This document shows, in pieces, positions 1 through 64,000 of a stretch of 64,000 nucleotides of DNA. How positions within the stretch are numbered: position 1 is the stretch's first letter; each line of letters starts with the position of its first letter. Made by a program: the position numbers and the translations under genes. The DNA comes from an uncultured Pseudomonadota bacterium. GTDB lineage: Bacteria > Vulcanimicrobiota > Vulcanimicrobiia > Eremiobacterales > Eremiobacteraceae. The stretch is taken from assembly GCA_963736005.1 (NCBI GenBank), contig CAVTNB010000001.1:992001-1056000 (forward strand), given 5' to 3'. The notes beneath the pieces were generated by a model, which was given only the letters and a program-made list of their open reading frames with translations, was not told the origin of the DNA and did no database searches.

Positions 1-1
1 T

Positions 2-940
2 CGCGGAAAACCCAAAACGTTACAGCTCGTCGCCCAAGTGGTCCCCGACACGAACTCGGCGCTGACGATGTTACGCTCTGGACAGCTCGACTGGTCGCTG
101 CAATCGCCCGCGCAGCGCCTCGCATTGGGCCGCAGCCCCAACGTGCGATTCGTCTACGTTCCGTTTTCAGGCTTTGGAGCAATCGCATTCAACTGCCGAA
201 AGTCACCCTTTGACGATGCTCGCCTGCGCATTGCCATCGCGATGGCAATCGATCGCAAACGCTTGAGCGCCGGAATTACCGGCGGCCAGTACGCGGTCGC
301 CGAGAGCGATCAACCGCCATTTGGGTGGGCACACGATCCTTCTGTACGATTGCCAGCATTCGATCCGCAGCGGGCTGACCGAGCGTTGGATTCGCTTGGA
401 TGGCGACGGGATCTGGATGGCATGCGCCGCAGAGGTGGCCGGATGCTCGCCATAACGTTCATGACGTTTCCCGAAAGCGACACAGCCGTGCGCACCGCTG
501 AGTACGTGCAGCAAATGCTGCGCGAGCGCGGCATCGATGTCATCGTAAAGAAAGTGACCTTGGCACAGTTCTACCTGCCTGCGTCCGAGGGCGGCATGCT
601 CTTATCGGGCCGCTTCGATCTCGCCTATGTCGTGTGGCGATCCGGACTCGATCCGGACGACTCCGACCTCGTCACGTGCCGTGGCTCAGCGAACTATTCG
701 GGGTTCTGCGACGGCAAGGTCGATGCACTTGAGATGCGCGCGCTCGCAGTGCAGAACCCTGAGGTTCGGCGTTCCCTTTATTTCCAAGTCCAACAACGTC
801 TCGCGGCGCAGGTTCCCTACGACTTCCTTTACGCGCCGACGTACAGCTACGCCGTGCAGCCCAACGTCGGCGGCTTCCACCCAACCCCGTTCTCGCCCAC
901 GTGGAATGCGTACGATTGGGTAAAAACGAGCGAATTATAG
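2..940 (+). CDS. Peptide/nickel ABC transporter substrate-binding protein (SBP family 5), 5'-truncated by the window edge
   Basis: Frame is open from position 2. Contains IAFNCRKSPFDDARLRIAIAMAIDRK, FDPQRA..LD..GW and NYSGFCDGKVDAL, typical of the OppA/DppA C-terminal half. Confidence 0.9.
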   Translation, partial: RGKPKTLQLVAQVVPDTNSALTMLRSGQLDWSLQSPAQRLALGRSPNVRFVYVPFSGFGAIAFNCRKSPFDDARLRIAIAMAIDRKRLSAGITGGQYAVAESDQPPFGWAHDPSVRLPAFDPQRADRALDSLGWRRDLDGMRRRGGRMLAITFMTFPESDTAVRTAEYVQQMLRERGIDVIVKKVTLAQFYLPASEGGMLLSGRFDLAYVVWRSGLDPDDSDLVTCRGSANYSGFCDGKVDALEMRALAVQNPEVRRSLYFQVQQRLAAQVPYDFLYAPTYSYAVQPNVGGFHPTPFSPTWNAYDWVKTSEL

Positions 941-1210
941 TTTTACAGTCCAGGTTTCGTCGTCGCCTGCTGGCACGAGCAATCCCACGTTGGTCAGCGT
1001 GTCGAAAAGCTCTCGGGTCCGTTTGCGATCGTGCTTGTTTGGCATACCCTGCCACAGCATCGCGGTGCGAGAGATCGTTACGGCACCGTCGCTTGAAAGC
1101 ACGTTGCTTGCGACAAAGTCAACAGTGAAACCAAGCTTTTGGAGGACGCCCATCACGTTGTCAAGCTGATCTTGTGCTATGAGGTAGTCGATGAACTGTT
1201 GCGCGGTCAT
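935..1210 (-). CDS. Hypothetical protein, 91 aa
   Basis: Natural-looking composition, ATG preceded by a TACAAT -10-like hexamer, fills the intergenic space. No recognised domain. Confidence 0.65.
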   Translation of the reverse strand: MTAQQFIDYLIAQDQLDNVMGVLQKLGFTVDFVASNVLSSDGAVTISRTAMLWQGMPNKHDRKRTRELFDTLTNVGLLVPAGDDETWTVKL

Positions 1211-1376
1211 CAGGGACGTATTGTAATCTAGAATGGCTGCTACCTCTGCACATGTGCGTTCCTCGAAGCAAAAAGAGCATCGTATAGCAACTCAGATGAA
1301 ACAAATTGAGGGTTCTGCGATACATATGACCGGACACCTTAAACCACCACAAACACTGCAAGGAGCACAACACATC

Positions 1377-1481
1377 ATGGCGCTCACAAAAGGAGTCCCG
1401 ACGCTGACCGATCATCCGACGATCGTCGTTCCGCCTCTTTCAGACGGACCGTTCCAAGGCTGGGGTACGCGCATCGGCTAA
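1377..1481 (+). CDS. Small peptide, 34 aa (MALTKGVPTLTDHPTIVVPPLSDGPFQGWGTRIG), possible peptide precursor
   Basis: AAGGAG RBS at 1360-1365 in an AC-rich leader, ATG at 1377, terminator hairpin directly after the stop. The ORF track extends it upstream to 1233. Confidence 0.6.
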   Translation: MALTKGVPTLTDHPTIVVPPLSDGPFQGWGTRIG

Positions 1482-1510
1482 CGGTCGGGTCTTCCCGACC
1501 GTTCCTTCTT
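1480..1510. terminator. Intrinsic terminator, possibly bidirectional
   Basis: AACGGTCGGG-tctt-CCCGACCGTT is a perfect 10-bp stem followed by CCTTCTT, lying between convergent genes. Confidence 0.7.
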
Positions 1511-1532
1511 CGGCGCTTCCACAGCGCGCGCG

Positions 1533-2924
1533 TTACGAAGAAGGCTCGCCCAGCAGCTGACGTAGCTGCGTGCGCCGGTAGTCAAAGACCGTTTGCAGAT
1601 CACGGCGCACCATCGGTAAAGCCACATTACTCAGTGGCGCCAAACCCAAAGCATAATCAACTGAATCCCGAACGCTGACTTCTTTTCCCTCAAGCGCGAA
1701 CTCATGCCGATGCCGCCATGCGCGGTAAGGACCGCGCACCGCAATGTCCTCGAATGCCTCTTCCGGCTTCCATTTTGTGATCAGCGTCTTCCATCGTACT
1801 GGGAAGCCTTTGACGTTCATATTGTATTCAATAACTGCGCCGCGTTGCATTTCGATCGGGAGCGGCGTCAGCAGATGGAGCCGGAGTTGCGGCGGGGTGA
1901 GCGATGTTAGGTTCCCTGCGTCAGAGAAAAACGCGAAGACTTTCGATAAAGGAGCATTGACCCGCTCCGCCACTTCGAAATGCTGGAGGCCAGGAGGTCG
2001 TCCGCCGGAGGGATCGATCAAGTCGAGCAGTGTTCGATCGAGTTGTGGGTGCTTCCAGATGAAGCCCGCGTCGTCGGCGACGGCCGGCAGAACTAACTGA
2101 CTTGCGGTCAAGCTGTCGGCGAATTCTCCAAGCGCGACCTTCAACGCGAGCGCGGGCGCCGGCATCAGCGAAGGTCTCCGCATGGCGTAGCCGAGCGCTT
2201 GCGCGAAGCGGCCATTGGTTGCGGGATCTGGAGCGACCGAGTTCACGGCGCCACTGAGGTCCTCGCGATCCAAGGCGAAGAGGAAGAGCGCAACTGCGTC
2301 TTCCAGATGAATCCAGGGCCACCACTGACGGCCTGAGCCCAGCGGGCCGCCGGCGCCGAAGCGAAACGGTGGGAGCATGGCTTCGAGCGCGCCGCCTCCG
2401 CGACCGAGCACAAGACCTTGGCGCAGTCGAACGACGCGCGTGCCAAACTCTTCCGCCACTTGCGCTTCGCGCTCCCAATCGATGCAGACGTGCGCCAAAA
2501 AGTCGGTGCCTGGCACCGAACTTTCTGTTAAAGGTTCATCTTCGCGCGAGCCGTAGTAGCCGCAAGCTGATGAGCTTAAGAGAACCGGTGGTCGTTCTTG
2601 ACATTCCCACATGGCCGTGACAAGATTTCTCGTCGTAACTTCCCGCGAATCGTGGATCTTTTTTTTCTTCTCTTCGCTCCAACGACCGGCAACGGTTTCA
2701 CCGGTGAGATGGATGAGAGCGTCAAGTCCAGCGATAGCTGTGGCAATGTCAGCGATCTTCCCATACGCAAGGTCGAGCCGGCGAATGTCGACCTCTCTTG
2801 GAAAGCACTCTAAGGAGGCAGGATTGCGGACGAAGGCGCGCACAGAATCGCCCCGTTCCGCAAGTGCCGCGACGAGTGCCCGACCGATGAATCCCGAAGC
2901 TCCGGTAACGCCAACTTTCTTCAT
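1533..2924 (-). CDS. TIGR01777-family NAD-dependent epimerase/oxidoreductase fused to a C-terminal SRPBCC domain
   Basis: VTGASGFIG Rossmann motif, DFLAHVCIDWE, GGPLGSGRQWWPWIH. C-terminal VFAFFSDAGNL..LTPP and GPYRAWRHRHEF are SRPBCC-like. Confidence 0.9.
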   Translation of the reverse strand: MKKVGVTGASGFIGRALVAALAERGDSVRAFVRNPASLECFPREVDIRRLDLAYGKIADIATAIAGLDALIHLTGETVAGRWSEEKKKKIHDSREVTTRNLVTAMWECQERPPVLLSSSACGYYGSREDEPLTESSVPGTDFLAHVCIDWEREAQVAEEFGTRVVRLRQGLVLGRGGGALEAMLPPFRFGAGGPLGSGRQWWPWIHLEDAVALFLFALDREDLSGAVNSVAPDPATNGRFAQALGYAMRRPSLMPAPALALKVALGEFADSLTASQLVLPAVADDAGFIWKHPQLDRTLLDLIDPSGGRPPGLQHFEVAERVNAPLSKVFAFFSDAGNLTSLTPPQLRLHLLTPLPIEMQRGAVIEYNMNVKGFPVRWKTLITKWKPEEAFEDIAVRGPYRAWRHRHEFALEGKEVSVRDSVDYALGLAPLSNVALPMVRRDLQTVFDYRRTQLRQLLGEPSS

Positions 2925-2988
2925 CGTTGCTTCTCAAGGTAACGGAATCTAAAGGTCCGCTGCTCCATGTTGCGAGAAATACTCTCCC

Positions 2989-3549
2989 ATGGGCGTTCAA
3001 GTCACTCTAGCTCTTTTCTTTGCCACAAGCGCAGCGCTCGTGCAACTTGCTTCGACCGCATTTTCTCTGACAAGCGGCGCGTTTGCCAACAACCGCACCA
3101 TTCCGCAGGTGTATTCCTATATGGGAAATGGCTGCACGGGCCACAACCTGTCGCCGCCATTGTCCTGGACATCGGGTCCTGCAAATACAAAAAGTTACGC
3201 GCTGACGGTTTTCGATCCCGACGCGCGGCCGGGTGTGGGGTGGTGGCATTGGGTGGTCTTTGACATTCCGGCAAACGTGATGAAGTTGCCGGCCGGTTCC
3301 GGGGCCGGAAGCGACGCTCTCACTCCGAAGGGATCGATTCAGGGAAGAAACGACTTTCAGATCATTGGATGGGGCGGACCATGCCCGCCGCCCGGGTCGC
3401 CTCCCCATCATTACGTTTTCACGCTCTACGCGCTCGATGTTGCACAGCTGTATGGGGTCAGCACGCTCACGAGCGGGCCCACCCTGCTCAAAGCCATGGA
3501 GGGTCACATCCTCGCCAAGACGACCTTGATAGGCCGCTTCGGCAGATAG
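2989..3549 (+). CDS. YbhB/YbcL family (PEBP, Raf kinase inhibitor-like) exported protein
   Basis: Signal peptide, NLSPPLSW, DPDA, WWHWVVFDIP, GPCPP..PHHYVFTLYALD. Confidence 0.93.
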   Translation: MGVQVTLALFFATSAALVQLASTAFSLTSGAFANNRTIPQVYSYMGNGCTGHNLSPPLSWTSGPANTKSYALTVFDPDARPGVGWWHWVVFDIPANVMKLPAGSGAGSDALTPKGSIQGRNDFQIIGWGGPCPPPGSPPHHYVFTLYALDVAQLYGVSTLTSGPTLLKAMEGHILAKTTLIGRFGR

Positions 3550-3553
3550 GATC

Positions 3554-3808
3554 CTAGCGCAGCAAACCCAGATTTGCGAACTCGGCAAGCATCCCATCGA
3601 CGTCGCCGCTGACCGTAACGCGGTCGGCCTCGCTCGCTTGGCAAATCGAATCGACGATATCCGCGGGCGTGCGCTGACCGTCGCACAGCTCGAGGATCTG
3701 ACCGGCCGTCCGGTTGAGAATGTGAACCTTTTGCGCCGAGAGGTGATACACGAGCACTTCTTCCCCAACGGTACGGATTTCGAGGTCGTCAGCTTTGCGA
3801 GGGTTCAC
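3554..3808 (-). CDS. PqqD-family RiPP recognition element (RRE)
   Basis: 84 aa with VGEEVLVYH, HILNRTAGQILELCDGQRT and C-terminal FANLGLL. GTGA overlap with the upstream gene. Confidence 0.92.
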   Translation of the reverse strand: MNPRKADDLEIRTVGEEVLVYHLSAQKVHILNRTAGQILELCDGQRTPADIVDSICQASEADRVTVSGDVDGMLAEFANLGLLR

Positions 3809-4929
3809 GTTCGTGCGACTCCTTGTTGATGGGGCGATTTTTCATCGCCCGATGTTTTCCCCATCGCGCCTGCATAGGCGAGCGCGAAGAGACCCGCGAT
3901 TGCCCGCCCAACGATGCGGCCGAACGAGCGCGCCTGCGGCTGCTCGTCGAGGCCATACCGTGGGTCGAGCAAACGCCAGGCCAGGGGACCCAGACGGCGA
4001 CCGGCGGCGTACCAGCCTTCAGTGAGCTGACAGCGCTGCGAAAAATAGAGGGGCACATCTTCACGCCGGGCGCTCCAATCAAGATACCGTCTTCCTTTTT
4101 GGGTCTGCGGCCACGCAATGCCGGCGATACGCGCCCCGAACGCCAGCGAGCCGCTGAATCGAATGGGATCGATTCGCTCCGCGGCAGCGATCTGCTGCAG
4201 CTCTTGTCTCTCGCTCTCGCCCAGTTTTGCCAGCAGGCGCGCGAGCAGCACGGAATCGCGCAAGCGGTGCAAACCTATCGAGTGCACTGCGAGGTGCAAA
4301 GCTGCTCCAGTGGCATCGAGGCACAACACATTACCGGCTGGGCCCTGCACCCATTCCGCGTGCGATCGCAACGTGTCCCAATCAAACGGAGTCGAGAGGA
4401 GTCCGGGCGGCGCAAGCGAGGTATGCAGCTCGACTGCGAATCCTGGAGTCGGCGGAAAAAGTGGGGCCGCATGATGGTGACGCGCCTTATACCGCTCGCG
4501 TAAGAGGGCATAATTTCGTTCGTCGTACCCCTGTGCGCGCAACGCTGCAACCGCATTTTCGAGCTCGGGCGCTGGAACGAGAATGTCGATATCGGAGCTC
4601 GCGTGCAGAACGAAGCCTGGTTCATCTCGGTATGAACGCGCCGCTCCTTTGAGGAGGGCGAACGGCACGTTGTGGCGCGCCAGCGTCGCCGCAATCGATT
4701 CTATCTGACCTCTCAAGGCAATCGTCAGCATCACGCCCTGCCGCACAAGAGGCTGGAGCACACGGCGAAGGTAATCGGCAGCTTCTCCTGCGGTTTGGAA
4801 CGTGCGCAGAGCTTCCACGAGTGTTGCGGAACACCCATGACGGCGAGCCACCGCAACGAGCGCCGACGGCTCGACCCGGGAGAGCGATCGCTCGAAGCCA
4901 ACGCGATCGCCCTGAACGACCGCGGCCAT
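3805..4929 (-). CDS. Nucleotidyltransferase (NTP_transf_5-like), probably the C-terminal part of a frameshifted S26-peptidase-NTase fusion
   Basis: LLKGAA, SSDIDILV and VELH motifs. The frame stays open upstream of ATG 4929 to at least about 5010 (LAGRRIGRALPWRRERSYLALVDS). Confidence 0.88.
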   Translation of the reverse strand: MAAVVQGDRVGFERSLSRVEPSALVAVARRHGCSATLVEALRTFQTAGEAADYLRRVLQPLVRQGVMLTIALRGQIESIAATLARHNVPFALLKGAARSYRDEPGFVLHASSDIDILVPAPELENAVAALRAQGYDERNYALLRERYKARHHHAAPLFPPTPGFAVELHTSLAPPGLLSTPFDWDTLRSHAEWVQGPAGNVLCLDATGAALHLAVHSIGLHRLRDSVLLARLLAKLGESERQELQQIAAAERIDPIRFSGSLAFGARIAGIAWPQTQKGRRYLDWSARREDVPLYFSQRCQLTEGWYAAGRRLGPLAWRLLDPRYGLDEQPQARSFGRIVGRAIAGLFALAYAGAMGKTSGDEKSPHQQGVART

Positions 4930-4999
4930 CGAATCGACGAGCGCAAGGTACGAGCGCTCGCGACGCCACGGAAGCGCTCTTCCAATTCGGCGTCCAGCA

Positions 5000-5443
5000 A
5001 GCTCGAGCTCGAAATGGCAGCGCGCGCAGAGCTCGAGTGCGGGCGTAGAACGCGCCCCGCATACGAAATATCTTCGTATCGACCCTTACGGCACCCGACC
5101 GGTCGTTTTCAAACACTGCTTTCACTTTGCCGACGAGTACGTTCGGGGCGGGATACTCAGGCGACCACGGCCGGGCGTCACCACATGTTTGCAGCTTGCC
5201 ATCGCGGAGACTGGTGACGCGATGGGCAACGAGCTTCCCGTCACTTTCGAAGACAACGACGTCCCCGACGGCAATTCGTTCGGCAACCGGGGCAAGTTCG
5301 AGCACCATTGGTTCCCGCATGAGCGGCAACATGCTCGAGCCCTGCATGGCGAGTCTCGGGGTGCTTGCCGATCCAAGGAGCAACTTGACCGCAGCGATGG
5401 CCGTCGCTGGATTTTGGATCTTCGATTCTGGACTGAGGCTCAC
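5000..5443 (-). CDS. S24/S26 signal-peptidase-like domain, N-terminal part of a probable fusion with the NTase (frameshift at about 5000-5012)
   Basis: GTG at 5443 overlaps the upstream stop (GTGA). GSSMLP (catalytic Ser), GDVVVF, VAHRV (Ser/His type) and CGDA. The frame becomes non-protein-like after ..RALPFRAR. Confidence 0.8.
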
Positions 5444-6393
5444 GGGCCAGCTACCGCAAACATCGGCTTCTCGCGACGAACGGTCGCAGCGATGAGGAGC
5501 GCGGTATCGTCTGGCGTTCCAAGCGTGAGCGCATAGGCGCGCGCCTGCTGCAGGAGTCCGGCAGCAGCGGCTAAGCGGTCCATTCCGGGCGCCGCTCCAG
5601 AAAAGGATGACTCGAGCAGTCGCTGGAGCGCATCGGGGCGCTCCAGCGGCTCTGCCCTGGGCGTGCGGGATTTTCCGGTAATGAAAAAGATTGACTCCAA
5701 CTTTGCGGGTTTTGGCAACGGACTTGCGCCAAAAACTTCGCAGAACTGAATGCATTCCCAATCTTTGCCCGCGTGCCCGCGCAGCGGGCGGGCCATGACG
5801 TCATCGTCTGGCACCTGTTCTGAGAGCAGCAGGTCGATACCGCCCGCGCGAACATTCATCGCTCGAGGAAATGGATAGACAAGTCCGTCCTTGAGCACGC
5901 ATCGTTCGTCCGTGTAGAGACCCATGCCGCGCCGCGCACATGCAAACGCGGTCGTCGACTTGCCACCGGTCGAAATCGCAGAAATGGCTGCGGCCGAGTT
6001 GCCAACGCTGACAGCGGCGGCATGAAATGATAGCAACGAAGGATGTATCCCAAAAAAACCGCGCCCAGTGACCGCGTCAGCGAGGAACGCCACCACGCCC
6101 GTTCCCCGCAAAACCAGAGGATATCGGAACGCCTCGCCCGGCTCGGTAAAGAAGCATGGTTCTTCGTCATCGCTCGCCACAGCGCAGCTGACAAAGTCCG
6201 GACGGCCGCTGCTCAAGAAACTGCGATAGCGCCAACGAAATGCATCGGCTTCGCCCGGCTGATTAAAATGCGCCGCGATTTTCGTGCCAAACCAATCGAC
6301 CAGCACCACCTCGCGCGCCCGATCGAGCAACGCCTGCCGCTTTGCGGCGTCGAGTTCTATGGCAATGAGGTTAGCGGCCGTTACGATGATCAC
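5440..6393 (-). CDS. HPr kinase-related P-loop kinase B
   Basis: FHAAAV...AISAISTGGKSTT...LYTDE and VYPFPR. Start placed at GTG 6393 by the GTGA overlap with the upstream stop. Confidence 0.82.
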   Translation of the reverse strand: MIIVTAANLIAIELDAAKRQALLDRAREVVLVDWFGTKIAAHFNQPGEADAFRWRYRSFLSSGRPDFVSCAVASDDEEPCFFTEPGEAFRYPLVLRGTGVVAFLADAVTGRGFFGIHPSLLSFHAAAVSVGNSAAAISAISTGGKSTTAFACARRGMGLYTDERCVLKDGLVYPFPRAMNVRAGGIDLLLSEQVPDDDVMARPLRGHAGKDWECIQFCEVFGASPLPKPAKLESIFFITGKSRTPRAEPLERPDALQRLLESSFSGAAPGMDRLAAAAGLLQQARAYALTLGTPDDTALLIAATVRREKPMFAVAGP

Positions 6394-7283
6394 GGCAGCA
6401 GGGCTTCGATTGCGTCGGCGCCATGCTGCGGTGTGCTCGCAACGATCCGGTAGCACGGAATGCCGGCCAACATTTCCGCCGTATCGACAAAACGCTCGAA
6501 GCCTTCGGTATGAGCGTTGAGTCGTTTCGTAAAATCGACAGCCGCAACCGCGGGTGAGACCTGCTCGGTTGTGGTGTTGGTTGAGCTCCGCTCGAGCATG
6601 AAGGCCGCTGTCAGCGGCGCAGGTTCCGCAAACACGTCCTCGCCAAACACGTCGCCGGCATCGATGTTATCCCAAACGCGATCGCCATGCTGCGTGCGCG
6701 GCACAGACGCTTCGCAGACCTGGCGCAAACGCGGATGGTGAAAGACTGAGAGCGTGCGCTCGCGGATGAGCAGCGCCCGGGGCAAGCCCGACACAAACCG
6801 ATCCGCACGGCGTATGAAGGCAAATTCGTCGCTGTAGAAACGTGCACCGCGGGTGAGGAGTTCGAGAGCGAGGGTCGTCTTGCCGATGCCCGACTGAGCA
6901 GAGATCAAGACGGCACAATTGCCGATGCGCAAGGCAGCGGCATACAGCGAGCGCCATGTCGTGTTTTGTCGAAAGCTCAAACGAATGAGCTTGCTGGAAC
7001 CGTAAAACGCTAACCGGAAGTTTGTGGTTGGTCTTTCGTCTGGAAACTCGACTGACTCGCCGTTAAAGTGCAGCCAATCGGCGCCATTGTGTGCCAGGAT
7101 CGAACCGCTGTCGCAGGTTGCGTCAAGCGGATCCGGCAACGGCACGATCGTGCGGCGATACGCCGCGCAAAAGTAGTCTAAAATTTCGGCGGCATCGCTG
7201 CGAACCACGAGCGTGCGCTCGAGTGTCGCAAATGCCTTTTGTTGCATTACGCTCGGGGACGTTGTGGCTGTGCTCGCAAGCAT
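6390..7283 (-). CDS. HPr kinase-related P-loop kinase A
   Basis: LYAAAL...LISAQSGIGKTT...FYSDE and GLPR. ATG 7283 has an AAGGA RBS. Confidence 0.82.
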   Translation of the reverse strand: MLASTATTSPSVMQQKAFATLERTLVVRSDAAEILDYFCAAYRRTIVPLPDPLDATCDSGSILAHNGADWLHFNGESVEFPDERPTTNFRLAFYGSSKLIRLSFRQNTTWRSLYAAALRIGNCAVLISAQSGIGKTTLALELLTRGARFYSDEFAFIRRADRFVSGLPRALLIRERTLSVFHHPRLRQVCEASVPRTQHGDRVWDNIDAGDVFGEDVFAEPAPLTAAFMLERSSTNTTTEQVSPAVAAVDFTKRLNAHTEGFERFVDTAEMLAGIPCYRIVASTPQHGADAIEALLP

Positions 7284-7376
7284 CGCTGCTTCCTTACCAT
7301 AGAAAAGTAGAGCGGCGCTCTCATGGCGGCCGCCCATTCCCTATGTCGCTTGCAAGAACCGAAGAAGGAATGAGAG

Positions 7377-7389
7377 CGCCTCATCGCGC
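7377..7389 (-). promoter_or_regulatory. 13-nt motif GCGCGATGAGGCG, copy 1, upstream of the kinase operon
   Basis: An identical copy in the same orientation lies at 7804-7816, upstream of the precursor gene. Confidence 0.35.
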
Positions 7390-7581
7390 TCGGCCAGCTT
7401 CAGACCAAGAAGATGACCTTTAATGTGTATTGTGCACCTTTTACGGCTCGGCTTCCTAATGGCGTTTTGAGGACGGTATTGGTCCAAAAGACCCTCGCAT
7501 TCGGTGAGGCCTCAGCAACTCTTCCCGCAGCGAGTGGAGCAGATGGAAAACCTCGCCGGGCATTGAGTCAATGGTAGCCGC

Positions 7582-7633
7582 CGCAATAAGAAGGAGCGAG
7601 GGTGCGTGCCTTGGCACGCACCCTCGCTCCTTC
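7582..7633 (-). terminator. Strong hairpin/terminator downstream of the precursor peptide gene
   Basis: Perfect 21-bp inverted repeat (7590-7610 and 7613-7633), followed on the minus strand by TTATT, 25 nt after the peptide stop. Confidence 0.8.
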
Positions 7634-7658
7634 GTCTGCGATCGGTTTCGACGCTGAG

Positions 7659-7766
7659 TTATCTATCCCAGGTGACGTTACTGCCGCCTTCGCACCAGTG
7701 GCCAAGAGCGGTTGCGAGAACGATGTTCGCGTCGAGCGATGCAATGATCTTCGGCGTGCTATACAT
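7659..7766 (-). CDS. Putative RiPP precursor peptide, 35 aa (MYSTPKIIASLDANIVLATALGHWCEGGSNVTWDR)
   Basis: Translated by hand, as it is below the ORF-track cutoff. GAGGAG RBS at 7779-7784 in an AC-rich leader, YxxPxI leader motif, downstream hairpin, same strand as and directly upstream of the RRE operon. Confidence 0.8.
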   Translation of the reverse strand: MYSTPKIIASLDANIVLATALGHWCEGGSNVTWDR

Positions 7767-7803
7767 TGTGGATGTTTTCTCCTCGGAGTTTTTTGTTGTG
7801 GAA

Positions 7804-7816
7804 CGCCTCATCGCGC
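7804..7816 (-). promoter_or_regulatory. 13-nt motif GCGCGATGAGGCG, copy 2, upstream of the precursor
   Basis: Identical to 7377-7389. Confidence 0.35.
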
Positions 7817-7973
7817 CCTTCGCACGGTGTTACCCGATGCTGCATCCCTCGTTCCATGTACGCTCTTTTCTTCCCCAAGAATTTCGATTCGATGTGGTAG
7901 AGACAAAGCCTCACCCCATATGGAAATGGGCCTCGCTCCGGCGCGTTCCTGGGCCGCCGATATTGTATATGAC

Positions 7974-8690
7974 ATGACCTCGGCAAACGGGTTATCGGTT
8001 CAACACCTTACGCGGAAATTTGGAAAACTCACCGCGGTAGATGATCTTTCGTTTCACGCGGCCCGCGGATCGATTCTGGGGTTACTCGGCCCAAACGGCG
8101 CAGGAAAAACGACAACCTTGCTTTGCTTGGCCGGGTTGTTGCGCCCCGACGCGGGGACGCTCGCCCTCGACAACGCTCCTCTAGGACCAGACCGCGGACG
8201 AGCCATCGCGCTCATCCCGGAGACGCCGGAAGTCTACGCCATGCTCACCGTTTGGGAGCACTTGGTTTTTGTCGCCAAGAGTTGCAAACTGACAGGCGAT
8301 TGGGCAGTTCGCGCGACAGATTTGCTGCAGCGCTTGGACCTAAACGACCGGAGAGACACGCTCGGCGAGGCACTGTCCAAGGGCATGCGCCAAAAAACGC
8401 TCATCGCGGCGACCGTCCTTGCTGGAGCACCCGTGCTGCTCCTCGACGAGCCAATGATCGGCCTCGACCCGAAAGGACAGCGCGAGCTTCGAGGCATTTT
8501 GCAGGAGCTGCGTAATGCGGGAACCGCCATTGTTCTGAGCACGCACTTGCTCGAATCCGCCGAAGCGATCTGCGATAATGTGCTCGTTCTCAACCACGGT
8601 CAGGCCGTAATCAGCGCGCCGATTGCAGAGTTGCACTTCGGCGAATTTGGGCGAAGCTTGGAAGACGTTTTCTTGGAAGCGACGCAATGA
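7974..8690 (+). CDS. ABC transporter ATP-binding protein (export type)
   Basis: GPNGAGKTT, LSKGMRQK, LLLDEP, STH. Start placed at ATG 7974; the ORF-track extension to 7602 is not protein-like. Confidence 0.93.
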   Translation: MTSANGLSVQHLTRKFGKLTAVDDLSFHAARGSILGLLGPNGAGKTTTLLCLAGLLRPDAGTLALDNAPLGPDRGRAIALIPETPEVYAMLTVWEHLVFVAKSCKLTGDWAVRATDLLQRLDLNDRRDTLGEALSKGMRQKTLIAATVLAGAPVLLLDEPMIGLDPKGQRELRGILQELRNAGTAIVLSTHLLESAEAICDNVLVLNHGQAVISAPIAELHFGEFGRSLEDVFLEATQ

Positions 8691-10312
8691 GCGACGTCGC
8701 GGCGCTGACGTATCTCGAAGCGCGCATGGCGTTCAACCGCTTTCGCCAGGTCTTGCGCCAGCCCGGACGACTCGTCTTGTGGACGTTGTTCCTTGCGTGG
8801 CTTGGACTTTTCTTCTTCACGCGCGTCTCCCACATTTCGGGGGGACCATACGGCCTGTTGATGCCGCAGAGCGTATCGCTGTTTTACGCGTTCGTTCCGG
8901 CCGCCTATATCATGCTTTTAGGGTTTCAAATTCGCTCTGGGAGTCGACGCCCGCCAGCAACGTTCGCCTATCCGGCGGATGCTCGCTTTCTTCTTGGCTC
9001 GCGTCTTAACCACGTGCTGGTCGTTTTTTGGCTGCAACTGCGCGAGGTCGCCTTTTCCGGAAGCCGAGTGTTTCTTGGCCTTTTCTTCGTCTCGTGGAAT
9101 TTTGCCGGCAGCGCGGGGGGACTCGTGCTGGCAACCGTTGCGTTATTGTCCGCGTACATTATATCTTTCGGCGTACGCTTGCCGGTATTTTTGGCGCAGC
9201 GCCGCATGCCGGAAGTTCCATTCGGAACGTTTGGGATTGGGTTGATGTGCGCGGGCGGTCTGACACTGCTGTTTCCAATTGCCCTCGCGTTTGCCTACGG
9301 CAACGTTCACTTGGCCTTTATTTCGGCCCAAACTGCGGTGTTCGCTCCGGGATCGTGGATCGTGGAGGCGCTCGCCGGCGATCATCGCGCACTCGCAGCA
9401 CTCTTGACCCTCGCGTTCGTCATGATTATTGGCGGCTCGGTTGCGGCAAAGGACGCTTATCCCGAAATTTGGGAGGCCTCCTCGCGGCTCTATGCCCTCC
9501 GAACGCTCGTTGCAAGCGGACGAGGGCTTTGGAATCGCGAGGCGTTGCGAGGCTTGCGAGACCCAGACCGAGTTCAGTCTGGCGTCCGTCTGGAGCGCGT
9601 TGCTTCATCGTCTGGTCGGCACGCGCCGGCCGGCGCCCTTTCGCTGGTTTGGAAAGAATGGATCGGACTGCGGCGCACGCCCGGAGGTTTGAGCGGCTCG
9701 GTGCTGTGGCTCTTCGGGGCTTGCGTCCTTGGATATCTCGCGGGACTCGCCGCAACGACGCTGACTTTCTTCATCTTAGTGGGCCCGCTCTTTGCAATTG
9801 CTAACATTTTCATCGTCATCGGATCGCAGAGCACGATCAATCTGGGCATCGAGCTGCGTAAGCCAATCTGGTGGCTTGCCCGTTCTCAGTTGCGAGACCG
9901 AATTCTCACGTGGATTCTGGGCACAACCATGCGGGTCGGTCCGCCGCTTGTCGCCGGTACGATCGTGGCCGGCGTCGCCATGCATTCGTGGCTCGTTATC
10001 GCTGCGAGCGCGCCTCTGATCCTCGTGTCGCTGTTCTTGGTGCAAAGCATCGGTGTGGCGTCGTATGTCGTGCTTCCCGGGCGCAACGATCTGCGCGGAC
10101 CGGGCTTCATGCTGCGGATTTTTGTCACGTACCTTGCGCTTATGCCGCCGGCAATTGGCTGGGCGGTAGCACAGTTGCTAAGCCAAAGCGCCGCTCTCGG
10201 GCTCTTGGTTGGCCTGACGGCAGCGTATGTGGAAGGGTGGACGCTTGCGATGTTCGCCGCCTCACGCCTCGAACAAAACGCGATGGCCTACGCGGCCGCC
10301 GAACAACGCTAG
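8687..10312 (+). CDS. Putative ABC exporter permease
   Basis: Many hydrophobic helices in two halves (LVWKEW in the second half). ATGA overlap with the ATPase. Confidence 0.85.
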   Translation: MSDVAALTYLEARMAFNRFRQVLRQPGRLVLWTLFLAWLGLFFFTRVSHISGGPYGLLMPQSVSLFYAFVPAAYIMLLGFQIRSGSRRPPATFAYPADARFLLGSRLNHVLVVFWLQLREVAFSGSRVFLGLFFVSWNFAGSAGGLVLATVALLSAYIISFGVRLPVFLAQRRMPEVPFGTFGIGLMCAGGLTLLFPIALAFAYGNVHLAFISAQTAVFAPGSWIVEALAGDHRALAALLTLAFVMIIGGSVAAKDAYPEIWEASSRLYALRTLVASGRGLWNREALRGLRDPDRVQSGVRLERVASSSGRHAPAGALSLVWKEWIGLRRTPGGLSGSVLWLFGACVLGYLAGLAATTLTFFILVGPLFAIANIFIVIGSQSTINLGIELRKPIWWLARSQLRDRILTWILGTTMRVGPPLVAGTIVAGVAMHSWLVIAASAPLILVSLFLVQSIGVASYVVLPGRNDLRGPGFMLRIFVTYLALMPPAIGWAVAQLLSQSAALGLLVGLTAAYVEGWTLAMFAASRLEQNAMAYAAAEQR

Positions 10313-10320
10313 TCGCCAGC

Positions 10321-10614
10321 CTAGCGGCGGCGACGCACCGATTTGCGCAGGGCTTTGACCGCTTTGCTGAGGTGACGCCGAACGACGCCGCGCACGATCG
10401 ATTCAACTTCATTCTTCTGCGGATAGCGCGCGAGTTGCGGCACAACTCCGACGACAACTTGGCACGAGGTGCAGGCCACGGTCCAAATCGTGAGTTCACC
10501 GCCGGCGCGCTCGGGGCGCGCTCGAAAGGTAGCCGCCTTGAGGCAGTGCGGACATTTTCGTTTAAAGATTTCCCGATCTTCGATTGGTTTGGCGCGGGTT
10601 CTCTTGCGTGGCAT
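10321..10614 (-). CDS. Small basic protein with a CxxC...CxxC (zinc-ribbon-like) motif
   Basis: CPHC and CTSC, Arg/Lys-rich termini, starts 4 nt after the SBP stop. Confidence 0.55.
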   Translation of the reverse strand: MPRKRTRAKPIEDREIFKRKCPHCLKAATFRARPERAGGELTIWTVACTSCQVVVGVVPQLARYPQKNEVESIVRGVVRRHLSKAVKALRKSVRRRR

Positions 10615-10618
10615 GCTG

Positions 10619-11506
10619 TTACCTGTGTGTCAGATCCGTCCCGAAGCTCTCCTTCGAGAGGCGCGAAAGCGTGCCGTCCTTGTGCATGGCGCTGACGGCT
10701 TGTTCGACCGCTTGGTAAAAGCGCTTTGGGTCAAGCGGGCTGTTCTTATCGATCGCCACAGCAGCATCTTCGTAAAACACTGGCCCGCCAATGACTCTAA
10801 ATGGTCGCCCTACTTTAATCTGAAAGACGGCAAAAGGATACGATGTCAGGACAGCATCGAGCCGCACGCCGTCGCCCAGCGCGAGATCATCGAGCGCGAG
10901 TTGATCTGTGTCGTACGGGATCGCGCGTGCCTGCGGAGCTGGTACGAGGATATTCTCGCCGGTGAGGTCGAGGTGCCCTTCAAGATACGCCTGGTACGTC
11001 GTTGCGGTTCCGACTCCGATGCGTTTTCCGGAGAGCTCGGGGATCGAGGTGACCTTGCTCGCCTTGTTCACGACAAACGTGGCAGGGATGTAGTAATATG
11101 GCTCGGTGAAATAGAGCACGCGCTGACGATCTCGAGTGATCGTCATCGAATCCACGTTGACATCCCAGCGGCCATTCCAATTACCACCACTCGTGACGTC
11201 GAAATTGATGTCCAGGAAGACAGGTTGCACGCCGAGCCGGCGCGCAATCTCACGTCCGACCTCGACGTCAAAGCCGCGCCACTGCCCATCCGGTGACCGA
11301 AACGAGAGCGGTTGATAATTGGCGTCGGTGGAAATCAGGAGCTTGCCGCGTTTGCGAACTTCGCTCAACAGATCCGTGACACCGGAACCATTTGAGGCCG
11401 TCGCTTGTGGTGCCCCGCTGCGTTGCTGGCTGTTCTCACATCCCAGGAAAGACGTAAGCGCAGCCACGATCACGGCGACCGCAAGACAATACCTCAGGAT
11501 CTTCAA
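10619..11506 (-). CDS. Polar amino-acid ABC transporter substrate-binding lipoprotein (SBP family 3)
   Basis: Lipobox FLGC, GFDVEVGREIARRLG, FTEPYY, DGTLSRLS. Start uncertain (11506 or 11545). Confidence 0.9.
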   Translation of the reverse strand: MKILRYCLAVAVIVAALTSFLGCENSQQRSGAPQATASNGSGVTDLLSEVRKRGKLLISTDANYQPLSFRSPDGQWRGFDVEVGREIARRLGVQPVFLDINFDVTSGGNWNGRWDVNVDSMTITRDRQRVLYFTEPYYYIPATFVVNKASKVTSIPELSGKRIGVGTATTYQAYLEGHLDLTGENILVPAPQARAIPYDTDQLALDDLALGDGVRLDAVLTSYPFAVFQIKVGRPFRVIGGPVFYEDAAVAIDKNSPLDPKRFYQAVEQAVSAMHKDGTLSRLSKESFGTDLTHR

Positions 11507-11596
11507 ACGACGCCACCGCCCGTTGTCGATTTTGGTCAGGTACAAACTTTGGTCTATTTTAGAAGAGCAGCGCAGGGGGACCTGCGATTTACCGAT

Positions 11597-12034
11597 TTAT
11601 TTCGCGACGGTGTGAATATATGCGAGAGCGGCGACAACACCGAACGCAAGACTACAAAGCACCATGACGATGCGCTGCACACGCTGCGTGGACACTTCGT
11701 GGACGGAAACTTTGGGAGGTTGCCCGATGCGCCACACGGACCTTGCCGTCCAAACCATCGTAAGCGAAAGTAGCAGCAGATAGACGGGCAAAAAAACCAG
11801 GAGCGGCAGCAGGGCATTTTTGACTGAGGCGATCTCATGCACGAGCAACAAAAACGTCACGATGAACCCAAGGCCGGCCGAGCCCAAAATCATGAGCCGG
11901 CCTGCGAACCAACTAGCGAGGACGTCGCGCGTCGAAACCAGCTGCGATGTGACGCTTCGTTCAGCCACGTCAAGCATTGTAACACGAAACCTCAAACTTT
12001 CCGAGGGTTGCGACGGCTGGTTTCGCACAGCCAT
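11597..12034 (-). CDS. Hypothetical membrane protein (about 3 TM segments)
   Basis: Three hydrophobic segments; start uncertain. Confidence 0.55.
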   Translation of the reverse strand: MAVRNQPSQPSESLRFRVTMLDVAERSVTSQLVSTRDVLASWFAGRLMILGSAGLGFIVTFLLLVHEIASVKNALLPLLVFLPVYLLLLSLTMVWTARSVWRIGQPPKVSVHEVSTQRVQRIVMVLCSLAFGVVAALAYIHTVAK

Positions 12035-12078
12035 ACGGTGATATAGATTACACCCCCGGCCTTGCCGATAACTTATAG

Positions 12079-12654
12079 ATGTGCGAACACAATCGGGCGA
12101 TCGATCGACGCGCATTTCTCTTCGGTGGCGCTTGTGCTTTTGCGCTCAGCGCAATGCCCGCGCTCGCACGCGCGGCGCTCGCGAGCACTGCTCCGGATCG
12201 TTATCTTTTGTTCTTAGAACGCATCGACACGGGCGAGTACGCGGCGGAGCCATTCACGCTCGATGGCAAGACGTTGTACTGGCCAGGGTACAAAAAATTA
12301 TGCGCCGTGCTGCGCGACGAGCATGTGCCGCCGGAAATTGGTTTTGTGCAAATCAACGTTCGCACGATCGAAGCGCTGTGGGCGGTGCAGTCATACTTGC
12401 GTCGCGACAGCATCAACGGTCCTATTGTGGTGCACAGCGGCTACCGCACGCCGCAAACGAACTCGCAAACGGAGGGTGCAGCGCGGCTTTCATATCACAT
12501 GTGGGGCAAGGCGGTTGACTTCCACGTACCCGGTATCGCGCTGAGTGACTTGGCGGGCATCTGTGAGGCATGTCCAATCAGCGGCGGGGTCGGCTATTAT
12601 CCCGAAGGCTGGGTGCACATGGATACCGGTCCCAGGCGTTCGTGGGCGGGCTAA
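12079..12654 (+). CDS. YcbK/DUF882 family (peptidase M15-type) protein with a Tat-like signal
   Basis: DRRAFL twin-arginine motif, SGYRTPQTN, SYHMWGKAVD, GGVGYYP...VHMDTGPRRSW. Confidence 0.9.
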   Translation: MCEHNRAIDRRAFLFGGACAFALSAMPALARAALASTAPDRYLLFLERIDTGEYAAEPFTLDGKTLYWPGYKKLCAVLRDEHVPPEIGFVQINVRTIEALWAVQSYLRRDSINGPIVVHSGYRTPQTNSQTEGAARLSYHMWGKAVDFHVPGIALSDLAGICEACPISGGVGYYPEGWVHMDTGPRRSWAG

Positions 12655-12674
12655 CGTCGCGCGCTCTTTAGACT

Positions 12675-12699
12675 GGGCGACTTAACAGTCGCCCACTAC
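12675..12699. repeat. GTAG-type REP palindrome (type A)
   Basis: GGGCGAC-ttaaca-GTCGCCC-actac, which reads GTAG plus palindrome on the minus strand. Confidence 0.75.
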
Positions 12700-12753
12700 A
12701 AAGCACGCAATGAGGGCATGAATTAACCGTCTCGTACAGAAACCCGTCCTATC

Positions 12754-13740
12754 ATGCCTGCAGTGGCAATGCCGGTCGACGACGGGACCGAGGCGCGGCC
12801 GCGCACTCCAAAGCTCGAGAAGCTCCAACAGCACATTCGCGCGCTGGCCAAGCGCAAGAATGCCGTCATCATCGCGCACATCTACCAACGCCTCGAAATC
12901 CAAGAGGTTGCCGACTTCATCGGCGACAGCCTCAACTTAAGCCGCGAGGCAGCGCGCACCAAGGCGGACGTCATCGTCTTTTGCGGCGTGCACTTTATGG
13001 CGGAAACGGCCAAGCTCCTCAGCCCGAATAAACTTGTGTTGTTACCGGACATGAAGGCAGGCTGCGGTATGGCGGACATGATCACCGCCGATCAAGCCCG
13101 CGGTTTTCGCGCCCAATATCCGGGCCGGCCGCTCGTGACGTACGTCAATACGTATGCGGAGGTAAAGGCGGAGTCGGACATCTGCTGCACCTCGACCAAC
13201 GCCGCAACCGTCGTTCGCTCGCTGCCCGATAAAGAGATCTTGTTTGCGCCGGACATGTATCTCGGCGGCTGGGTGCAAAAGCGGCTTCCCGACAAAAAGA
13301 TTATCACATGGCACGGTTATTGCCCGACGCATTTCGTTATCCAACCTTCGATGGTCATCGCGCAAAAGCAAAAGCATCCGCATGCGCTCGTGCTCGCGCA
13401 CCCGGAATGTTCGCCCGAGGTACTCGAACTCGCCGATTACGTGGGCAGCACCCAAGGCATGATGGACTATGCCGGCTCCAGCGACGCGCCCGAGTTCATG
13501 ATCCTCACCGAGGCTGGACTCTTGCTGCGGCTCAAGGCGCTGTATCCTCATAAACGCTTCTACTCCATCGCGCCGTGCCCGCACTGTCCGTATATGAAGT
13601 TCGTGGAACTTGAAAAAGTTGCGGCCTGTCTGGAAAACGATCTCAATCCAATCGAAATTCCGACCGACATCATGCTGCGCGCGCGCACCAGCATCGAGCG
13701 CATGATGACTGTGTCAAACGCGGTCACGCCAGCAGACTGA
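12754..13740 (+). CDS. nadA: Quinolinate synthase
   Basis: IGDSL, IVFCGVHFMAETAK, AGCGMAD, YVNT, HPEC, CPYMK. Confidence 0.97.
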   Translation: MPAVAMPVDDGTEARPRTPKLEKLQQHIRALAKRKNAVIIAHIYQRLEIQEVADFIGDSLNLSREAARTKADVIVFCGVHFMAETAKLLSPNKLVLLPDMKAGCGMADMITADQARGFRAQYPGRPLVTYVNTYAEVKAESDICCTSTNAATVVRSLPDKEILFAPDMYLGGWVQKRLPDKKIITWHGYCPTHFVIQPSMVIAQKQKHPHALVLAHPECSPEVLELADYVGSTQGMMDYAGSSDAPEFMILTEAGLLLRLKALYPHKRFYSIAPCPHCPYMKFVELEKVAACLENDLNPIEIPTDIMLRARTSIERMMTVSNAVTPAD

Positions 13741-13752
13741 ATTCGTACCGTC

Positions 13753-15312
13753 ATGATGCGAACCGACGTGCTTGTCATCGGATCGGGGGCCGCAGGATTG
13801 CTCCTTGCGCTGCACTGCGCCGAAAAGGGCCTGCGGGTCACCATCGTGACGAAGGGAACGATCGAGGAGTCGAACACCGCGTGGGCGCAAGGCGGCGTGG
13901 CTGCATCGCTCGATTTAGAGGAGGATTCGACTCAGGCCCACGTCGCCGATACCCTTGCGGCCGGCGCCGGTCTTTGCAACCGAGCCGCCGCTGAGATCGT
14001 GGCGGAAGAGGCGCCTAAGCGAATCGAGGAACTGCGCGCGCTTGGCGTCGCTTTCAATCTTTCGGTGACTGGCGAGCTAGCGCTCACGCGCGAGGCGGCG
14101 CACAGCCATGCACGGACGGTTTTTTCCGAAGATGCAACCGGCAAAGCGATCTCGACCACGCTTGCCCAAAGAGCGCTCCAGCATCCGAACGTGGCGGTTG
14201 TCGAGCGCGCCACCGCCATATCGCTCATCCTTGACGGCGGACGCTGCGCGGGCGCCTGGATCTTTGCAGAGACTGAGGCGGTCTCGATTGTCGCGTGTTT
14301 CGCGACGGCGCTCGCGACCGGCGGAGTCGGCCAGGTGTACGAGCGAACGACCAATCCACCGGGTGCAACTGGTGATGGACTTGCGCTGGCTATCGCGGCG
14401 GGCGCGGCGTTGGCCGACGTTGAGTTCGTCCAATTCCATCCGACCGCACTTGCCGTTGCGGGAGCGCCTGCGCTGTTGGTGTCTGAAGCGGCGCGCGGCG
14501 AGGGCGGCATTTTGGTCAACAAAGACGGACGACGGTTCTGCTTCGACGCGGATCCACGAGGGGAATTGGCGCCTCGCGACATCGTTGCTCGCGCGATTTT
14601 TCACGAAATGCAGCGAACCGGGAGTGGCGTCTGGCTCGATTTGCGCCCTATCGGATCGCCCGACTTCTTGCACAGACGGTTCCCGAATATTGCGGCTGCC
14701 TGCTCGCGTTTCGGCGTCGATATCACCACGCAACCGATCCCGGTCGGCCCAGCGGCACACTACCACATGGGTGGGGTGCTCACCGATTTGCACGGGCGGA
14801 CGACGGTTCGATCGTTGTATGCGGTTGGCGAATGCGCCTGTACGGGCTTGCATGGCGCGAATCGACTCGCCGGCAACTCACTCGCAGAGTGTTTGGTGTT
14901 CGCCTGCCGCGCGGCGGACGATATCGGCGCTGCACCGGCGGCACCCGATCCATTCGAGCTCGCTCACATACCAAAGACCGTCTTGGCCATGATGACCGTT
15001 CAACCGCTGCGCGCCTTGATGTGGAAGTCCGCGAGTGTCGAACGAGACGGACCGGAACTGGCGGCGCTGCGCCAACGACTCACTCACTGGCCCGTTTCCA
15101 TGTCACCACTCTCGCGAGCGGCGCTTGAATCCCGCGCGTTGCTCAATGCGGCTCGTTACATCGCAGGGGCAGCGCTGTACCGTGAGGAGAGCCGCGGCGC
15201 CCATTATCGCGTTGATTTTCCAGAGCGCGATGATGCTCACTGGCTGGCGCGCATCGTTTGGGTGGGCGACAGTCATAAACTCGAGCCGCTCGCCACGCCG
15301 GCGATAACTTAG
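13753..15312 (+). CDS. nadB: L-aspartate oxidase
   Basis: GSGAAGL, AQGG, EAAHS, QFHPT, SEAARGEG, HYHMGG, GLHGANRLA, ESRGAHYR; lies between nadA and nadC. Confidence 0.95.
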   Translation: MMRTDVLVIGSGAAGLLLALHCAEKGLRVTIVTKGTIEESNTAWAQGGVAASLDLEEDSTQAHVADTLAAGAGLCNRAAAEIVAEEAPKRIEELRALGVAFNLSVTGELALTREAAHSHARTVFSEDATGKAISTTLAQRALQHPNVAVVERATAISLILDGGRCAGAWIFAETEAVSIVACFATALATGGVGQVYERTTNPPGATGDGLALAIAAGAALADVEFVQFHPTALAVAGAPALLVSEAARGEGGILVNKDGRRFCFDADPRGELAPRDIVARAIFHEMQRTGSGVWLDLRPIGSPDFLHRRFPNIAAACSRFGVDITTQPIPVGPAAHYHMGGVLTDLHGRTTVRSLYAVGECACTGLHGANRLAGNSLAECLVFACRAADDIGAAPAAPDPFELAHIPKTVLAMMTVQPLRALMWKSASVERDGPELAALRQRLTHWPVSMSPLSRAALESRALLNAARYIAGAALYREESRGAHYRVDFPERDDAHWLARIVWVGDSHKLEPLATPAIT

Positions 15313-15359
15313 GGCGCGGGATGCGGCATCCAGCTCTCGAGCAACCATCGTTCGTTCCG

Positions 15360-16205
15360 ATGACCGCATCAGAGGCGATCAAATTTCAGTCGATCGTTGC
15401 TGCAGCGCTCTCCGAGGACGGCGCGCTCCAGGATGTGACGTCTGAGGCGACCGTCTCACCTGATGCGCACGCTAACGCAGACGTGGTTGTTCGCGCTCCC
15501 GCGGTTGTGGCCGGGGTGCAGATTGCTGCGCTTGCCTTTCGTTCGATCGACGACCGGGTGAGCTTCAAAGCATTGGTCGAAGACGGCGTCGCGACCGATG
15601 CGCAAGCCATTGCAAGCGTCACAGGTTCGGCACGCAGCCTGCTTGCCGCCGAGCGAGTGGCGCTCAATTTTTTGGGCCGGCTGAGCGGCATCGCAACTTT
15701 GACCAGGAAGTTCGTCGACGCTGTGCGCGATCTGCCCGTGCGTATCTGCGACACCCGCAAGACGACGCCTGGGCTGCGGGCGCTCGAGCGTTATGCCGTG
15801 CGCGCTGGCGGCGGCTACAACCACCGCTTTAATTTGTCCGATGCAATCCTCATCAAAGACAATCACCTCGTGGCGGCAGGGTCTGTGGTCAAGGCAATCG
15901 ACCTAGCGCGAGCCGACGCGCCTCCCAACACAATCGTGGAAGTCGAATGCGAGTCTGCGGCGCAAGTCGAAGAAGCGCTTCAGGTCGGGGTTGACGCGAT
16001 TCTCCTTGATAACATGCCGCTGAGTGAGATGCGCCGAGCCGTCAAAATGGCGCATGGCAAGGCGGCGCTAGAAGCGTCGGGCGGCATGACGCTGGCGAAT
16101 GTGCGCGATGTCGCGCTGACCGGCGTCGACGTCATTTCCATCGGAGCGCTGACGCACAGCGCGCCGAGCGCCGACGTCGCTCTCGACTTTGGAGAACCCA
16201 AATGA
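15360..16205 (+). CDS. nadC: Nicotinate-nucleotide diphosphorylase (carboxylating)
   Basis: DTRKTTPGLR, NHRFNLSD, LIKDNH, LLDNM, EASGG, SIGALTHS. Start 15360 or 15321. Confidence 0.97.
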   Translation: MTASEAIKFQSIVAAALSEDGALQDVTSEATVSPDAHANADVVVRAPAVVAGVQIAALAFRSIDDRVSFKALVEDGVATDAQAIASVTGSARSLLAAERVALNFLGRLSGIATLTRKFVDAVRDLPVRICDTRKTTPGLRALERYAVRAGGGYNHRFNLSDAILIKDNHLVAAGSVVKAIDLARADAPPNTIVEVECESAAQVEEALQVGVDAILLDNMPLSEMRRAVKMAHGKAALEASGGMTLANVRDVALTGVDVISIGALTHSAPSADVALDFGEPK

Positions 16206-16609
16206 CAACGAACGATTCGGACACCGAAAAACAACGCCTCAATTGGGTCGACGCGCACATGGGGCGGACGTCAAAAGAAACGGCGGAGCGTCTGCTCACG
16301 GTCGACCAACCTCGGCCTCCAGCCGATGCTCCGGTCTTGAAACTCAAGGGTGTACCGGCGCGCTGCGTCGCCGGTGGCGCTTCAAACTTTTGGATCATTG
16401 GGTCGGAAGCCGGCGAACCAATCTTAACTGGCGACTATCCGATGATTGGGATGTCGCCAACCGCTTACTTCATCCAAGCGCCGGAATTTAACTACTTGCC
16501 GTATCAGGTGCAGCGCTCGCAGCTGCGCGCCGACAATCACAGCATCGAAGGCGATATCTCGCGGCTCGAATCGCAGATGCGCGAGGTCTATGGGCCCGAG
16601 CGAACCTAA
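16202..16609 (+). CDS. Hypothetical protein, 135 aa, coupled to nadC
   Basis: ATGA start overlapping the nadC stop; no recognised domain. Confidence 0.65.
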   Translation: MTTNDSDTEKQRLNWVDAHMGRTSKETAERLLTVDQPRPPADAPVLKLKGVPARCVAGGASNFWIIGSEAGEPILTGDYPMIGMSPTAYFIQAPEFNYLPYQVQRSQLRADNHSIEGDISRLESQMREVYGPERT

Positions 16610-16626
16610 AGGTTCGCTGCCACAAT

Positions 16627-16717
16627 GGGCGACTTGACGGTCGCCCGGTACGAGGGGCGATTTTCCAATCGCCCCCTACCTTCGCGGCGTTGGGGCGATT
16701 TTCCAATCGCCCCCTAC
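16627..16717. repeat. REP cluster: one type A plus two identical 26-nt type B palindromes
   Basis: GGGCGACttgacgGTCGCCC at 16627-16646; GGGGCGATTTTCCAATCGCCCCCTAC at 16654-16679 and 16692-16717. Confidence 0.85.
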
Positions 16718-17278
16718 GAGATGCGAGATTGCGATCGTCCAGCGCGCGAACGCTTCCAGAAATTCCGTCAGTTCTTTTTTTAAGTCCTCATCGATGAGCT
16801 CGCCTTGCTCGTTAAACTTTGTTTCCACGCGGCTCACTCGCACTTCTGGTTCGATCATGAAGTACACTTCTTCAATGGTTGCAATTTGTCGGAGCGCGGC
16901 TTGCGCTCGCAACGTTCCGTAGAACCCCGTCGATGCTCCGAGCACGGCAGCCGGTTTTTTCTCTAAGACGGAATCGTCGGATGGCCGCGATGCCCACTCG
17001 ATGATGACTTTTGTAGCGGCGGGAATGGTACCATTATGTTCGGGTGTTACGATGATGAGTCCATCCGCTTTGCGAATGGTTTCACGCACTTGCGTCACCG
17101 CCTCTGGCGGGTTGCGCTCGAGATCCATGTTGAAGAGCGGAACTTGCGAAATATCCAGCACATCGATGTGCAGGTTCGAAGGTGCGGCTTTAACGAGCGC
17201 CTTGAGCAACATCTGATTGTAGGAACCTTTGCGCAGGCTGCCCGCGTAGGCCGCAAAAGTGAGCGGCTTGTTTGTCAT
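16676..17278 (-). CDS. NADPH-dependent FMN reductase (ChrR/SsuE-like)
   Basis: GSLRKGSYN, VTPEHNG, WASR, GTLRAQ. Start placed at ATG 17278. Confidence 0.92.
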   Translation of the reverse strand: MTNKPLTFAAYAGSLRKGSYNQMLLKALVKAAPSNLHIDVLDISQVPLFNMDLERNPPEAVTQVRETIRKADGLIIVTPEHNGTIPAATKVIIEWASRPSDDSVLEKKPAAVLGASTGFYGTLRAQAALRQIATIEEVYFMIEPEVRVSRVETKFNEQGELIDEDLKKELTEFLEAFARWTIAISHLVGGDWKIAPTPRR

Positions 17279-17385
17279 TGGGGGCGGCTTTGCTCCTCCG
17301 GACTCGGGAAAACCTTTCTCCATGGGCTCGCTACATTGCGAGCGCCGCTTCTCCGATAACATTGGAGGGGGGAAAACCCGAACGT

Positions 17386-18405
17386 ATGCGTCGCTTGAGT
17401 ATTGCAGTGCTTCTGGGTTTGAGCGCCGTGTTCGTGCTTGCCTCCGGGCTGCGGTCGGTGATGGCTGACCCCTCACAGGCACCAGCTCTGTCTGCCTCGC
17501 CTTCCTCAACTCCAAGCGCTTCAATTACGTTCCAGGAGTTCGCGCTGCCCACGCTCGGCGCCAACGCCCGCTCCATAACCCGTGGCCCAGACGGAGCCTT
17601 GTGGTTCACGGAGACCGATAACAACGCGATCGGACGGGTGACGGTCGCTGGTGAGGTGTCGAGGTTTGCGGTGCCCACCAGCGCATCGTCCCCCACGATC
17701 ATCACTCTCGGCCCGGATGGCGCTCTTTGGTTTACCGAGAAATCTTCAGGACTGATCGGACGGGTCACGACAAAGGGCGTTTTTAAGGAACTGAAATTGC
17801 CGACGAAGTTTTCCGCACCCGTTGGCATCGTGACAGGACCGGATGGCAATCTGTGGTTCACTGAATACGTCGCCGACAAAGTCGGTCAGATGACTCCAAG
17901 CGGACAAGTGCTCGAGTTTCCAATCGGAGCGCAAAGCGGCGCGACAGAAATCATCGTAGGCCCCGACAATAACTTGTGGTTTGCGGAACAAAACGGCAAC
18001 AAGATCGGCCGCATCACGACGGCTGGCACGCTGACAGAATTTCCGTTGCCGGGCGGCAATAACTACCCGACCAGCCTGGCCGCTGGCCCGGATGGTGCCG
18101 TATGGTTCACCGAGGTCGGCAGCGGCCGGATCGGGCGCATCACGACGGCCGGCAAAGTGCAGACCTACCTCATACCCACACGACATAGCGGTCCGAGCGG
18201 GATCACCGTCGGCCCCGATGGCAACATTTGGTTCACGGAAAACAACGTCAACCAACTCGGCGAGGTGAACGTGACGACCGGGGCTATTCGTGAGGTACCT
18301 CTGCCAACGTTAGCCGCCGGACCGTTTGGCATCGTCACGGGGCCCGATAATTCTTTGTGGGTTGTCGAATCCAACGCCGATAGGATCGCGCGCTACGCTA
18401 TTTGA
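17386..18405 (+). CDS. Secreted Vgb-lyase-like beta-propeller protein
   Basis: Signal peptide followed by seven I-x-x-GPDG/N-x-L/I/V-W-F-T/A-E type repeats. Confidence 0.88.
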   Translation: MRRLSIAVLLGLSAVFVLASGLRSVMADPSQAPALSASPSSTPSASITFQEFALPTLGANARSITRGPDGALWFTETDNNAIGRVTVAGEVSRFAVPTSASSPTIITLGPDGALWFTEKSSGLIGRVTTKGVFKELKLPTKFSAPVGIVTGPDGNLWFTEYVADKVGQMTPSGQVLEFPIGAQSGATEIIVGPDNNLWFAEQNGNKIGRITTAGTLTEFPLPGGNNYPTSLAAGPDGAVWFTEVGSGRIGRITTAGKVQTYLIPTRHSGPSGITVGPDGNIWFTENNVNQLGEVNVTTGAIREVPLPTLAAGPFGIVTGPDNSLWVVESNADRIARYAI

Positions 18406-20389
18406 GGTAATGGTCCAGCCAAGCGAGCCATAAAGAATACAAATCCTCGACCCGCACAGGGCCACTCACTTCGTGACCCGATTCCGGCCAAGCAATAAAC
18501 TTCACGGGGACCTGATTGTCTTTGAGGGCGTGATACATCGCGTATGACTGCGTGATGGGGACGCGCACGTCGCCCGTGTTGGAGAAAATAAGTGTGGGCG
18601 TTTTGATGTTCTTCCAATACGAAATCGCCGACTGCTCCCGGCAGGCCGCCATGTTGTTCCCAACCCATGGCGAGCCTTTCCAATACCAAACGTCCGAAGC
18701 GTTGGAGTCGCTCAGATCGTAGTCTTCGAGGCAGTCCGTGTAGGCTGCGCCCAAAACGGCGGCTTTCCACACCTGATAGTGGCCGATCAGCCAGGCAGTC
18801 ATGTAGCCTCCATTCGACCATCCGCCGACGGCGATGCGCGAGGTGTCGACGATGCCAAGCTTCTCGACTGCCGCAAGACCTGCCATAATATCTTTGCCAG
18901 GACCGTCGCCCCCATCATTCCAGGTGGCATACATGTACGCGTTGCCGAGGTTATCGCTGCCCCGGTAGTTTGGTTGGAAGACGAGGTAGCCATGGGCGGC
19001 AACCAGGCGAATGTAGTCGTAGAAATCGGTATTGGATCCTTCGTTCGGTCCGCCGTGGATGCGCAACACGAGCGGGTACTTCTTTCCCTTCACGTAGCCC
19101 GGCGGGTATGTCAGCACGCCGTCTTCAGTGAACCCGTTGGGTCCAAGCCACGTGATCTCCTGATTCTCTCCAAAATCGAGTGCAGCGATGTCGTGATTGA
19201 AATCGGTGAGCCGGCGCGGCCGAGCATCGACCGAACTCATGTAGTAAAGCTCTGTGGGCCGCGTGGCCTGATACCCGGAAAATGCTATAGCACCATCCTT
19301 GCCGACCGTTGCATCGATGTTGTTGTCGTTTGAAGGGTCAAGGTCGCCAAGATCCAGCTTGCGCGGCGGCCCGCCGAGCGGCTGCACCCAGAGCGAGGTG
19401 CGCGTGCCGTCAGGGGCTCCGATGAGAAGCGAATTGCTATCGGGCATCCAGAATGCGCCGTTGACGTCGCGATCGATGTGCGGCATGGCGTTGACCCCGT
19501 CGCCGCCTTGCGCCGGTGCGACAAAGACATTCCCTTCGTTCATGTCGTTGCCGTTCAATGAGTACCAATAGGCAATCTTCGTGCCATCTGGCGAGAATGC
19601 CGAATAGTCTTCAAAGCGCGTGTGACTCGTGAGTTTGCGAACTTGTTTGGTTACGACGTTGACCACAATAATGGTCGAACGATCGCCGTCCCCGGTGTGC
19701 GGGGTCGGAACGCGGGTCAGCACGACCTCACGACCGTCCGGTGACCATGACAGCGGCACTGAAATGTCAGGCGTCGCAAGACTCCACGAGCCCGAGGTTA
19801 TCCGCTGCGGCGCACCGCCGCTCGCAGGCACGAGCCACAAGTGGATGGGCATCGGCTCTTGCGTTGTGAGGTATGGGTCATCACCCACCTTGAAGTAGTC
19901 ATGGCCTTGCTCCATGGCGCTCTTGTTCGGCGGCTCGTTCTCCGTGGTGAATGCGAGCGCGGAGCCGTCAGGTTTCCAACTGAACACGTCAACGCCGTTG
20001 GGAACGTTGGTCAGCCTACGCGGCTCTCCGCCCTGCATCGACATCATAAAGATCTGGTCTTCCTGGGTGTCACCCGCCGTGTCCGGCGCGGTGAAAGCAA
20101 TGCGATCGCCGCTTGGAGACCATTGCGGCGATGCTATGCCAGGACGGCTCGAGGTCAGTGCTCGTTGCGCTCCAGTCCCGATATCGATGAGGAGAAGCTC
20201 GGAATCGTAATCATTTTGGGCGTAGTTCGGCCTGGTCACGACACAGACGATCTGCTTGCCATCGGGCGAAATCTGCGGATCTGCAACATCGACGATGCGC
20301 CGGACGTCGGAGATTTGGATGGTGCGCGCACTCACGGTTAAGGGGGTCGCGCTCAGCAAAAGGAAAGCGACAATAAATATTTTACGCAT
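18398..20389 (-). CDS. S9-family peptidase (acylaminoacyl/dipeptidyl peptidase)
   Basis: Signal peptide, SPDG/WSP propeller repeats, IHGGP, NYRGS, GWSNGG, D(VRVP), (SG)H. Confidence 0.93.
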   Translation of the reverse strand: MRKIFIVAFLLLSATPLTVSARTIQISDVRRIVDVADPQISPDGKQIVCVVTRPNYAQNDYDSELLLIDIGTGAQRALTSSRPGIASPQWSPSGDRIAFTAPDTAGDTQEDQIFMMSMQGGEPRRLTNVPNGVDVFSWKPDGSALAFTTENEPPNKSAMEQGHDYFKVGDDPYLTTQEPMPIHLWLVPASGGAPQRITSGSWSLATPDISVPLSWSPDGREVVLTRVPTPHTGDGDRSTIIVVNVVTKQVRKLTSHTRFEDYSAFSPDGTKIAYWYSLNGNDMNEGNVFVAPAQGGDGVNAMPHIDRDVNGAFWMPDSNSLLIGAPDGTRTSLWVQPLGGPPRKLDLGDLDPSNDNNIDATVGKDGAIAFSGYQATRPTELYYMSSVDARPRRLTDFNHDIAALDFGENQEITWLGPNGFTEDGVLTYPPGYVKGKKYPLVLRIHGGPNEGSNTDFYDYIRLVAAHGYLVFQPNYRGSDNLGNAYMYATWNDGGDGPGKDIMAGLAAVEKLGIVDTSRIAVGGWSNGGYMTAWLIGHYQVWKAAVLGAAYTDCLEDYDLSDSNASDVWYWKGSPWVGNNMAACREQSAISYWKNIKTPTLIFSNTGDVRVPITQSYAMYHALKDNQVPVKFIAWPESGHEVSGPVRVEDLYSLWLAWLDHYLK

Positions 20390-20435
20390 GCCGTTCGCTA
20401 CAGTGGAGAAAGATTCGCTTCCTGCATGGTAAAGT

Positions 20436-20460
20436 ATAGTCGCGCGAATTCATTCGCACG
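20436..20460. repeat. Degenerate REP (type C)
   Basis: ATAGTCGCGCGAATTCATTCGCACG resembles the reverse complement of 27531-27555. Confidence 0.55.
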
Positions 20461-20472
20461 CCGTCTCAGGGA

Positions 20473-21369
20473 ATGTCGATGCAATATCACTTCGAGCAGG
20501 TCGACGTCTTTACGAAGAAAAGGTTTGCTGGCAATCCGCTGGCTGTCTTTACGGAGGCGCAAGGCTTGTCGCCCGAAGACATGCAGCGGGTCGCTCGGGA
20601 GATGAACCTTTCGGAAACGACGTTTGTCGTTCCATCGACGATCCCAGACTGCGTCGCGCGATACGTCATCTTTACACCCGATGACGAGATGCCATTTGCC
20701 GGCCATCCGACGGTTGGCACCGCATACGTGCTCGCGCGACTCGGCAAGGTTCCGAGCGGCTCGAACACGCTCAATCTGGAGGCCAAGGTCGGTAAGGTGG
20801 CCGTGCGCGTCGAAGGTCCAAGCAATAACCCTACTGCCCTCTTCTTCACCTCTCCACCCATCGTTTTTGGATCGCGCTGCGACAATCGAGCCGCTGTCGC
20901 TGATGCGCTCGGCCTGCGCGAGTCAGATCTCTTGGCCACTGCACCCGTGGAAGAGGCTGGTTGCCCAGTGTTGCATCCCTACGTTGGCCTCGCGAGCCCC
21001 GAGCTTGTCGACTCTGTTACCGTGAACGAGAAGCTGTTTGTCAAAGCCATGAACAAACCTAAGACGAGCGGGGTCTACATCTTTGCATCAAAGCACGAGA
21101 CCCAAGGTATCTACGCGCGTTTCTTTTCCTTTACGAAGGCTGGGACCATCGAGGATCCCGCCACCGGATCGGCGGCAAGCCCCCTCGCCGCCTATCTTCT
21201 ACGACATGGTCTTCTCGGTGAGGGCAACGAGTTTGCGGTAGAACAGGGGACAAAAATGGGCCGGCAATCGTTTCTCACGGTTTCGTTGACGCGCCGGGGA
21301 CGCAGCGCTGACAAGATTGAAGTTGGGGGTAGCGCTGTCTCCGTGCTTTCCGGCACGCTCGTCATGTAA
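20473..21369 (+). CDS. PhzF-family isomerase
   Basis: VDVF...FAGNPLAV, NLSETTF, PFAGHPT, EDPATGSA, EQG..MGR.S. Confidence 0.93.
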   Translation: MSMQYHFEQVDVFTKKRFAGNPLAVFTEAQGLSPEDMQRVAREMNLSETTFVVPSTIPDCVARYVIFTPDDEMPFAGHPTVGTAYVLARLGKVPSGSNTLNLEAKVGKVAVRVEGPSNNPTALFFTSPPIVFGSRCDNRAAVADALGLRESDLLATAPVEEAGCPVLHPYVGLASPELVDSVTVNEKLFVKAMNKPKTSGVYIFASKHETQGIYARFFSFTKAGTIEDPATGSAASPLAAYLLRHGLLGEGNEFAVEQGTKMGRQSFLTVSLTRRGRSADKIEVGGSAVSVLSGTLVM

Positions 21370-21388
21370 TGTCGCCCACGAGGTTACC

Positions 21389-22039
21389 ATGATTCGCTTC
21401 ATTTATTATCTCGACGTCATGTCATCTTGGTGCTACTATGCCGAGCCGAACGTCGAGCGCGTGCGCAAAAAATATGGGGACCGGCTGGCCTATGAATGGC
21501 GCATCTCTCTTGTGACTGACCATCCACCAGGCGGCTGGTCTATCGAACAGATGAAATGGTTTTACAAGCGTTCGGCCTCCATCTCGGGCACCCAGCTCAA
21601 TCCGGAATGGTGCCATGGGCAGCACTCAACGCTGCAGCCTAATCTGGCCGCGGAGGCGGCGCGCGAATTGGGTTTTGCAGACGACCGCGTGCGTCGTGCC
21701 CTCGCGCACGCGGCGCTCATCGAAGGGGTCCCAATCTATCACAAAAGCGAGGCAGTGGCGGTCGCCTCGGCGGCTAGCGGTCTCGATGACAAGAAACTCT
21801 TCGAGCTGATGGACGATCCAAAGATCGAAGAACGCATTCGGGCGACAAGTGCGGAGTTCGCGTCATTTCAGATCGACCAGCGACCGGCGTTCGTGTTGCG
21901 AAGCGGCATCGGGGACACGGCAATCTTCTCCGGTGTGTGGACCTTCCAACCCCTTGATGCAACGATTGAAGCGATGCTTCACGAGGAGGACCAATATGCG
22001 AAGTTCGCGGCCGCGAACCCGCCGATGCCAGCGCGGTAA
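21389..22039 (+). CDS. DsbA-family (FrnE/GST-kappa-like) thioredoxin-fold protein
   Basis: YYLDVMSSWCY (SxxC) and cis-Pro RPAF. Start ATG 21389 with GAGG RBS. Confidence 0.8.
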   Translation: MIRFIYYLDVMSSWCYYAEPNVERVRKKYGDRLAYEWRISLVTDHPPGGWSIEQMKWFYKRSASISGTQLNPEWCHGQHSTLQPNLAAEAARELGFADDRVRRALAHAALIEGVPIYHKSEAVAVASAASGLDDKKLFELMDDPKIEERIRATSAEFASFQIDQRPAFVLRSGIGDTAIFSGVWTFQPLDATIEAMLHEEDQYAKFAAANPPMPAR

Positions 22040-22043
22040 AGGT

Positions 22044-24209
22044 TTAGGTGCCTTCGCCGCCACCGAAACGTAGGACGTACTTCACGATCAGTCGATCGAG
22101 GGAGACTGAGGCTGCCGGCGTGCCGTAATTGACGAACAACTCGTTGCCGTTGGGCAATTTCTCGTGAAAGCCGGCCGCAAGATTCACTCCTGGCGATGCA
22201 AAGCCACCGGTGCCATTGATTCCGCGAAGCGCTAAGGTCATGTTCGTATCGGGCCCGAGCGACTCACCAATCGCGATGCTGCGAAGGATCTGCCCATTGA
22301 CGCCGATGCTTTCGGAACGCTCGTGCGTGCCCGCGTAGATCAGGGAGAGATTGAGGTGCGTGCCGATTGGTCGAGTGCTCGACCATTGAAACTGCTGGAG
22401 ATAAAACGTCGAAAACGGCCCTTCTCCGTAAAAGAAATCAATCGGGGACGGCGTGCCGTCGCGATATCCCAGCGTGAACGAAGATTGATTGAAGGGCAGC
22501 ATGACGCCGCCGGTGAGGACGGGATCGTCAAGCGAACTCGACGACTGCGTCAGATTGAGGTGGAACAGGTTATTCGTGTAGATATCGGTCGTACCAAAGA
22601 CATCTGCTTCTTTGACGTTCCCCACATGATTGAGAAAGCGATCCACGGCAAAAAAGCCGCTCCAGGTTTTGATCCCTGGGCTGGATGTGGTGAAATCGGT
22701 AAATGCCTGAGGTCCGTGGATATCGTTGACCGCTGTGAACCCATCGAGCGGTGCATAGCCGGGACTAATATCGAGGTACCCGATGTTCCACTCGTAGTTG
22801 GGCTTGTGCACGTCCACAAATGCGTTTCGAGAGAACGCGAAAAGATCTCCGGGATCAGTTGTCAGATTCTTTTGCTCCAACGACTGATCGTACCCCCACA
22901 CAAACCCCGTCTTGAGATTTCTGCCCGCGATGCCGCTCTCAAATGTGCTATCGTTGCCGATATCGTGGTGCGCTAGTACGCCATCCACCCAGTAGAGAAA
23001 GCTGCGATCTGGTAACGAATGCTTGAAGCCAAAGGCTTGGTCGTCCAGCACATCGCCGTTCACGGTGCTGCGCACGGAAAGCAAGCCGAGTGATTGATCG
23101 CCGTATGTCCCCTCGAGTTTGAGGCCGCGATCGAAGGCGCCTATGCCCGGCGTGTAGAGCACCTGATCCGAGGTTGCGATATTGTTGCCGATGGGGAATG
23201 CTGTGTTGGTAAAGTATTGCGCCCCTTGCGCAAAAAATGGCCGGTATTCTGTGAGATTGCGAGGGAACTCTTGGGGCACAATTGTTTGCTGATCGACTTC
23301 AACGTTTGAGAAGTCCGGGTTGAGCGTTCCTACTGCAGCGATCGTGCTTGTCAACGGGTAGACAAAATCGAGCCCGTAATTTCGAACGGATTGTGTTGCA
23401 AACGAGTTGTTTGCTTGTTGGAACACATTTCGGTCTTTGCCGATGCTCTCAAGCCCGTAGATCGCGGCGCGAGGCTTCGGGCGAGTTGCGTTCCCCACAA
23501 TGTTCAAGTTTGAGAGCGTTGGCCAGAAGCGGGCATCCGTAAACGTTGGCCAGTTCGGTGGCTGCGCATCTTGCATCAATCCATCGTATGACCAGGTGTA
23601 GTGATCCCCAACGCCGGCGACGATGCGAATGAAGTTGATGCGCCAGCTCTTGTTCTTGCCGGCGGCAGCGCGCAGGTCTTTCAGCGGAATCGTAAACATT
23701 GCCGCCCATGCCGACCCCTGCACGGCGGTCGTCACCTTCCAAGGTGGATCGTACCGGCTGGATTCCGACGACTGCTGGTATCGAACGCCTCGAGGCGTTG
23801 CTTCGAAGAAGTAGACTTCCTGGCCCGCGCTCGTGTCGATGCCCACCCCCACAGCGTCGTCTTGTCCGAAACCGATTTGGTTCGTCGTTTGACTTGCGTG
23901 GATGGGCATGCCATCTTGCTCGGCGCGGATCGCAACGTACAAGTTCGCGTCATCGTAGAGCAAGTATGCTGTCGTTGGCAGCGTCGCTGGGCGCCGGGTC
24001 GTCAGGTTGAAAAAATTGGCGGCTTTGACCGCCTTTTGCCACGCCGGATCAGTCAGGCCGATGTCAAACTTCGGGGGCGCATCGGCGCGGGAGGCTTGGA
24101 ACGACAGCGTGGGGTCCGCAGCCGCAGCAGCGGGCGCGCAAAGGAAAAGTCCGACGGCGATGATTGCCGTGCTGGAAACCCCGAGGATGCGCAAAAGCCC
24201 CGTGCCCAT
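22044..24209 (-). CDS. CBM9-like/DUF5916-type exported, probably outer-membrane, protein
   Basis: Signal peptide, YLLYDDANLYVA, WRINF, LNPDFSNVEVD...EYRPFF. Confidence 0.8.
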   Translation of the reverse strand: MGTGLLRILGVSSTAIIAVGLFLCAPAAAAADPTLSFQASRADAPPKFDIGLTDPAWQKAVKAANFFNLTTRRPATLPTTAYLLYDDANLYVAIRAEQDGMPIHASQTTNQIGFGQDDAVGVGIDTSAGQEVYFFEATPRGVRYQQSSESSRYDPPWKVTTAVQGSAWAAMFTIPLKDLRAAAGKNKSWRINFIRIVAGVGDHYTWSYDGLMQDAQPPNWPTFTDARFWPTLSNLNIVGNATRPKPRAAIYGLESIGKDRNVFQQANNSFATQSVRNYGLDFVYPLTSTIAAVGTLNPDFSNVEVDQQTIVPQEFPRNLTEYRPFFAQGAQYFTNTAFPIGNNIATSDQVLYTPGIGAFDRGLKLEGTYGDQSLGLLSVRSTVNGDVLDDQAFGFKHSLPDRSFLYWVDGVLAHHDIGNDSTFESGIAGRNLKTGFVWGYDQSLEQKNLTTDPGDLFAFSRNAFVDVHKPNYEWNIGYLDISPGYAPLDGFTAVNDIHGPQAFTDFTTSSPGIKTWSGFFAVDRFLNHVGNVKEADVFGTTDIYTNNLFHLNLTQSSSSLDDPVLTGGVMLPFNQSSFTLGYRDGTPSPIDFFYGEGPFSTFYLQQFQWSSTRPIGTHLNLSLIYAGTHERSESIGVNGQILRSIAIGESLGPDTNMTLALRGINGTGGFASPGVNLAAGFHEKLPNGNELFVNYGTPAASVSLDRLIVKYVLRFGGGEGT

Positions 24210-24463
24210 TCGGGTCAATCTACAGCGGCGACAGGCAGAAAGTTTCAGCCCATGTCGATCGGCTGGCCGCGGCATCGAGTATTCTATATCATGCTCCGGT
24301 AAGTTACGGACTTGCAGCCTGGTTGGTTAGCTCTGCTTTTTGTGCGTACCTGGCGTCTGAGTACCCTTCCCTGGATTTTTCATGAATGTCAAACTGCGCG
24401 CTCTCAGCGCACCTTCAGTGCGGACGGATACACTATCGTACGACGGGGCTTTTGGGGAGTATC

Positions 24464-25006
24464 ATGAATCAAGAATCGCTGCTGAAGATTGCTAGAAAGT
24501 TTGTCCTGCTTGTCGTGGTCACGACGATGGTCGCGGCCTGTGGAGGCGGCGGTGGCGGGTCTGTGGCACCTCTGCCGCAGACGACTGCGCAACCAATTCC
24601 ATCACCAACCGGCGCGAGCGTTCTTTCCACGCGATCGCTCAAGGGTGCAGCCGGCTTTGTGAATTCCGCTGGATTCACCGTTTACGTTTTCGATAAAGAT
24701 CTTACCGACCCAGGCCATTCAACCTGCAACGGTAATGATGGATGCACGCAGAACTGGCCACCGGTTCGTCCGCCTTCCGGCGTGACGCTCAGCGGGCAGT
24801 TCGCGACGATCACGCGCGACGATGGCACGACGCAGCTTACGTATGCAGGCCGCCCGCTGTACACGTTCGTCGTCGATACCGCACCTGGACAGACAAATGG
24901 GGACGGCGTCAATGCCTTCGGCGGCATCTGGCACATCGCTAGTCCACAATCGAATGCGACACCGGATCCCTCGCCCACACCACAACCGACGCACAGTCCG
25001 TATTAA
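24464..25006 (+). CDS. Lipoprotein with COG4315/Lipoprotein_15 repeats
   Basis: Lipobox VAAC, GFTVYVFDKD..C..C..NWPP, QLTYAGRPLYTF..D...NGDG. Confidence 0.88.
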   Translation: MNQESLLKIARKFVLLVVVTTMVAACGGGGGGSVAPLPQTTAQPIPSPTGASVLSTRSLKGAAGFVNSAGFTVYVFDKDLTDPGHSTCNGNDGCTQNWPPVRPPSGVTLSGQFATITRDDGTTQLTYAGRPLYTFVVDTAPGQTNGDGVNAFGGIWHIASPQSNATPDPSPTPQPTHSPY

Positions 25007-25014
25007 ACGAAGAT

Positions 25015-25039
25015 GGGCGACTTGACAGTCGCCCACCAC
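25015..25039. repeat. REP palindrome (type A)
   Basis: GGGCGAC-ttgaca-GTCGCCC-accac, between convergent genes. Confidence 0.75.
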
Positions 25040-25055
25040 ATTTTTATCCCACATT

Positions 25056-27512
25056 TTAGCGACGTACTAACTCAACTCGGCGGTTCAACGCCCTTCCCTG
25101 CGCGGTATCGTTCGATGCCTTCGGCCGCGAAAAGCCATAACCGATCGTGCTCAGTCGCTGTGCACTTGTGTGGTAACGGGTGACCAAGGCATTCTTGACC
25201 GAGGTAGCACGCCGCTTGGAAAGGTCGAGGTTGTACCCAACTCCGCCCACGTTGTCCGTGTGCCCTTCAATCGTGAGATTCCAAGAGGGATTAGCCTTGA
25301 GGGCATCGGCAATTTCAACCAGCACGGGCGTTGACTCGGGCTTGAGCGTTGCACTGGCGAAGTCAAAGTAAATTCCGTAGACGACGACTCGCTTCGCAGT
25401 TGCCAGCGTTTTTGCAATTTTTGGCGTCGCCGGTACGGATGCAGCGCGAGCTGTGGGTGGGGGAGTTTGCGCGCCCGCCGAAGCGATCGTTACGGTCGTG
25501 TTTGTCGTGTTGCCGGCGGCGTCGGTACCCGTAACGACAAACGGGTAGCTGCCCGGCTTGGCTTTGGCTGGAACGCTCACGTTGAGGTTCGACTGCGCGG
25601 AGCCGCCATTCAATGGAAGCTTGCTGTTCGACAGGGACGTAGGCCATGGGGCGTCGGCTGGCGCCTTCACCGCAAGGTTCACCGTTCCGGAGAACCCATG
25701 ACTGGCAAGCAAGGTGAGCGGAGTGGTCACCGTCTGCGATCTCCCAGGCGAGAAGGTGCCGCTGCCGCCAGATTGAGCCACGGTAAACGGGGTCGAAACT
25801 AGTTGGCTGCACGGAAGCGCGGCATCTGCCGGCTGCGCAAGTTCAAGGAGCACGATTCTTTGGTATTGCGGGATATCATCATCGTCCGTATCGAGCCCGT
25901 CGTAGATCATTAACCCCTGTCCCAACGGCGCATACATTTGAAAGTAGCCGTTTTGATTGAGTACGTTGGTTCCGTACAAATGTCCGCACCAGTGTTTGTC
26001 CTGCGTCACGACGGTATTTGCATCGCCAAGTTGCTGGTTGCTCACTGCAAGGTATCCCTTGACGTCGACAAAGTGCGCCTTGTCCGAGGCGTTACTTCCT
26101 AATGTATCTGACTCAACCAAAATCAGATTGCTCCCGCGCGCGGCATTCTTGCCTGGATTTGAGGTTGTAAAAGCATACGGCAAGAAGCTATAGTCGGTCT
26201 GCGTGCAGTCGTCGGCGTCATGAATGATCAGTTTGCCCCCGCTGTAGACCCAGTCGGTGAGGGCCTGCGTCTGCGTCTTGGTCAGCACCGAGCTGGCATT
26301 GCAAATCGAGGAGAACACGACCGTCTGATAGCCGGCGAGCACTTGTGGATCGAAACGGGCGACTGGCAACGGCACGATGCGATAGCCTGGGTAGAGCGGC
26401 GGGCCGACCGTCGTAATGCCGCCCATAGCGGGTTGACCATAGGGCGCATAGCGGTTCGGGCCCACGGTGTCGTACAGCTCCAATACGGGCGTGCCACTGC
26501 CTTGCGGCTTGGCTCCGGCGAAAACTGAGTCGCACGACTCGCTGCCGCTTATGCGGACCGCAACCCAACTATTGTATCCGCCGAAGGCGCCTACCATGAT
26601 CGTATTATCCTCGTTGACCACAGCCGGGTTTAGCGCCTCATCCGCCTCATTGAGAGTCACCGTGAGGCCTGCTTCGTTTCCGTGAAATGCACTGACGCCA
26701 TCCTTTGAACACCGCGAGCCGTTAAGATCGCTCCCAGACTGGTGAATTTCGAGCAGAGTGTCGCTCGGCGACACCTCGCTAATACTTAGAGGAGCGGCCG
26801 GAAAGACACCAGCTGAATCCCCCGGTATGCCAAGATGTGGATATGGATCGTCGGGATAGAATTTCCACAAGCCTGCGACGGGCGCTGCGACCGGTCTCGG
26901 ATCGAACGTGCCGTTAACTTGCACGTCGTAGAGATGGGTCCCCGAAGCGTTTCCATCAATGGTTACCTTGATCCAACGACCCTTTGCCGGCGTTGAAAGA
27001 TCGAAAGTCTGATCCTGGTCTCCGCTGAGCCCGTAGGTCCCCACCTCAGAGAATCCCGAGGTGGCGCTTTGCGATGAGACTGCGACGTGCACAGTTTGGT
27101 TGGGCACTGGTTGGTTCTGTCCGTTGATGGTCATGTCGCCAAGACCAAGCACGATTTGCTGAATCGTCGCTGAACTAGGCAACTCGAAAACAAACTCGTA
27201 GGGGCCGGTCGAGCCCTCCTTTGCAGTCCAGCCTGGAGTGCCTATGAGAAGGTTTTCTGGCGGGGTGTCGAGCGATGACGCGGGCCAGGATCGCAAGATC
27301 GTGCCCTGGGTGAATGAGATCAGATTTCCCGAACCGGTAGAGGTCACTTCAGCTGCAGGTTGCGCCGACGAGGCCGTGGACCCGGTTTGCTCACCTGCTC
27401 CAGCACTTGGTGATGGTGGTGTAGCAGCGGGTGGCTGCGTATTCTTTGCGCATCCCGAAAGAAAGCTTGTCACCAAGCACGCGAGGACGATCATTGCCAT
27501 CGTGGACTTCAC
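25056..27512 (-). CDS. Multidomain lipoprotein with a C-terminal OmpA peptidoglycan-binding domain
   Basis: Lipobox LSGC, discoidin-like region (GRWIKVTI), C-terminal IYFDF..IEGHTD..NLDLSKRRA..LNRRVE. Confidence 0.9.
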   Translation of the reverse strand: MKSTMAMIVLACLVTSFLSGCAKNTQPPAATPPSPSAGAGEQTGSTASSAQPAAEVTSTGSGNLISFTQGTILRSWPASSLDTPPENLLIGTPGWTAKEGSTGPYEFVFELPSSATIQQIVLGLGDMTINGQNQPVPNQTVHVAVSSQSATSGFSEVGTYGLSGDQDQTFDLSTPAKGRWIKVTIDGNASGTHLYDVQVNGTFDPRPVAAPVAGLWKFYPDDPYPHLGIPGDSAGVFPAAPLSISEVSPSDTLLEIHQSGSDLNGSRCSKDGVSAFHGNEAGLTVTLNEADEALNPAVVNEDNTIMVGAFGGYNSWVAVRISGSESCDSVFAGAKPQGSGTPVLELYDTVGPNRYAPYGQPAMGGITTVGPPLYPGYRIVPLPVARFDPQVLAGYQTVVFSSICNASSVLTKTQTQALTDWVYSGGKLIIHDADDCTQTDYSFLPYAFTTSNPGKNAARGSNLILVESDTLGSNASDKAHFVDVKGYLAVSNQQLGDANTVVTQDKHWCGHLYGTNVLNQNGYFQMYAPLGQGLMIYDGLDTDDDDIPQYQRIVLLELAQPADAALPCSQLVSTPFTVAQSGGSGTFSPGRSQTVTTPLTLLASHGFSGTVNLAVKAPADAPWPTSLSNSKLPLNGGSAQSNLNVSVPAKAKPGSYPFVVTGTDAAGNTTNTTVTIASAGAQTPPPTARAASVPATPKIAKTLATAKRVVVYGIYFDFASATLKPESTPVLVEIADALKANPSWNLTIEGHTDNVGGVGYNLDLSKRRATSVKNALVTRYHTSAQRLSTIGYGFSRPKASNDTAQGRALNRRVELVRR

Positions 27513-27530
27513 TGCGGAACCTCCACTATA

Positions 27531-27555
27531 CGCGCGAATAAATTCGCGCGACTAC
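27531..27555. repeat. GTAG-type REP palindrome (type C)
   Basis: CGCGCGAAT-aa-ATTCGCGCG-actac. Confidence 0.7.
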
Positions 27556-27580
27556 AAGGATCGCCCACCACAGCTATAGT

Positions 27581-29248
27581 TTAGTCGCCCGGACATTTTA
27601 GGCCGTTCTTGTATTTTGTGACGCTCTTCTTCATGATCGGTTTCGCGGCTTCGAAGGTCTCGAAGGAAGCAGTTTTCCCCAGCACACCCGGCAGCATGCT
27701 AAGGCCGTGCGCGAGCGTCAGCTTCGCGCCAACGCCGACGTTGGCCGAAACGGTGATCTGGGCTCTTTGGCACGGCTCCATACCAACGAGAGACGATGTC
27801 ATAACGCCGTTCGTAAAGGTGCCGGTCGAGGTGACAAAGTCAAAGTAAAAATAGGGCTTCACCGGGATTGCAACTTCCTCGATAAAGTGTGCCAAATTCT
27901 TTAGCTTATACGCGACCGGTGCAAAGCTTGACGACCCGGGGGCGCCGGTATTTGCTAGGGACTGACCGAAACCATATCGTTCCCTAGCCGCTGCGTTGCT
28001 GGCTGAGAAGCCCGATGCCAACCCCATATTGGAGGGAGACATGGTCGCGAACGCGATCTCAAATCGCGGCAGTTCGAGCGCCGCAACAAGTCCCATGGCG
28101 GTCGCGCCAAATATGCTTGTAGAATGATCGATAGTGTCCGTCCCTTCCACACTGCCTTCGGACTCAGGAGCACCCGCAGTATACTTAAAGCCTTCCTTGC
28201 CGTTGTAGTCGACCGTAAACTTACCACTTGTTATCTCATTCTTTGCGGTGAATGCCGGGTGAACAATGAGCGCAGCTGATACTTCAAAGACAAATGGTAA
28301 GGGGCCGATAATCAGCGGAACTTCGATGCTCGCCCCCGGGATTTTCACCTTGAAAGATTGATTCAGACTCGCCACCCCAGGACTTTTCGTTTGAGCCTGC
28401 CACTCAAAATCCATATGACCCTGCATGCCCGAAACGGCAGCCCCCATATTAGCAATCTGACCGTTGTTGATATCGATCTCGCCGATGTCAGTAACCGTCT
28501 GAACGTATCCCTCGCCCTTCGCCTCCCAAGCACCGCAACAATTAGCCATCTTCGCATCCATTTCGATATTGACGCGATCGCCAGCCGGCGCAAACAGGAG
28601 CTCCCACTCGACCGGGCCTACACTCCCCTCAAACGATAGCTTGCCCAGCTCGCTAAAGAGCGATTCATCGGCGGCCGCTCTCGTGGCAAAGAGGTCTTCA
28701 AGCAATGCATGGTCCGGAGTCGGCAACTCGGGTTCGGCTCCGACGCTGAAATCCATGGGAACCTGCCATGAAATGTGTCCCTGCCGGATCGCGTCTGTGA
28801 TATCACCGTCCGTTGTGGACACGAGGAGATTCGCGCCCCGGGTCTGCACGGCAGTGACCTTGCGAATGGCAATGCCGTACAAAAAAAGGACCGATCCCGC
28901 CTTAAGCTTAGCCGCAATGGGCGATCCGGCGTCGAGCGTGTACGTCACTCCGTCGGGGCTGATATCCTTGAGCGCCTGCTCGGTTTGCCCTTCGTCGAAG
29001 ACGACGGCATTTGGCTGGTACGTAACCTGGTAGACGACCGTTCCATGTTGGTTGGCATAGTTCGCGGCTTGTTCGTACCCGCTCCACGGCCCGCCCAGGC
29101 TTTCATTCGAAGACGTGCCAGGCGATGACGTCGTTGACGACGATACGGCTGGCGAAACCCCGCCGGACGAAGTCCCGTGCGAACAGCCGCCTGCGAATAG
29201 GCCAAGTAGACCGGCGGCAAACAACATCACGCGACCAATTCGAACCAT
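27581..29248 (-). CDS. Hypothetical beta-rich lipoprotein
   Basis: Lipobox AGGC, Ser-rich linker, GGAGG RBS 6 nt before ATG 29248. Confidence 0.8.
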   Translation of the reverse strand: MVRIGRVMLFAAGLLGLFAGGCSHGTSSGGVSPAVSSSTTSSPGTSSNESLGGPWSGYEQAANYANQHGTVVYQVTYQPNAVVFDEGQTEQALKDISPDGVTYTLDAGSPIAAKLKAGSVLFLYGIAIRKVTAVQTRGANLLVSTTDGDITDAIRQGHISWQVPMDFSVGAEPELPTPDHALLEDLFATRAAADESLFSELGKLSFEGSVGPVEWELLFAPAGDRVNIEMDAKMANCCGAWEAKGEGYVQTVTDIGEIDINNGQIANMGAAVSGMQGHMDFEWQAQTKSPGVASLNQSFKVKIPGASIEVPLIIGPLPFVFEVSAALIVHPAFTAKNEITSGKFTVDYNGKEGFKYTAGAPESEGSVEGTDTIDHSTSIFGATAMGLVAALELPRFEIAFATMSPSNMGLASGFSASNAAARERYGFGQSLANTGAPGSSSFAPVAYKLKNLAHFIEEVAIPVKPYFYFDFVTSTGTFTNGVMTSSLVGMEPCQRAQITVSANVGVGAKLTLAHGLSMLPGVLGKTASFETFEAAKPIMKKSVTKYKNGLKCPGD

Positions 29249-29269
29249 AACCAACCTCCCAGCCGTTAC

Positions 29270-29372
29270 GAAGCGGAGTTTGCGCGGTTAGATCGACCCG
29301 CCATTCGGGTCTCTTTGGGTCGTAATCCAGTCGCGCGCGACGTTCCGGCAAAGGCCTGTCGACTCCGCCTTC
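29270..29372 (-). ncRNA. Candidate structured 5' leader RNA (no known family recognised)
   Basis: Hand-folded closing stem GAAGGCGGAGU/ACUCCGCUUC encloses two hairpins and ends about 10 nt before the RBS. Confidence 0.3.
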
Positions 29373-29456
29373 CTCATGGGGGTACATCCTGGCATGGCTC
29401 GAGAAATTGCCTGAGTTAGAGGTCGCCCAGACGTCGCCCGCGGATAAATCCCATTC

Positions 29457-32400
29457 ATGCTCCAGACACAAGCCCCACTCACGTTTCAATTCGACCCGCT
29501 TATTGAGGCATGGTTCAAGAACAAGTTCGGCGAGCCCACTGCGCCTCAAGCGGCAGGCTGGCCGCTCATTCAATCCGGCGGCGATGTTCTGATTTCTGCG
29601 CCGACGGGCTCGGGCAAGACCCTCGCAGCCTTTCTTATAGCGGTCGACCGCCTCGTGCGCGCCGCCCGCATCGACCCAGATAGCGGCGGGCAATCTAGCA
29701 GCGGACCTTTAGGGCCGCTCTCGGACGCGACGCATATAGTCTACGTCTCGCCCCTCAAAGCTTTGGTCAACGACGTTCAAAAGAACTTGGAGCAACCGCT
29801 CGCGGAGATCGAGGCACTGGCGACGCGCGAGGGCGACGTCCTCACACCAATTCGAGTCGCGTTGCGTACCGGTGACACCCCAGCACGCGAGCGCGCTCGG
29901 ATGCTTGCGCAGGCACCGCACATCTTAGTCACGACGCCAGAATCGCTTTTCATCCTCTTGACTGCGGCGCGTTCGCGCGAGCTGTTTCGCAATGTCTCGA
30001 CGGTGATCGTGGATGAGATTCATGCCATGGTGGGCAGCAAGCGCGGCCCGCATCTTGCGTTGTCATTGGCACGACTCGATAAGCTCGTGGCCGAAAATGG
30101 CGGTCATCGCCCCCAGCGCATCGGTCTTTCCGCGACGGTGAAGCCGGCGGAAGAGGTCGGTCGATTTCTCGTTCCAAAGGGCGCGCCGGGCGAGATGCCC
30201 GCGATGGTCAACATCGGACATCGCAGAGAGATGGACCTCTCCGTGTGGGTACCGCAAGATGAACTCGGGCCCGTCGCCTCGACCGAGATGTGGCAAGAGA
30301 TCTACGACCACCTCGCCGAGCTCATTCGGGCGCATCGCACGACGCTTGTCTTTGTAAGCACGCGCCGGATGTCCGAACGCGTCGCGCACAATCTTATCCA
30401 ACGGCTGGGTGAGGGCACGGTGATGCCTCACCACGGCAGCTTGGCACGGCACATTCGCTTGGAGACAGAACGCAGGCTCAAAAGCGGCGAGTTGCGCGCA
30501 GTGGTGGCAACCGCTTCATTAGAACTGGGCATCGACATTGGATCGGTCGACTTAGTTGTGCAGTTGGGATCGCCGCGTTCTATTGCCGCCGCTTTGCAAC
30601 GCATCGGTCGCTCCGGTCATTGGGTTGGTGCCACCCCCAGAGGTGTTTTGGTGGCGACGACGCGCGACGATCTCATCGAATGCGCGGCGGTCGTGCGGGC
30701 GATTCGAACTGGTGGCATGGACCGGCTCGAGCTATGCAAGGCCCCCCTTGACATCTTAGCTCAGCACATCGTGGCCATGTGCGCCGCCGATGACTGGAAT
30801 GAAGACGAACTCTACGCGCTCGTACGCTCGACGTATCCGTATCAGGCCCTCGAGCGAGCCGACTTCGATGCTGTCGTAAACATGCTTGCGGAGGGTGTGG
30901 CGACCACGCGCGGACGAGCCGGGGCACTCGTGCATCGCGACCGGGTCAACCGCCGCATCCGCGGACGGCGCGGCGCTCGCCTTGCTGCCATCACGGGTGG
31001 CGGCGCCATCCCTGACACAACCAACTACGCCGTTGTGGTCGAGCCGGAAGGAACGGTCGTCGGTACGGTGGACGAGGATTTTGCCATCGAGAGCATGTCC
31101 GGCGACATTTTCTTGCTGGGCACAAACTCGTGGCGCGTCCGTCGCGTCGAGCAAGGGCGCGTGCGGGTGGATGACGCGCATGGTTCTCCTCCTTCTATTC
31201 CATTTTGGAATGGCGAGGCACCCGGCCGCACCATCGAGCTCTCAGAGGAAGTGTCTCGTTTGCGACTGCGGATATCTGAATTGGTTCCCGCGAGGAGCGA
31301 TGGGAAAATCGCTCCAAAGGATGAGGCCATCGATTATCTGCAGCGCGAATGCGCCGTCGACCGGATTGGCGCCGAGCAAATGGTCGACTACATTTTAGCC
31401 GGTAAAGCCGTTTTAGGCGTTGTACCGACTCAGGACTGTCTTGTTGCCGAGCGTTTCTTCGACGAATCTGGGGGCATGCAGCTTGTTGTGCATGCGCCAT
31501 TCGGTTCGCGCATCAATCGCGCGTGGGGGCTTGCGCTACGCAAGCGTTTCTGCCGCTCTTTCAACGTGGAGCTGCAGGCAGCCGCCACCGACAACGGGAT
31601 CGTTATCTCGCTTTCAGAGCAGCACGCGTTCCCGCTTGAGATCATTTTCGAGTTCCTCAAAGCCGCCAGCGTCGAAGAGGTGCTGACGCAAGCGATGCTC
31701 CCATCACCGATGTTCACGGCGCGTTGGCGCTGGAACGCGCAACGCTCGCTGGCAATTCTCCGTTTCCGCGGTGGGCAGAAAGTGGCCGCGGCGATCCAGC
31801 GCATGAAAGCGGATGACCTTATTGCCGCGGTGTTCCCGGATCAGGCTGCTTGCCCAGAGAATTTGAGTGGGGAGATTCGGATCCCCAAACATCCGCTCGT
31901 GGATGAAACGATTGCGAATTGCCTGCACGAAGCGATGGACATTGACGGATTGCAGGCGATCTTGCGCCGCATCGAAGATGGCTCCGTTCGCACCGTGGCG
32001 GTGGACACGGCAGAGCCGTCTCTGTTCTCACATGAGATAGTGAATGCGAATCCATTTGCGTTTCTTGACGACGCGCCGCTTGAAGAACGACGCGCTCGGG
32101 CGGTGCAACTGCGTTCGACGCTGCGAGCGGATGTGTCGCACGGCGTTGGCGTACTCGACCCCGAGGCCATCGCTTGGGTCGCCGCAGAGTCGTGGCCCGT
32201 CGTGCGTGACGCCGACGAACTTCATGACGCCCTTGTCACATTGGTAGCGCTTCCACCCATCCCCCAGTGGCAAGCATTCTTTGAGGAGCTCGTCGCCGCG
32301 CGCCGCGCCACCACGGCCGTTGGAGTAGGCGATGGGAAAATCGCCCTGTGGGTGGCAGCCGAAAAGCTTGATGTCGTGCGCCAGATCCACCCAAACGCAG

Positions 32401-33599
32401 AGCTGCGTCCGACGATCGCTGCGGTTCCTCCGCAAGTGCTCGGGTTGGATCCCGGGGCCGCTGTGACTGAGGTAGTGCGAGGCTGGCTCGAATCAAGCGG
32501 TCCGCTCACGTCGCAGAGCCTTGCGGAGCTTTTTGGGGTGACGCACGATTCTATCATGTCGGCTCTGCTACAACTGGAAAACGAAGGTCAAGTCCTGCGA
32601 GGCCATTTTACATCCAAGAACGCAGGCGAGCTCGAATGGTGCAACCGTCGTGTCCTCGCCCGCATCCACCGCCTCACGCTCGGGCGGCTGCGCCGCGAAA
32701 TCGAACCGGTCTCGACCGCACACTATCTGGAATTCTTGGAGCGTTGGCAACATAGTGCTCAAGGCACGCAACTGCACGGGGTCGCAGGCACACTTGAGAT
32801 CATCAAGCAACTGCAGGGTTATGAATTTCCAGCGGAAGCTTGGGAGCGAGAAGTCTTGCCCAAGCGAATCGTGCGCTATCGTGCGGAATTTTTAGACAAA
32901 CTCTGCGCGTCGGGCGAGGTCATGTGGGGTCGGTTATCTCCGCATCCTGCGTTTGAAGAAAGCGACGTCGTGCGAACTCGACGCGTCCGTCCGACGCGAA
33001 TCGCGCCTGTTTCGCTTTTTGTGCGCGAGAGCGCCGAATGGCTCGTCAGAAAACGACACGAGCCGACAGAGACTCTCAGTGGCGCCGCCCGCGACGTGTT
33101 TCGTGCGCTTGGAACCAACGGCGCGTCGTTTTTCCTCGAACTCGTTCAGTCGACTCAACGGCTGCCAAGCGAAGTTGAAGATGGCTTATGGGAATTGGTC
33201 GCCGCCGGACTCGTGACAGCCGATGGCTTCGATAACTTGCGCGCACTCATCGATCCCAAACGTCGTTTGGCCCTTGGGCGCAAAAACAGGTCGCGCCCGC
33301 GTCATGCCTCTGGGCGCTGGGCTCTGCTGGCGTCGAAATCACACGCTCCCAATCTTGAGGCGTTCGCGCGTCAGCTCTTATCGCGCCTTGGTGTGGTCTT
33401 TCGCGATGTTGCGAAGCGAGAAAGTGCTGCACCGCCATGGCGCGATCTCCTGATCGTCTTCCGTCGCATGGAGGCTCAGGGTGAGCTGCGCGGAGGGCGC
33501 TTTATTGCAAGCGTGGTCGGCGAGCAGTTTGCTCTTGCAGATGCAATAGACTTGCTTCGCAAGGTGAGAAGGTTGGGGGAAGCGCCTTTGGCGTCGTAA
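29457..33599 (+). CDS. lhr: Lhr-like SF2 DEAD/DEAH-box helicase
   Basis: PTGSGKT, SPLKAL, DEIH, GLSAT, HHGSL, SLELGIDIG, QRIGRSGH, C-terminal GRFI...GEQFA. Confidence 0.9.
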   Translation: MLQTQAPLTFQFDPLIEAWFKNKFGEPTAPQAAGWPLIQSGGDVLISAPTGSGKTLAAFLIAVDRLVRAARIDPDSGGQSSSGPLGPLSDATHIVYVSPLKALVNDVQKNLEQPLAEIEALATREGDVLTPIRVALRTGDTPARERARMLAQAPHILVTTPESLFILLTAARSRELFRNVSTVIVDEIHAMVGSKRGPHLALSLARLDKLVAENGGHRPQRIGLSATVKPAEEVGRFLVPKGAPGEMPAMVNIGHRREMDLSVWVPQDELGPVASTEMWQEIYDHLAELIRAHRTTLVFVSTRRMSERVAHNLIQRLGEGTVMPHHGSLARHIRLETERRLKSGELRAVVATASLELGIDIGSVDLVVQLGSPRSIAAALQRIGRSGHWVGATPRGVLVATTRDDLIECAAVVRAIRTGGMDRLELCKAPLDILAQHIVAMCAADDWNEDELYALVRSTYPYQALERADFDAVVNMLAEGVATTRGRAGALVHRDRVNRRIRGRRGARLAAITGGGAIPDTTNYAVVVEPEGTVVGTVDEDFAIESMSGDIFLLGTNSWRVRRVEQGRVRVDDAHGSPPSIPFWNGEAPGRTIELSEEVSRLRLRISELVPARSDGKIAPKDEAIDYLQRECAVDRIGAEQMVDYILAGKAVLGVVPTQDCLVAERFFDESGGMQLVVHAPFGSRINRAWGLALRKRFCRSFNVELQAAATDNGIVISLSEQHAFPLEIIFEFLKAASVEEVLTQAMLPSPMFTARWRWNAQRSLAILRFRGGQKVAAAIQRMKADDLIAAVFPDQAACPENLSGEIRIPKHPLVDETIANCLHEAMDIDGLQAILRRIEDGSVRTVAVDTAEPSLFSHEIVNANPFAFLDDAPLEERRARAVQLRSTLRADVSHGVGVLDPEAIAWVAAESWPVVRDADELHDALVTLVALPPIPQWQAFFEELVAARRATTAVGVGDGKIALWVAAEKLDVVRQIHPNAELRPTIAAVPPQVLGLDPGAAVTEVVRGWLESSGPLTSQSLAELFGVTHDSIMSALLQLENEGQVLRGHFTSKNAGELEWCNRRVLARIHRLTLGRLRREIEPVSTAHYLEFLERWQHSAQGTQLHGVAGTLEIIKQLQGYEFPAEAWEREVLPKRIVRYRAEFLDKLCASGEVMWGRLSPHPAFEESDVVRTRRVRPTRIAPVSLFVRESAEWLVRKRHEPTETLSGAARDVFRALGTNGASFFLELVQSTQRLPSEVEDGLWELVAAGLVTADGFDNLRALIDPKRRLALGRKNRSRPRHASGRWALLASKSHAPNLEAFARQLLSRLGVVFRDVAKRESAAPPWRDLLIVFRRMEAQGELRGGRFIASVVGEQFALADAIDLLRKVRRLGEAPLAS

Positions 33600-33643
33600 C
33601 TCACGGGAAACGACCTTCCCTTGTTTGAAAGCGCCAACTTGGT

Positions 33644-34060
33644 ATGACCGCCATCTATGCTTTGGCACTGTTGCTCGGGTTTGTGGCTGGTTTGCGATCT
33701 TTCACGGCCCCAGCTGCGGTGTTCTTGCAGCGCGGTGGCGTTGCGGGCTACCTTTTCGGCGTTGGCGCGATTCTCGAAATGATCATGGACGCCATGCCGC
33801 GGACTGCAGCCCGTACGAGCGTCCAGGGGCTCACCGCTCGGATCGTGAGCGGAATTGTTGTCGGTTGGTTTTTTTGCAGCTTTCACGGCGCGAATGCATT
33901 ACTCGGTGCGCTGCTCTCTGTCGTCGGCGCGCTCGCAGGGACGTTCTTGGGATTGCGCGCTCGTCTGGCTGCGATTGCCAGGCTCGGCGCGCGGTCTGCG
34001 GCGCTCCTCGAGGATTTTATGGCAATTGGGCTAGCTATCTTTGCGGTAGCCCGCGGGTAA
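33644..34060 (+). CDS. DUF4126-like small membrane protein
   Basis: GFVAGLRSFTAPA, E..D..P..AR, ALLED. Confidence 0.75.
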   Translation: MTAIYALALLLGFVAGLRSFTAPAAVFLQRGGVAGYLFGVGAILEMIMDAMPRTAARTSVQGLTARIVSGIVVGWFFCSFHGANALLGALLSVVGALAGTFLGLRARLAAIARLGARSAALLEDFMAIGLAIFAVARG

Positions 34061-34084
34061 CTTCGGTACATAGGAGGCAAGACG

Positions 34085-34981
34085 GTGCGTATTGGCGTCG
34101 ACCTTGGGGGCACGAAGATTGAAGTCATTGCCCTGGCCGACGACGGCGCAACGTTGATGCGGGAACGTGTGCCGACACCCACCGGCCAGTATGGTGAAGT
34201 ACTCGACACCATAAAATCGCTCGTTGATCTCGTCGAGCACAAAAAGGGCAAGGGCACGGTGGGCATCGGCCTGCCCGGCGCCCTCTCCGCCAAGACTGGG
34301 CGCATCAAGAACTCGAATAGCGCCTATCTCATTGGTACGGATTTTGTTGCCGACATCCGGAAAAAACTCGGGCGGGAAGTCAGAATTGGAAACGACGCAA
34401 ATTGTTTCGCGCTGTCCGAGGCGACAGACGGCGCCGGTGCTCGTGCCCACGTCGTTTTCGGAGTGATCCTCGGTACCGGGGTGGGGGCTGGCATTGTCAT
34501 CGATGGGAACATCATCGAAGGTGCCAACGCCGTCGCCGGCGAGTGGGGGCATAACCCGCTTCCCTGGTCCAGCGACGAAGAATCCGGTCGCGTGCGATGT
34601 TATTGCGGCAAGACCGGCTGCATCGAAGCATTTCTCTCGGGAGCTGGCTTGCAGCGAGCCTACAAGAATCGCTCCGGACGATACGTTGACACCTATGAGA
34701 TAGCCCGGGCTGCGGCTTCGCGAGATGAGCACGCCATGTTGTGTCTCGCCGAATACGAGGATCGCCTCGCTCGATCGCTTGCTACCGTGGTCAACCTCCT
34801 CGACCCGGATGCGATCGTCCTTGGCGGCGGCCTTTCGAAAATCGAGCGGAACTACCGCGCTCTGCACGAGGCCGTCGCGCGATATGCTCTCACTGATAGG
34901 CTTGACACAAGCATTGTGCCAGCGGTTCACGGCGATTCGAGCGGTGTTCGCGGTGCCGCAATGTTGTGGGCGCGAAAGTAA
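34085..34981 (+). CDS. ROK-family sugar kinase (fructokinase Mak-like)
   Basis: GVDLGGTKIE, NDANCFALSE, GEWGH, CYCG..GC.E, GDSSGVRGAA. Confidence 0.93.
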   Translation: MRIGVDLGGTKIEVIALADDGATLMRERVPTPTGQYGEVLDTIKSLVDLVEHKKGKGTVGIGLPGALSAKTGRIKNSNSAYLIGTDFVADIRKKLGREVRIGNDANCFALSEATDGAGARAHVVFGVILGTGVGAGIVIDGNIIEGANAVAGEWGHNPLPWSSDEESGRVRCYCGKTGCIEAFLSGAGLQRAYKNRSGRYVDTYEIARAAASRDEHAMLCLAEYEDRLARSLATVVNLLDPDAIVLGGGLSKIERNYRALHEAVARYALTDRLDTSIVPAVHGDSSGVRGAAMLWARK

Positions 34982-35121
34982 CGTTAGAGACGTGGACCAC
35001 CTCCCGCTCGCGATCGGTTTGCTGTACGTCATAGGACTTCGTTTACCCGCGTATCCACTTTGGATTGCCTGGGCGATCAATCTGCTCCCCTGCGCATTCC
35101 TTATCTCTATGGTGTGTTGTT

Positions 35122-36333
35122 TCAGGATCCAGTTCTAACCGCTCGCGCAAGTTGGAGCGACATCGGGAACAGCTGCGGGATAATATAGTACGGATCGAGT
35201 GCTGCGAATGAATTCGTCAAAATGATGATATCGATGCCGTCGTTGGGGAAAGTTGCATTCATCGTCGCGAAACCCCCAATGAGACCGTCGTGCCAAATAT
35301 ACAGATGGCCATCGAGCTGACTTATGAACCAGCCGTCTGCATACGCACCGTAGGGCAAGACGATCGGACTGGGCGTGAACATTTGCGCCAGCGAGGCCTG
35401 CGTGAAGATGCCAGGTTGGCGCACTGCCTCATCCCATTTTTCGATGTCGCTGACGGTCGAGGTCAGACCCCCAGGGCCGGCCAGCCACTGGAGGTTCCAC
35501 TGCCAAGAACGGTACACGGCGCCGTTATCGACTTCATACCCCAAGGCCAGATCGGTGACCGGCGCTGAAGGATCACCCTGCTGCGTGTGGGTCATGCCAA
35601 GCGGCCCGAAGATGCGCTGTTGCAAGAAGGCGCCCAACGGTTCGCCGCTTACCTGCGCAACGATTTGCCCAAGCAAGAGGTAGTTGGAGTTGCTATACAT
35701 GTACTCGCTGCCCGGCGAAAAGGCTAAGGGAAATGTCCCCAGCAGATTGACAATCGGCTGGTAGTTTGTTTGGCCGCTGGCCATGAACGCGGTATAGGCG
35801 CTGCTAAAGTCCGGATAGACGCCGAAGTTGTTATAGTCGACAAGGCCGCTGCGGTGCTGCAGTAAGTAGAGCAGCGTGATCTCATTTCCATTTGGGAAAC
35901 CTGGAAAGTACTTTGACAAGGGATCGTTGACCGAAAGCTTACCATCTTGTTGCAACAAGAGGATTGCCCCCGCGGTGAATTCCTTGCTGACCGACGCGAG
36001 GTCAAAGTCCGTGCTCTCGTCGGGCACAAACTTGCCGCGGGGTAAATTCAAGATCTTATCGGGTTGTAGGATGGTCCAGAAGTTTGGGCCGAAGAAAGAT
36101 TCTGGTTTGCCGCGATCGCGCAGGCCGTATCCCTTACCGTACACGAGGGTCCCGTTCTTGTAGATCGCAAGCTCGACTCCAATTGCACCGGGGTAATTTT
36201 GAGCAACGATGCCATCGATCGTCGAGGGCGCAGGGGCTGGACTTTGATGCGACACTCCGGGAAGCACAGCGCCTCCGCTGCCCTGGCACGCCCACAGTGC
36301 GAGGCACAGTGCACCCAGCGCCGCTGCTTTCAA
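35122..36333 (-). CDS. Serine hydrolase lipoprotein (class C beta-lactamase/PBP-like fold)
   Basis: Lipobox LWAC, SxxK (SVSK), YSN, HDG. TTGA overlap with the MFS gene. Confidence 0.9.
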   Translation of the reverse strand: MKAAALGALCLALWACQGSGGAVLPGVSHQSPAPAPSTIDGIVAQNYPGAIGVELAIYKNGTLVYGKGYGLRDRGKPESFFGPNFWTILQPDKILNLPRGKFVPDESTDFDLASVSKEFTAGAILLLQQDGKLSVNDPLSKYFPGFPNGNEITLLYLLQHRSGLVDYNNFGVYPDFSSAYTAFMASGQTNYQPIVNLLGTFPLAFSPGSEYMYSNSNYLLLGQIVAQVSGEPLGAFLQQRIFGPLGMTHTQQGDPSAPVTDLALGYEVDNGAVYRSWQWNLQWLAGPGGLTSTVSDIEKWDEAVRQPGIFTQASLAQMFTPSPIVLPYGAYADGWFISQLDGHLYIWHDGLIGGFATMNATFPNDGIDIIILTNSFAALDPYYIIPQLFPMSLQLARAVRTGS

Positions 36334-37931
36334 GGTGTAACCTTTCCGACGTAGCTTCGAGCGCGGTGACCATTAGGTAAACCAAAGGCGGCGCAGCCCG
36401 CGCCGATGAGCGCCAGCAACGCTGCGAGTACCATTGCCAATCGAAAGCCACTGACGTATGACGCTGCTATTGCGTGGTCGATCTGCTGCTGGACTTCCTT
36501 TGACGCAGTTTGCGGCGCCTGTGCAGCCGCGAGCTTCGGTCGCTGGGCATCGACTGCGGCGGCAATCTGCGGCGACGGCGCTATGCTCGCTAATTGTTGG
36601 CTTAGGCGTTCATTAAACGTGCCTGCCACCACAAGACTCAGCGTAGCCACAGCTAGGAGCGATGCGGTTCTCGAGACCGCATTGTTAATACCCGAGGCAA
36701 CGCCGAAGTGGTCTTTATCGACTGAATCCATGACGGCCGTCGTCAAGGGCGCGACCACGAGTGCCATGCCCAATCCAAGCACGACCGTTGGCGCAAAAAA
36801 AGTCGTCCAATACGTACCACCAATTGAAGGCAAGGCGAATCCGGCGAGCGCGAGCGCGGTCATGGTCGATCCCACGACTAAAGGGATCTTGGCACCGATC
36901 GACGTGCAAAGACTTCCCGCCCAGGGCGAGAGCAGCGTGAGGAGCACGACGAACGGTAGAAATGCTGCGCCGGCGGCCGTTGGGCTATAGTGTTGGATGA
37001 GTATCAAATCGAACGGAAGCAGGAACAGCGCACCACCGAGCGCGGCATACAGCATGAGCGTCTGCAGATTGATAACGCTAAAGGTGCGCGAGCTGAACAA
37101 CGAGGGTGGCATCATCGGCGCGGGTACCTTTGCTTCTACGATCGCGAACCCGACGAGCAAAATCACTCCCCCCAGCAGCCACGCCGTAATCGTCGGGCTC
37201 CATCCGACCCCGCCAGCCGAGATGAGCGCATAGACGACGGCGCCGAGACCAAGGGTTGCAAGCAAGGCACCGGGCCAGTCAACGCCGCGAACTTGGTGAT
37301 CGTCTCGGCTTTCTGGCACCCAGCGGACGGTTGCCACGATGGCGCCGATAGCCAAGGGAACGTTAATGAGAAAAATCCAGCGCCACGAGGCGTGCTGTAC
37401 GATCACTCCGCCGACCAGCGGACCAATGACTGCCGTCAGCGCGCTAAAGCTAGACCAGGTTCCGATTGCCTTCCCGCGCTGGCGTTCGTCGAACGACGCC
37501 CCAAGGATCGAGAGACTGCCTGGGGTGAGCAGCGCGCTTGCCATACCTTGAACAGCGCGCGCGACGATGAGCTGCGTGGCAGTCTGCACCGAAGCGCACA
37601 GCGCCGAGGCAGCAGCAAAGCCGATTACGCCCCAGAGAAAAACGCGCTTGCGCCCGAGGCGATCACCAAGCGAGCCTCCGACCAACATCAAAGATGCTAA
37701 GAAAAGTGCGTAGGCTTCTATGATCCACTGCGCGTCAACATTCGTCGCGTGAAGCTCGGTCTGTAATACCGGGAGCGCCAGATTGACGGCGCTGCCATCG
37801 ATGAAAACCATACTGGAAGCCAGGATAGTCGCGCTGAGTATCCAGGGATAGGCATTGGGCGAGCACGTGGCCCCCGCGGGAAAGCTCTTGATAAGAGCAA
37901 CATCGTGCGGTTGTTTGAGGCCGACAGGCAT
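36330..37931 (-). CDS. DHA2-type (14-TM) MFS efflux transporter
   Basis: GSLGDRLGRKR, WRWIFLINVP, ASGINNAVSR. Start placed at ATG 37931. Confidence 0.93.
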   Translation of the reverse strand: MPVGLKQPHDVALIKSFPAGATCSPNAYPWILSATILASSMVFIDGSAVNLALPVLQTELHATNVDAQWIIEAYALFLASLMLVGGSLGDRLGRKRVFLWGVIGFAAASALCASVQTATQLIVARAVQGMASALLTPGSLSILGASFDERQRGKAIGTWSSFSALTAVIGPLVGGVIVQHASWRWIFLINVPLAIGAIVATVRWVPESRDDHQVRGVDWPGALLATLGLGAVVYALISAGGVGWSPTITAWLLGGVILLVGFAIVEAKVPAPMMPPSLFSSRTFSVINLQTLMLYAALGGALFLLPFDLILIQHYSPTAAGAAFLPFVVLLTLLSPWAGSLCTSIGAKIPLVVGSTMTALALAGFALPSIGGTYWTTFFAPTVVLGLGMALVVAPLTTAVMDSVDKDHFGVASGINNAVSRTASLLAVATLSLVVAGTFNERLSQQLASIAPSPQIAAAVDAQRPKLAAAQAPQTASKEVQQQIDHAIAASYVSGFRLAMVLAALLALIGAGCAAFGLPNGHRARSYVGKVTP

Positions 37932-38015
37932 GCGCGGTCGTTCCAGGAGCGGACCTGAAGGTCCGCTGCTTCCGACCAGGATGAATTCAGGCTTGTGAGA
38001 GCGCATTGCTCTGCT

Positions 38016-41000
38016 ATGCGTACGTCATCTTTCGTGGCACGCTTCGCGCTCGCCACCATTTTTATCGTAGCGTTCTGTGGCGCAGCAACGCCGGGCACCA
38101 AACCTCATCCGGCGGCTAGTCCAACCCCGAATCCCGTGTACGGGCGCCTGCGGTGGCGCGAGGTTGGACCTGCAGCTGGCGGCGGTCGTGTGAGCTCGGT
38201 CGCAGGCATCGCCAGCGATCCGTTTCTTTATTACCTCGGCGCTGCGGGCGGCGGCGTTTGGAAGAGCGACGACGGCGGAGCCAGCTGGAACCCCGTTTTC
38301 GACAAGCAAGACACGCAAGCAATCGGCGCCGTCGCCATCGATCCCCAAAACGAGAAAGTCGTGTGGGTCGGCACCGGCGAGGCCAATCCTCGCAACGATG
38401 TCATGTACGGCGATGGCCTTTACAAGTCAACGGATGGCGGCGATACCTGGCAAAAAGTTGGCCTGCAGAATACACGGTATATTTCGCGCATTGCGATCAA
38501 TCCAAAGAACCCAAACATTGTGGTGGTCGCCGCCTTTGGTGACTTCTTTGCCGATAGCCAGTACGGCGGCATCTACCGAACCGATGATGGTGGCAAAACG
38601 TGGAAGCAGACGCTGTACGTCGGTCCGCAAACCGGCGGCTCCGATCTCGCCATGGACCCGAACAACCCAAACATCGTCTTTGCCGGGTTGTGGCAGTTTC
38701 GGCGCGTGCCCTGGAGTTTTGCCAGCGGCGGACCGGACGATGGGCTGTATCGTTCGAGCGACGGGGGAAAGACGTGGGCGAAACTGACGGGTCACGGCTT
38801 GCCGGATGGCTTGATGGGTCGCATTGGTCTTGCGATCGCGCCCAGCAACTCGAAGCGCGTGTATGCCTTGATCCAATCGAAGTCAGGCATCTTGTGGCGC
38901 TCGGATGATGGCGGCACGACGTGGCATCTGATGACGGGTGACACCCTTGTCGATCAGCGGCCGTTTTATTTCACACACATTGCCGTCGACTCGTCGAATC
39001 CGGATCGTGTCTGGGCTGTATCAGAGCTGCTTTCGCAGAGCAAGAACGGCGGTAAGACGTTCGCGAAGGTTGCAGAAGACAGCGTGCACGTGGACTATCA
39101 CGCCATTTGGATCGCACCCAATAATCCAAAACGCATCATGGTCGGCGAAGACGGTGGCTACGCGCTCAGCGTCAATGGGGGCGACACCTGGTCGTTTTCT
39201 CGTAATCTTGCGATCGGAGAAGTTTACCACGTCGGGTTCGACGACCGCAATCCGTATCACGTGTGCGCGCCGTTGCAAGACAACAACGCGTACTGTGGGC
39301 CTTCCAATAGTCTGGACGGGAACGGCATTCTCAACTCGATGTGGGACCGGGTTGTCGGGGGCGACGGCATGTGGGCTGTTCCCGACCCATCAGACTGGCA
39401 GCGCGTCTGGACAGACCTGCAAACTGGCAACATTGGGATTTGGGACGAGCGCACGCGCTACACGCTCTACGTGAATCCTTATTTCGAGTCGAGCGCGGCG
39501 GACTTCGCCATCGATGCGCAGCCGTATCGCTTCAACTGGGATTCGCCCATTGGCATTGCCCCGTGGGACGCTCACACCGTGTGGGTTGGGGGCAATGTCA
39601 TTTTCCAGACCAAAGACGATGGCATGCATTGGAGTGCGATCAGCCCCGATCTGACCCGCAATGTCAAGTCGCACCAGCAGCCGGCCGGCGGTCCGATCAG
39701 CCTCGACGTGTCGAGTGCGGAGTATTCCGATACGCTGCTCGACATCGAAGGTTCGACGTTCGCAACCGGCGAGATATGGGTTGGCACAGACGATGGCCTC
39801 GTGCAACTCACGCGCGACGGCGGACAGCATTGGACCAATGTGACCCCCGCAGGGACGCCCGAATTTGCCCGCGTGGAAACCGTTGCTCCGTCGGCCATCA
39901 ATGACGGCACGGCGTATGCGATCTTCGACGACCACCGCGATGGCAACTATAAGCCATACGTTTACGCAACGACTGACTTCGGGAAGACTTGGAACAAAAT
40001 CGTCAATGGACTCCCGCCCAACGACTACGTGCGCACGGTGCGCCCTGACACTCACAATGCACACCTGTTGTATGCGGGAACCGAGCATGGCATCTGGGTA
40101 TCGTACGACGCCGGCGCCTCGTGGCAAAGCCTCGAGCTCAATCTCCCGGCGACGTCGGTGCGCGACATTCGGATCCAGCCCACGTGGGATGACTTGCTGA
40201 TCGCCACGCACGGTCGCGCACTGTACATTCTCGATAACGTGACGGCGCTCCAGGGATTGGAACAAGCCAAGGCGCAGGGCGCGGAACTTTTCCCCATTCG
40301 AACGGCGTATGAATATCGTTTCCATAGCAACTTGGAGGAGCTCTACACGGAGTATGCAGCGCCGAATCCGCCCAATGGCGCGATCGTCGACTTTTACCAA
40401 GCGAAGCCACAGACGGCCACACCGCAGGTCGACATCCTCGACGCATCGGGCACCGTCATCCGCACGATCTCTGGCACGCACAAAGTGAATGGGCATGACG
40501 TACCGTATGTGAGCAACAATCCAAGTTTAAATCGTGTCGTGTGGGACTTTCACGAAAACGGCCCCGTTCTTTGGATGGGAGCGCCAAACGAGGATGCTCG
40601 AGGGCCGCTGGTTGGTGCGCTCGGGCCGCCTGGCCTGTACACCGTGCGCATCAGCCTTAATGGGAAAGCCCAGACTCAAACGGCAACGGTCAAGCCAGAT
40701 CCGCGATTCGCCTGGACGCAGGCCGACTATCAAGCGGCTTACGATTTCCAACATTCTCATTTTGCCGAGTACTCGAACGTCGATGCAGCGTTGAACGCGC
40801 TTGATGCCGTAAAAAAAGGGCTGGACGCCGCGCGCTTGGCGTTGCAAAAGAGCGGGAAGGCCGCGCCAGTCACGCAGTTGGACAGCGTGGCGTCGGCCAG
40901 GGAGACGCTCTTTAGCAAATTGACAGCCAATTTCCACAACGACGAGGATTCGATCACTCGGCCGGGGGCGCTGCGCGAAGATCTTGAGGGATTTTTGGAC

Positions 41001-41180
41001 TTCCGTGGTGGGGATCCGCCCACGCCGGCGCTGTTGCACATTGCGGCCACCATCGACGAGCACTACCGCAACGTCATGGCCGAGTATAACGACTTTGCGA
41101 AATCGGTGAGTGCGCTCAATGCGGCGCTTCGGTCTGCAGGAGTAAAGGAAATATCGGTTCCACCAACCATCACGCCCTAG
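38016..41180 (+). CDS. Secreted BNR/Asp-box (VPS10-like) beta-propeller protein, putative glycosyl hydrolase
   Basis: Signal peptide, GP..GGRV, many S/T-x-D-G-G-x-T/S-W boxes, ATHGR. Confidence 0.88.
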   Translation: MRTSSFVARFALATIFIVAFCGAATPGTKPHPAASPTPNPVYGRLRWREVGPAAGGGRVSSVAGIASDPFLYYLGAAGGGVWKSDDGGASWNPVFDKQDTQAIGAVAIDPQNEKVVWVGTGEANPRNDVMYGDGLYKSTDGGDTWQKVGLQNTRYISRIAINPKNPNIVVVAAFGDFFADSQYGGIYRTDDGGKTWKQTLYVGPQTGGSDLAMDPNNPNIVFAGLWQFRRVPWSFASGGPDDGLYRSSDGGKTWAKLTGHGLPDGLMGRIGLAIAPSNSKRVYALIQSKSGILWRSDDGGTTWHLMTGDTLVDQRPFYFTHIAVDSSNPDRVWAVSELLSQSKNGGKTFAKVAEDSVHVDYHAIWIAPNNPKRIMVGEDGGYALSVNGGDTWSFSRNLAIGEVYHVGFDDRNPYHVCAPLQDNNAYCGPSNSLDGNGILNSMWDRVVGGDGMWAVPDPSDWQRVWTDLQTGNIGIWDERTRYTLYVNPYFESSAADFAIDAQPYRFNWDSPIGIAPWDAHTVWVGGNVIFQTKDDGMHWSAISPDLTRNVKSHQQPAGGPISLDVSSAEYSDTLLDIEGSTFATGEIWVGTDDGLVQLTRDGGQHWTNVTPAGTPEFARVETVAPSAINDGTAYAIFDDHRDGNYKPYVYATTDFGKTWNKIVNGLPPNDYVRTVRPDTHNAHLLYAGTEHGIWVSYDAGASWQSLELNLPATSVRDIRIQPTWDDLLIATHGRALYILDNVTALQGLEQAKAQGAELFPIRTAYEYRFHSNLEELYTEYAAPNPPNGAIVDFYQAKPQTATPQVDILDASGTVIRTISGTHKVNGHDVPYVSNNPSLNRVVWDFHENGPVLWMGAPNEDARGPLVGALGPPGLYTVRISLNGKAQTQTATVKPDPRFAWTQADYQAAYDFQHSHFAEYSNVDAALNALDAVKKGLDAARLALQKSGKAAPVTQLDSVASARETLFSKLTANFHNDEDSITRPGALREDLEGFLDFRGGDPPTPALLHIAATIDEHYRNVMAEYNDFAKSVSALNAALRSAGVKEISVPPTITP

Positions 41181-41216
41181 GTTAGGGCGACTTTACCGTT
41201 GCCCACTCCGTACACG

Positions 41217-41873
41217 ATGAACAATCAAATTCGGATTTCCAAGGGCCGGTTTGAGGCATTCAGCGATGGGGTGTTCGCCATTGCGATCACCTTGCTCGTC
41301 CTCGAACTGCCGATTCCAAAGCTCGTTGTCGTCAACGAGGCGACCATGAGTCACGCGCTGTTGGCGCTGTGGCCCCAGTTCCTCGTGTATGTCGCCAGCT
41401 TCGCGACGATCGGCATCATGTGGTTCAACCACTATGCACTCTTCCATTATGCGAAGGATATTTCGTACGCGAGCTTGATCGCAAATCTCGGATTGCTGCT
41501 GTGCATCGCGTTTCTTCCGTATCCGACGTGGTTGTTGGGACAATACGCCCTCGTGCCGGCCGCCGTTTCTTTCTACGGCTCAACGCTTCTTGCAATCTCT
41601 GTCTTGTATGGCATCTTGTGGTACGTCTCGTGCTTGCCGGCCGGAGCGCAAAGCAGCATCGTGGGCTTCCTTCGAACGCGCACCGCGTGGAACACTCTGG
41701 GTCTAGTGGCGTATGCGCTTGGGACTGCTTTTGCTTTTGTCAGTCCGCTGGCGAGCATCGTCCTCTTCGCCGCGATTGCTCTCTTCTATATCTCGCCGGG
41801 GAACGTTCGATGGGCTCTGGCCACGAGTGCCGCGGCTCATGCCGAGACGGCTTCCAAGACCTTGGATCGATAG
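41217..41873 (+). CDS. TMEM175-family potassium channel-like membrane protein
   Basis: RFEAFSDGVFAIAITLLVL, W.NH..LF, FLPYPT. Confidence 0.9.
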   Translation: MNNQIRISKGRFEAFSDGVFAIAITLLVLELPIPKLVVVNEATMSHALLALWPQFLVYVASFATIGIMWFNHYALFHYAKDISYASLIANLGLLLCIAFLPYPTWLLGQYALVPAAVSFYGSTLLAISVLYGILWYVSCLPAGAQSSIVGFLRTRTAWNTLGLVAYALGTAFAFVSPLASIVLFAAIALFYISPGNVRWALATSAAAHAETASKTLDR

Positions 41874-41990
41874 CGATCAAGCCCAGAAAAGGAAAGAGCG
41901 CGAAACTTCCATCCTGGTCCGCGCTCCCCATATTACCAATCGACGAATGAGCCTGCGGCTAGACCGGTTTTGCTCGAAAGGTGAGCGATC

Positions 41991-42608
41991 TCACAGGTGC
42001 GCGAGCTGTTGCAGGCCATCGATGACGAGCTGCACGGAAATCGCTGCCACAATAATGCCCGTGAGGCGTCCCACCGCGTCGACGCCCGTAGGGCCAAGCC
42101 GCTTGGTGAGCCACTGCGATGCGCGCATGGTTACGTACGTAAGAGCAAATACGGCAAGGACGATTGCGAGGAGTACGAGGATCCGCATCGGCTCATCGTG
42201 CGTCTTAGCCCAGGTCGTGACTATTGCGGTCAAGGCTCCAGGACCGCTGATAACAGGTATCGCGAGAGGAAAGACCGATGGGTCTTCGCGAGCTGCGTGC
42301 TTTTGCGCCGACGCATCTTGCGTGTCTGTGTCTTTTGCGAACACCATGTTGAATCCGACTTTGAGCAAGAGCAGGCCGCCTGCGATCTGGAACGCCGGAA
42401 TACCAACTCCGAGCGCTCGCAACACTGCCTCTCCCGCGAAACCGAAAACGATGAGGATGATAGCGGCAACGATCGTCGCGCGTAGCGCGATGGATGCCCT
42501 CGTCGCTTCCGCATCGCTCGCCGTCAGGGTATCGAAGGCTGCAGCGGCTTCCACGGGATTGACCATAACGAGTAGCGTCACGAAACTATAGAACGCGAAA
42601 CCCAGCAT
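41991..42608 (-). CDS. MarC-family membrane protein
   Basis: VNP, FQIAGGLLL, FPLAIP..GPG, RLTGII. Confidence 0.93.
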   Translation of the reverse strand: MLGFAFYSFVTLLVMVNPVEAAAAFDTLTASDAEATRASIALRATIVAAIILIVFGFAGEAVLRALGVGIPAFQIAGGLLLLKVGFNMVFAKDTDTQDASAQKHAAREDPSVFPLAIPVISGPGALTAIVTTWAKTHDEPMRILVLLAIVLAVFALTYVTMRASQWLTKRLGPTGVDAVGRLTGIIVAAISVQLVIDGLQQLAHL

Positions 42609-42703
42609 GGAATTTGGCGTTGGACGAGCACGCCGACAGGTCCGCTGCCGCAGGCTCTAAAAGGTCCATCCCCCCTAGCCCTGCCTCTGTCTGGAGGTCC
42701 GTC

Positions 42704-43585
42704 GTGTTCCCAGCAGCATTCGAGTATCGCCGGGCGCAATCGGTTGAAGAAGCGCTCGCCGCGCTCGCACAATATGGTTCGGATGCCCGCATACTGGCCG
42801 GCGGGCAGAGTCTTATTCCTGCCATGCGCTACCGGCTTGCGCGGCCCGCGCTGCTCGTTGACATCAATCCGATTGTGGCTCTCTCGTACCTAAAGAACGA
42901 CGGCGACAACGCGCTCATTGCCGGCGCCATTGCCCGCGATGCCGAACTTGAAGTCTCGCCGATCGTACAAAAACTTCCACTGCTCGCAGATGTGTCCATC
43001 GTGGTTGCCGATCCCGTCGTTCGCCAGAGCGGCACCGTTGTCGGCAGCCTCTGCCACAACGATCCTGCCGGGGACTGGCCTGTGGCAGCGATCGCGGGGC
43101 GTGCAAGCATCCTCATTCGCGGACCGAAGGGCCAGCGCGTTGTGTCGAGTGACGATTTTCTTGTTGATTCGTACACGACTGCAGTTGGCGAGGGAGAGAT
43201 GGCCGTTGAAGTTCGCTTCCCAAAGCCTCCCGCGCGCACATCAGCCTCATATCAAAAGATCGAGCGCAAGGTGGGCGACTTCGCGACAGCGTGCGCCGGC
43301 GTGCGAATCTCGCTTGCACCCGACGGTACGATAGCCGACGCAAGCGTCGCTATTGGCGCGGTTGGTCCCAAAGCGATGCGTGTTACGGACGCCGAGAAGC
43401 TGCTCCAGGGAGCGAAGCCGTCCAAGGAGCTCATACGCGCGGCGGCTGACGCGGCGCGAAAGCTCGCCGATCCGACGCCTGACAATCGTGGTTCGAAAGA
43501 ATTCAAGAAAGATATGGCAGGCGTGCTTGTGGGGCGCGCGCTCGCGACGACGTTCGAGCGTCTTGGCTTGGGGGGTCTGACATGA
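42704..43585 (+). CDS. coxM: Aerobic CO dehydrogenase medium (FAD) subunit
   Basis: [39 protein letters not shown] before GTG 42704. Confidence 0.92.
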
Positions 43586-44070
43586 AAATCACACTAACGG
43601 TCAACGGCAGGACGTACGAACGAGATGTTGAGCCACGGACGCTCCTTGTGTACTTCCTGCGCGAACATCTTGGCTTGACCGGCACGCATGTCGGATGCGA
43701 TTCGTCGAGTTGCGGTGTTTGTACGGTTGTGCTCGACGGTACCCGCGCGGTGAAGTCATGCACGATGTTTGCGGTGCAGGCAGACGGCCATGAGGTCACG
43801 ACGATCGAGGGGCTCGCGCAAGGGGGCAAGCTCCATCCCCTCCAGCAGGGTTTCTGGGATCAGCATGGATTGCAATGCGGTTATTGCACCCCGGGCATGA
43901 TGATGACGGCGTACGCGCTGCTCAAACGCAATCCGGCGCCGACCGAGCCGCAAATCCGAGAGGCAATCTCGGGCAATCTGTGCCGGTGCACGGGTTATCA
44001 GAATATTGTCAAGGCGATCGATCAGGCTGCGAAAGAGGCGGCGAAGCCAAAGGAAGCGGTCAAGGCCTAA
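43582..44070 (+). CDS. coxS: Aerobic CO dehydrogenase small (2Fe-2S) subunit
   Basis: [26 protein letters not shown]. Confidence 0.95.
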
Positions 44071-44082
44071 AGAGGGAGTTTC

Positions 44083-46452
44083 ATGAGCACAACAACCGAC
44101 GGTAGCCCGCAGCGACACTCGATGGGCGTGTCGATGAAGCGCAAAGAAGATTCGCGATTCATCGAGGGCCAGGGCCGCTATGTGGACGACATCAGCATGC
44201 CCAACATGCTTCACCTTGCGCTCGTGCACAGCCCCTACCCCCACGCGCTCATCAAGAACATCGACTCAAGTGCGGCCCTCAAAGTGCCGGGCGTCAAGGC
44301 TGTGCTCACCGGCAAAGATCTCGAGGGTGCGAAGCTCGCATGGATCCCGACCTTCCACGGATATGACAAGCAAATGGTTCTTGCCGTGGGTAAGGTTTTG
44401 TATCAATATCAGGAAGTTGCGGGCGTGGTTGCGGAAACGCGCGAGGCCGCGCACGACGGCGCGGAACTCGTCGACGTGGACTACGAACCGCTCGAACCTG
44501 TGGCTGACCCGTTTACCGCCAAGGCTGACAAAACGATCTTGCGCAACGATCGCGAAAATAAAACCAATCACATCTATCACTGGGAAGTCGGTGATAGATC
44601 CAAGACAGATGCTGCTCTCGCGAAATCCGAGGTGACCATCAAGGAGCGGCTGTGGTTCCAACGCTGCCATCCCGCTCCGTTGGAACCATGCGGCATCATC
44701 GCCGACATGAACAAAGCCACCGGCCGGCTGACGATCTACTTAACGTCGCAGGCGCCGCACGCGCACCGCACGGTCGTGTCGCTCGTCACGGGCATCCCCG
44801 AAGACAAGATTCACATCATCTCGCCTGACATAGGCGGAGGCTTTGGGAACAAGGTGCCGGTGTATCCCGGATACGTGGTAGCCACCGTCGCGTCGGTCGT
44901 CCTCGGCGTGCCGGTGAAGTGGATAGAGACGCGAACGGAAAACCTCACGACCACCGGGTTTGCTCGCGATTACCACATGGACGTCGAGATCGGCGCGAGC
45001 AAGGACGGCAAGCTCGACGCTCTGCGGATTGCGACGACAGCAGACCACGGCGCGTTCGACGCGGCGGCGGATCCCACCAAGTACCCAGCGGGCATGTTCG
45101 GCATCTGCACCGGTTCCTATCATTTCCCAAATGCATTCACCGAGCTCGATGCCTACTTCACGAACAAGGCACCCGGCGGCATCGCATATCGCTGCTCGTT
45201 TCGCGTGACTGAGGCGTCGTACGCCATCGAGCGCTCGATGGACATTCTCGCGAACAAACTCAAGATGGACCCGGCGCAACTGCGTTTGAAGAACTTCATT
45301 CCCAAGGATCAATTCCCATATCAGTCACCGCTTGGGTTCGTGTACGACAGCGGCGACTATCAAGGGACGTTGGATAAAGCGCTCAAGAAGATCGGCTACG
45401 AAGACCTGCGCAAGGAGCAAGCGGAAAAGCGAAAGCGCGGCGAGCTCATGGGCATTGGCATTTCGACCTTCACTGAAGTCGTTGGTGCCGGGCCGAGCAA
45501 GCATTTTGACATCATGGGCATCAAGATGTTCGACAGTGCGGAGATTCGCATCCACCCAACCGGCTCGGGCATCGTTCGCGCGGGCACGAAAAGCCAGGGT
45601 CAAGGTCACGAGACGACGTGGGCGCAGATCGTGGCCGAAGAGCTTGGTCTGGATCCACAAAACCTCATGGTCGAGGAGGGCGATACGGACACCGCGCCCT
45701 ATGGCTTGGGCACGTACGCCAGCCGGAGCACACCGGTCGCCGGCGCGGCCATCGCCATGGCCTCGCGCAAGATTCGCGAGAAGGCCAAAAAGATCGCAGC
45801 CCATATGCTCGAGGTCTCCGAAAACGACATTGATTGGAAAAACTATAAATTCGAGGTCAAGGGTGCACCAGACAAGGCTGTCACGATGCAGCAAGTGGCC
45901 TTCGCCGCATATACCAATCCCGTGCCGGGCAGCGAGCCGGGCCTCGAGGCAACCTATTACTACGATCCTCCGAACCTGACATTTCCCTATGGCGCATACA
46001 TTGCCGTGGTAGACATCGACAAAGAGACGGGCTACGTGAAGGTAAGGCGTTTTCTCGCCATCGACGACTGTGGCACGATCATTAACCCAATGATTGTTGA
46101 AGGGCAGATCCACGGCGGCCTCACCGAAGGCTTTGCCATGGCCTTCATCCAGGAGATCCAATACGACAAAGATGGCAATCACCTCAATCCTAACTTTACC
46201 GAGTACCTAGTACCAACTGCGGTTGAGACGCCACACTGGGAGACAGACAAGACCGTGACGCCGAGTCCGCATCATCCGATTGGCGCCAAGGGGGTGGGCG
46301 AGAGTCCAAACGTTGGATCACCGGCGGCATTCGTCAATGCTGTGATGGATGCGCTTGCGCCGCTCGGTGTCACCCACATCGATATGCCCTTGACTCGCGA
46401 AAAAGTCTGGCGGGCGATCCGTGATTTTGAGTCGCGAACGGCGAAGGTTTAG
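44083..46452 (+). CDS. coxL: Aerobic CO dehydrogenase large (Mo-Cu) subunit, form I
   Basis: Active-site AYRCSFR, GGGFGNK, QGQGHET, GTYASRS, KGVGES; M-S-L gene order. Confidence 0.97.
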   Translation: MSTTTDGSPQRHSMGVSMKRKEDSRFIEGQGRYVDDISMPNMLHLALVHSPYPHALIKNIDSSAALKVPGVKAVLTGKDLEGAKLAWIPTFHGYDKQMVLAVGKVLYQYQEVAGVVAETREAAHDGAELVDVDYEPLEPVADPFTAKADKTILRNDRENKTNHIYHWEVGDRSKTDAALAKSEVTIKERLWFQRCHPAPLEPCGIIADMNKATGRLTIYLTSQAPHAHRTVVSLVTGIPEDKIHIISPDIGGGFGNKVPVYPGYVVATVASVVLGVPVKWIETRTENLTTTGFARDYHMDVEIGASKDGKLDALRIATTADHGAFDAAADPTKYPAGMFGICTGSYHFPNAFTELDAYFTNKAPGGIAYRCSFRVTEASYAIERSMDILANKLKMDPAQLRLKNFIPKDQFPYQSPLGFVYDSGDYQGTLDKALKKIGYEDLRKEQAEKRKRGELMGIGISTFTEVVGAGPSKHFDIMGIKMFDSAEIRIHPTGSGIVRAGTKSQGQGHETTWAQIVAEELGLDPQNLMVEEGDTDTAPYGLGTYASRSTPVAGAAIAMASRKIREKAKKIAAHMLEVSENDIDWKNYKFEVKGAPDKAVTMQQVAFAAYTNPVPGSEPGLEATYYYDPPNLTFPYGAYIAVVDIDKETGYVKVRRFLAIDDCGTIINPMIVEGQIHGGLTEGFAMAFIQEIQYDKDGNHLNPNFTEYLVPTAVETPHWETDKTVTPSPHHPIGAKGVGESPNVGSPAAFVNAVMDALAPLGVTHIDMPLTREKVWRAIRDFESRTAKV

Positions 46453-46468
46453 GGCGAGGCACCGAGGC

Positions 46469-46918
46469 GTGGATCTTCAGTACAAGGGGCAAGAGCAAAT
46501 CCCAGTTAGCAAAGACAAAGTGTGGGCATTCATCAACGATCCGAGTAAGGTTGCCTCATGCCTGCCCGACCTGATCGACGCGCAAGTTCACGACGAGCAC
46601 AATGTGGACGCCACCGTGAAGGTGTCGGTCGGTCCGGTAAGTGGGAAATTCAAATTCAAAATCTCGCTGCTGCCGCGGACTGACGGCAATCACATGGATC
46701 TAAAGATCAGCGGCGGCGGGTTTGGGAGCGTCGTGGACTTGATCGCCGGCGCCGATTTGACAGATAACGGCACGAGCACGACGCTGGATTGGAGCGGCAG
46801 CGCCTCAATGCGCGGTCCGGTGGCAACGGTCGGTGGCCGCGTGCTGGACGCGCAGGCACAGCGCGTCATCAGCACGACTTTTGCCAACGTGAAGGCCAAA
46901 TTGACCGCGGCGGCCTAA
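46469..46918 (+). CDS. coxG: CO dehydrogenase accessory protein CoxG (SRPBCC)
   Basis: VWAFINDP..VASCLP, VKVSVGPV.G.F; follows coxL. Confidence 0.88.
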   Translation: MDLQYKGQEQIPVSKDKVWAFINDPSKVASCLPDLIDAQVHDEHNVDATVKVSVGPVSGKFKFKISLLPRTDGNHMDLKISGGGFGSVVDLIAGADLTDNGTSTTLDWSGSASMRGPVATVGGRVLDAQAQRVISTTFANVKAKLTAAA

Positions 46919-46937
46919 CGGTTGCGCTGGAGCACGG

Positions 46938-47927
46938 ATGCAGTTCTTCGAACAAGTAGCCCAACTCGAGAGGGCACGAGCGACCTTCGCAGTGGCGATT
47001 GTCGTTTCGCGGCGCTCGCCGGTCAGTTCCCATCTCGGCGATCGCGCCATCGTGTATGCCGACGGGCGCATGGAAGGGTTTGTCGGCGGTTCGTGCTCGC
47101 GCGATCTGGTCCGGCGCCATGCGTTACTTGCGCTGCGGACCGGCAAGCCACGCTTGTTGCAAATACGCCCGGACGATGCAGGCGCTCGTGAAACGACGGC
47201 GGCCGATGCCGAGCGCATCGTCGTTCCGATGGGGTGCGCGTCAAACGGGGCGGCCGACGTCTATATCGAACCCCATCTGCCGATGCGTGTGCTCGTCGTG
47301 GTAGGATTTACCCCGGTCGCCCAGGGGCTAGCGCGCTTGGCGGCTGCAACGCAAGATTTTGATGTCGTGCGCGTCGTGAATAATGAAGAGCTGCGTGACG
47401 TCGAACCGGTATCCGGCGTTCGCACGGTTGCGCTTGAGGCGCTTCCCACGTTTCTCGACGAGATGGATCCCGCGGCTCGCGCTCGCCTTGCAGCCATCGT
47501 GGCGTCGCAAGGGCATTATGACGAAATTGCGCTGGAGGCGTTGCTACCATCGCATAGTGGGGCATTCGTCGGACTGCTTGCCAGCCGCAAGCGGGCCGCA
47601 GACGTGCTGGGCATTCTCGCGCAGGCGGGCGTCGCCGCGGATCGACTAGCCCGCGTTCGCAATCCTGTCGGTCTCGACATCGGGGCGCGCAGCGCGTCCG
47701 AGGTCGCTGTGTCCATCCTTGCCGAACTCATTGCGAATGCGCCCGCCATCGCTGACGAGATTCCGGAGCTTGCGACGGATCCCGTGTGCGGCATGGACGT
47801 CGAGGTTGCGACCGCTCGCTGTCGGACCGAGCACGAAGGCCAAGCCTTCTTCTTTTGCGGCGCGGGTTGCCAAGCGACGTTCAATCGGGAGCCCGAACGA
47901 CACGCGAACGCGGCACGGAACTTGTGA
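46938..47927 (+). CDS. coxF: XdhC/CoxF-family Mo-cofactor chaperone with a C-terminal YHS domain
   Basis: GFVGGSC, GC.S.G..DVYIEP, ASRKRA, GLDIGA...EVAVSILAE, DPVCGM..FFFCG.GC. Confidence 0.85.
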   Translation: MQFFEQVAQLERARATFAVAIVVSRRSPVSSHLGDRAIVYADGRMEGFVGGSCSRDLVRRHALLALRTGKPRLLQIRPDDAGARETTAADAERIVVPMGCASNGAADVYIEPHLPMRVLVVVGFTPVAQGLARLAAATQDFDVVRVVNNEELRDVEPVSGVRTVALEALPTFLDEMDPAARARLAAIVASQGHYDEIALEALLPSHSGAFVGLLASRKRAADVLGILAQAGVAADRLARVRNPVGLDIGARSASEVAVSILAELIANAPAIADEIPELATDPVCGMDVEVATARCRTEHEGQAFFFCGAGCQATFNREPERHANAARNL

Positions 47928-48859
47928 TCGCCGACCGCATTCGCGAGCGGTTCGCGCGCCACGGATACATTGTCAACTCGGAGCTTGCCACCGCGCTCGA
48001 ACTCGCGCTCGCACTCGAGAAACCGTTGCTCGTGGAAGGGCCTGCTGGTGTCGGCAAGACCGACAGCGCCAAGGTGCTAGCCGAAGTTTTGGAAACGCGT
48101 CTTATCCGTCTGCAATGCTACGAGGGGCTCGATGCGGCAACCTCGCTCTATGAATGGAACTATCCGAAGCAACTCTTGCGAATCCGGCTCACCGAGAATG
48201 ACGAAGCATCGGTAGAAGCACGAGAAGCGCAAATTTTCAGCGAGTCGTTTCTCTTGCGTCGACCGTTGTTAGAAGCTATTACGCAGGATCGAGCACCTGT
48301 GTTGCTCATCGACGAAGTAGATCGCGCCGACGAGGCATTCGAGGCATTCTTGCTCGAGGTGCTGGGCGAGTTTCAGGTGACGATTCCTGAGGTGGGAACC
48401 ATTCGCGCGCGAGAGCGCCCGGCTGTCGTCTTAACGTCGAACCGCTCGCGTGAGCTCTCCGATGCTTTGCGGCGGCGCTGTTTGTATTTGTGGCTCAACT
48501 ATCCGAGCCGCGCTGAGGAAGTGACGATACTGCGGGCTCGGCTGCCTGGAATCGGCGAGCGTTTGGCCGAGCAAATCGCCCGCTTTATGGAATTCTTGCG
48601 CGAGCAACCCTTTCAAAAAGTGCCCGGCATTGCCGAGAGTTTGGATTGGGCGCGGGCATTGATGCAGCTCCATCGCGAAGCGCTCGACGAAGCAACAATC
48701 CAGCAGACCCTCGGCTGCTTTTTGAAGCTGCAGGAAGATTGGGAGCTGCTCCGTGCGGAGCGCGAGCAATACGGCGCAGCACTCGGGCTAGACAGCGCGA
48801 AGACTGCGGTAGCTGAGAGTGACTATGGTGTTGGGACCGTCCGAGCGCGACGCGGGTAA
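47924..48859 (+). CDS. coxD: MoxR-type AAA+ ATPase CoxD
   Basis: EGPAGVGKT, LQCYEGLD, LLIDEVDRAD, SDALRRRC, PGIAE..DW. GTGA overlap with coxF. Confidence 0.92.
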   Translation: MIADRIRERFARHGYIVNSELATALELALALEKPLLVEGPAGVGKTDSAKVLAEVLETRLIRLQCYEGLDAATSLYEWNYPKQLLRIRLTENDEASVEAREAQIFSESFLLRRPLLEAITQDRAPVLLIDEVDRADEAFEAFLLEVLGEFQVTIPEVGTIRARERPAVVLTSNRSRELSDALRRRCLYLWLNYPSRAEEVTILRARLPGIGERLAEQIARFMEFLREQPFQKVPGIAESLDWARALMQLHREALDEATIQQTLGCFLKLQEDWELLRAEREQYGAALGLDSAKTAVAESDYGVGTVRARRG

Positions 48860-50006
48860 GCTGCGAGCCGGCGATCTTCTTTCCAATCTCGTTGACTTCG
48901 CTGCTACGCTGCGCAGCGATCTTCACTTTTCTGTAGGCCAGGCGCAAGCGCGCGAGGCGCTGCGGGCAATTGAGATCGTCGGCGTGTCACATCTCGGTCG
49001 GGTGCGCGATGCGATTCGACTCATCTTTTGCGCCAAGCGTTCGGAGAGTGAAGTTTTCGATGAGGCGTTTGACGCATTTTTCTTGCGACCGGAGCATGGA
49101 GTCCGCCAGAAAAAATACTCGCCTCGACATTCGCGGCGCAAAGACGATCGGGCGACTTTCCAGTCGCCCGATACAGAGAATCGAGAAGGCGGGGAGCGAA
49201 AAGACGAACGGCCGATTTCCCAATCGCCTGCGACGCGAGAATGGGAAACATTACTGGCGCGGTATAGTCCGACCGCCGGAGCAACGCTGGCACCCACGGT
49301 GACGGCGACGCACATTCGAGAACTTCTCCCAGCGGCGGATCGATTGGTGGCAGCTGTGCGTCTTGGCAACGTACGTCGTTGGCGGCCTCAAAAGGTTGGG
49401 CCGCGTTTTGACATGCGGCGCACGCTGCGATCGAGTCTCCATACTGGTGGCGACCCCGTGTCGCTTCGGCTGCTTGGTCATCCGCGGCGGAATCCTCGCT
49501 TTATCCTGCTGATTGATGGCAGCCGTTCTATGAACGCTCATGGCGCGCTGATGCTAGAATTTGCTTATGCGCTGTGCCGGCGGTCCCGACGAACCCGCGT
49601 CTTTGTCTTCAGCACGCAATTGCGCGAGGTGACTCGCGAGCTTCGCACCGCCGCTAAGCTCCTTGAGCATCGACTCTCCGACACCGGTGAGTCATGGGGT
49701 GGCGGCACCCGCATTGGTTCCAATCTCGAGCATATTGTTCGTAAGTTCGGAAGTGGACTTGACGACCAGACGGTGGCGATCATCTATAGCGACGGACTTG
49801 ATGTGGGTGACGTGCGGCAGCTCGAGCGTGCCATGCGCGAACTTCAGCGGCGCTGTGCATACGTTGTTTGGGTCAACCCGCTCGCCGGGTCGCCGCAGTA
49901 CCGACCAGAGGCTGTTGGGATGCGAAGGGCGCTTCCATTCGTTGATGCGCTGATTGCTCTCAGAGATGTCGACGGGTTGAAAGAGCTTGCGAGAGTAGTG
50001 GGTTAA
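48825..50006 (+). CDS. coxE: VWA-domain protein CoxE
   Basis: MIDAS DGSRSM, WGGGTRIG, SDGLD, WVNP; overlaps coxD. Start 48819 or 48825. Confidence 0.88.
   Translation: MVLGPSERDAGKLRAGDLLSNLVDFAATLRSDLHFSVGQAQAREALRAIEIVGVSHLGRVRDAIRLIFCAKRSESEVFDEAFDAFFLRPEHGVRQKKYSPRHSRRKDDRATFQSPDTENREGGERKDERPISQSPATREWETLLARYSPTAGATLAPTVTATHIRELLPAADRLVAAVRLGNVRRWRPQKVGPRFDMRRTLRSSLHTGGDPVSLRLLGHPRRNPRFILLIDGSRSMNAHGALMLEFAYALCRRSRRTRVFVFSTQLREVTRELRTAAKLLEHRLSDTGESWGGGTRIGSNLEHIVRKFGSGLDDQTVAIIYSDGLDVGDVRQLERAMRELQRRCAYVVWVNPLAGSPQYRPEAVGMRRALPFVDALIALRDVDGLKELARVVG
49147..49174. repeat. REP type A palindrome embedded in frame in coxE
   Basis: ATCGGGCGAC-tttcca-GTCGCCCGAT-ac. Confidence 0.6.
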
Positions 50007-50356
50007 CGGTCGGGGCGCGCTTGATAACCCTGACCGTAGACATTGCGAATTTCCAGCCCAGCATCATACCGCTTGAGCAGTTTGCGTAAGTGAAACATCT
50101 GCACTTTGAGCAGATTTTGCTCGGTTTGAATCAGCTGGCGGCCGTCGACGTGCATAATGCGGGCGTAAGGCACTGTCTTACAGAAGTCTGCGAGCAGCGC
50201 GGCCAGGAACCGAAAGTGCGTCCGGCTGACGTGCACGTTTCGGCCGGAAACGAAGACTTCGTGCGACTCCGGGTACAGCGTGACGCTGCCTCCCGAAAGG
50301 CACGGGAATTTCGAAGTTGCGGCGTACTCGAGCCAAGTCTCGCTTTTCATCGCCAT
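50003..50356 (-). CDS. Stand-alone OmpR/PhoB-type winged-helix DNA-binding protein
   Basis: ..VSRTHFRFLAAL.., NLLKVQMFHLRKLL, IRNVYGQGY; no receiver domain. Confidence 0.8.
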   Translation of the reverse strand: MAMKSETWLEYAATSKFPCLSGGSVTLYPESHEVFVSGRNVHVSRTHFRFLAALLADFCKTVPYARIMHVDGRQLIQTEQNLLKVQMFHLRKLLKRYDAGLEIRNVYGQGYQARPDR

Positions 50357-50404
50357 TTGGGGATACTAGGGTTCCCTCGGGTTAGTTTCAGCCTGCGATA
50401 TTAG

Positions 50405-50430
50405 GGCGGACCTAAGAGGTCCGCCGCTAC
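50405..50430. repeat. GTAG-type REP palindrome
   Basis: GGCGGACCT-aag-AGGTCCGCC-gctac. Confidence 0.7.
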
Positions 50431-50453
50431 ATTTGCGCCTAAGAGAGGCGGTC

Positions 50454-51719
50454 ATGAAAATCGGTGCTGGTATTGTTTTGGCGGTGTCCGTGGGGACGTT
50501 GCTTTCGGCATGCGGACATCGGGCAGGCGGCCCTCCAGGTGGTGGTTTCGGCGCAATGGGCGGCTTCGCGATGCCGGTTTCAGCCGAACCTGTTAAGTTG
50601 GGCGCCATCGCGACCACGTTCAACGTCACGAGCACGGTAACGCCATTGCAACAAGCGTCGCTCTCTTCTGTCGTTTCTGGCAACGTTCTCTACGTCGCGC
50701 ATCAGATCGGCGAGCCCGTCCACAAAGGCGAACTGTTGGTGAAGATCGACGACAGCACGCTGCGCGCCCAAGCAGCGCAGGCACAGGCACACCTAGCCAA
50801 CCTGCAAGCGACGTATAACGGCGGTACCAAATCGGCGCAAGCGGCGCTCGAATCTGCCAAAGTTGCCTACAACACGGACGAATTGAATTATCAGCGTGAT
50901 GTGTCGCTGTACTCCCAAGGCTTCGTTTCCAAGGCTGATCTGGATGCCGCACGAAGTCAAGCCGCTTCGGCGCAATCCGCGTATCAAGCCGCGCAAGTCG
51001 CAAATCAAAATGCAAGCCTTACCTCTAGCGACAGCGCAGCCTTGGCCGATCTCCGAAACGCCCAGGCAGCGGTGCAACAAATCGACGCGCAGATCGCGCA
51101 GACCAATGTGACCGCACCGTTTGATGGCGTGGTCACCGCGCGCAACGTCGATCCAGGGACCCTTGCGTCGCCGGGCACCGCGCTCGCTCAAGTTTCGCAG
51201 CTGGATCCAGTCTTTGTCGATGCTGGAATTTCCGGCGACGACCTCAAGTACGTCCATGTGGGAACGCCGGTCGACGTGACTGTTGACAGCGTTCCGGGGC
51301 GCGTCTGGCATGCGAGCGTCGCGTATCTCAACTTAGCTGCAGAGCCCGGCACTCTCACCTATCAAACCCGCATCCGGGTGGCCAACCCAGACCTTACGCT
51401 GAGGGGCGGCATGATCGCCACGGTTGCCATCGTGCAATCGCGCAAGAGCAACGTCCTTCTGGCGCCGCGAGCTGCCGTGTATCAGACAGATGCGGGCTAT
51501 GCAATGTTCATTATCCAAAACGGCAAGGCCGCGTCGATTCCTGTTGAGGTTGGTCTTTCGAACGATCAGCAGGCGGAAGTAAGCGGCGCTGGCCTTCGGC
51601 CTGGCGTCATGGCCATTCTCAACCATTCGGTGACGCTGCAGCCCGGGATGCCGGTGCAAGTGCTCCCCGCCGGCGGTCCTCCGCAGGCAAAATCTCCGCA
51701 AACGAAGAGGTCGACGTAA
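50454..51719 (+). CDS. RND efflux periplasmic adaptor (MFP) lipoprotein
   Basis: Lipobox LSAC, GEPVHKGELLVKID, APFDGVV, VEVGLSN. Confidence 0.93.
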   Translation: MKIGAGIVLAVSVGTLLSACGHRAGGPPGGGFGAMGGFAMPVSAEPVKLGAIATTFNVTSTVTPLQQASLSSVVSGNVLYVAHQIGEPVHKGELLVKIDDSTLRAQAAQAQAHLANLQATYNGGTKSAQAALESAKVAYNTDELNYQRDVSLYSQGFVSKADLDAARSQAASAQSAYQAAQVANQNASLTSSDSAALADLRNAQAAVQQIDAQIAQTNVTAPFDGVVTARNVDPGTLASPGTALAQVSQLDPVFVDAGISGDDLKYVHVGTPVDVTVDSVPGRVWHASVAYLNLAAEPGTLTYQTRIRVANPDLTLRGGMIATVAIVQSRKSNVLLAPRAAVYQTDAGYAMFIIQNGKAASIPVEVGLSNDQQAEVSGAGLRPGVMAILNHSVTLQPGMPVQVLPAGGPPQAKSPQTKRST

Positions 51720-51755
51720 CGGACGGTTTTCCGATCGCCCGCTACATGAAGGGTA

Positions 51756-54700
51756 ATGTTTACTAAGTTCTTCATCACGAGACCGATCTTCGCTTCTGTT
51801 TTATCAGCGGTCGTGCTGCTGGCTGGGCTGATATCGCTTCCGACGCTGCCCGTCGCGCACTACCCGAACATCTCACCGCCGCAAGTTTCCGTCAGTGCGG
51901 AGTACATCGGCGCGAACGCCGAAGCGGTCGAAGCTTCTGTCACCAATCCACTGGAACAGGCCATCAACGGCGCCGAGGGATTGCGCTACATCTCGTCGAG
52001 CAGCGGCGACGACGGCTCGAGCAACATCGTCGCGACGTTCAACCTCGGCCGCGACCCAGACCGAGCGCTGTCGGACGTGCAAAACCGCGTCAGTACGGCT
52101 GCGGGCGTCCTCCCAGCGCAGGTGAACCAGACGGGCGTCTCCGTGACAAAAAACTCGAGCACCTTTATCATGGCGCTCGCCTTGACCTCAGACAATCCCA
52201 AGTACGACAGCATCTTTTTGAGCAACTACGCCGACCGGTACATCACCGGAGCGCTCAAGCGCGTCAAAGGCGTTGCCAACGTCATCATCTTCGGCGAACG
52301 CAAATATGCCATGCGCCTATGGCTAGATCCAAACAAGCTGCAAGCGTATGGACTGACTGCCAACGATGTGACGTCAGCCTTGGCCGCGCAGAACGTGCAG
52401 GTGGCTGCCGGCGCGATCGGCCAGCCCCCCGCTCCGCCAGGACAAGCCTACGAGTACAAGGTTCGCGTCGCCGGCCAGCTGACGACGCCAGCCGAGTTTG
52501 CGAACATCATTATCAAGTCCGGCAACGGCTATCTCGTGCGCGTTGGTGATGTGGGTCGCGTCGAACTGGGTGCGGAAAATTACGCTACTGATCTCAACTT
52601 TGATGGCAAGCTGTCTGTCGGTATGGGCGTCCTGCAGCTGCAAGATGCAAACTCGCTGAGTGTCTCCCAAGGCGTGCACCAGGCCATGGACCAGCTCGCC
52701 AAACAGTTCCCGCCGGGCGTTCGATACAAAATAGCCTTCGATTCCACCGTGTTTGTGAACGAATCAATCAACGAAGTTCTCAAAACGCTGATCATCGCGA
52801 TCTCGCTCGTCATTTTGACGATCTTCTTCTTCCTACAAGACTGGCGCACGACGATGATCCCGGCGATTACCATACCGGTATCGCTGCTCGGCACGTTCGC
52901 CTTGCTGAAGGTCTTCGGATTTTCGATCAACACCCTGACCCTTTTTGGGCTTACCCTCGCGACGGCGCTGGTTGTCGACGACGCAATCGTCGTCATCGAA
53001 AACATCGTGCGCTACATTCAGGAACATAAGAAAGATCCAAAGGAGGCGGCGCCGCTGGCGATGCAGGAAATCGCGAGCGCTGTCATTGCGACCTCACTGG
53101 TCCTGCTCGCGGTCTTTATCCCGGTTGCCTTCTTTCCGGGCGAAACGGGCGAGCTGTACAAACAATTTGCGCTGACGATCGCGTCGACAATCTCGATCTC
53201 GGCATTTACGGCGCTCACCCTGGCCCCTGCGCTTGCAGCCATCATGCTCGAGAGCGGTGAGACAAAACATGGTTGGTTCATGCAAAGAGTCGGGGCGTTT
53301 ATCCAACGCATCCGCACCGGTTACGCTCGCCGTCTGCCAGTTATCATGCGACGGCCGGTTCTTGTCCTCGGGGTTTTTGCGGTCTTGCTGTGCCTGACGG
53401 TGGTCATGCTCAAGATCGTTCCAACCGCGTTCGTTCCAGACGAGGATCAAGGTTACTTTATCATCATCGAGCAGGGCCCACCCGGCGTTTCGCTGCAGTA
53501 CACCGACCGCATCATGGCGCGGATGCGCCAAGTGTTGAGCGGTCAACCGGACATTTTGGACACCTTCAGCGTCTCTGGGTTCAGTTTTACCGGCGTGGGG
53601 TCGAACAACGGCATCGCCTTTTGCCTGCTCAAACCTTGGGCCGAGCGCAAGGCGAAGGGTCAGTCTGCGCAGGCGATAGAAAACGCGTTGAACGGACAGT
53701 TCATCGGCATCACCGGAGCTTTAATCTACGCGTTCAACCCACCGGCGTTTACGGTTGGGAACATCAGTGGTTTCGATTTCGAACTCGAAGACAAGACCAA
53801 TCTCGGTTTGCCGGCCATGTCGCAGACATCGCAACTGATCGAATACAAGGCGAACACAAATCCAGTGCTGACGTCAGTCTTCACGACCTTCCGCACGGAC
53901 AGCCCGCAGATTCAACTGAATATTGACCGTAACGCGGTGCTTGCGGCGCACGTCAATCTCAGCGACGTCTTTGATACTTTGCAGACGATGCTTGGTTCGG
54001 ACTACGTTAATAATTTCACCTACCAGAATAATTCCTATAAAGTGTTCGTGCAAGCAGATGCGCCGTTCCGAGCGCACATCGATGATTTACGGTTGATGTA
54101 CGTGCGATCGAGCGACGGCAATCTCGTGCCGCTGACCTCAGTGATGACCGTGCAGCATATCCTCGGACCCCCGGAGATCGATCACTACAACTTGTTCCGT
54201 TCCGTCGAGTTCAGCGGCAATCCCAAACCAGGCTATTCGTCCGGACAGGCCATCACGGCCATGCAGGATGTCGCTAAGGAAGTGCTGCCGCCTGGCATGG
54301 GGTATGAGTGGACGGGCGTTTCCTTGGATCAGATCGAGGCGGGCAGCGTGACGCTCTTGATCTTTGGCCTCGCGGTCGTGTTCGTGTTCTTAGTGCTGGC
54401 GGCGCAGTACGAGAGCTTGGTCGATCCGCTCATCATCATCATGGCGGTGCCACTTGCAATCTTGGGCGCGCTCACCGCGGTGTGGCTGCGGCATATGGAA
54501 AACGACATCTTCACGCAAATTGGACTCGTGATGCTTGTCGGCTTGGCGAGCAAGAATGCCATCTTGATCGTTCAGTTTGGTAATTTACTGCGCAAACAAG
54601 GCGTGCCGGTGGCGGAAGCGGCCGTGCTGGCGGCGCGCACCAGGCTGCGCCCGATTCTCATGACGTCGTTTGCCTTTATCTTCGGCATCATGCCGCTCGT

Positions 54701-54896
54701 GTTCGCGACAGGGGCGGGTGCCGCAGGCCGGCGCTCGATTGGCACGGCAGTGGTTGGAGGTATGCTCCTTTCGACGCTGCTTAACTTGTTCCTCATTCCG
54801 CTACTTTACGCACTCATCGCGGGAGCTGAAGAACGCTGGCGCGAGCGCCGCTCTAAGCAAACCGCCAGCGCGCAGCACGAAGCCGCTTCTCGCTAG
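51756..54896 (+). CDS. RND efflux permease (HAE1/AcrB-like)
   Basis: FITRPIFA, LVVDDAIVVIEN, GLASKNAILIV, RLRPILMTS. Confidence 0.96.
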   Translation: MFTKFFITRPIFASVLSAVVLLAGLISLPTLPVAHYPNISPPQVSVSAEYIGANAEAVEASVTNPLEQAINGAEGLRYISSSSGDDGSSNIVATFNLGRDPDRALSDVQNRVSTAAGVLPAQVNQTGVSVTKNSSTFIMALALTSDNPKYDSIFLSNYADRYITGALKRVKGVANVIIFGERKYAMRLWLDPNKLQAYGLTANDVTSALAAQNVQVAAGAIGQPPAPPGQAYEYKVRVAGQLTTPAEFANIIIKSGNGYLVRVGDVGRVELGAENYATDLNFDGKLSVGMGVLQLQDANSLSVSQGVHQAMDQLAKQFPPGVRYKIAFDSTVFVNESINEVLKTLIIAISLVILTIFFFLQDWRTTMIPAITIPVSLLGTFALLKVFGFSINTLTLFGLTLATALVVDDAIVVIENIVRYIQEHKKDPKEAAPLAMQEIASAVIATSLVLLAVFIPVAFFPGETGELYKQFALTIASTISISAFTALTLAPALAAIMLESGETKHGWFMQRVGAFIQRIRTGYARRLPVIMRRPVLVLGVFAVLLCLTVVMLKIVPTAFVPDEDQGYFIIIEQGPPGVSLQYTDRIMARMRQVLSGQPDILDTFSVSGFSFTGVGSNNGIAFCLLKPWAERKAKGQSAQAIENALNGQFIGITGALIYAFNPPAFTVGNISGFDFELEDKTNLGLPAMSQTSQLIEYKANTNPVLTSVFTTFRTDSPQIQLNIDRNAVLAAHVNLSDVFDTLQTMLGSDYVNNFTYQNNSYKVFVQADAPFRAHIDDLRLMYVRSSDGNLVPLTSVMTVQHILGPPEIDHYNLFRSVEFSGNPKPGYSSGQAITAMQDVAKEVLPPGMGYEWTGVSLDQIEAGSVTLLIFGLAVVFVFLVLAAQYESLVDPLIIIMAVPLAILGALTAVWLRHMENDIFTQIGLVMLVGLASKNAILIVQFGNLLRKQGVPVAEAAVLAARTRLRPILMTSFAFIFGIMPLVFATGAGAAGRRSIGTAVVGGMLLSTLLNLFLIPLLYALIAGAEERWRERRSKQTASAQHEAASR

Positions 54897-55216
54897 AACA
54901 CGCGCTCGCCCGGCGCCACTTCGCGTTCGACGCTGAGCAACACGACGTTGCCGTCGACGTCCTTGACGCCCATAACCAGTACTTCGGATGGGAAGCCGGC
55001 GATGGTGCGCGTTCCCAGGTTGACAGCGCAGACGACAAGTCTGCCGATGAGATCGGCGGGCGAGTAGAGCGCGGTCAGTTGGCCGCTTGAAGTCCTCGTG
55101 CCAAGCGATCCAAAATCAATCCACATTTTGAAGGCGGACTTGCGCGCGGCTTCATTCAGTTCAGCGCGCGTGATTTTTCCCACCCGCAGGTCAACCGATT
55201 CAAAAGCATGCATCAT
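54893..55216 (-). CDS. csaA: tRNA-binding/chaperone CsaA-family protein
   Basis: DLRVGKI, IDFG..G.RTSSGQLT..Y, VN...IAGF.SEVL. Confidence 0.88.
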   Translation of the reverse strand: MMHAFESVDLRVGKITRAELNEAARKSAFKMWIDFGSLGTRTSSGQLTALYSPADLIGRLVVCAVNLGTRTIAGFPSEVLVMGVKDVDGNVVLLSVEREVAPGERVF

Positions 55217-55265
55217 AGCGGTGCGCGTTCACCGCTAGGGTGGGTAGGTCCTTAAGAGGACCATC

Positions 55266-55291
55266 GGGGCGATTTTCCAATCGCCCCCTAC
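55266..55291. repeat. REP type B, identical to 16654-16679
   Basis: GGGGCGATTTTCCAATCGCCCCCTAC, preceded by GGTCCT-taag-AGGACC (55247-55262). Confidence 0.85.
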
Positions 55292-55306
55292 AGAGGGGCC
55301 ACGAAA

Positions 55307-55726
55307 ATGAGTCCGCAGACCGCGCTGGAACTAGCACAAGTCGTTTTGGCCGCGCACATTGTTGCAGCAGCTTTCATTGTCTTCGGAATTATCGCGATCC
55401 CGATCGGCGCGCGCCTCGGGTGGTCTTTTGTGTACGTCCTCTGGTGGCGGCTCCTGCACGTTGCGGCAATGGGGATCGTTGCCATCCAAAAGCTTCTTGG
55501 CAACTCGTGCTTTCTCTCGGTTTGGGAATTTCGTCTGGTCGACATCGCGAGTCGGGTGCCGCATGCGACGCCAGCGTTCCAGTCCCTTGGAGAGCACGTG
55601 CTCTACTGGAACCTACCGCTGTGGTTCTTTGCTTGGCTGTACGCCGCGCTTTTCGTCTTTGTGATCTTCCTGTGGTTTCGCGTGCCGCCGCGGCGGAGTG
55701 GGATGGCAACGCGTACGCGGGAGTAA
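55307..55726 (+). CDS. DUF2784-family membrane protein
   Basis: LA..V...H, R.LH, C.L..WE..L, LYW..P.W.F...Y. Confidence 0.8.
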   Translation: MSPQTALELAQVVLAAHIVAAAFIVFGIIAIPIGARLGWSFVYVLWWRLLHVAAMGIVAIQKLLGNSCFLSVWEFRLVDIASRVPHATPAFQSLGEHVLYWNLPLWFFAWLYAALFVFVIFLWFRVPPRRSGMATRTRE

Positions 55727-55743
55727 AATTCGCGCGACTGCAG

Positions 55744-58700
55744 TTACTTGAGGCGGGCGTATTCGGGTTCTTCCAGTCGCGACGGCAGGGGCGGCGGCGG
55801 GAGCGGAGTCTCGTCCTTCTCGCTCACAAATCGCTCTGGCGCGAGGCGCATGTAGACGACAGGCACGAGCACGAGGGTGAGCAAAAGCGAGCTGCTTAGG
55901 CCGCCAATGACCACGATCCCCAAGGCTTGCCGCACTTGGGACCCGTTGACCAGCCCGAGGGCGAGCGGCGTCATGCCGGCGATCATAGCACACGTCGTCA
56001 TCAGAATTGGGCGAAACCGAATGCGCGCGCTCTGGCGGATGGCGTCGAGCTTGGCATTACCGCGCGCACGCAGCGTATTCGCATAATCGACGAGCAGAAT
56101 ACCGTTCTTCGAGACAAGCCCAATGAGCATGATCACGCCGATGAGTGAAAATAAGTTCAAAGTCTGACGAGTGACCGCGAGGAAGGTGAACGCGCCCACC
56201 GACGCCATCGGCACCGAGAACATAATGATGAACGGCGTGAGGTAGCCATTGTACAGCGCTACCATGAGCAGGTACACCATGATCATCGAAAGGACCAGCG
56301 CCGCACCCATGCCGGTCATAAGATCCTGCAGGTTGCGCTGGTTCCCATTCGGATTGGCGTGCACGTCAACCCAGACAGGCAACTTTGCTGCTCGCAAGTT
56401 CTTCATAAAGGCATTCTGCACGATCGAGAGTGGGGCTCCGGGCGCGGTGTTGGCCGTCACGTGAATGACGGTTTGCCGATTGACCCGCGTGAGAATCGGT
56501 GGCGCGGGCGCGTATTGCAGCGTTGCAATCTGCCCAACGGCAACGGTAGATCCATTGTTCGCGCGCACCTGCACGTTACGAATCTCATCCAGGCTTGTCT
56601 GCGCCGACAACGGAAAGATTACATAGACATCCTTGAGACCGTTAACGGCCTCAAATTGGGTGGCCACCACGCCACCCATCGCTGCTCGAATGGCCGTTGA
56701 GGCTGCTCCAATGCTTACGTCGAGCGCCTGGGCGGTCTGGCGGTTGAACTCAACGTCAACTTGAGGCGCGAGGTTGAGCGCAGAGCTCGTGACGTTGGTT
56801 GTGCCTTTCGTATCCCTGAGAATCTGAGCCACCTGCTGCGCGTATTGCGTGGGGTCGCCATGCAAACTCGTGACGATGTAGTCGATGGGCTGGGCGTTTC
56901 CGCCACCCGTGCTCGTGGCCGGGATGACGCTGACGTCGGCTCCCTGGGCAAGCGGACGCAGGGTGTTCTTGAGATATCCTACCCAGTAATCCGTCGAGTG
57001 CTTGCGGTCATCTTTAAGCCAGAGATGAATCTGCCCGACGTTCCCCTCGGTCAGGCCTCCCCCAAAGGGAGATGAATATGCGCCTGCGAGCGCAACATCC
57101 GCGTTAAGGTCGGGTAGCTTGATGACGACCGCTTCAACGCGGCGCACTGCTGCATCTACCTTCTTGAGGGGCGTCCCAGTTGGATAGGTAATCTGAACGA
57201 AGATTTCGCCGCGATCGACGGTCGGAATAAACGTAAAACCGATGGCTCCCAGCGGCAGCAAAGTAAGCGAGAGCAGGAACGAGCCGCCAGCTATGGCAGC
57301 GACGAGTAAGGGCCTTTTCAGGGCACTGGGCAGCAACCGGTCCGCATACCACGCGCGTAGGCGTTCGAATGCCTTCTCGAACGCGTTGATGGGGCTCCAA
57401 GGCTTCCACTTGCTCTTGAGTGACCAGCGCCCCGCAAGCGTTGGCGTCACGGTGAACGACGTCCATAGCGAGGTGAGTGTGGCTACCACGACCACAACAC
57501 CAAATTCGCTCATGAACCTGCCAACCACGCCTGGCAAAAACGCCAGCGGCAGAAACACCACGACATCGACCAGCGTAATGACGATGGCCGCAAAGCCGAT
57601 TTCCGAGCGGCCCGTGATCGCGGCGGAGAGCGGCGGCTCGCCTTCTTTATGATGCCGTTCGATGTTCTCGAGGACAACAATGGAGTCGTCCACCAAAATC
57701 CCAACCACCAGGGTCATCGCGAGCAGTGACACCGTGTCGATGGTAAAGTTCGCCAACTTCATGACCACGAGCGTGATGAGCAATGAGAACGGTATGGCGA
57801 TGAGGACCACAAGCGAGCTTCGCCACGAACCGAGAAAAAACAGCATCACGATTGCGGTGAGAGCGATGCCTTCTTCTAGCGTGCGCATGACGCCGTCGAT
57901 TTGTTGTCTTGTGAACCGGGCCTGGACGTTGACTACGGAAAAAGTTATGCCGGGAAATTGCTGTTGGAGGCGAGGCAGCGCCTGGAGAACATTATCGGAG
58001 GTGGAGACTTCGTTCGCTTCGGTTGTTTTTTGAACGCTGATGCTCAGGCGCGGCACGCCACCTTGATAGGCAAAGGTACGCCGGGGTTCGTACCCGTCGA
58101 CCACCGTCGCGACGTCGCCGACGCGAGGAATGTTCGACGCGCTGCTCCACGAATTCAGTGGACCGGCAGGTTGGCTCGATGGCTCAAACGACTGCGGGGC
58201 GCCTGCGCCGCTCACCAACAGTGGCAGGTTGGCGACGTTTTGCGCCGATTGCACGTCCCCGCGAATATCGACAAGCGTCTCGCGGTTCGGCTGATAGACA
58301 ATGCCGCCGGGTAATCGCATGTTGTTGGATGCAATCGAATTGACGACGTCGTTAACGGTAAAGCCGCCGCCTTGTAGTTGGACTGGGTCAACCGTTACCT
58401 CAAGCGAAGGCGTCACCGTGCCACCAACGTCGACGAACCCGACACCATCCACTTGCTCGAGCGCGGGGACGACTTGATTCGTGACAATGTCCGACAGCCC
58501 GGCGAGGGAGTAGGCCTGCGACGAAGCCGCAAGCTGAACAACGGTGGATTGCCCTGGATCCCGCGTTGATATCTCCGGAGCGCGCAGGTCCGTCGGCAGC
58601 TGGGAGGACGCCGCTTGTACCCGGTGTTGAACTTCCACTAGCGCATCGGTCGGGTTCGCACTGAGATTGAAGACTGCAGAGATGGTCGCTCGACCCTGCA

Positions 58701-58953
58701 GGACGGTTGAATTGAGCACGTTGAGATCCGGAGCGCCTGCGATCTGATCTTCGATCGGCCGGACGATGTTGTCGCGCATTTCGGTAGGCGATGCGCCCGT
58801 GTAGTTGACTTGGACCGTGATGGTTGGCAAGTCGATATTTGGAAATTGCTGTTGGGTGAGGTTGCGATACGCGATGGCTCCGACGACCAACACAAAAGCA
58901 ATCATCACGAAGACGAGTGCCGGCCGGTGAACGAAAGTTCTCGTTAGCCACAT
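55744..58953 (-). CDS. RND efflux permease (AcrB/AcrD/AcrF family)
   Basis: GILVDDSIVVLENI, GLVSKNGILLVD, RFRPILMTT. Confidence 0.96.
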   Translation of the reverse strand: MWLTRTFVHRPALVFVMIAFVLVVGAIAYRNLTQQQFPNIDLPTITVQVNYTGASPTEMRDNIVRPIEDQIAGAPDLNVLNSTVLQGRATISAVFNLSANPTDALVEVQHRVQAASSQLPTDLRAPEISTRDPGQSTVVQLAASSQAYSLAGLSDIVTNQVVPALEQVDGVGFVDVGGTVTPSLEVTVDPVQLQGGGFTVNDVVNSIASNNMRLPGGIVYQPNRETLVDIRGDVQSAQNVANLPLLVSGAGAPQSFEPSSQPAGPLNSWSSASNIPRVGDVATVVDGYEPRRTFAYQGGVPRLSISVQKTTEANEVSTSDNVLQALPRLQQQFPGITFSVVNVQARFTRQQIDGVMRTLEEGIALTAIVMLFFLGSWRSSLVVLIAIPFSLLITLVVMKLANFTIDTVSLLAMTLVVGILVDDSIVVLENIERHHKEGEPPLSAAITGRSEIGFAAIVITLVDVVVFLPLAFLPGVVGRFMSEFGVVVVVATLTSLWTSFTVTPTLAGRWSLKSKWKPWSPINAFEKAFERLRAWYADRLLPSALKRPLLVAAIAGGSFLLSLTLLPLGAIGFTFIPTVDRGEIFVQITYPTGTPLKKVDAAVRRVEAVVIKLPDLNADVALAGAYSSPFGGGLTEGNVGQIHLWLKDDRKHSTDYWVGYLKNTLRPLAQGADVSVIPATSTGGGNAQPIDYIVTSLHGDPTQYAQQVAQILRDTKGTTNVTSSALNLAPQVDVEFNRQTAQALDVSIGAASTAIRAAMGGVVATQFEAVNGLKDVYVIFPLSAQTSLDEIRNVQVRANNGSTVAVGQIATLQYAPAPPILTRVNRQTVIHVTANTAPGAPLSIVQNAFMKNLRAAKLPVWVDVHANPNGNQRNLQDLMTGMGAALVLSMIMVYLLMVALYNGYLTPFIIMFSVPMASVGAFTFLAVTRQTLNLFSLIGVIMLIGLVSKNGILLVDYANTLRARGNAKLDAIRQSARIRFRPILMTTCAMIAGMTPLALGLVNGSQVRQALGIVVIGGLSSSLLLTLVLVPVVYMRLAPERFVSEKDETPLPPPPLPSRLEEPEYARLK

Positions 58954-58956
58954 GGT

Positions 58957-60176
58957 TTAGCGCACGGCGACCTTCTCACCATCGGTGACGTTCGTTTGCC
59001 CGTTGGCAAGAACTTGGGTTCCCTGGGCGACTCCAGTCACAACGGCCCATGTTGGATCTTCGGCAACCTCGACAACGTTGGAGACGTGGGCCGTGCCGTC
59101 GGTCACCGTGATGATCGTTTGGTGCGTGTCGTCGAGAAAGGCGTTGACGGGGACGGTGATTCCGTGGAGCGCGGGCGCTTTGACGTTCGCAGTCACGGTC
59201 ATGCCTGGACGGAGCGTTTGATCCTTATTCGGGGCCTTCACCTTGATGATGAATCCACTTGACGACGGCGACGTGGGAGAAAGTATTGCGACGACCTTGC
59301 CATCGAAAATGCGCTTCGGGATGGCTGGTGACGTCATGGTCACGGCGGCACCTTGCGTGACGCTCGCCACCTGCGAACCGAATGCGTTCAGTTCCGCATA
59401 GACGTTGTCGACCTCTTGCAAGGTAAAAATCTGGCGGGTGCCTGGATATTCTCCGGGATTCAGATTTCGGTTGACGACGATGCCGTTGACTGGCGAGACG
59501 ATCTGCGCTCTGCCAATTTGGGCCTGCACTTGCTGGAGCGCGGCCGATGCTTGGTCCACGTTGGCCCTCTGCAGACCTTGGCTTTGCGTGCCGTTGGCTT
59601 GCTCGTTTTCTACGGCTTGGGCAAGCGCCGCCTGCGCTGCGACGACGCCCTTTTGATACACCTCGACTTGGGTGCGTTGCGTGTCGACGTCTTGCTGGGA
59701 GATGAAGCCTTGTCCAAGCAATTGCTCGTCGCGCGAAAGAGTGATCTGCGCCAGCGAGAGATTTTGGTTTGCCTGATCCAAGGCGGCTCGCGCAGAGCGA
59801 ACCTGCTGGCCGCCTTGACCGAGTGCGAGAGTCGCTTGGTATTGCGACTGCTCGAGGTGTGCTGCCGCTTGATTTGCACTGGCGCTCAAATCGGCTGTGT
59901 TGAGACGCGCGAGAACTTCACCCACATACACTCTATCGCCCTCGTTCACGAAGACGGCATCGGTAGGTTCTTGCAGGGACGTTGTCATGGCGACATTTTG
60001 GCAGCGGCGCGATGATCCCAGAAAGCGCGACGAACGGATGAATCGTCCGTGGCGTTGCACCTACCACTTTCACCGTCGGCGGCGGCGCGCTTTGGGTCGC
60101 CTTATGGGCGCAGCCGGACGCCACAAAAAAGGCACGCCACAACAAGACACCGGATGGACAGCCTTCGATTCATCAT
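58957..60176 (-). pseudogene. RND periplasmic adaptor (MFP) with two apparent +1 frameshifts (sequence error or pseudogene)
   Basis: Removing one base at 60125-60130 (A6) and one at 60000-60001 (GG) gives MMNRRLSIRCLVVACLFVASGC..IIAPLQNVAMTT, continuous with the MFP body (EGDRV..GEVLARL, SPVNGIV, LRPGM). Confidence 0.8.
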
Positions 60177-60229
60177 AACGGATATTTTACTATAGCATTC
60201 CTACCTGGGAAAACCTTGAGAGAGGGGGG

Positions 60230-63200
60230 TTATGGCGATGGGAGTGGCTGATTTCTCAGGATGTACAGCCCCAGTGCCGGCGCAAAATTAACGGCTGGTA
60301 AGCGAGCACCGCCAAGTCCGGCTGAGGTAACATCCTGTTCCGTCCCAGCCGAAATTTTTGCGCAGTTGAGCAATGCAGGAATGGCAATGGGCGCCTGGGG
60401 CTGCAACTCGAGCCACCAGCCTTTGGCGGCCGTATGCGGCGTCACTGTCCAGCCGCTTGGTGGGGCAGGTGTCGCAGTGCCCGCGCTCTTGGCGGCGATA
60501 TATTGCGTGAGCGACGCGAGCAGTTGTTGCGCTACCGGCTTGAGGTCTGCCGAGCAGCGATCCGAGTTCACGATATCGAGCGGCTGCGCTGGCGGTGCGG
60601 ATGGCAGGCGATAGACGCGGAATTGTTCTTGTCCTGCCACGGGTGGTTGGCGCACGATGTACAATCCGGCAGCCGGCATGTAGGCGAGTGGACTGCGAAA
60701 GAACGAGCTCGATGTGGGCACGTAGAGGTGGAGCGCGGTCGCCTGATCTTTGGTGCCGATGTGGAGCGTTGCGCATCCGAAGAATCCGCGCATCACGTCA
60801 AAACTCTGCGGCTCAAAGGTCAGCGCGTAGGTCGATCCTTCGGGATGGTAACCGATCGCAAAGCCTGGAACGTTTGGCATTTGCGCCGAGAGCGTTGCCG
60901 GATAGCCTTGCGCGGTCTTCGCTGCTTCGATGGCTGCGACGTAGGCTTTGATCGCAGCCAGCGTTTGGGTTGCAGTGCTCGCCGCTTGGGTCGTGCAGCT
61001 TTGCCGGCTCGTGTCGACGGCGAATGGGTCTGCCGGTGGCGTTTGTGGCAAACCCGCTGCCCCGCTTGCAAAGAAACCACCTCCGCCGCCCTGGCGACCT
61101 GGTCCACCTTCACCTGGACCGAAGAAGCCGTTTTGTCGCTGCGGCGTCGATGCGGTGTGCCATTGCTTTGCCTGCGCCGCTGTCTGCCCGGATCCGACCG
61201 TCACCGAGTAGGTCACTTGCAGCGTGCGTGGTGCAAGTGGACGAGCGATCACCGGAAGCGCCCCGGCGCCGACGGTTGGCGGCCCGACCGCGTACGACGA
61301 AGAGGCAAACTCATAACCAAACTTGTTGAAGATGTTGCTCTCGGAGATCGAGAGCGTCCCGTGGGTGAAATCATACCCGAGTCCTGCATCTGCGGTAACG
61401 TACCCGGGAAGGTACTGGCGATTATCCGGGCTCGTGAAGCGGCCATCTGCTAAAATCTCAAGCGGGGAGTTAAAAGCGCGGTAGTCCAGGGTGATCCCAC
61501 CCTGATGCAATGGCACGCCCGGCATTTGGGATCCGGAAATAAGTGAAGAGAAAGCGTCGGAAAGGCGCGGGTCGCTCGTGATAGGCTTGACGACTTGCGT
61601 ACTGTAAAAAGGCTCCGCGGCGAGCGTTTTCGTCACGTTGAAATCGCCTTGGAGCGAGACACCTTCAAAGATCTCTTGCACGCCGCTGACCGGCACGTTC
61701 AAATAAAGATCGCTCGGCGTAAAGAGTGCTGTTGGCTCGTCGCAGCCGCCCGCCGACCCAAAAATCTGTCCGATAGTCTGGAAGTAGCCCGGTGGAAAGT
61801 AGCCCGGAGGAAATGCCGAGCCGTTGACTTGCGCGTTGAGCAACACGTCATTTTGCACTTGCCGATACAAGGATGCCGAAAGATCGCCAAGGTGGGGCCA
61901 ATCATGCTGCCAGGTCGCGCGAGCACTGAACGCCGTTTGCGTTCCGGGATTATCGCCCGGTCCGAAGCCGTATGCGGTTCCGCTCGCGCAATCGAATTGT
62001 AACTGCGTTGGATCGCTCAACACTCCGAAGCGCGGCGGGCCCGCGCCGTTGTTCCCGAAATCGACGTTTCCGGCAAAGGCATCGTATTGGGTGGGATCCC
62101 ATTGCGCGTTCACGCCCGCCAACAACGATGCACCCATGTGGTTGGCGCTCGAGAGACCGACGTGTTCGCCAAGCGTGAGCCTGTCATTCGAACGGATTGT
62201 ATCGACCAGTGAAAACGACGAGTAGGAACTGTTCCCCTGCCCGTTCCCGAACAAGGCTTCCGTTGGCACGAGCGCGACCGATTGCTGGTTCGACGATGAC
62301 GTGGTTGCCTGAAACGAGATGGTGTGGCGCTCTTTGGCAGGCAACTGGGCAGTCAGCGAGGCGCCTCGGGTCGTCCCCTTCGTGTTCGTGCCGAATGGGC
62401 TATACGTTCCATCGATGTATTGATGGAGCAAGTCGCGAGTCTGGTTTGTCTGGGTGCCAAAGAGCGACAGTTGCACGGACGTGAGACCAACAAATGCTTG
62501 GTCGCTGAGCGACTCCAATGCGAGATGGCGATAGTTTGAGTTTCCCGGTCCATATCCGCACGGAATTGGACCTGTCTGAACAGTGCAAAGAGCGTCGTTG
62601 TAGCCGTTGGATGAGATGAACATGCCGCTGAGGGATTGCGTGCCGCCGATGTTCGCTCGCAATTTTAAGAGATCGCCACCGGTTTGATTGGCCCCCTGGT
62701 GGACATAATCGAAACCGCTGGTGTCCAAGAATTGCTGGCCCGCAAGGAGATTGTCGCTGCCACGGATGGCGTGCACGTACGCAACTCCAACGTTACCCGA
62801 ACTTCCTTGCAATGAGAGGATTGTCGAGGCGCCGCTTAGGCCGCCGAACATTTGAGTGATTCCGCTTTGCCAGGCGCGAGTTGGCTCGAGCGTCCGATAA
62901 TTTACTGAACCTCCCAGCGCGCCCGCAACTGGGTTGAAGCTGACGGATGCGCCCCCGAAGAGATCCGAACTGATCATGCGCAAGTCGCCTGCGGTTCCGG
63001 GCCCGTTCAGGGGAATGCCGTCGAGCATCACCTGTGTCTGCGAAGGATCGTGGCCTTCGAGTGAAATGGTTTGCGGCGCGTCATCGCTCGACGAATCGGT
63101 GTTGACCGAAACGCCGGCAAGTTTGTTGAGCGCGTCGTTCAGACTGGTCGAGAGCTTGCGGATGGGGCTGTCTTGGGAGATGCTGGCGCTGGAAATGTTC

Positions 63201-63592
63201 GCTGAGGAGCGGACGACTACGGTGCCGAGGACTTTGGGTCCGGCCTGCACCGCAAGCGCGACACTCACGTCGACTGCCTGACCGGCAACTACTTCGAACG
63301 ACGAGGTTGTCACTGGGGCATACCCGCTTTTGGCGATGCGAGCCGTGTAGATGCCCGCGGGGGTGTCCACGAAGGTCACTTTGCCATTGGTGGTCGTGAG
63401 TTCGCTTGACATCACCGGGCCTTCGAGCAGGACGCGCGCATAGGCGAGCGGTGCATTGGTGGAGGCGTCGGTTACCGTTATGTTGATCTGGCCGTCTTGC
63501 GATTGTGCAAAGCTCGCTGTCGGCGCAAAAGCCATACCGATGCAAGCCGCCAACAATGAGCCAACGAGTTTGAGTGCTATGAGCCGTCGCAT
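60230..63592 (-). CDS. TonB-dependent-receptor-like protein with an N-terminal carboxypeptidase-regulatory-like domain and a C-terminal extension
   Basis: Signal peptide, GKVTF...GIYTARIAKSGY, plug (DALNKLAGV, ISLEG, VMLDGIPL, GGSVN), late barrel strands (LPGYVTAD, SNIF, PRTLQVTY). Confidence 0.82.
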   Translation of the reverse strand: MRRLIALKLVGSLLAACIGMAFAPTASFAQSQDGQINITVTDASTNAPLAYARVLLEGPVMSSELTTTNGKVTFVDTPAGIYTARIAKSGYAPVTTSSFEVVAGQAVDVSVALAVQAGPKVLGTVVVRSSANISSASISQDSPIRKLSTSLNDALNKLAGVSVNTDSSSDDAPQTISLEGHDPSQTQVMLDGIPLNGPGTAGDLRMISSDLFGGASVSFNPVAGALGGSVNYRTLEPTRAWQSGITQMFGGLSGASTILSLQGSSGNVGVAYVHAIRGSDNLLAGQQFLDTSGFDYVHQGANQTGGDLLKLRANIGGTQSLSGMFISSNGYNDALCTVQTGPIPCGYGPGNSNYRHLALESLSDQAFVGLTSVQLSLFGTQTNQTRDLLHQYIDGTYSPFGTNTKGTTRGASLTAQLPAKERHTISFQATTSSSNQQSVALVPTEALFGNGQGNSSYSSFSLVDTIRSNDRLTLGEHVGLSSANHMGASLLAGVNAQWDPTQYDAFAGNVDFGNNGAGPPRFGVLSDPTQLQFDCASGTAYGFGPGDNPGTQTAFSARATWQHDWPHLGDLSASLYRQVQNDVLLNAQVNGSAFPPGYFPPGYFQTIGQIFGSAGGCDEPTALFTPSDLYLNVPVSGVQEIFEGVSLQGDFNVTKTLAAEPFYSTQVVKPITSDPRLSDAFSSLISGSQMPGVPLHQGGITLDYRAFNSPLEILADGRFTSPDNRQYLPGYVTADAGLGYDFTHGTLSISESNIFNKFGYEFASSSYAVGPPTVGAGALPVIARPLAPRTLQVTYSVTVGSGQTAAQAKQWHTASTPQRQNGFFGPGEGGPGRQGGGGGFFASGAAGLPQTPPADPFAVDTSRQSCTTQAASTATQTLAAIKAYVAAIEAAKTAQGYPATLSAQMPNVPGFAIGYHPEGSTYALTFEPQSFDVMRGFFGCATLHIGTKDQATALHLYVPTSSSFFRSPLAYMPAAGLYIVRQPPVAGQEQFRVYRLPSAPPAQPLDIVNSDRCSADLKPVAQQLLASLTQYIAAKSAGTATPAPPSGWTVTPHTAAKGWWLELQPQAPIAIPALLNCAKISAGTEQDVTSAGLGGARLPAVNFAPALGLYILRNQPLPSP

Positions 63593-63764
63593 GAGCTGCG
63601 ACCGCTGTATCCACGCCACTTTCATGTCTTGTCTAGTGTATCCGAGACGCCTTGGATGCAACTGAGAAATGGCTCATTTTTGGGCCGAGCAGGGGTGAAC
63701 AAAGCGGGGGAAAAGCGTGCATTCTGAGGCTATATTAAGCCTTCCGTCATACAATGAGTCCGAA

Positions 63765-64000
63765 ATGCCGAAAGAATCCAAGATTCTTGTGGTTGACGAC
63801 GAGCGCTCCATGCGGGATATGCTTTGTTTGGGTCTCCAACAACAAGGCTATGCGGTGAGGGACTTGCCCGACGGTCGGGGGATCGAAACGTTCATTGGAG
63901 AGTGGCAGCCGGATGCGATTATCTTGGACGTCATGATGCCGTTTGCCGATGGCTTCACGCTGCTCCCCATCATCCGGCGGCGTACGCAGGCGCCGGTCAT
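63765..64000 (+). CDS. Response regulator receiver domain (OmpR-like), 3'-truncated by the window edge
   Basis: Hand translation: MPKESKILVVDDERSMR...PDAIILDVMMPFADGF. Confidence 0.9.
   Translation, partial: MPKESKILVVDDERSMRDMLCLGLQQQGYAVRDLPDGRGIETFIGEWQPDAIILDVMMPFADGFTLLPIIRRRTQAPV

Follow-up and report, generated by a model that had tools for sequence, protein, structure and literature searches.

Positions 3554 to 10312 of the 64,000-nt stretch of DNA analysed here (the window) hold a compact biosynthetic cluster, most of it on the minus strand. A short gene (7659–7766, minus strand) encodes a 35-residue precursor peptide, MYSTPKIIASLDANIVLATALGHWCEGGSNVTWDR, and comprises a leader (7701–7766), a core (7662–7700) and a stop codon (7659–7661), with GAGGAG 11 nt upstream of the start. 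Between this gene and the enzyme operon lies a terminator-like hairpin (7590–7633, minus strand) with a 20-bp stem, which folds at -56.8 kcal/mol (z -8.8; none of 200 shuffles was as good). The operon, also on the minus strand, encodes two HprK-like kinases, A (kinA, 6390–7283) and B (kinB, 5440–6393), an archaeal/ER-type S26 signal-peptidase-like domain (4999–5443, with a GTG start at 5443), a nucleotidyltransferase (NTase) that forms a separate ORF in the window (3805–4929; PF14907, E 1.3e-25, 90.8 bits against a cut-off of 31.2) and a discrete RRE of the PqqD family, 84 residues long (3554–3808; PF05402, E 8.8e-13, 48.8 bits against a cut-off of 23.4). Three GTGA stop–start overlaps couple its genes (kinA/kinB, kinB/S26 and NTase/PqqD). 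Divergent from kinA, on the plus strand, are the ATPase (7977–8690; PF00005, E 2.3e-26) and the permease (8687–10312; PF16962, E 8.7e-13) of an ABC exporter, an arrangement kept at related loci L007, L008, L009, L010 and L014. The ATPase ORF opens at 7602, and we infer a start at the ATG at 7977: conservation among relatives begins near residue 121–127 of the long ORF, and their sequences before 7977 are set apart by indels of non-triplet length. Housekeeping genes flank the cluster on both sides, so the boundaries 3554–10312 are correct. Apart from the S26–NTase unit treated below, the gene calls agree with the ORFs, junctions, hairpin, coupled operon, divergent exporter and cluster limits of the original prediction, which had been made from the sequence alone.

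That prediction proposed a dedicated precursor with a YxxP leader, and had named in advance a conserved peptide at homologous operons as the test of it. Such a precursor is present at all 14 loci that have the S26 gene together with both kinases, and the proposal survives. The leader is 22 residues long, with the pattern M-Y-x-x-P...D12...A20-x-G22, and is followed by a hypervariable core rich in Gly, Ser and Cys (5–27 residues, median 12; the window's core has 13, HWCEGGSNVTWDR). Y2, P5, D12 and G22 are invariant among 25 precursor sequences. Between the window and L007 the leader differs by two synonymous and no non-synonymous changes, the core by three non-synonymous ones. A profile of the precursor retrieved 113 clusters at E<=0.001 from a library of 1.84 billion representative proteins; among the library clusters that fit the leader pattern (n = 105), Gly occupies position -1 in 101 and Ala position -3 in 96. 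Ser is found in 96 of 97 library cores and Cys in 66, with at least two Cys in 47 and none in 31, while the distinct cores taken from the loci (a set of 35, one row of which was split by hand) contain Ser in every case and Cys in 28. No Ser falls at a fixed core position across the family, and only eight of the 105 library sequences end in Ser. There are one to three copies per locus and eight in the window's genome, seven of them scattered away from the window.

It is hardly credible that the small gene is a chance ORF or encodes a regulatory leader peptide while the enzymes act on some other substrate. Leader entropy is highest at third codon positions (20.6, 13.6 and 33.5 at positions 1, 2 and 3), a fixed 21-residue stretch from Y to G gives way to a hypervariable tail, and the copy numbers, the 113 matching clusters and the presence of a PqqD RRE all speak against it. 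A different 35-codon ORF (7456–7563, MPGEVF...), the first candidate for the precursor, was rejected: tblastn matched 14 of its codons at one locus, and conservation in this region is at the DNA level rather than the protein level.

Against curated families, neither the kinases nor S26 reach a cut-off (kinA: PF07475, E 7.7e-7, and TIGR04352, E 6.4e-13; kinB: TIGR04352, E 1.1e-9; S26: TIGR02228, E 8e-8). In kinA, K135, T136, D152 and E153 are invariant in 24 sequences, and a search with its profile hits the HPr kinase/phosphorylase structures 2qmh and 1jb1 (E 7.9e-6), the match covering the P-loop; the GK[ST]TT and DE motifs of kinB are identical in 17 of 17. The gene order kinA-kinB-S26(-NTase)-PqqD recurs down to 27–45% identity, at L007–L013 and at seven of 13 further loci examined; a set of 19 weaker loci (L016–L034) has only the kinase P-loop region in common with the window. 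The best NCBIfam matches of kinA, kinB and the RRE belong to the HPr-rel-A system (TIGR04352, HprK-related kinase A; TIGR04353, PqqD chaperone), in which an HprK-like kinase is likewise paired with a PqqD protein. However, kinA and kinB score 48.4 and 37.8 bits against a cut-off of 200, and the PqqD protein 32.9 against 35; because all scores lie below the curated cut-offs, the window's genes are not members of this system. Two other cassettes of the genome, on contigs C2 and C3, fit the HPr-rel-A gene content more closely.

The original prediction treated S26 and NTase as one unit. Both domains are present, and 12 of 14 related loci encode them as one fused protein; the window's copy is broken by a 1-nt insertion near 4998 that puts the two domains in different frames, with an out-of-frame run to 4622. 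This insertion is absent from L007, L008 and the only foreign contig to span the site. The fusion can thus be claimed for the relatives only, and the copy in the window, frameshifted in this assembly, may be damaged. The S26 motifs SM.P, HR and GDA are identical at 14 of 14 loci; across 52 homologues there is no change in H74 or D89, nor in the K-G...R and DxD motifs of the NTase, and at least 90% retain S37. A model of the fused protein forms one rigid unit (pLDDT 92.2, pTM 0.85), which argues that decoration and leader cleavage are physically coupled. The modelled L007 orthologue resembles the nucleotidyltransferases MenT1 and ANT(2'')-Ia (probability 1.0, E 4e-3 and weaker), and among signal peptidases human SEC11 (7p2q_A; probability 1.0, E 0.04) comes closest to it in fold. 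With signal peptidase I of the SipW or archaeal-ER type (S26B) the S26 domain shares SM.P, HR and GD, the Ser-His(-Asp) motifs, and small residues stand at -3 and -1 of the putative cleavage site, but it is fused to an NTase and sits in a RiPP operon, away from the usual housekeeping context.

When a profile of 16 RRE orthologues was compared with the PDB, the best match was the lasso RRE TbiB1 (E 7e-5), while LppB (9x8z_B) was matched at E 0.76; the leader profile gave chance matches to RecA (E 0.24) and hit no LppA or lasso leader chain. The complex of RRE and leader, whose modelling the original prediction had proposed, scored 0.50, against 0.02 for the best of three controls, with at least 91% of contacts shared between runs and a partner pLDDT of at least 58. 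Of 157 solved complexes, 116 pass the mark applied to this score, as do two of 215 mismatched pairs, but at scores of 0.60 or below only 18 of the 157 pass, with both passing mismatches in that same band. The model used custom alignments, and like complexes are already solved, so the pass may be memory; it is weakly consistent with binding.

No macrolactam cyclase or B2 protease is encoded between 3554 and 10312, and no radical SAM enzyme within the window. The genome assembly, which is 84% complete, contains no YcaO or LanC, and no lasso-type cyclase was recognised in it. At the 14 loci with S26 and both kinases, tblastn with the window's proteins brought up no other enzyme gene. The cluster might instead be the tailoring half of a lasso-peptide pathway, its cyclase and B2 protease lying elsewhere or unassembled. 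In favour of this, the YxxP motif of the leader is of lasso type, lasso B1 proteins are the nearest matches of the RRE, and in this incomplete genome there are two B2-like genes. These, however, lie outside the window in two other cassettes that have their own PqqD, kinase and NTase, and the two full-length Asn-synthase homologues (a third match is short and weak) both begin MCGI and sit among genes that look glycosyltransferase-like, as named from sequence starts. Lasso cyclases are not known to have the amidotransferase nucleophile that MCGI contains. Cores of this length and with a variable first residue would be poor lasso substrates, the cluster has its own leader peptidase, and tblastn with the window's proteins gave no further enzyme at the 14 loci; we regard a split lasso pathway as very improbable, though an accessory enzyme could be unassembled. 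Within the assembled 84% of the genome the predicted absence of a cyclase is supported, and the other test set in advance, a cyclase or radical SAM partner always encoded elsewhere, likewise went the prediction's way.

Linear polyphosphorylated peptides (LPPs) were published in May 2026 (Popov et al., Nat Commun; PMC13381572) and are stated there to be restricted to Bacillota. For the cluster lppA-K-B-S-D-N from Paenibacillus alginolyticus DSM5050, that paper describes experiments in which LppK places several phosphates on core Ser3 and cleavage by LppS requires the RRE LppB; the phosphates persist on the product, and LppN had no detectable activity in the heterologous system. It gives the leader motif as YxxPxVLxHQxIxFETxxS, with cleavage after T-1 and phospho-Ser at +3, the LppA core as 45 residues and LPP precursors as 35–200 residues (PMC13381572). 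The enzyme logic described there is exactly that of our cluster, and the original proposal of a new RiPP class does not hold.

The cluster works like an LPP cluster, yet is a distinct version of one in another phylum, Eremiobacterota. In both, an archaeal-type Ser/His/Asp signal peptidase I is encoded beside a discrete RRE (here in the same operon), together with an HprK-like kinase and an NTP transferase (PF14907 here), one to three precursor genes specify an N-terminal YxxP leader and a variable C-terminus, and no macrolactam cyclase or B2 protease is found in the cluster. The differences are that there are two kinase paralogues rather than one, that in relatives peptidase and NTase form one protein, that an ATPase and PF16962 permease take the role of the MsbA-like pump, and that the leader ends in A-x-G instead of F-E-T, with only YxxPx[IV][IL] in common. 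In addition, there is no fixed Ser corresponding to Ser3, the short Gly/Ser/Cys-rich cores stand against 45 residues in LppA, the genome has seven more precursor genes at scattered sites, and in the profile comparison the RRE shows no specific sequence affinity to LppB. Given the LppB value and the departure of the leader from the LPP motif, the likeness is one of enzyme logic, not of demonstrated common descent. The cluster carries the LPP enzyme logic beyond Bacillota into the uncultured soil phylum Eremiobacterota, where the genes are compactly arranged and translationally coupled. For LppS, LppK and LppN the comparison draws on their description in PMC13381572; a word-based search that used just the S26 domain returned four close relatives, LppS-like proteins being beyond its reach. 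In paeninodin (PadeK) and pseudomycoidin (PsmK/PsmN), as far as described in PMC8498205, an HPr-kinase homologue likewise acts on a precursor Ser and an NTase on the phosphate, with an RRE, a YxxP-type leader and even NTase-protease (NTase-B2) fusions. Our cluster differs in having no cyclase or B2, and its fused protease is S26 rather than transglutaminase-like; since only eight of 105 cores end in Ser, the kinase target here cannot be the C-terminal Ser.

We therefore put the probability at about three in four that the product of the cluster is an LPP-type ribosomal peptide, linear and phosphorylated on serine. The sequence establishes the genes and how they are coupled, the conservation of the catalytic motifs, the precursor family and the upstream motif held in common; the chemical steps of such a pathway, where the leader is cut, how the kinases divide their work and what becomes of the cysteines are all predictions. 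The PqqD protein would bind the Y2-x-x-P5...D12 part of the leader, and kinA and kinB would phosphorylate a core Ser, probably repeatedly and frequently within a Gly-Ser context. To that phosphate the PF14907 domain probably attaches a moiety taken from an NTP or a nucleotide sugar, a role that is a guess because LppN was without detectable activity in the published heterologous system (PMC13381572). The S26 domain, which by analogy with LppS probably needs the RRE to present its substrate, would remove the leader, most likely after A20-x-G22, and the 13-residue product would leave through the divergent transporter. Release of a linear phosphorylated peptide by a signal-peptidase-like protease, as originally proposed, thus gains support from the LPP precedent (PMC13381572). 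With cores of 5–27 residues, the products should be far easier to study by MS and NMR than the 45-residue LPP.

Phosphorylation may also serve activation only, with phosphoserine converted to dehydroalanine and a core Cys adding to it, which would give a thioether (lanthionine-like) ring without a known Lan enzyme; one kinase paralogue might assist the elimination. The abundance of Ser and Cys in the cores, often with two or more Cys in one core, fits this route, as does a second kinase without counterpart in the LPP clusters as published (PMC13381572). We nevertheless consider it unlikely: the cluster encodes no lyase or cyclase family and the genome no LanC, about a third of the cores (31 of 97) have no Cys, P-loop and DE motif are complete in both paralogues, as expected for kinases, and LPP phosphates, by the published account, stay on the product.

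A single enzyme set, if the LPP-type reading is correct, probably serves all eight precursor genes of the genome. No shared enzyme was found near the unlinked copies in six regions for which ORFs were listed (C1:662–679 kb was also scanned with Pfam). A weak radical-SAM match at C1:668 kb lies between two of them; it was rejected as a RiPP maturase, being a lysine-2,3-aminomutase-like gene that adjoins an AsnC regulator. What connects the copies is an upstream hairpin motif. It lies about 90 nt upstream of kinA (GAGCGCGATGAGGCGCTC, 7374–7391, minus strand) and also precedes precursor genes, in the window about 35 nt upstream of the start (GGGCGCGATGAGGCGTTC, 7801–7818, minus strand). The 14-mer GCGCGATGAGGCGC occurs four times in the 2.84-Mb genome, three times before unlinked precursor genes and once before kinA; the window's own precursor has a variant with one base changed beside the 14-mer. 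Together with the duplicated kinase, eight dispersed precursors with one upstream motif offer leads on the build-up of polyphosphorylation and on pathway regulation. More speculatively, and we hold it unlikely, two kinases and a fused peptidase-NTase may turn short Ser/Cys cores into thioether-bridged or nucleotide- or sugar-phosphate-capped mini-peptides, one enzyme set working on eight co-regulated, hypervariable precursors that share a 5' hairpin. If true, kinase chemistry would here underlie a combinatorial system comparable to that of the prochlorosins.

Covariation in the upstream hairpin is not decisive: among six pairs, three never vary and a fourth does so in one sequence, with one double change and a G-U/A-U alternation at one pair. 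A sigma-70 promoter scan returned no sites, and Rfam on 7200–8050 gave two sub-threshold chance matches, of which MIR531 falls on the terminator hairpin. Upstream of kinA, a promoter-like non-coding block (7452–7496, minus strand) is conserved as DNA in L007–L012 and L014. Terminator-like hairpins such as that at 7590–7633 likewise follow three of the inspected unlinked precursor genes.

The cluster is built on a minus-strand operon whose four reading frames are linked by three GTGA overlaps of stop and start codons. Its genes encode two HprK-like kinases, kinA (6390–7283) and kinB (5440–6393), whose matches to TIGR04352/PF07475 fall below cut-off, an S26-like peptidase domain that begins at a GTG at 5443 and resembles archaeal signal peptidase I (TIGR02228, also below cut-off), a PF14907 nucleotidyltransferase (NTase ORF, 3805–4929) and a PqqD-type RiPP recognition element (RRE; PF05402, 3554–3808). 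On the plus strand, a divergent ABC ATPase (ORF opening at 7602, conserved part from ~7977) is joined by an ATGA overlap to a PF16962 permease; only PqqD, the NTase and this transporter pass curated thresholds. The flanking genes (PEBP, SDR, solute-binding proteins, nadA/B/C) are housekeeping genes, and the boundaries originally drawn for the cluster are thus right. One of these neighbours, a YbhB/YbcL gene (PEBP, ‘kinase inhibitor’-like; 2989–3549, plus strand) directly after PqqD, keeps its position in the related loci L007, L008 and L011; it is probably a mere neighbour, since its place is not kept in distant cassettes. The window covers C1:992001–1056000 of the source genome, which comprises 2.84 Mb in six contigs and is 84% complete, and its placement in the Eremiobacterota follows from the names attached to homologues.

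The precursor gene described in the original prediction is the real one: 35 codons at 7659–7766 on the minus strand (MYSTPKIIASLDANIVLATALGHWCEGGSNVTWDR); a GAGGAG box precedes it by 11 nt. A perfect hairpin (7590–7633, minus strand; −56.8 kcal/mol, z −8.8), which none of 200 shuffles folded as well as, is separated from kinA, in transcription order, by a conserved non-coding block. Another ORF, at 7456–7563, was rejected as a precursor, being conserved as DNA and not as protein. One to three precursor copies lie between exporter and kinA in L007–L012 and L014, and a profile search found the gene directly upstream of kinA in distant full cassettes too; it is present in 14 of the 14 loci that have S26 and both kinases, although in L013 it sits on the opposite strand, 2 kb downstream. 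No precursor was found at L074, L081 and L082, which have kinase matches only.

Across 25 aligned sequences the leader never varies at Y2, P5, D12 or G22, and at least 90% retain A20. The Y-to-G spacing is a constant 21 residues. The precursor shows the evolutionary pattern of a protein-coding sequence: in a set of 34 distinct leaders, entropy summed by codon position comes to 20.6, 13.6 and 33.5. Comparison of the window with L007 gives two synonymous and no replacement changes in the leader and three replacements in the core. The 35 distinct peptides collected from public loci and the source genome (one row split by hand, its Thr at −3 having been missed by the leader pattern) all have Ser in the core; 28 cores have Cys and 20 at least two Cys. 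The leader profile matched 113 proteins at E ≤ 0.001, and 13 at E ≤ 1e-10, among 1.84 billion cluster representatives, a library that carries no taxonomy; the 113 include one spurious hit, a 737-aa repeat protein. In the 105 proteins that fit the leader pattern, Gly is found at −1 in 101 and Ala at −3 in 96, Gly-Ser in 64 and [Gly/Cys]-Ser in 80, with Ser at the core end in only eight. The subset with short N-termini (97 proteins) has cores of 5–27 residues (median 12), with Ser in 96, Cys in 66 and at least two Cys in 47. Signal peptidases favour small residues at positions −3 and −1. Because the conservation boundary coincides with small residues at these positions, we infer that the leader is cleaved after G22; alternatively, the cut may fall after residue 18 (V-L-A). 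Beyond G22, some distant cores (in L053, L055 and L072) are Cys-free His/Gly repeats (SGSTHHGHGHGH) and several close cores abound in His, Asp and Cys (HKWDGGGSHCECDH), compositions that hint at metal binding.

The cassette is conserved well beyond its closest relatives. In a collection of 5.8 billion proteins kinA has 56 relatives at 42–92% identity, and its profile is present in 35 of 401 phylum genomes and 20 of 116 genera (31 of 397 genomes when the four unpublished ones, G233, G344, G328 and G246, are set aside). We compared 28 loci from species genomes and a further 13 loci at 20 kb each. The order kinA-kinB-S26-NTase recurs in L007–L011, with PqqD next wherever the contig extends far enough; the L014 contig stops within kinA, L015 holds kinA-kinB-NTase only, and 19 of the 28 species-genome loci have only the P-loop region in common. 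The full set, at 27–45% identity, was found in seven of the 13 further loci (L070, L071, L072, L075, L076, L077, L079) and partial sets in the remaining six. A second ABC ATPase and ~1 kb of extra sequence lie between NTase and PqqD in L008 (13490–15240), L010 (13430–15310), L011 (4603–6450), L070 (12905–14650) and L071 (5170–6878); the window and L007 are without this insert, and in both of these NTase and PqqD overlap stop to start.

The S26 and NTase domains share one frame in all five close and all seven distant loci that have both, and in 12 of 14 loci the two domains are spanned by stop-to-stop frames of 525–628 codons; in L012 and L013 the S26 gene stands alone, without the NTase. L007 encodes an intact 545-aa S26-NTase protein, and the fused protein has 69 homologues in the 5.8-billion-protein collection, nearly all of 460–570 aa. 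The window has its two halves in different frames, and alignment with L007 and L008 places one additional base near 4998. This base is also absent from sequencing run X1, whose ~98% alike, 26 kb contig is the only foreign contig to bridge 4998, and the window's exact sequence across 4998 was in no run searched; the extra base may be an assembly error or a real lesion.

Both kinases look catalytically competent because their P-loop and DE residues are conserved: K135, T136, D152 and E153 are kept in 24 kinA sequences, and GK[ST]TT and DE in 17 of 17 kinB sequences. The kinA profile matches HPr kinase/phosphorylase structures in the P-loop region (E 7.9e-6). Across 52 fused homologues there is no variation at H74, R75, G88 and D89 of the S26 domain or at K265, G266, D284, D286, H323, H324 and E338 of the NTase half; S37 of the S26 domain is retained in at least 90%. 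A confident AlphaFold model of the L007 fused protein (pLDDT 92.2, pTM 0.85) had no Foldseek match at E ≤ 0.001; weaker rows, at probability ~1.0, pair the N-terminal half with human SEC11, UmuD', LexA and SipA and the C-terminal half with the nucleotidyltransferases MenT1, ANT(2'')-Ia and TM1012. The predicted complex of RRE and leader, computed from alignments made for this analysis, scored 0.50 against 0.02 for the best of three controls. Of 157 solved complexes, 116 passed the mark, as did 2 of 215 mismatched pairs; passes at 0.60 or below comprised only 18 of the 157 and both of these mismatches. Contact agreement between runs was at least 91% and partner pLDDT at least 58. The model is thus weakly suggestive of the RRE binding the leader, and memory of like complexes already solved may explain the pass.

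The original prediction took these genes for a candidate new RiPP class making a linear phospho-, nucleotidyl- or glyco-peptide without a cyclase. The feature is real and was correctly observed, and a mechanism of the linear phosphopeptide type is probably right, since the enzyme logic is that of the linear polyphosphorylated peptides (LPPs); for the same reason the class is not new, this logic having been published in 2026 (Popov et al., Nat Commun, PMC13381572). As described there, LPP clusters carry one to three precursors of 35–200 aa with the leader YxxPxVLxHQxIxFETxxS; in B. subtilis the kinase put one to four phosphates on core Ser3, the leader was cleaved off after T-1 by the peptidase (catalytic residues S29, H68 and D93), for which the RRE was required, NTase deletion brought no change, and the final product and function are given as not known. 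The comparison does not go as far as placing our cluster within the LPP family proper. Its RRE profile matches the lasso RRE TbiB1 (E 7e-5) far better than LppB, the LPP RRE (E 0.76), its leader is common with LPPs only in the RRE-binding YxxPx[IV][IL] part, and its exporter family differs. Tandem kinase paralogues, the peptidase-NTase fusion, the A-x-G leader end, short Gly/Ser/Cys-rich cores and dispersed precursors with a common upstream hairpin were not found in the available text of PMC13381572. Its discussion calls LPPs restricted to Bacillota, and a term search of its six supplementary files returned no Eremiobacter, Vulcanimicrobi or WPS-2; the peptidase network includes a few Acidobacteriota and Chloroflexota proteins, one Acidobacteriota row adjoining a non-LPP RRE. 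The S26-NTase fusion parallels that in Bacillota lasso clusters, some of which are reported to fuse the NTase to the B2 protease (PMC8498205). A literature search for HprK-related kinase, HPr-rel-A, TIGR04352, TIGR04353, PF14907 and NTP_transf_5 returned nothing relevant.

Every absence of other RiPP enzymes is limited to the 84%-complete genome, in which YcaO and LanC had no match and none of the 16 radical SAM matches fell inside the window. Asn synthase had three matches: two full-length proteins with an N-terminal MCGI (the amidotransferase nucleophile), surrounded by glycosyltransferase-like genes that were named from sequence starts, and a weak, short stretch ~32 kb past the window end. 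Both transglutaminase-like B2 matches belong to other, cyclase-less cassettes, each with PqqD-like, HprK-like kinase and PF14907 NTase genes. The one at C3:19944–25351 adds an MftF/EpsD-like GT2 and a lasso-B2-like gene (NF033537, just over cut-off); that at C2:33623–38894 adds a GT2 (named from sequence only), with the B2-like gene ~5 kb away (C2:43245–43556). The genome's third PqqD match is accounted for by a PQQ biosynthesis operon (C1:1900621–1904140) with PqqB-, PqqC-, PqqD- and PqqE-like genes.

The strict leader pattern occurs eight times in the genome, only once in the window. The seven unlinked precursors (C1:265298–265396, C1:267436–267528, C1:663315–663419, C1:675283–675381, C1:1522887–1522988, C1:1659772–1659876 and C3:104610–104711) have the same 22-aa leader, differing Ser/Cys cores and unrelated neighbourhoods. 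All three inspected in detail have a hairpin motif upstream and a terminator-like hairpin after the gene. The 14-mer GCGCGATGAGGCGC, the exact core of this motif, has only four genome copies, three lying 25–45 nt upstream of unlinked precursors and one upstream of kinA; the window's own precursor is preceded by a variant with one changed base beside it. The upstream hairpin of precursor genes (GAGCGCGAUGAGGCGCUC), a stem-loop of the form G[AG]GCGC-GATGAG-GCG[CT]TC with a 6-bp stem and a conserved GAUGAG loop, precedes precursor and kinA in the window (7801–7818 and 7374–7391, minus strand) and most precursor genes in L007–L012, L014, L044 and L048. One stem pair alternates between G-U and A-U, which would suit a sense-strand RNA, although the covariation is too scant to be decisive. 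Further upstream lie a conserved CATATG box and the block GGxCTTT[TC]G. The stem-loop has no match in Rfam. We interpret the hairpin motif as a putative shared regulatory tag. Two DUF4760 genes (C1:665754–666392 and C1:672936–673550) lie within ~2.5 kb of two unlinked precursors, with an ECF sigma/anti-sigma pair (C1:671328–672526) between them, a proximity that may be coincidental.

Follow-up and report, generated by a model that had tools for sequence, protein, structure and literature searches.

Does a 35-residue reading frame encode the substrate of the enzymes whose genes lie next to it, and what would those enzymes make of it? In the window, by which we mean the whole 64,000-nucleotide stretch of DNA analysed, the frame and a hairpin on the minus strand are followed by an operon with the order kinase 1, kinase 2, S26 peptidase, NTP_transf_5 nucleotidyltransferase and RRE (Table 1). 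An earlier note on this DNA had proposed that the frame is a precursor peptide. The novelty that it implied was too high, as Popov et al. had already described the type of pathway in 2026 (PMC13381572), for the linear polyphosphorylated peptides (LPP) of Paenibacillus alginolyticus, with the genes lppA-K-B-S-D-N. According to the portions of that paper available, LppK polyphosphorylates Ser3 of the core, LppB recognises a YxxP motif and cleavage by LppS depends on the RRE.

Table 1. Features of the locus (positions in the window)
Feature	Position	Strand	Remarks
Precursor ORF	ATG 7766 to TAA 7661-7659	-	35 aa, MYSTPKIIASLDANIVLATALGHWCEGGSNVTWDR
Shine-Dalgarno sequence GAGGAG	7779..7784	-	12 nt 5' of the ATG, A/C-rich surroundings
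Precursor leader	7701..7766	-	22 aa; predicted RRE-binding motif Y2xxP5; A-L-G end
Precursor core HWCEGGSNVTWDR and stop	7659..7700	-	one Ser, codon 7682-7680
Hairpin 3' of the precursor stop	7590..7633	-	perfect stem of 20-21 bp, short U tail
Two-hairpin element, copy 1	7794..7849	-	5' of the precursor; variable P1, then RGCGC-GAUGAG-GCGYUC
Two-hairpin element, copy 2	7367..7422	-	5' of kinase 1
HprK-like kinase 1	6390..7283	-	297 aa; P-loop and D-E retained; Tyr114 at the HprK His position
HprK-like kinase 2	5440..6393	-	317 aa; His, P-loop GK[ST]T and D-E retained
S26 (archaeal/ER-type signal peptidase) domain	4998..5443	-	lacks a membrane anchor; intact GSSM and AHR motifs
NTP_transf_5 (PF14907) domain	3805..4997	-	SxDxD intact; own ATG 4929 without Shine-Dalgarno sequence; out of frame with S26
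Discrete RRE (PqqD family)	3554..3808	-	84 aa; TIGR04353 32.9 bits, cut-off 35
ABC ATPase and PF16962 permease, divergent	7971..10312	+	syntenic in close relatives

A precursor gene missing from the ORF list

Re-reading gave the same start, stop, GAGGAG ribosome-binding site and AC-rich leader as the earlier note had reported. It was also right that the ORF track had overlooked the gene: the frame is visible there solely as the tail of a 50-residue ORF from ATG 7811, and a 362-residue ORF of the opposite strand, an over-extended ABC ORF, overlies it. We considered ATG 7811 as the true start and rejected it. This codon lies inside the loop of the upstream element described below and is not preceded by a Shine-Dalgarno sequence, and its equivalent is in frame with the precursor in just 14 of 31 cases, some of them with stops.

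Two observations argue that the frame is a gene. Compared with the nearest ortholog, in genome G038, three leader codons have changed, all synonymously, and the core has three synonymous and three non-synonymous changes; where the window precursor has V-T-W, the ortholog has V-Y-G, so that the Thr is gone. Moreover, among the 1088 ORFs of 28-50 residues in the whole genome that begin with a Shine-Dalgarno-preceded ATG, nine start with MYxxP, and eight of these nine belong to the precursor family. A profile of the leader likewise has eight matches in the genome, at 24-45 bits, with the next best at 9.9. We therefore hold with high confidence that the 35-residue ORF is a real precursor gene. The region around its downstream hairpin (7570-7680) folds at -62.9 kcal/mol (z -8.2), and the hairpin is either a terminator or a stabilising stem.

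Conserved leaders and variable cores

The family set was collected from fetched loci and comprised 100 distinct precursors, of which three from unpublished genomes were dropped to leave 97. Our other tallies take in the unpublished genomes G036, G048, G190, G192 and G268, and no conclusion hangs on them. A profile built on 38 precursors matches in 46 of the 301 genomes of the class. Across the phylum, it matches in 45 of 401 genomes, all within two families, and has no match in 74 genomes from 19 other families. With a conserved leader and a variable core, the family is what the earlier note expected of a genuine precursor peptide. Its suggestion of a leader motif of the RRE-binding kind also held up, as Tyr2 and Pro5 are invariant in all 97 leaders, in part owing to the seed pattern. 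A Shine-Dalgarno-like word precedes 81 of the 97 members, and 3' hairpins with z<-2 lie behind 53.

In the family alignment (n=97), conservation stops at residue 22, falling from 0.8 to 3.4 bits, which is where the leader/core boundary had been placed. The boundary had also been attributed to an S26 cut by the (-3,-1) rule. Here the small residues before G22 stand, in 97 of 97 members, but the argument itself is weakened, because residues 18 (92/97) and 20 (78/97) also fit and because LppS, whose N-terminal helix meets the RRE, cuts after F-E-T (PMC13381572, available portions). Glu is at position -2 in 13 of the 97 leaders, and five of these 13 have A-E-T, like the F-E-T of LPP. As the best of the three small-residue sites, G22 probably precedes the cut, judging from the alignment.

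The cores are 5-23 residues long (n=97) and are barely touched by the leader profile. Ser is present in all 97, and in all 63 that remain after dereplication, where 15.2 and 10.3 Ser-less cores would be expected, respectively (0 of 20000 shuffles). Cys is absent from 17 cores, single in 26 and double in 54; none has three or more, against 15.6 expected (0 of 20000 shuffles). Both extremes also went unreached in 20000 shuffles of the dereplicated set. The first Ser is at core position 1-4 in 69 of 97 cores and at position 7 in the window precursor, and in the 42 single-Ser cores the residue preceding it is mostly Gly or Cys. By analogy with LppK, the single core Ser of the window precursor is the likely site of phosphorylation.

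A subtype can be seen in the closest genera, where the operon-adjacent precursor mostly has a His-led, aromatic/acidic core with G-S (seven sequences: window 7700-7662, L004, L005, L008, L010, L018 and L079). The orphans, that is, precursors away from the operon, differ in having C-S-x(3-6)-C.

Enzymes of the operon

All four gene junctions within window 3554-7283 are GTGA stop/start overlaps, which points to translational coupling of the operon genes. Measured against curated cut-offs, every family score falls short except that of NTP_transf_5 (PF14907, 90.8 bits). The S26 domain reaches 33.1 bits (E 4.5e-8) with TIGR02228, whose cut-off is 51.85, and its nearest solved sequences are SEC11A/C. 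The catalytic motifs are retained among relatives, with Ser, His and GD of S26 in 16 of 16 and S-D-x-D of the nucleotidyltransferase in 13 of 13.

Of the first 20 related loci, 14 have peptidase and transferase as a single ORF, as do seven later ones; the two are separate genes in four (L050, L051, L127, L130). In the window, one extra base at 4998 lets the S26 frame continue to 4622. This base is absent from G038 and from a close-strain contig in run X1, the only run covering the locus (X2-X4 gave scattered pieces). Judged from these two sequences, an error of assembly is a likelier cause than a genuine lesion. A second one-base difference from G038, at 3818, alters the C-terminus of the nucleotidyltransferase only. 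Full-length fusions form about 60 clusters at 50% identity, and a related NTP_transf_5 is fused to GT2 in P0063 and to HEAT repeats in P0082, P0084 and P0100.

A model of the G038 fusion (pLDDT 84.9) has an N-terminal helix ahead of the S26 fold; searching with it in Foldseek returned nothing at E<=0.001. The nucleotidyltransferase domain is modelled with an ANT(2'')/MenT-like fold (Z 13.5, rmsd 3.1 and 161 aligned residues against ANT(2'')).

Kinase 2 has, as modelled (pLDDT 87.7), a PEPCK/HprK fold (Z 16.8, rmsd 4.5, 299 aligned with PEPCK; Z 11.7, rmsd 2.9, 130 aligned with HprK). The two kinases are paralogs (hhalign 99.9%, 22% identity) and differ in conservation. Kinase 2 keeps the His of HprK in 17 of 18 sequences and D-E in 18 of 18. 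Kinase 1 has Tyr at the His position in 13 of 15 and His in the other two. In both kinases D-E stands where HprK, PsmK and BsfK have D-D, which is a point against an LPP-like reading. Every complete cluster examined has kinase 2, none has kinase 1 alone, and in nine clusters kinase 2 directly follows the precursor, with no kinase 1 gene. From this gene content, we predict that kinase 2 is the core enzyme and that its paralog, kinase 1, has an accessory role. The earlier note had offered one Ser and one Thr as sites for the two kinases. We reject this division because kinase 1 appears to be accessory and because the Thr is lost in the nearest ortholog; across the family, Thr occurs in 56 of 97 cores, against Ser in every one.

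With the RRE profile, PqqD and actinobacterial lasso RREs score higher than LppB (9x8z), which has just E 0.52. Co-folding of the RRE with the precursor gave 0.58 against 0.07 for the best control, with 98% contact agreement between runs and a partner pLDDT of 58. Of 78 solved pairs, 51 attain the mark applied, as do 2 of 108 mismatched pairs; at or below 0.60 lie only 5 of the 78 solved pairs, yet all 4 of the mismatches that passed, and complexes of a like kind have been solved. The co-fold thus lends weak backing to binding of the precursor by the RRE.

The absence of a cyclase observed earlier extends to 60 loci and window 1-20000, which also lack a B2 protease and a radical-SAM motif; for Pfam, 36 of the 178 neighbours called were chosen. 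A radical-SAM variant was rejected, as no CxxxCxxC-type motif occurs in the same 60 loci and window region.

Transport and neighbouring genes

It might seem natural to regard the divergent ABC pair (Table 1) as a dedicated exporter. The distribution of its genes does not bear this out, as the permease also occurs in the precursor-negative genomes G002, G010, G014 and G060 and was not found in the precursor-positive G028 and G062. An ABC-2 ATPase and permease lie in or beside 10 of 20 related loci, and none lies within the window operon. At a contig end of the host genome, beside a sulfotransferase gene, L060 (G000:C1:2051533-2053370) carries an ABC-2 pair that has 53% and 63% identity with the one found within related clusters and could export in trans. 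Window 12754-16205 and 17272-20389 hold, by eye, what we take to be an operon for quinolinate/NAD synthesis (nadA, nadB, nadC) and genes for a Vgb-like propeller and an S9 peptidase, with no visible tie to the cluster.

Precursors scattered over the genome

The host genome has eight precursors, seven of them orphans among unrelated genes, each with a Shine-Dalgarno sequence and a 3' hairpin; related genomes have up to seven. In most loci examined, one or more precursors sit directly at the kinase/S26/nucleotidyltransferase/RRE genes. We infer that the seven orphans are served in trans by the enzymes of the window operon.

Kinase 1 was found in 58 of the 301 genomes, among them 37 of the 46 precursor-positive ones, which are kin and therefore not independent. 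Of the remaining nine precursor-positive genomes, three (G183, G219 and G269) have cluster genes without kinase 1, and two are weak matches. The 21 of 58 kinase-1-positive genomes with no precursor match are a further point against an LPP-like reading. Named homologs of the operon enzymes come from Eremiobacterota and are annotated as 'hypothetical' or as a generic peptidase, and a search of named genome contigs with one protein returned the G038 locus alone.

Several neighbourhoods in these genomes deserve mention. Between two orphans (G000:C1:265295 and 267433; L054:5296-7526) lie a gene for DUF6065 and one resembling a 2OG-Fe dioxygenase, possibly for extra tailoring or by chance. DUF4760 is found near three precursor loci, as a Pfam match (L055:2937-3551) and as look-alikes by eye (L056:312-899 and 7288-7893, L116:8099-8692); it may merely be an expanded family. 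Further RRE/kinase-like/NTP_transf_5 sets in the host genome, L059 (G000:C2:26000-43000) and L061 (G000:C3:18000-29000), carry GT2, B2-like protease, sulfotransferase and ABC-2 genes and contain no member of this precursor family.

A two-hairpin element upstream of precursors and kinase 1

The genome contains the word GCGCGATGAGGCG exactly six times, against an expectation of 1.4; five of these copies precede precursors and the sixth precedes kinase 1. In 36 copies from nine published genomes, the element consists of a 6-bp hairpin (P2) with a GAUGAG loop (31/36), just after a hairpin of variable sequence (P1). P2 is paired in 97.7% of alignment cells, with G-U and C-G to A-U changes, and P1 in 67.7%, in a sequence-only alignment. 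Covariation is 0.283, against 0.201 when shuffled (0/500) and at most 0.172 when slid. It is suggestive rather than proof, because the structure was derived from the same sequences and these are related.

At E<0.01, a covariance model finds only the same six sites in the genome, only two of them in the window. With 150 candidates scored per genome, 11 of the 32 genomes of the family match, all of them precursor-positive, and G028 and G048 have precursors with no match. The unpublished genome G036, outside the training set, has four matches, all before a precursor or kinase 1. No match was found 5' of the clusters of the other precursor-bearing family. Rfam gave no credible match in window 7250-8000 or in six element-carrying loci. 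As for control of the element by an ANTAR protein, PF03861 has no match in the host genome, but it has none in any of 14 control genomes either, so that this absence carries no weight.

The enzyme operon has one upstream element in common with five precursors out of the eight, and all of these are probably co-regulated. We favour, with reasonable though not strong confidence, a 5' leader RNA; that the element is a palindromic DNA operator seems to us unlikely. Hexamers resembling a -10 box lie before 16 of the 36 elements, against 9.4 in shuffles (20/2000 reach 16), an excess that is modest and unclear at the window precursor, and a sigma-70 scan of 7300-8200 gave no site. Judging from the upstream sequences, precursors fall into two regulatory classes, with and without the element. 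The three precursors that lack the element (L054:7434, L057:4885 and L058:5108) have TACAAT/TAGAAT hexamers upstream, two of them with another short GC hairpin. In L105 (G032:C74), three tandem orphans have one two-hairpin element each.

Proposed pathway and alternatives

We consider it likely, by analogy, that the window ORF encodes the precursor located at the cluster itself, and that the pathway is LPP-like, depends on the RRE and leads to a Ser-phosphorylated linear peptide. What the analysis itself establishes is the genes, their conservation, the catalytic motifs, the co-occurrence and the shared element. The RRE would bind Y2xxP5, as has been demonstrated for LppB and LppA. Kinase 2 would phosphorylate, and perhaps polyphosphorylate, the core Ser, a phosphorylation demonstrated for LppK, PsmK and BsfK, with kinase 1 acting as an accessory or regulatory paralog. 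Guided by the RRE, the anchorless S26 peptidase would remove the leader, most likely after G22; RRE-dependent cleavage has been demonstrated for LppS. The fused NTP_transf_5 would then cap the phosphoserine, most likely with a hexose, as in PsmN-dependent pseudomycoidin, or with a nucleotide. This is the weakest step, and its only precedent is PsmN, because LppN was inactive in a heterologous test (PMC13381572, available portions). An ABC-2 exporter would release a short linear peptide, in which two-Cys members could close a disulfide, and the seven scattered precursors would be processed by the same enzymes.

A more elaborate version is doubtful in our view. It would have one machine of RRE, twin kinases and peptidase-transferase turn up to eight dispersed precursors into phosphoserine peptides capped with sugar or nucleotide; kinase 1, a His-to-Tyr pseudokinase, would alter or regulate the chemistry, and a two-hairpin leader RNA would coordinate precursors and enzymes post-transcriptionally.

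It is important to consider other products of the same genes. The processed peptide might not be released at all, its phosphoserine serving as a primer, carrier or signal in cell-surface glycan synthesis. Glycosyltransferase, sugar-transferase or polysaccharide-export genes do lie beside eight sampled loci (L041, L046, L048, L049, L051, L114, L124 and L128), LPP clusters likewise occur in capsule loci (PMC13381572, available portions), and one relative has the nucleotidyltransferase-GT2 fusion. However, no glycan genes adjoin the operon in the window or in close relatives, and eight cores per genome with disulfide-like Cys pairs better fit a diversified set of products or signals; we regard this role as quite improbable. 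Phosphorylation might also serve as activation, with the Ser dehydrated and Cys added to form a lanthionine-type ring, and with kinase 1 or the nucleotidyltransferase as the lyase. The altered active site of kinase 1, the presence of Ser in all cores and of Cys in 80 of 97, and the usual distance of 1-3 residues between them would suit such a ring. The 17 Cys-free cores would not, and a maximum of two Cys at variable spacing is rather the pattern of disulfides. No lyase or cyclase family was found among the scanned neighbours, and the phosphate is retained in the products of LppK, PsmK and BsfK, as far as the available portions of their descriptions go (PMC13381572, PMC6993621, PMC10368454), so that we give ring formation only a slight chance.

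Two further explanations were considered. The product could be a small peptide of an ordinary kind, secreted by means of a Sec signal that the housekeeping signal peptidase removes, while the adjoining enzymes have another substrate. Such a signal would account for a hydrophobic stretch with an A-x-G end and for seven copies distant from the enzyme genes; it is highly improbable given the Asp/Glu in the middle of this stretch in 92 of 97 leaders, the invariant YxxP, the tight linkage and co-occurrence with the RRE operon and the element held in common with kinase 1. Still harder to credit is a lasso precursor whose cyclase is encoded elsewhere, for all its YxxPxI motif and an RRE closest in sequence to lasso and PQQ RREs. 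The host genome does have two full-length Asn_synthase matches and two B2-like genes. Both Asn_synthase genes lie amid polysaccharide genes, and one of the two retains an intact MCGI glutaminase start; neither they nor the B2-like proteins have a match in the 60 loci or window 1-20000. The window core has no Asp/Glu at positions 7-9, whether counted from G22 or H23, which agrees with the earlier view that it is not a lasso core; family-wide, just 21-24 of 97 cores have such a residue, and only one of the 97 leaders has Thr as its penultimate residue.

Comparison with known systems

In NCBIfam, the kinases and the RRE match best to the HPr-rel-A models (TIGR04352, kinase A; TIGR04353, PqqD-family; TIGR04355, kinase B), with all scores under the cut-off (48 and 38 bits against 200 for the kinases; RRE in Table 1). 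The open literature searched contains no mention of these model names. Within the same phylum, phospeptin is reportedly a phosphorylated linear peptide produced by a single lanthipeptide-dehydratase-like maturase. This compound, from Ca. Eudoremicrobium, inhibits elastase (PMC9259500, available portions), and its enzymes and leader are unrelated to those of the window.

Paeninodin-type lasso peptides (PsmK/PsmN, BsfK/BsfN) resemble the window system in an HprK-like Ser kinase aided by a discrete RRE and in an uncharacterised nucleotidyltransferase with a DxD motif. In the portions of the source papers available, PsmN is needed for the hexose on phosphoserine of pseudomycoidin and was modelled on an ANT(2'') structure (PMC6993621), and BsfK requires both its His and its D-D, and the RRE boosts it (PMC10368454). 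The window system differs from these peptides in lacking a macrolactam cyclase and a B2 cysteine protease in the cluster, the ring acceptor at core 7-9 and Thr(-2).

The closest comparison is with LPP, whose description, in the portions available, states that LPP are restricted to Bacillota, that some loci lie beside polysaccharide genes and that, as of May 2026, the final product and function are unknown (PMC13381572). Both systems have an archaeal-type signal peptidase, a discrete RRE, a kinase resembling HprK, NTP_transf_5, an ABC exporter and no macrolactam cyclase, as well as a YxxP leader and a variable core containing Ser; by eye, the Ser and His motifs of S26 correspond to the LppS row. 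They differ in the leader, as the LPP consensus YxxPxVLxHQxIxFETxxS and Px9Fx[TA] are matched by none of our 97, and Tyr is at -21 rather than -16. Cores are 5-23 residues and Cys-rich here, against 45 residues in LppA, and the position of Ser varies where LppA has a single S3. There are two kinase paralogs, a peptidase fused to the nucleotidyltransferase, and a transporter of ABC-2 rather than MsbA-like type. By eye, Pro stands here where LppS has its catalytic Asp93, and the next residue is an invariant Glu. Precursors are dispersed, up to eight per genome, against one to three per LPP cluster, and the host, judged by the named homologs, is of the Eremiobacterota and not the Bacillota. The portions of the LPP data set available (NCBI, 2019; PMC13381572) have no Eremiobact-, Vulcanimicrob- or WPS-2 entry and no precursor containing words of the Eremiobacterota leader, and no description of such a variant was found in the open literature searched.

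Because its gene set is that of LPP, for which cleavage and Ser phosphorylation have been demonstrated, the Eremiobacterota system is a variant of the LPP-type pathway and not a new class. New here are the eight dispersed precursors per genome and the two-hairpin element with its GAUGAG loop, which connects scattered precursors with a single operon and is a candidate new regulatory RNA in its own right. If the more elaborate version above were true, this would be the first RiPP regulon with a dedicated RNA motif in the literature searched for this peptide variant, and would offer tractable substrates for the unsolved NTP_transf_5 reaction. The very short cores allow easy synthesis and an easy mass-spectrometry readout, the fusion couples the unsolved transferase step with cleavage, and about 100 natural substrates together yield rules (Ser always, at most two Cys). 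The logic of LPP is thereby extended to Eremiobacterota; the leader there is a different one, the cores are very short, and peptidase and transferase are fused.
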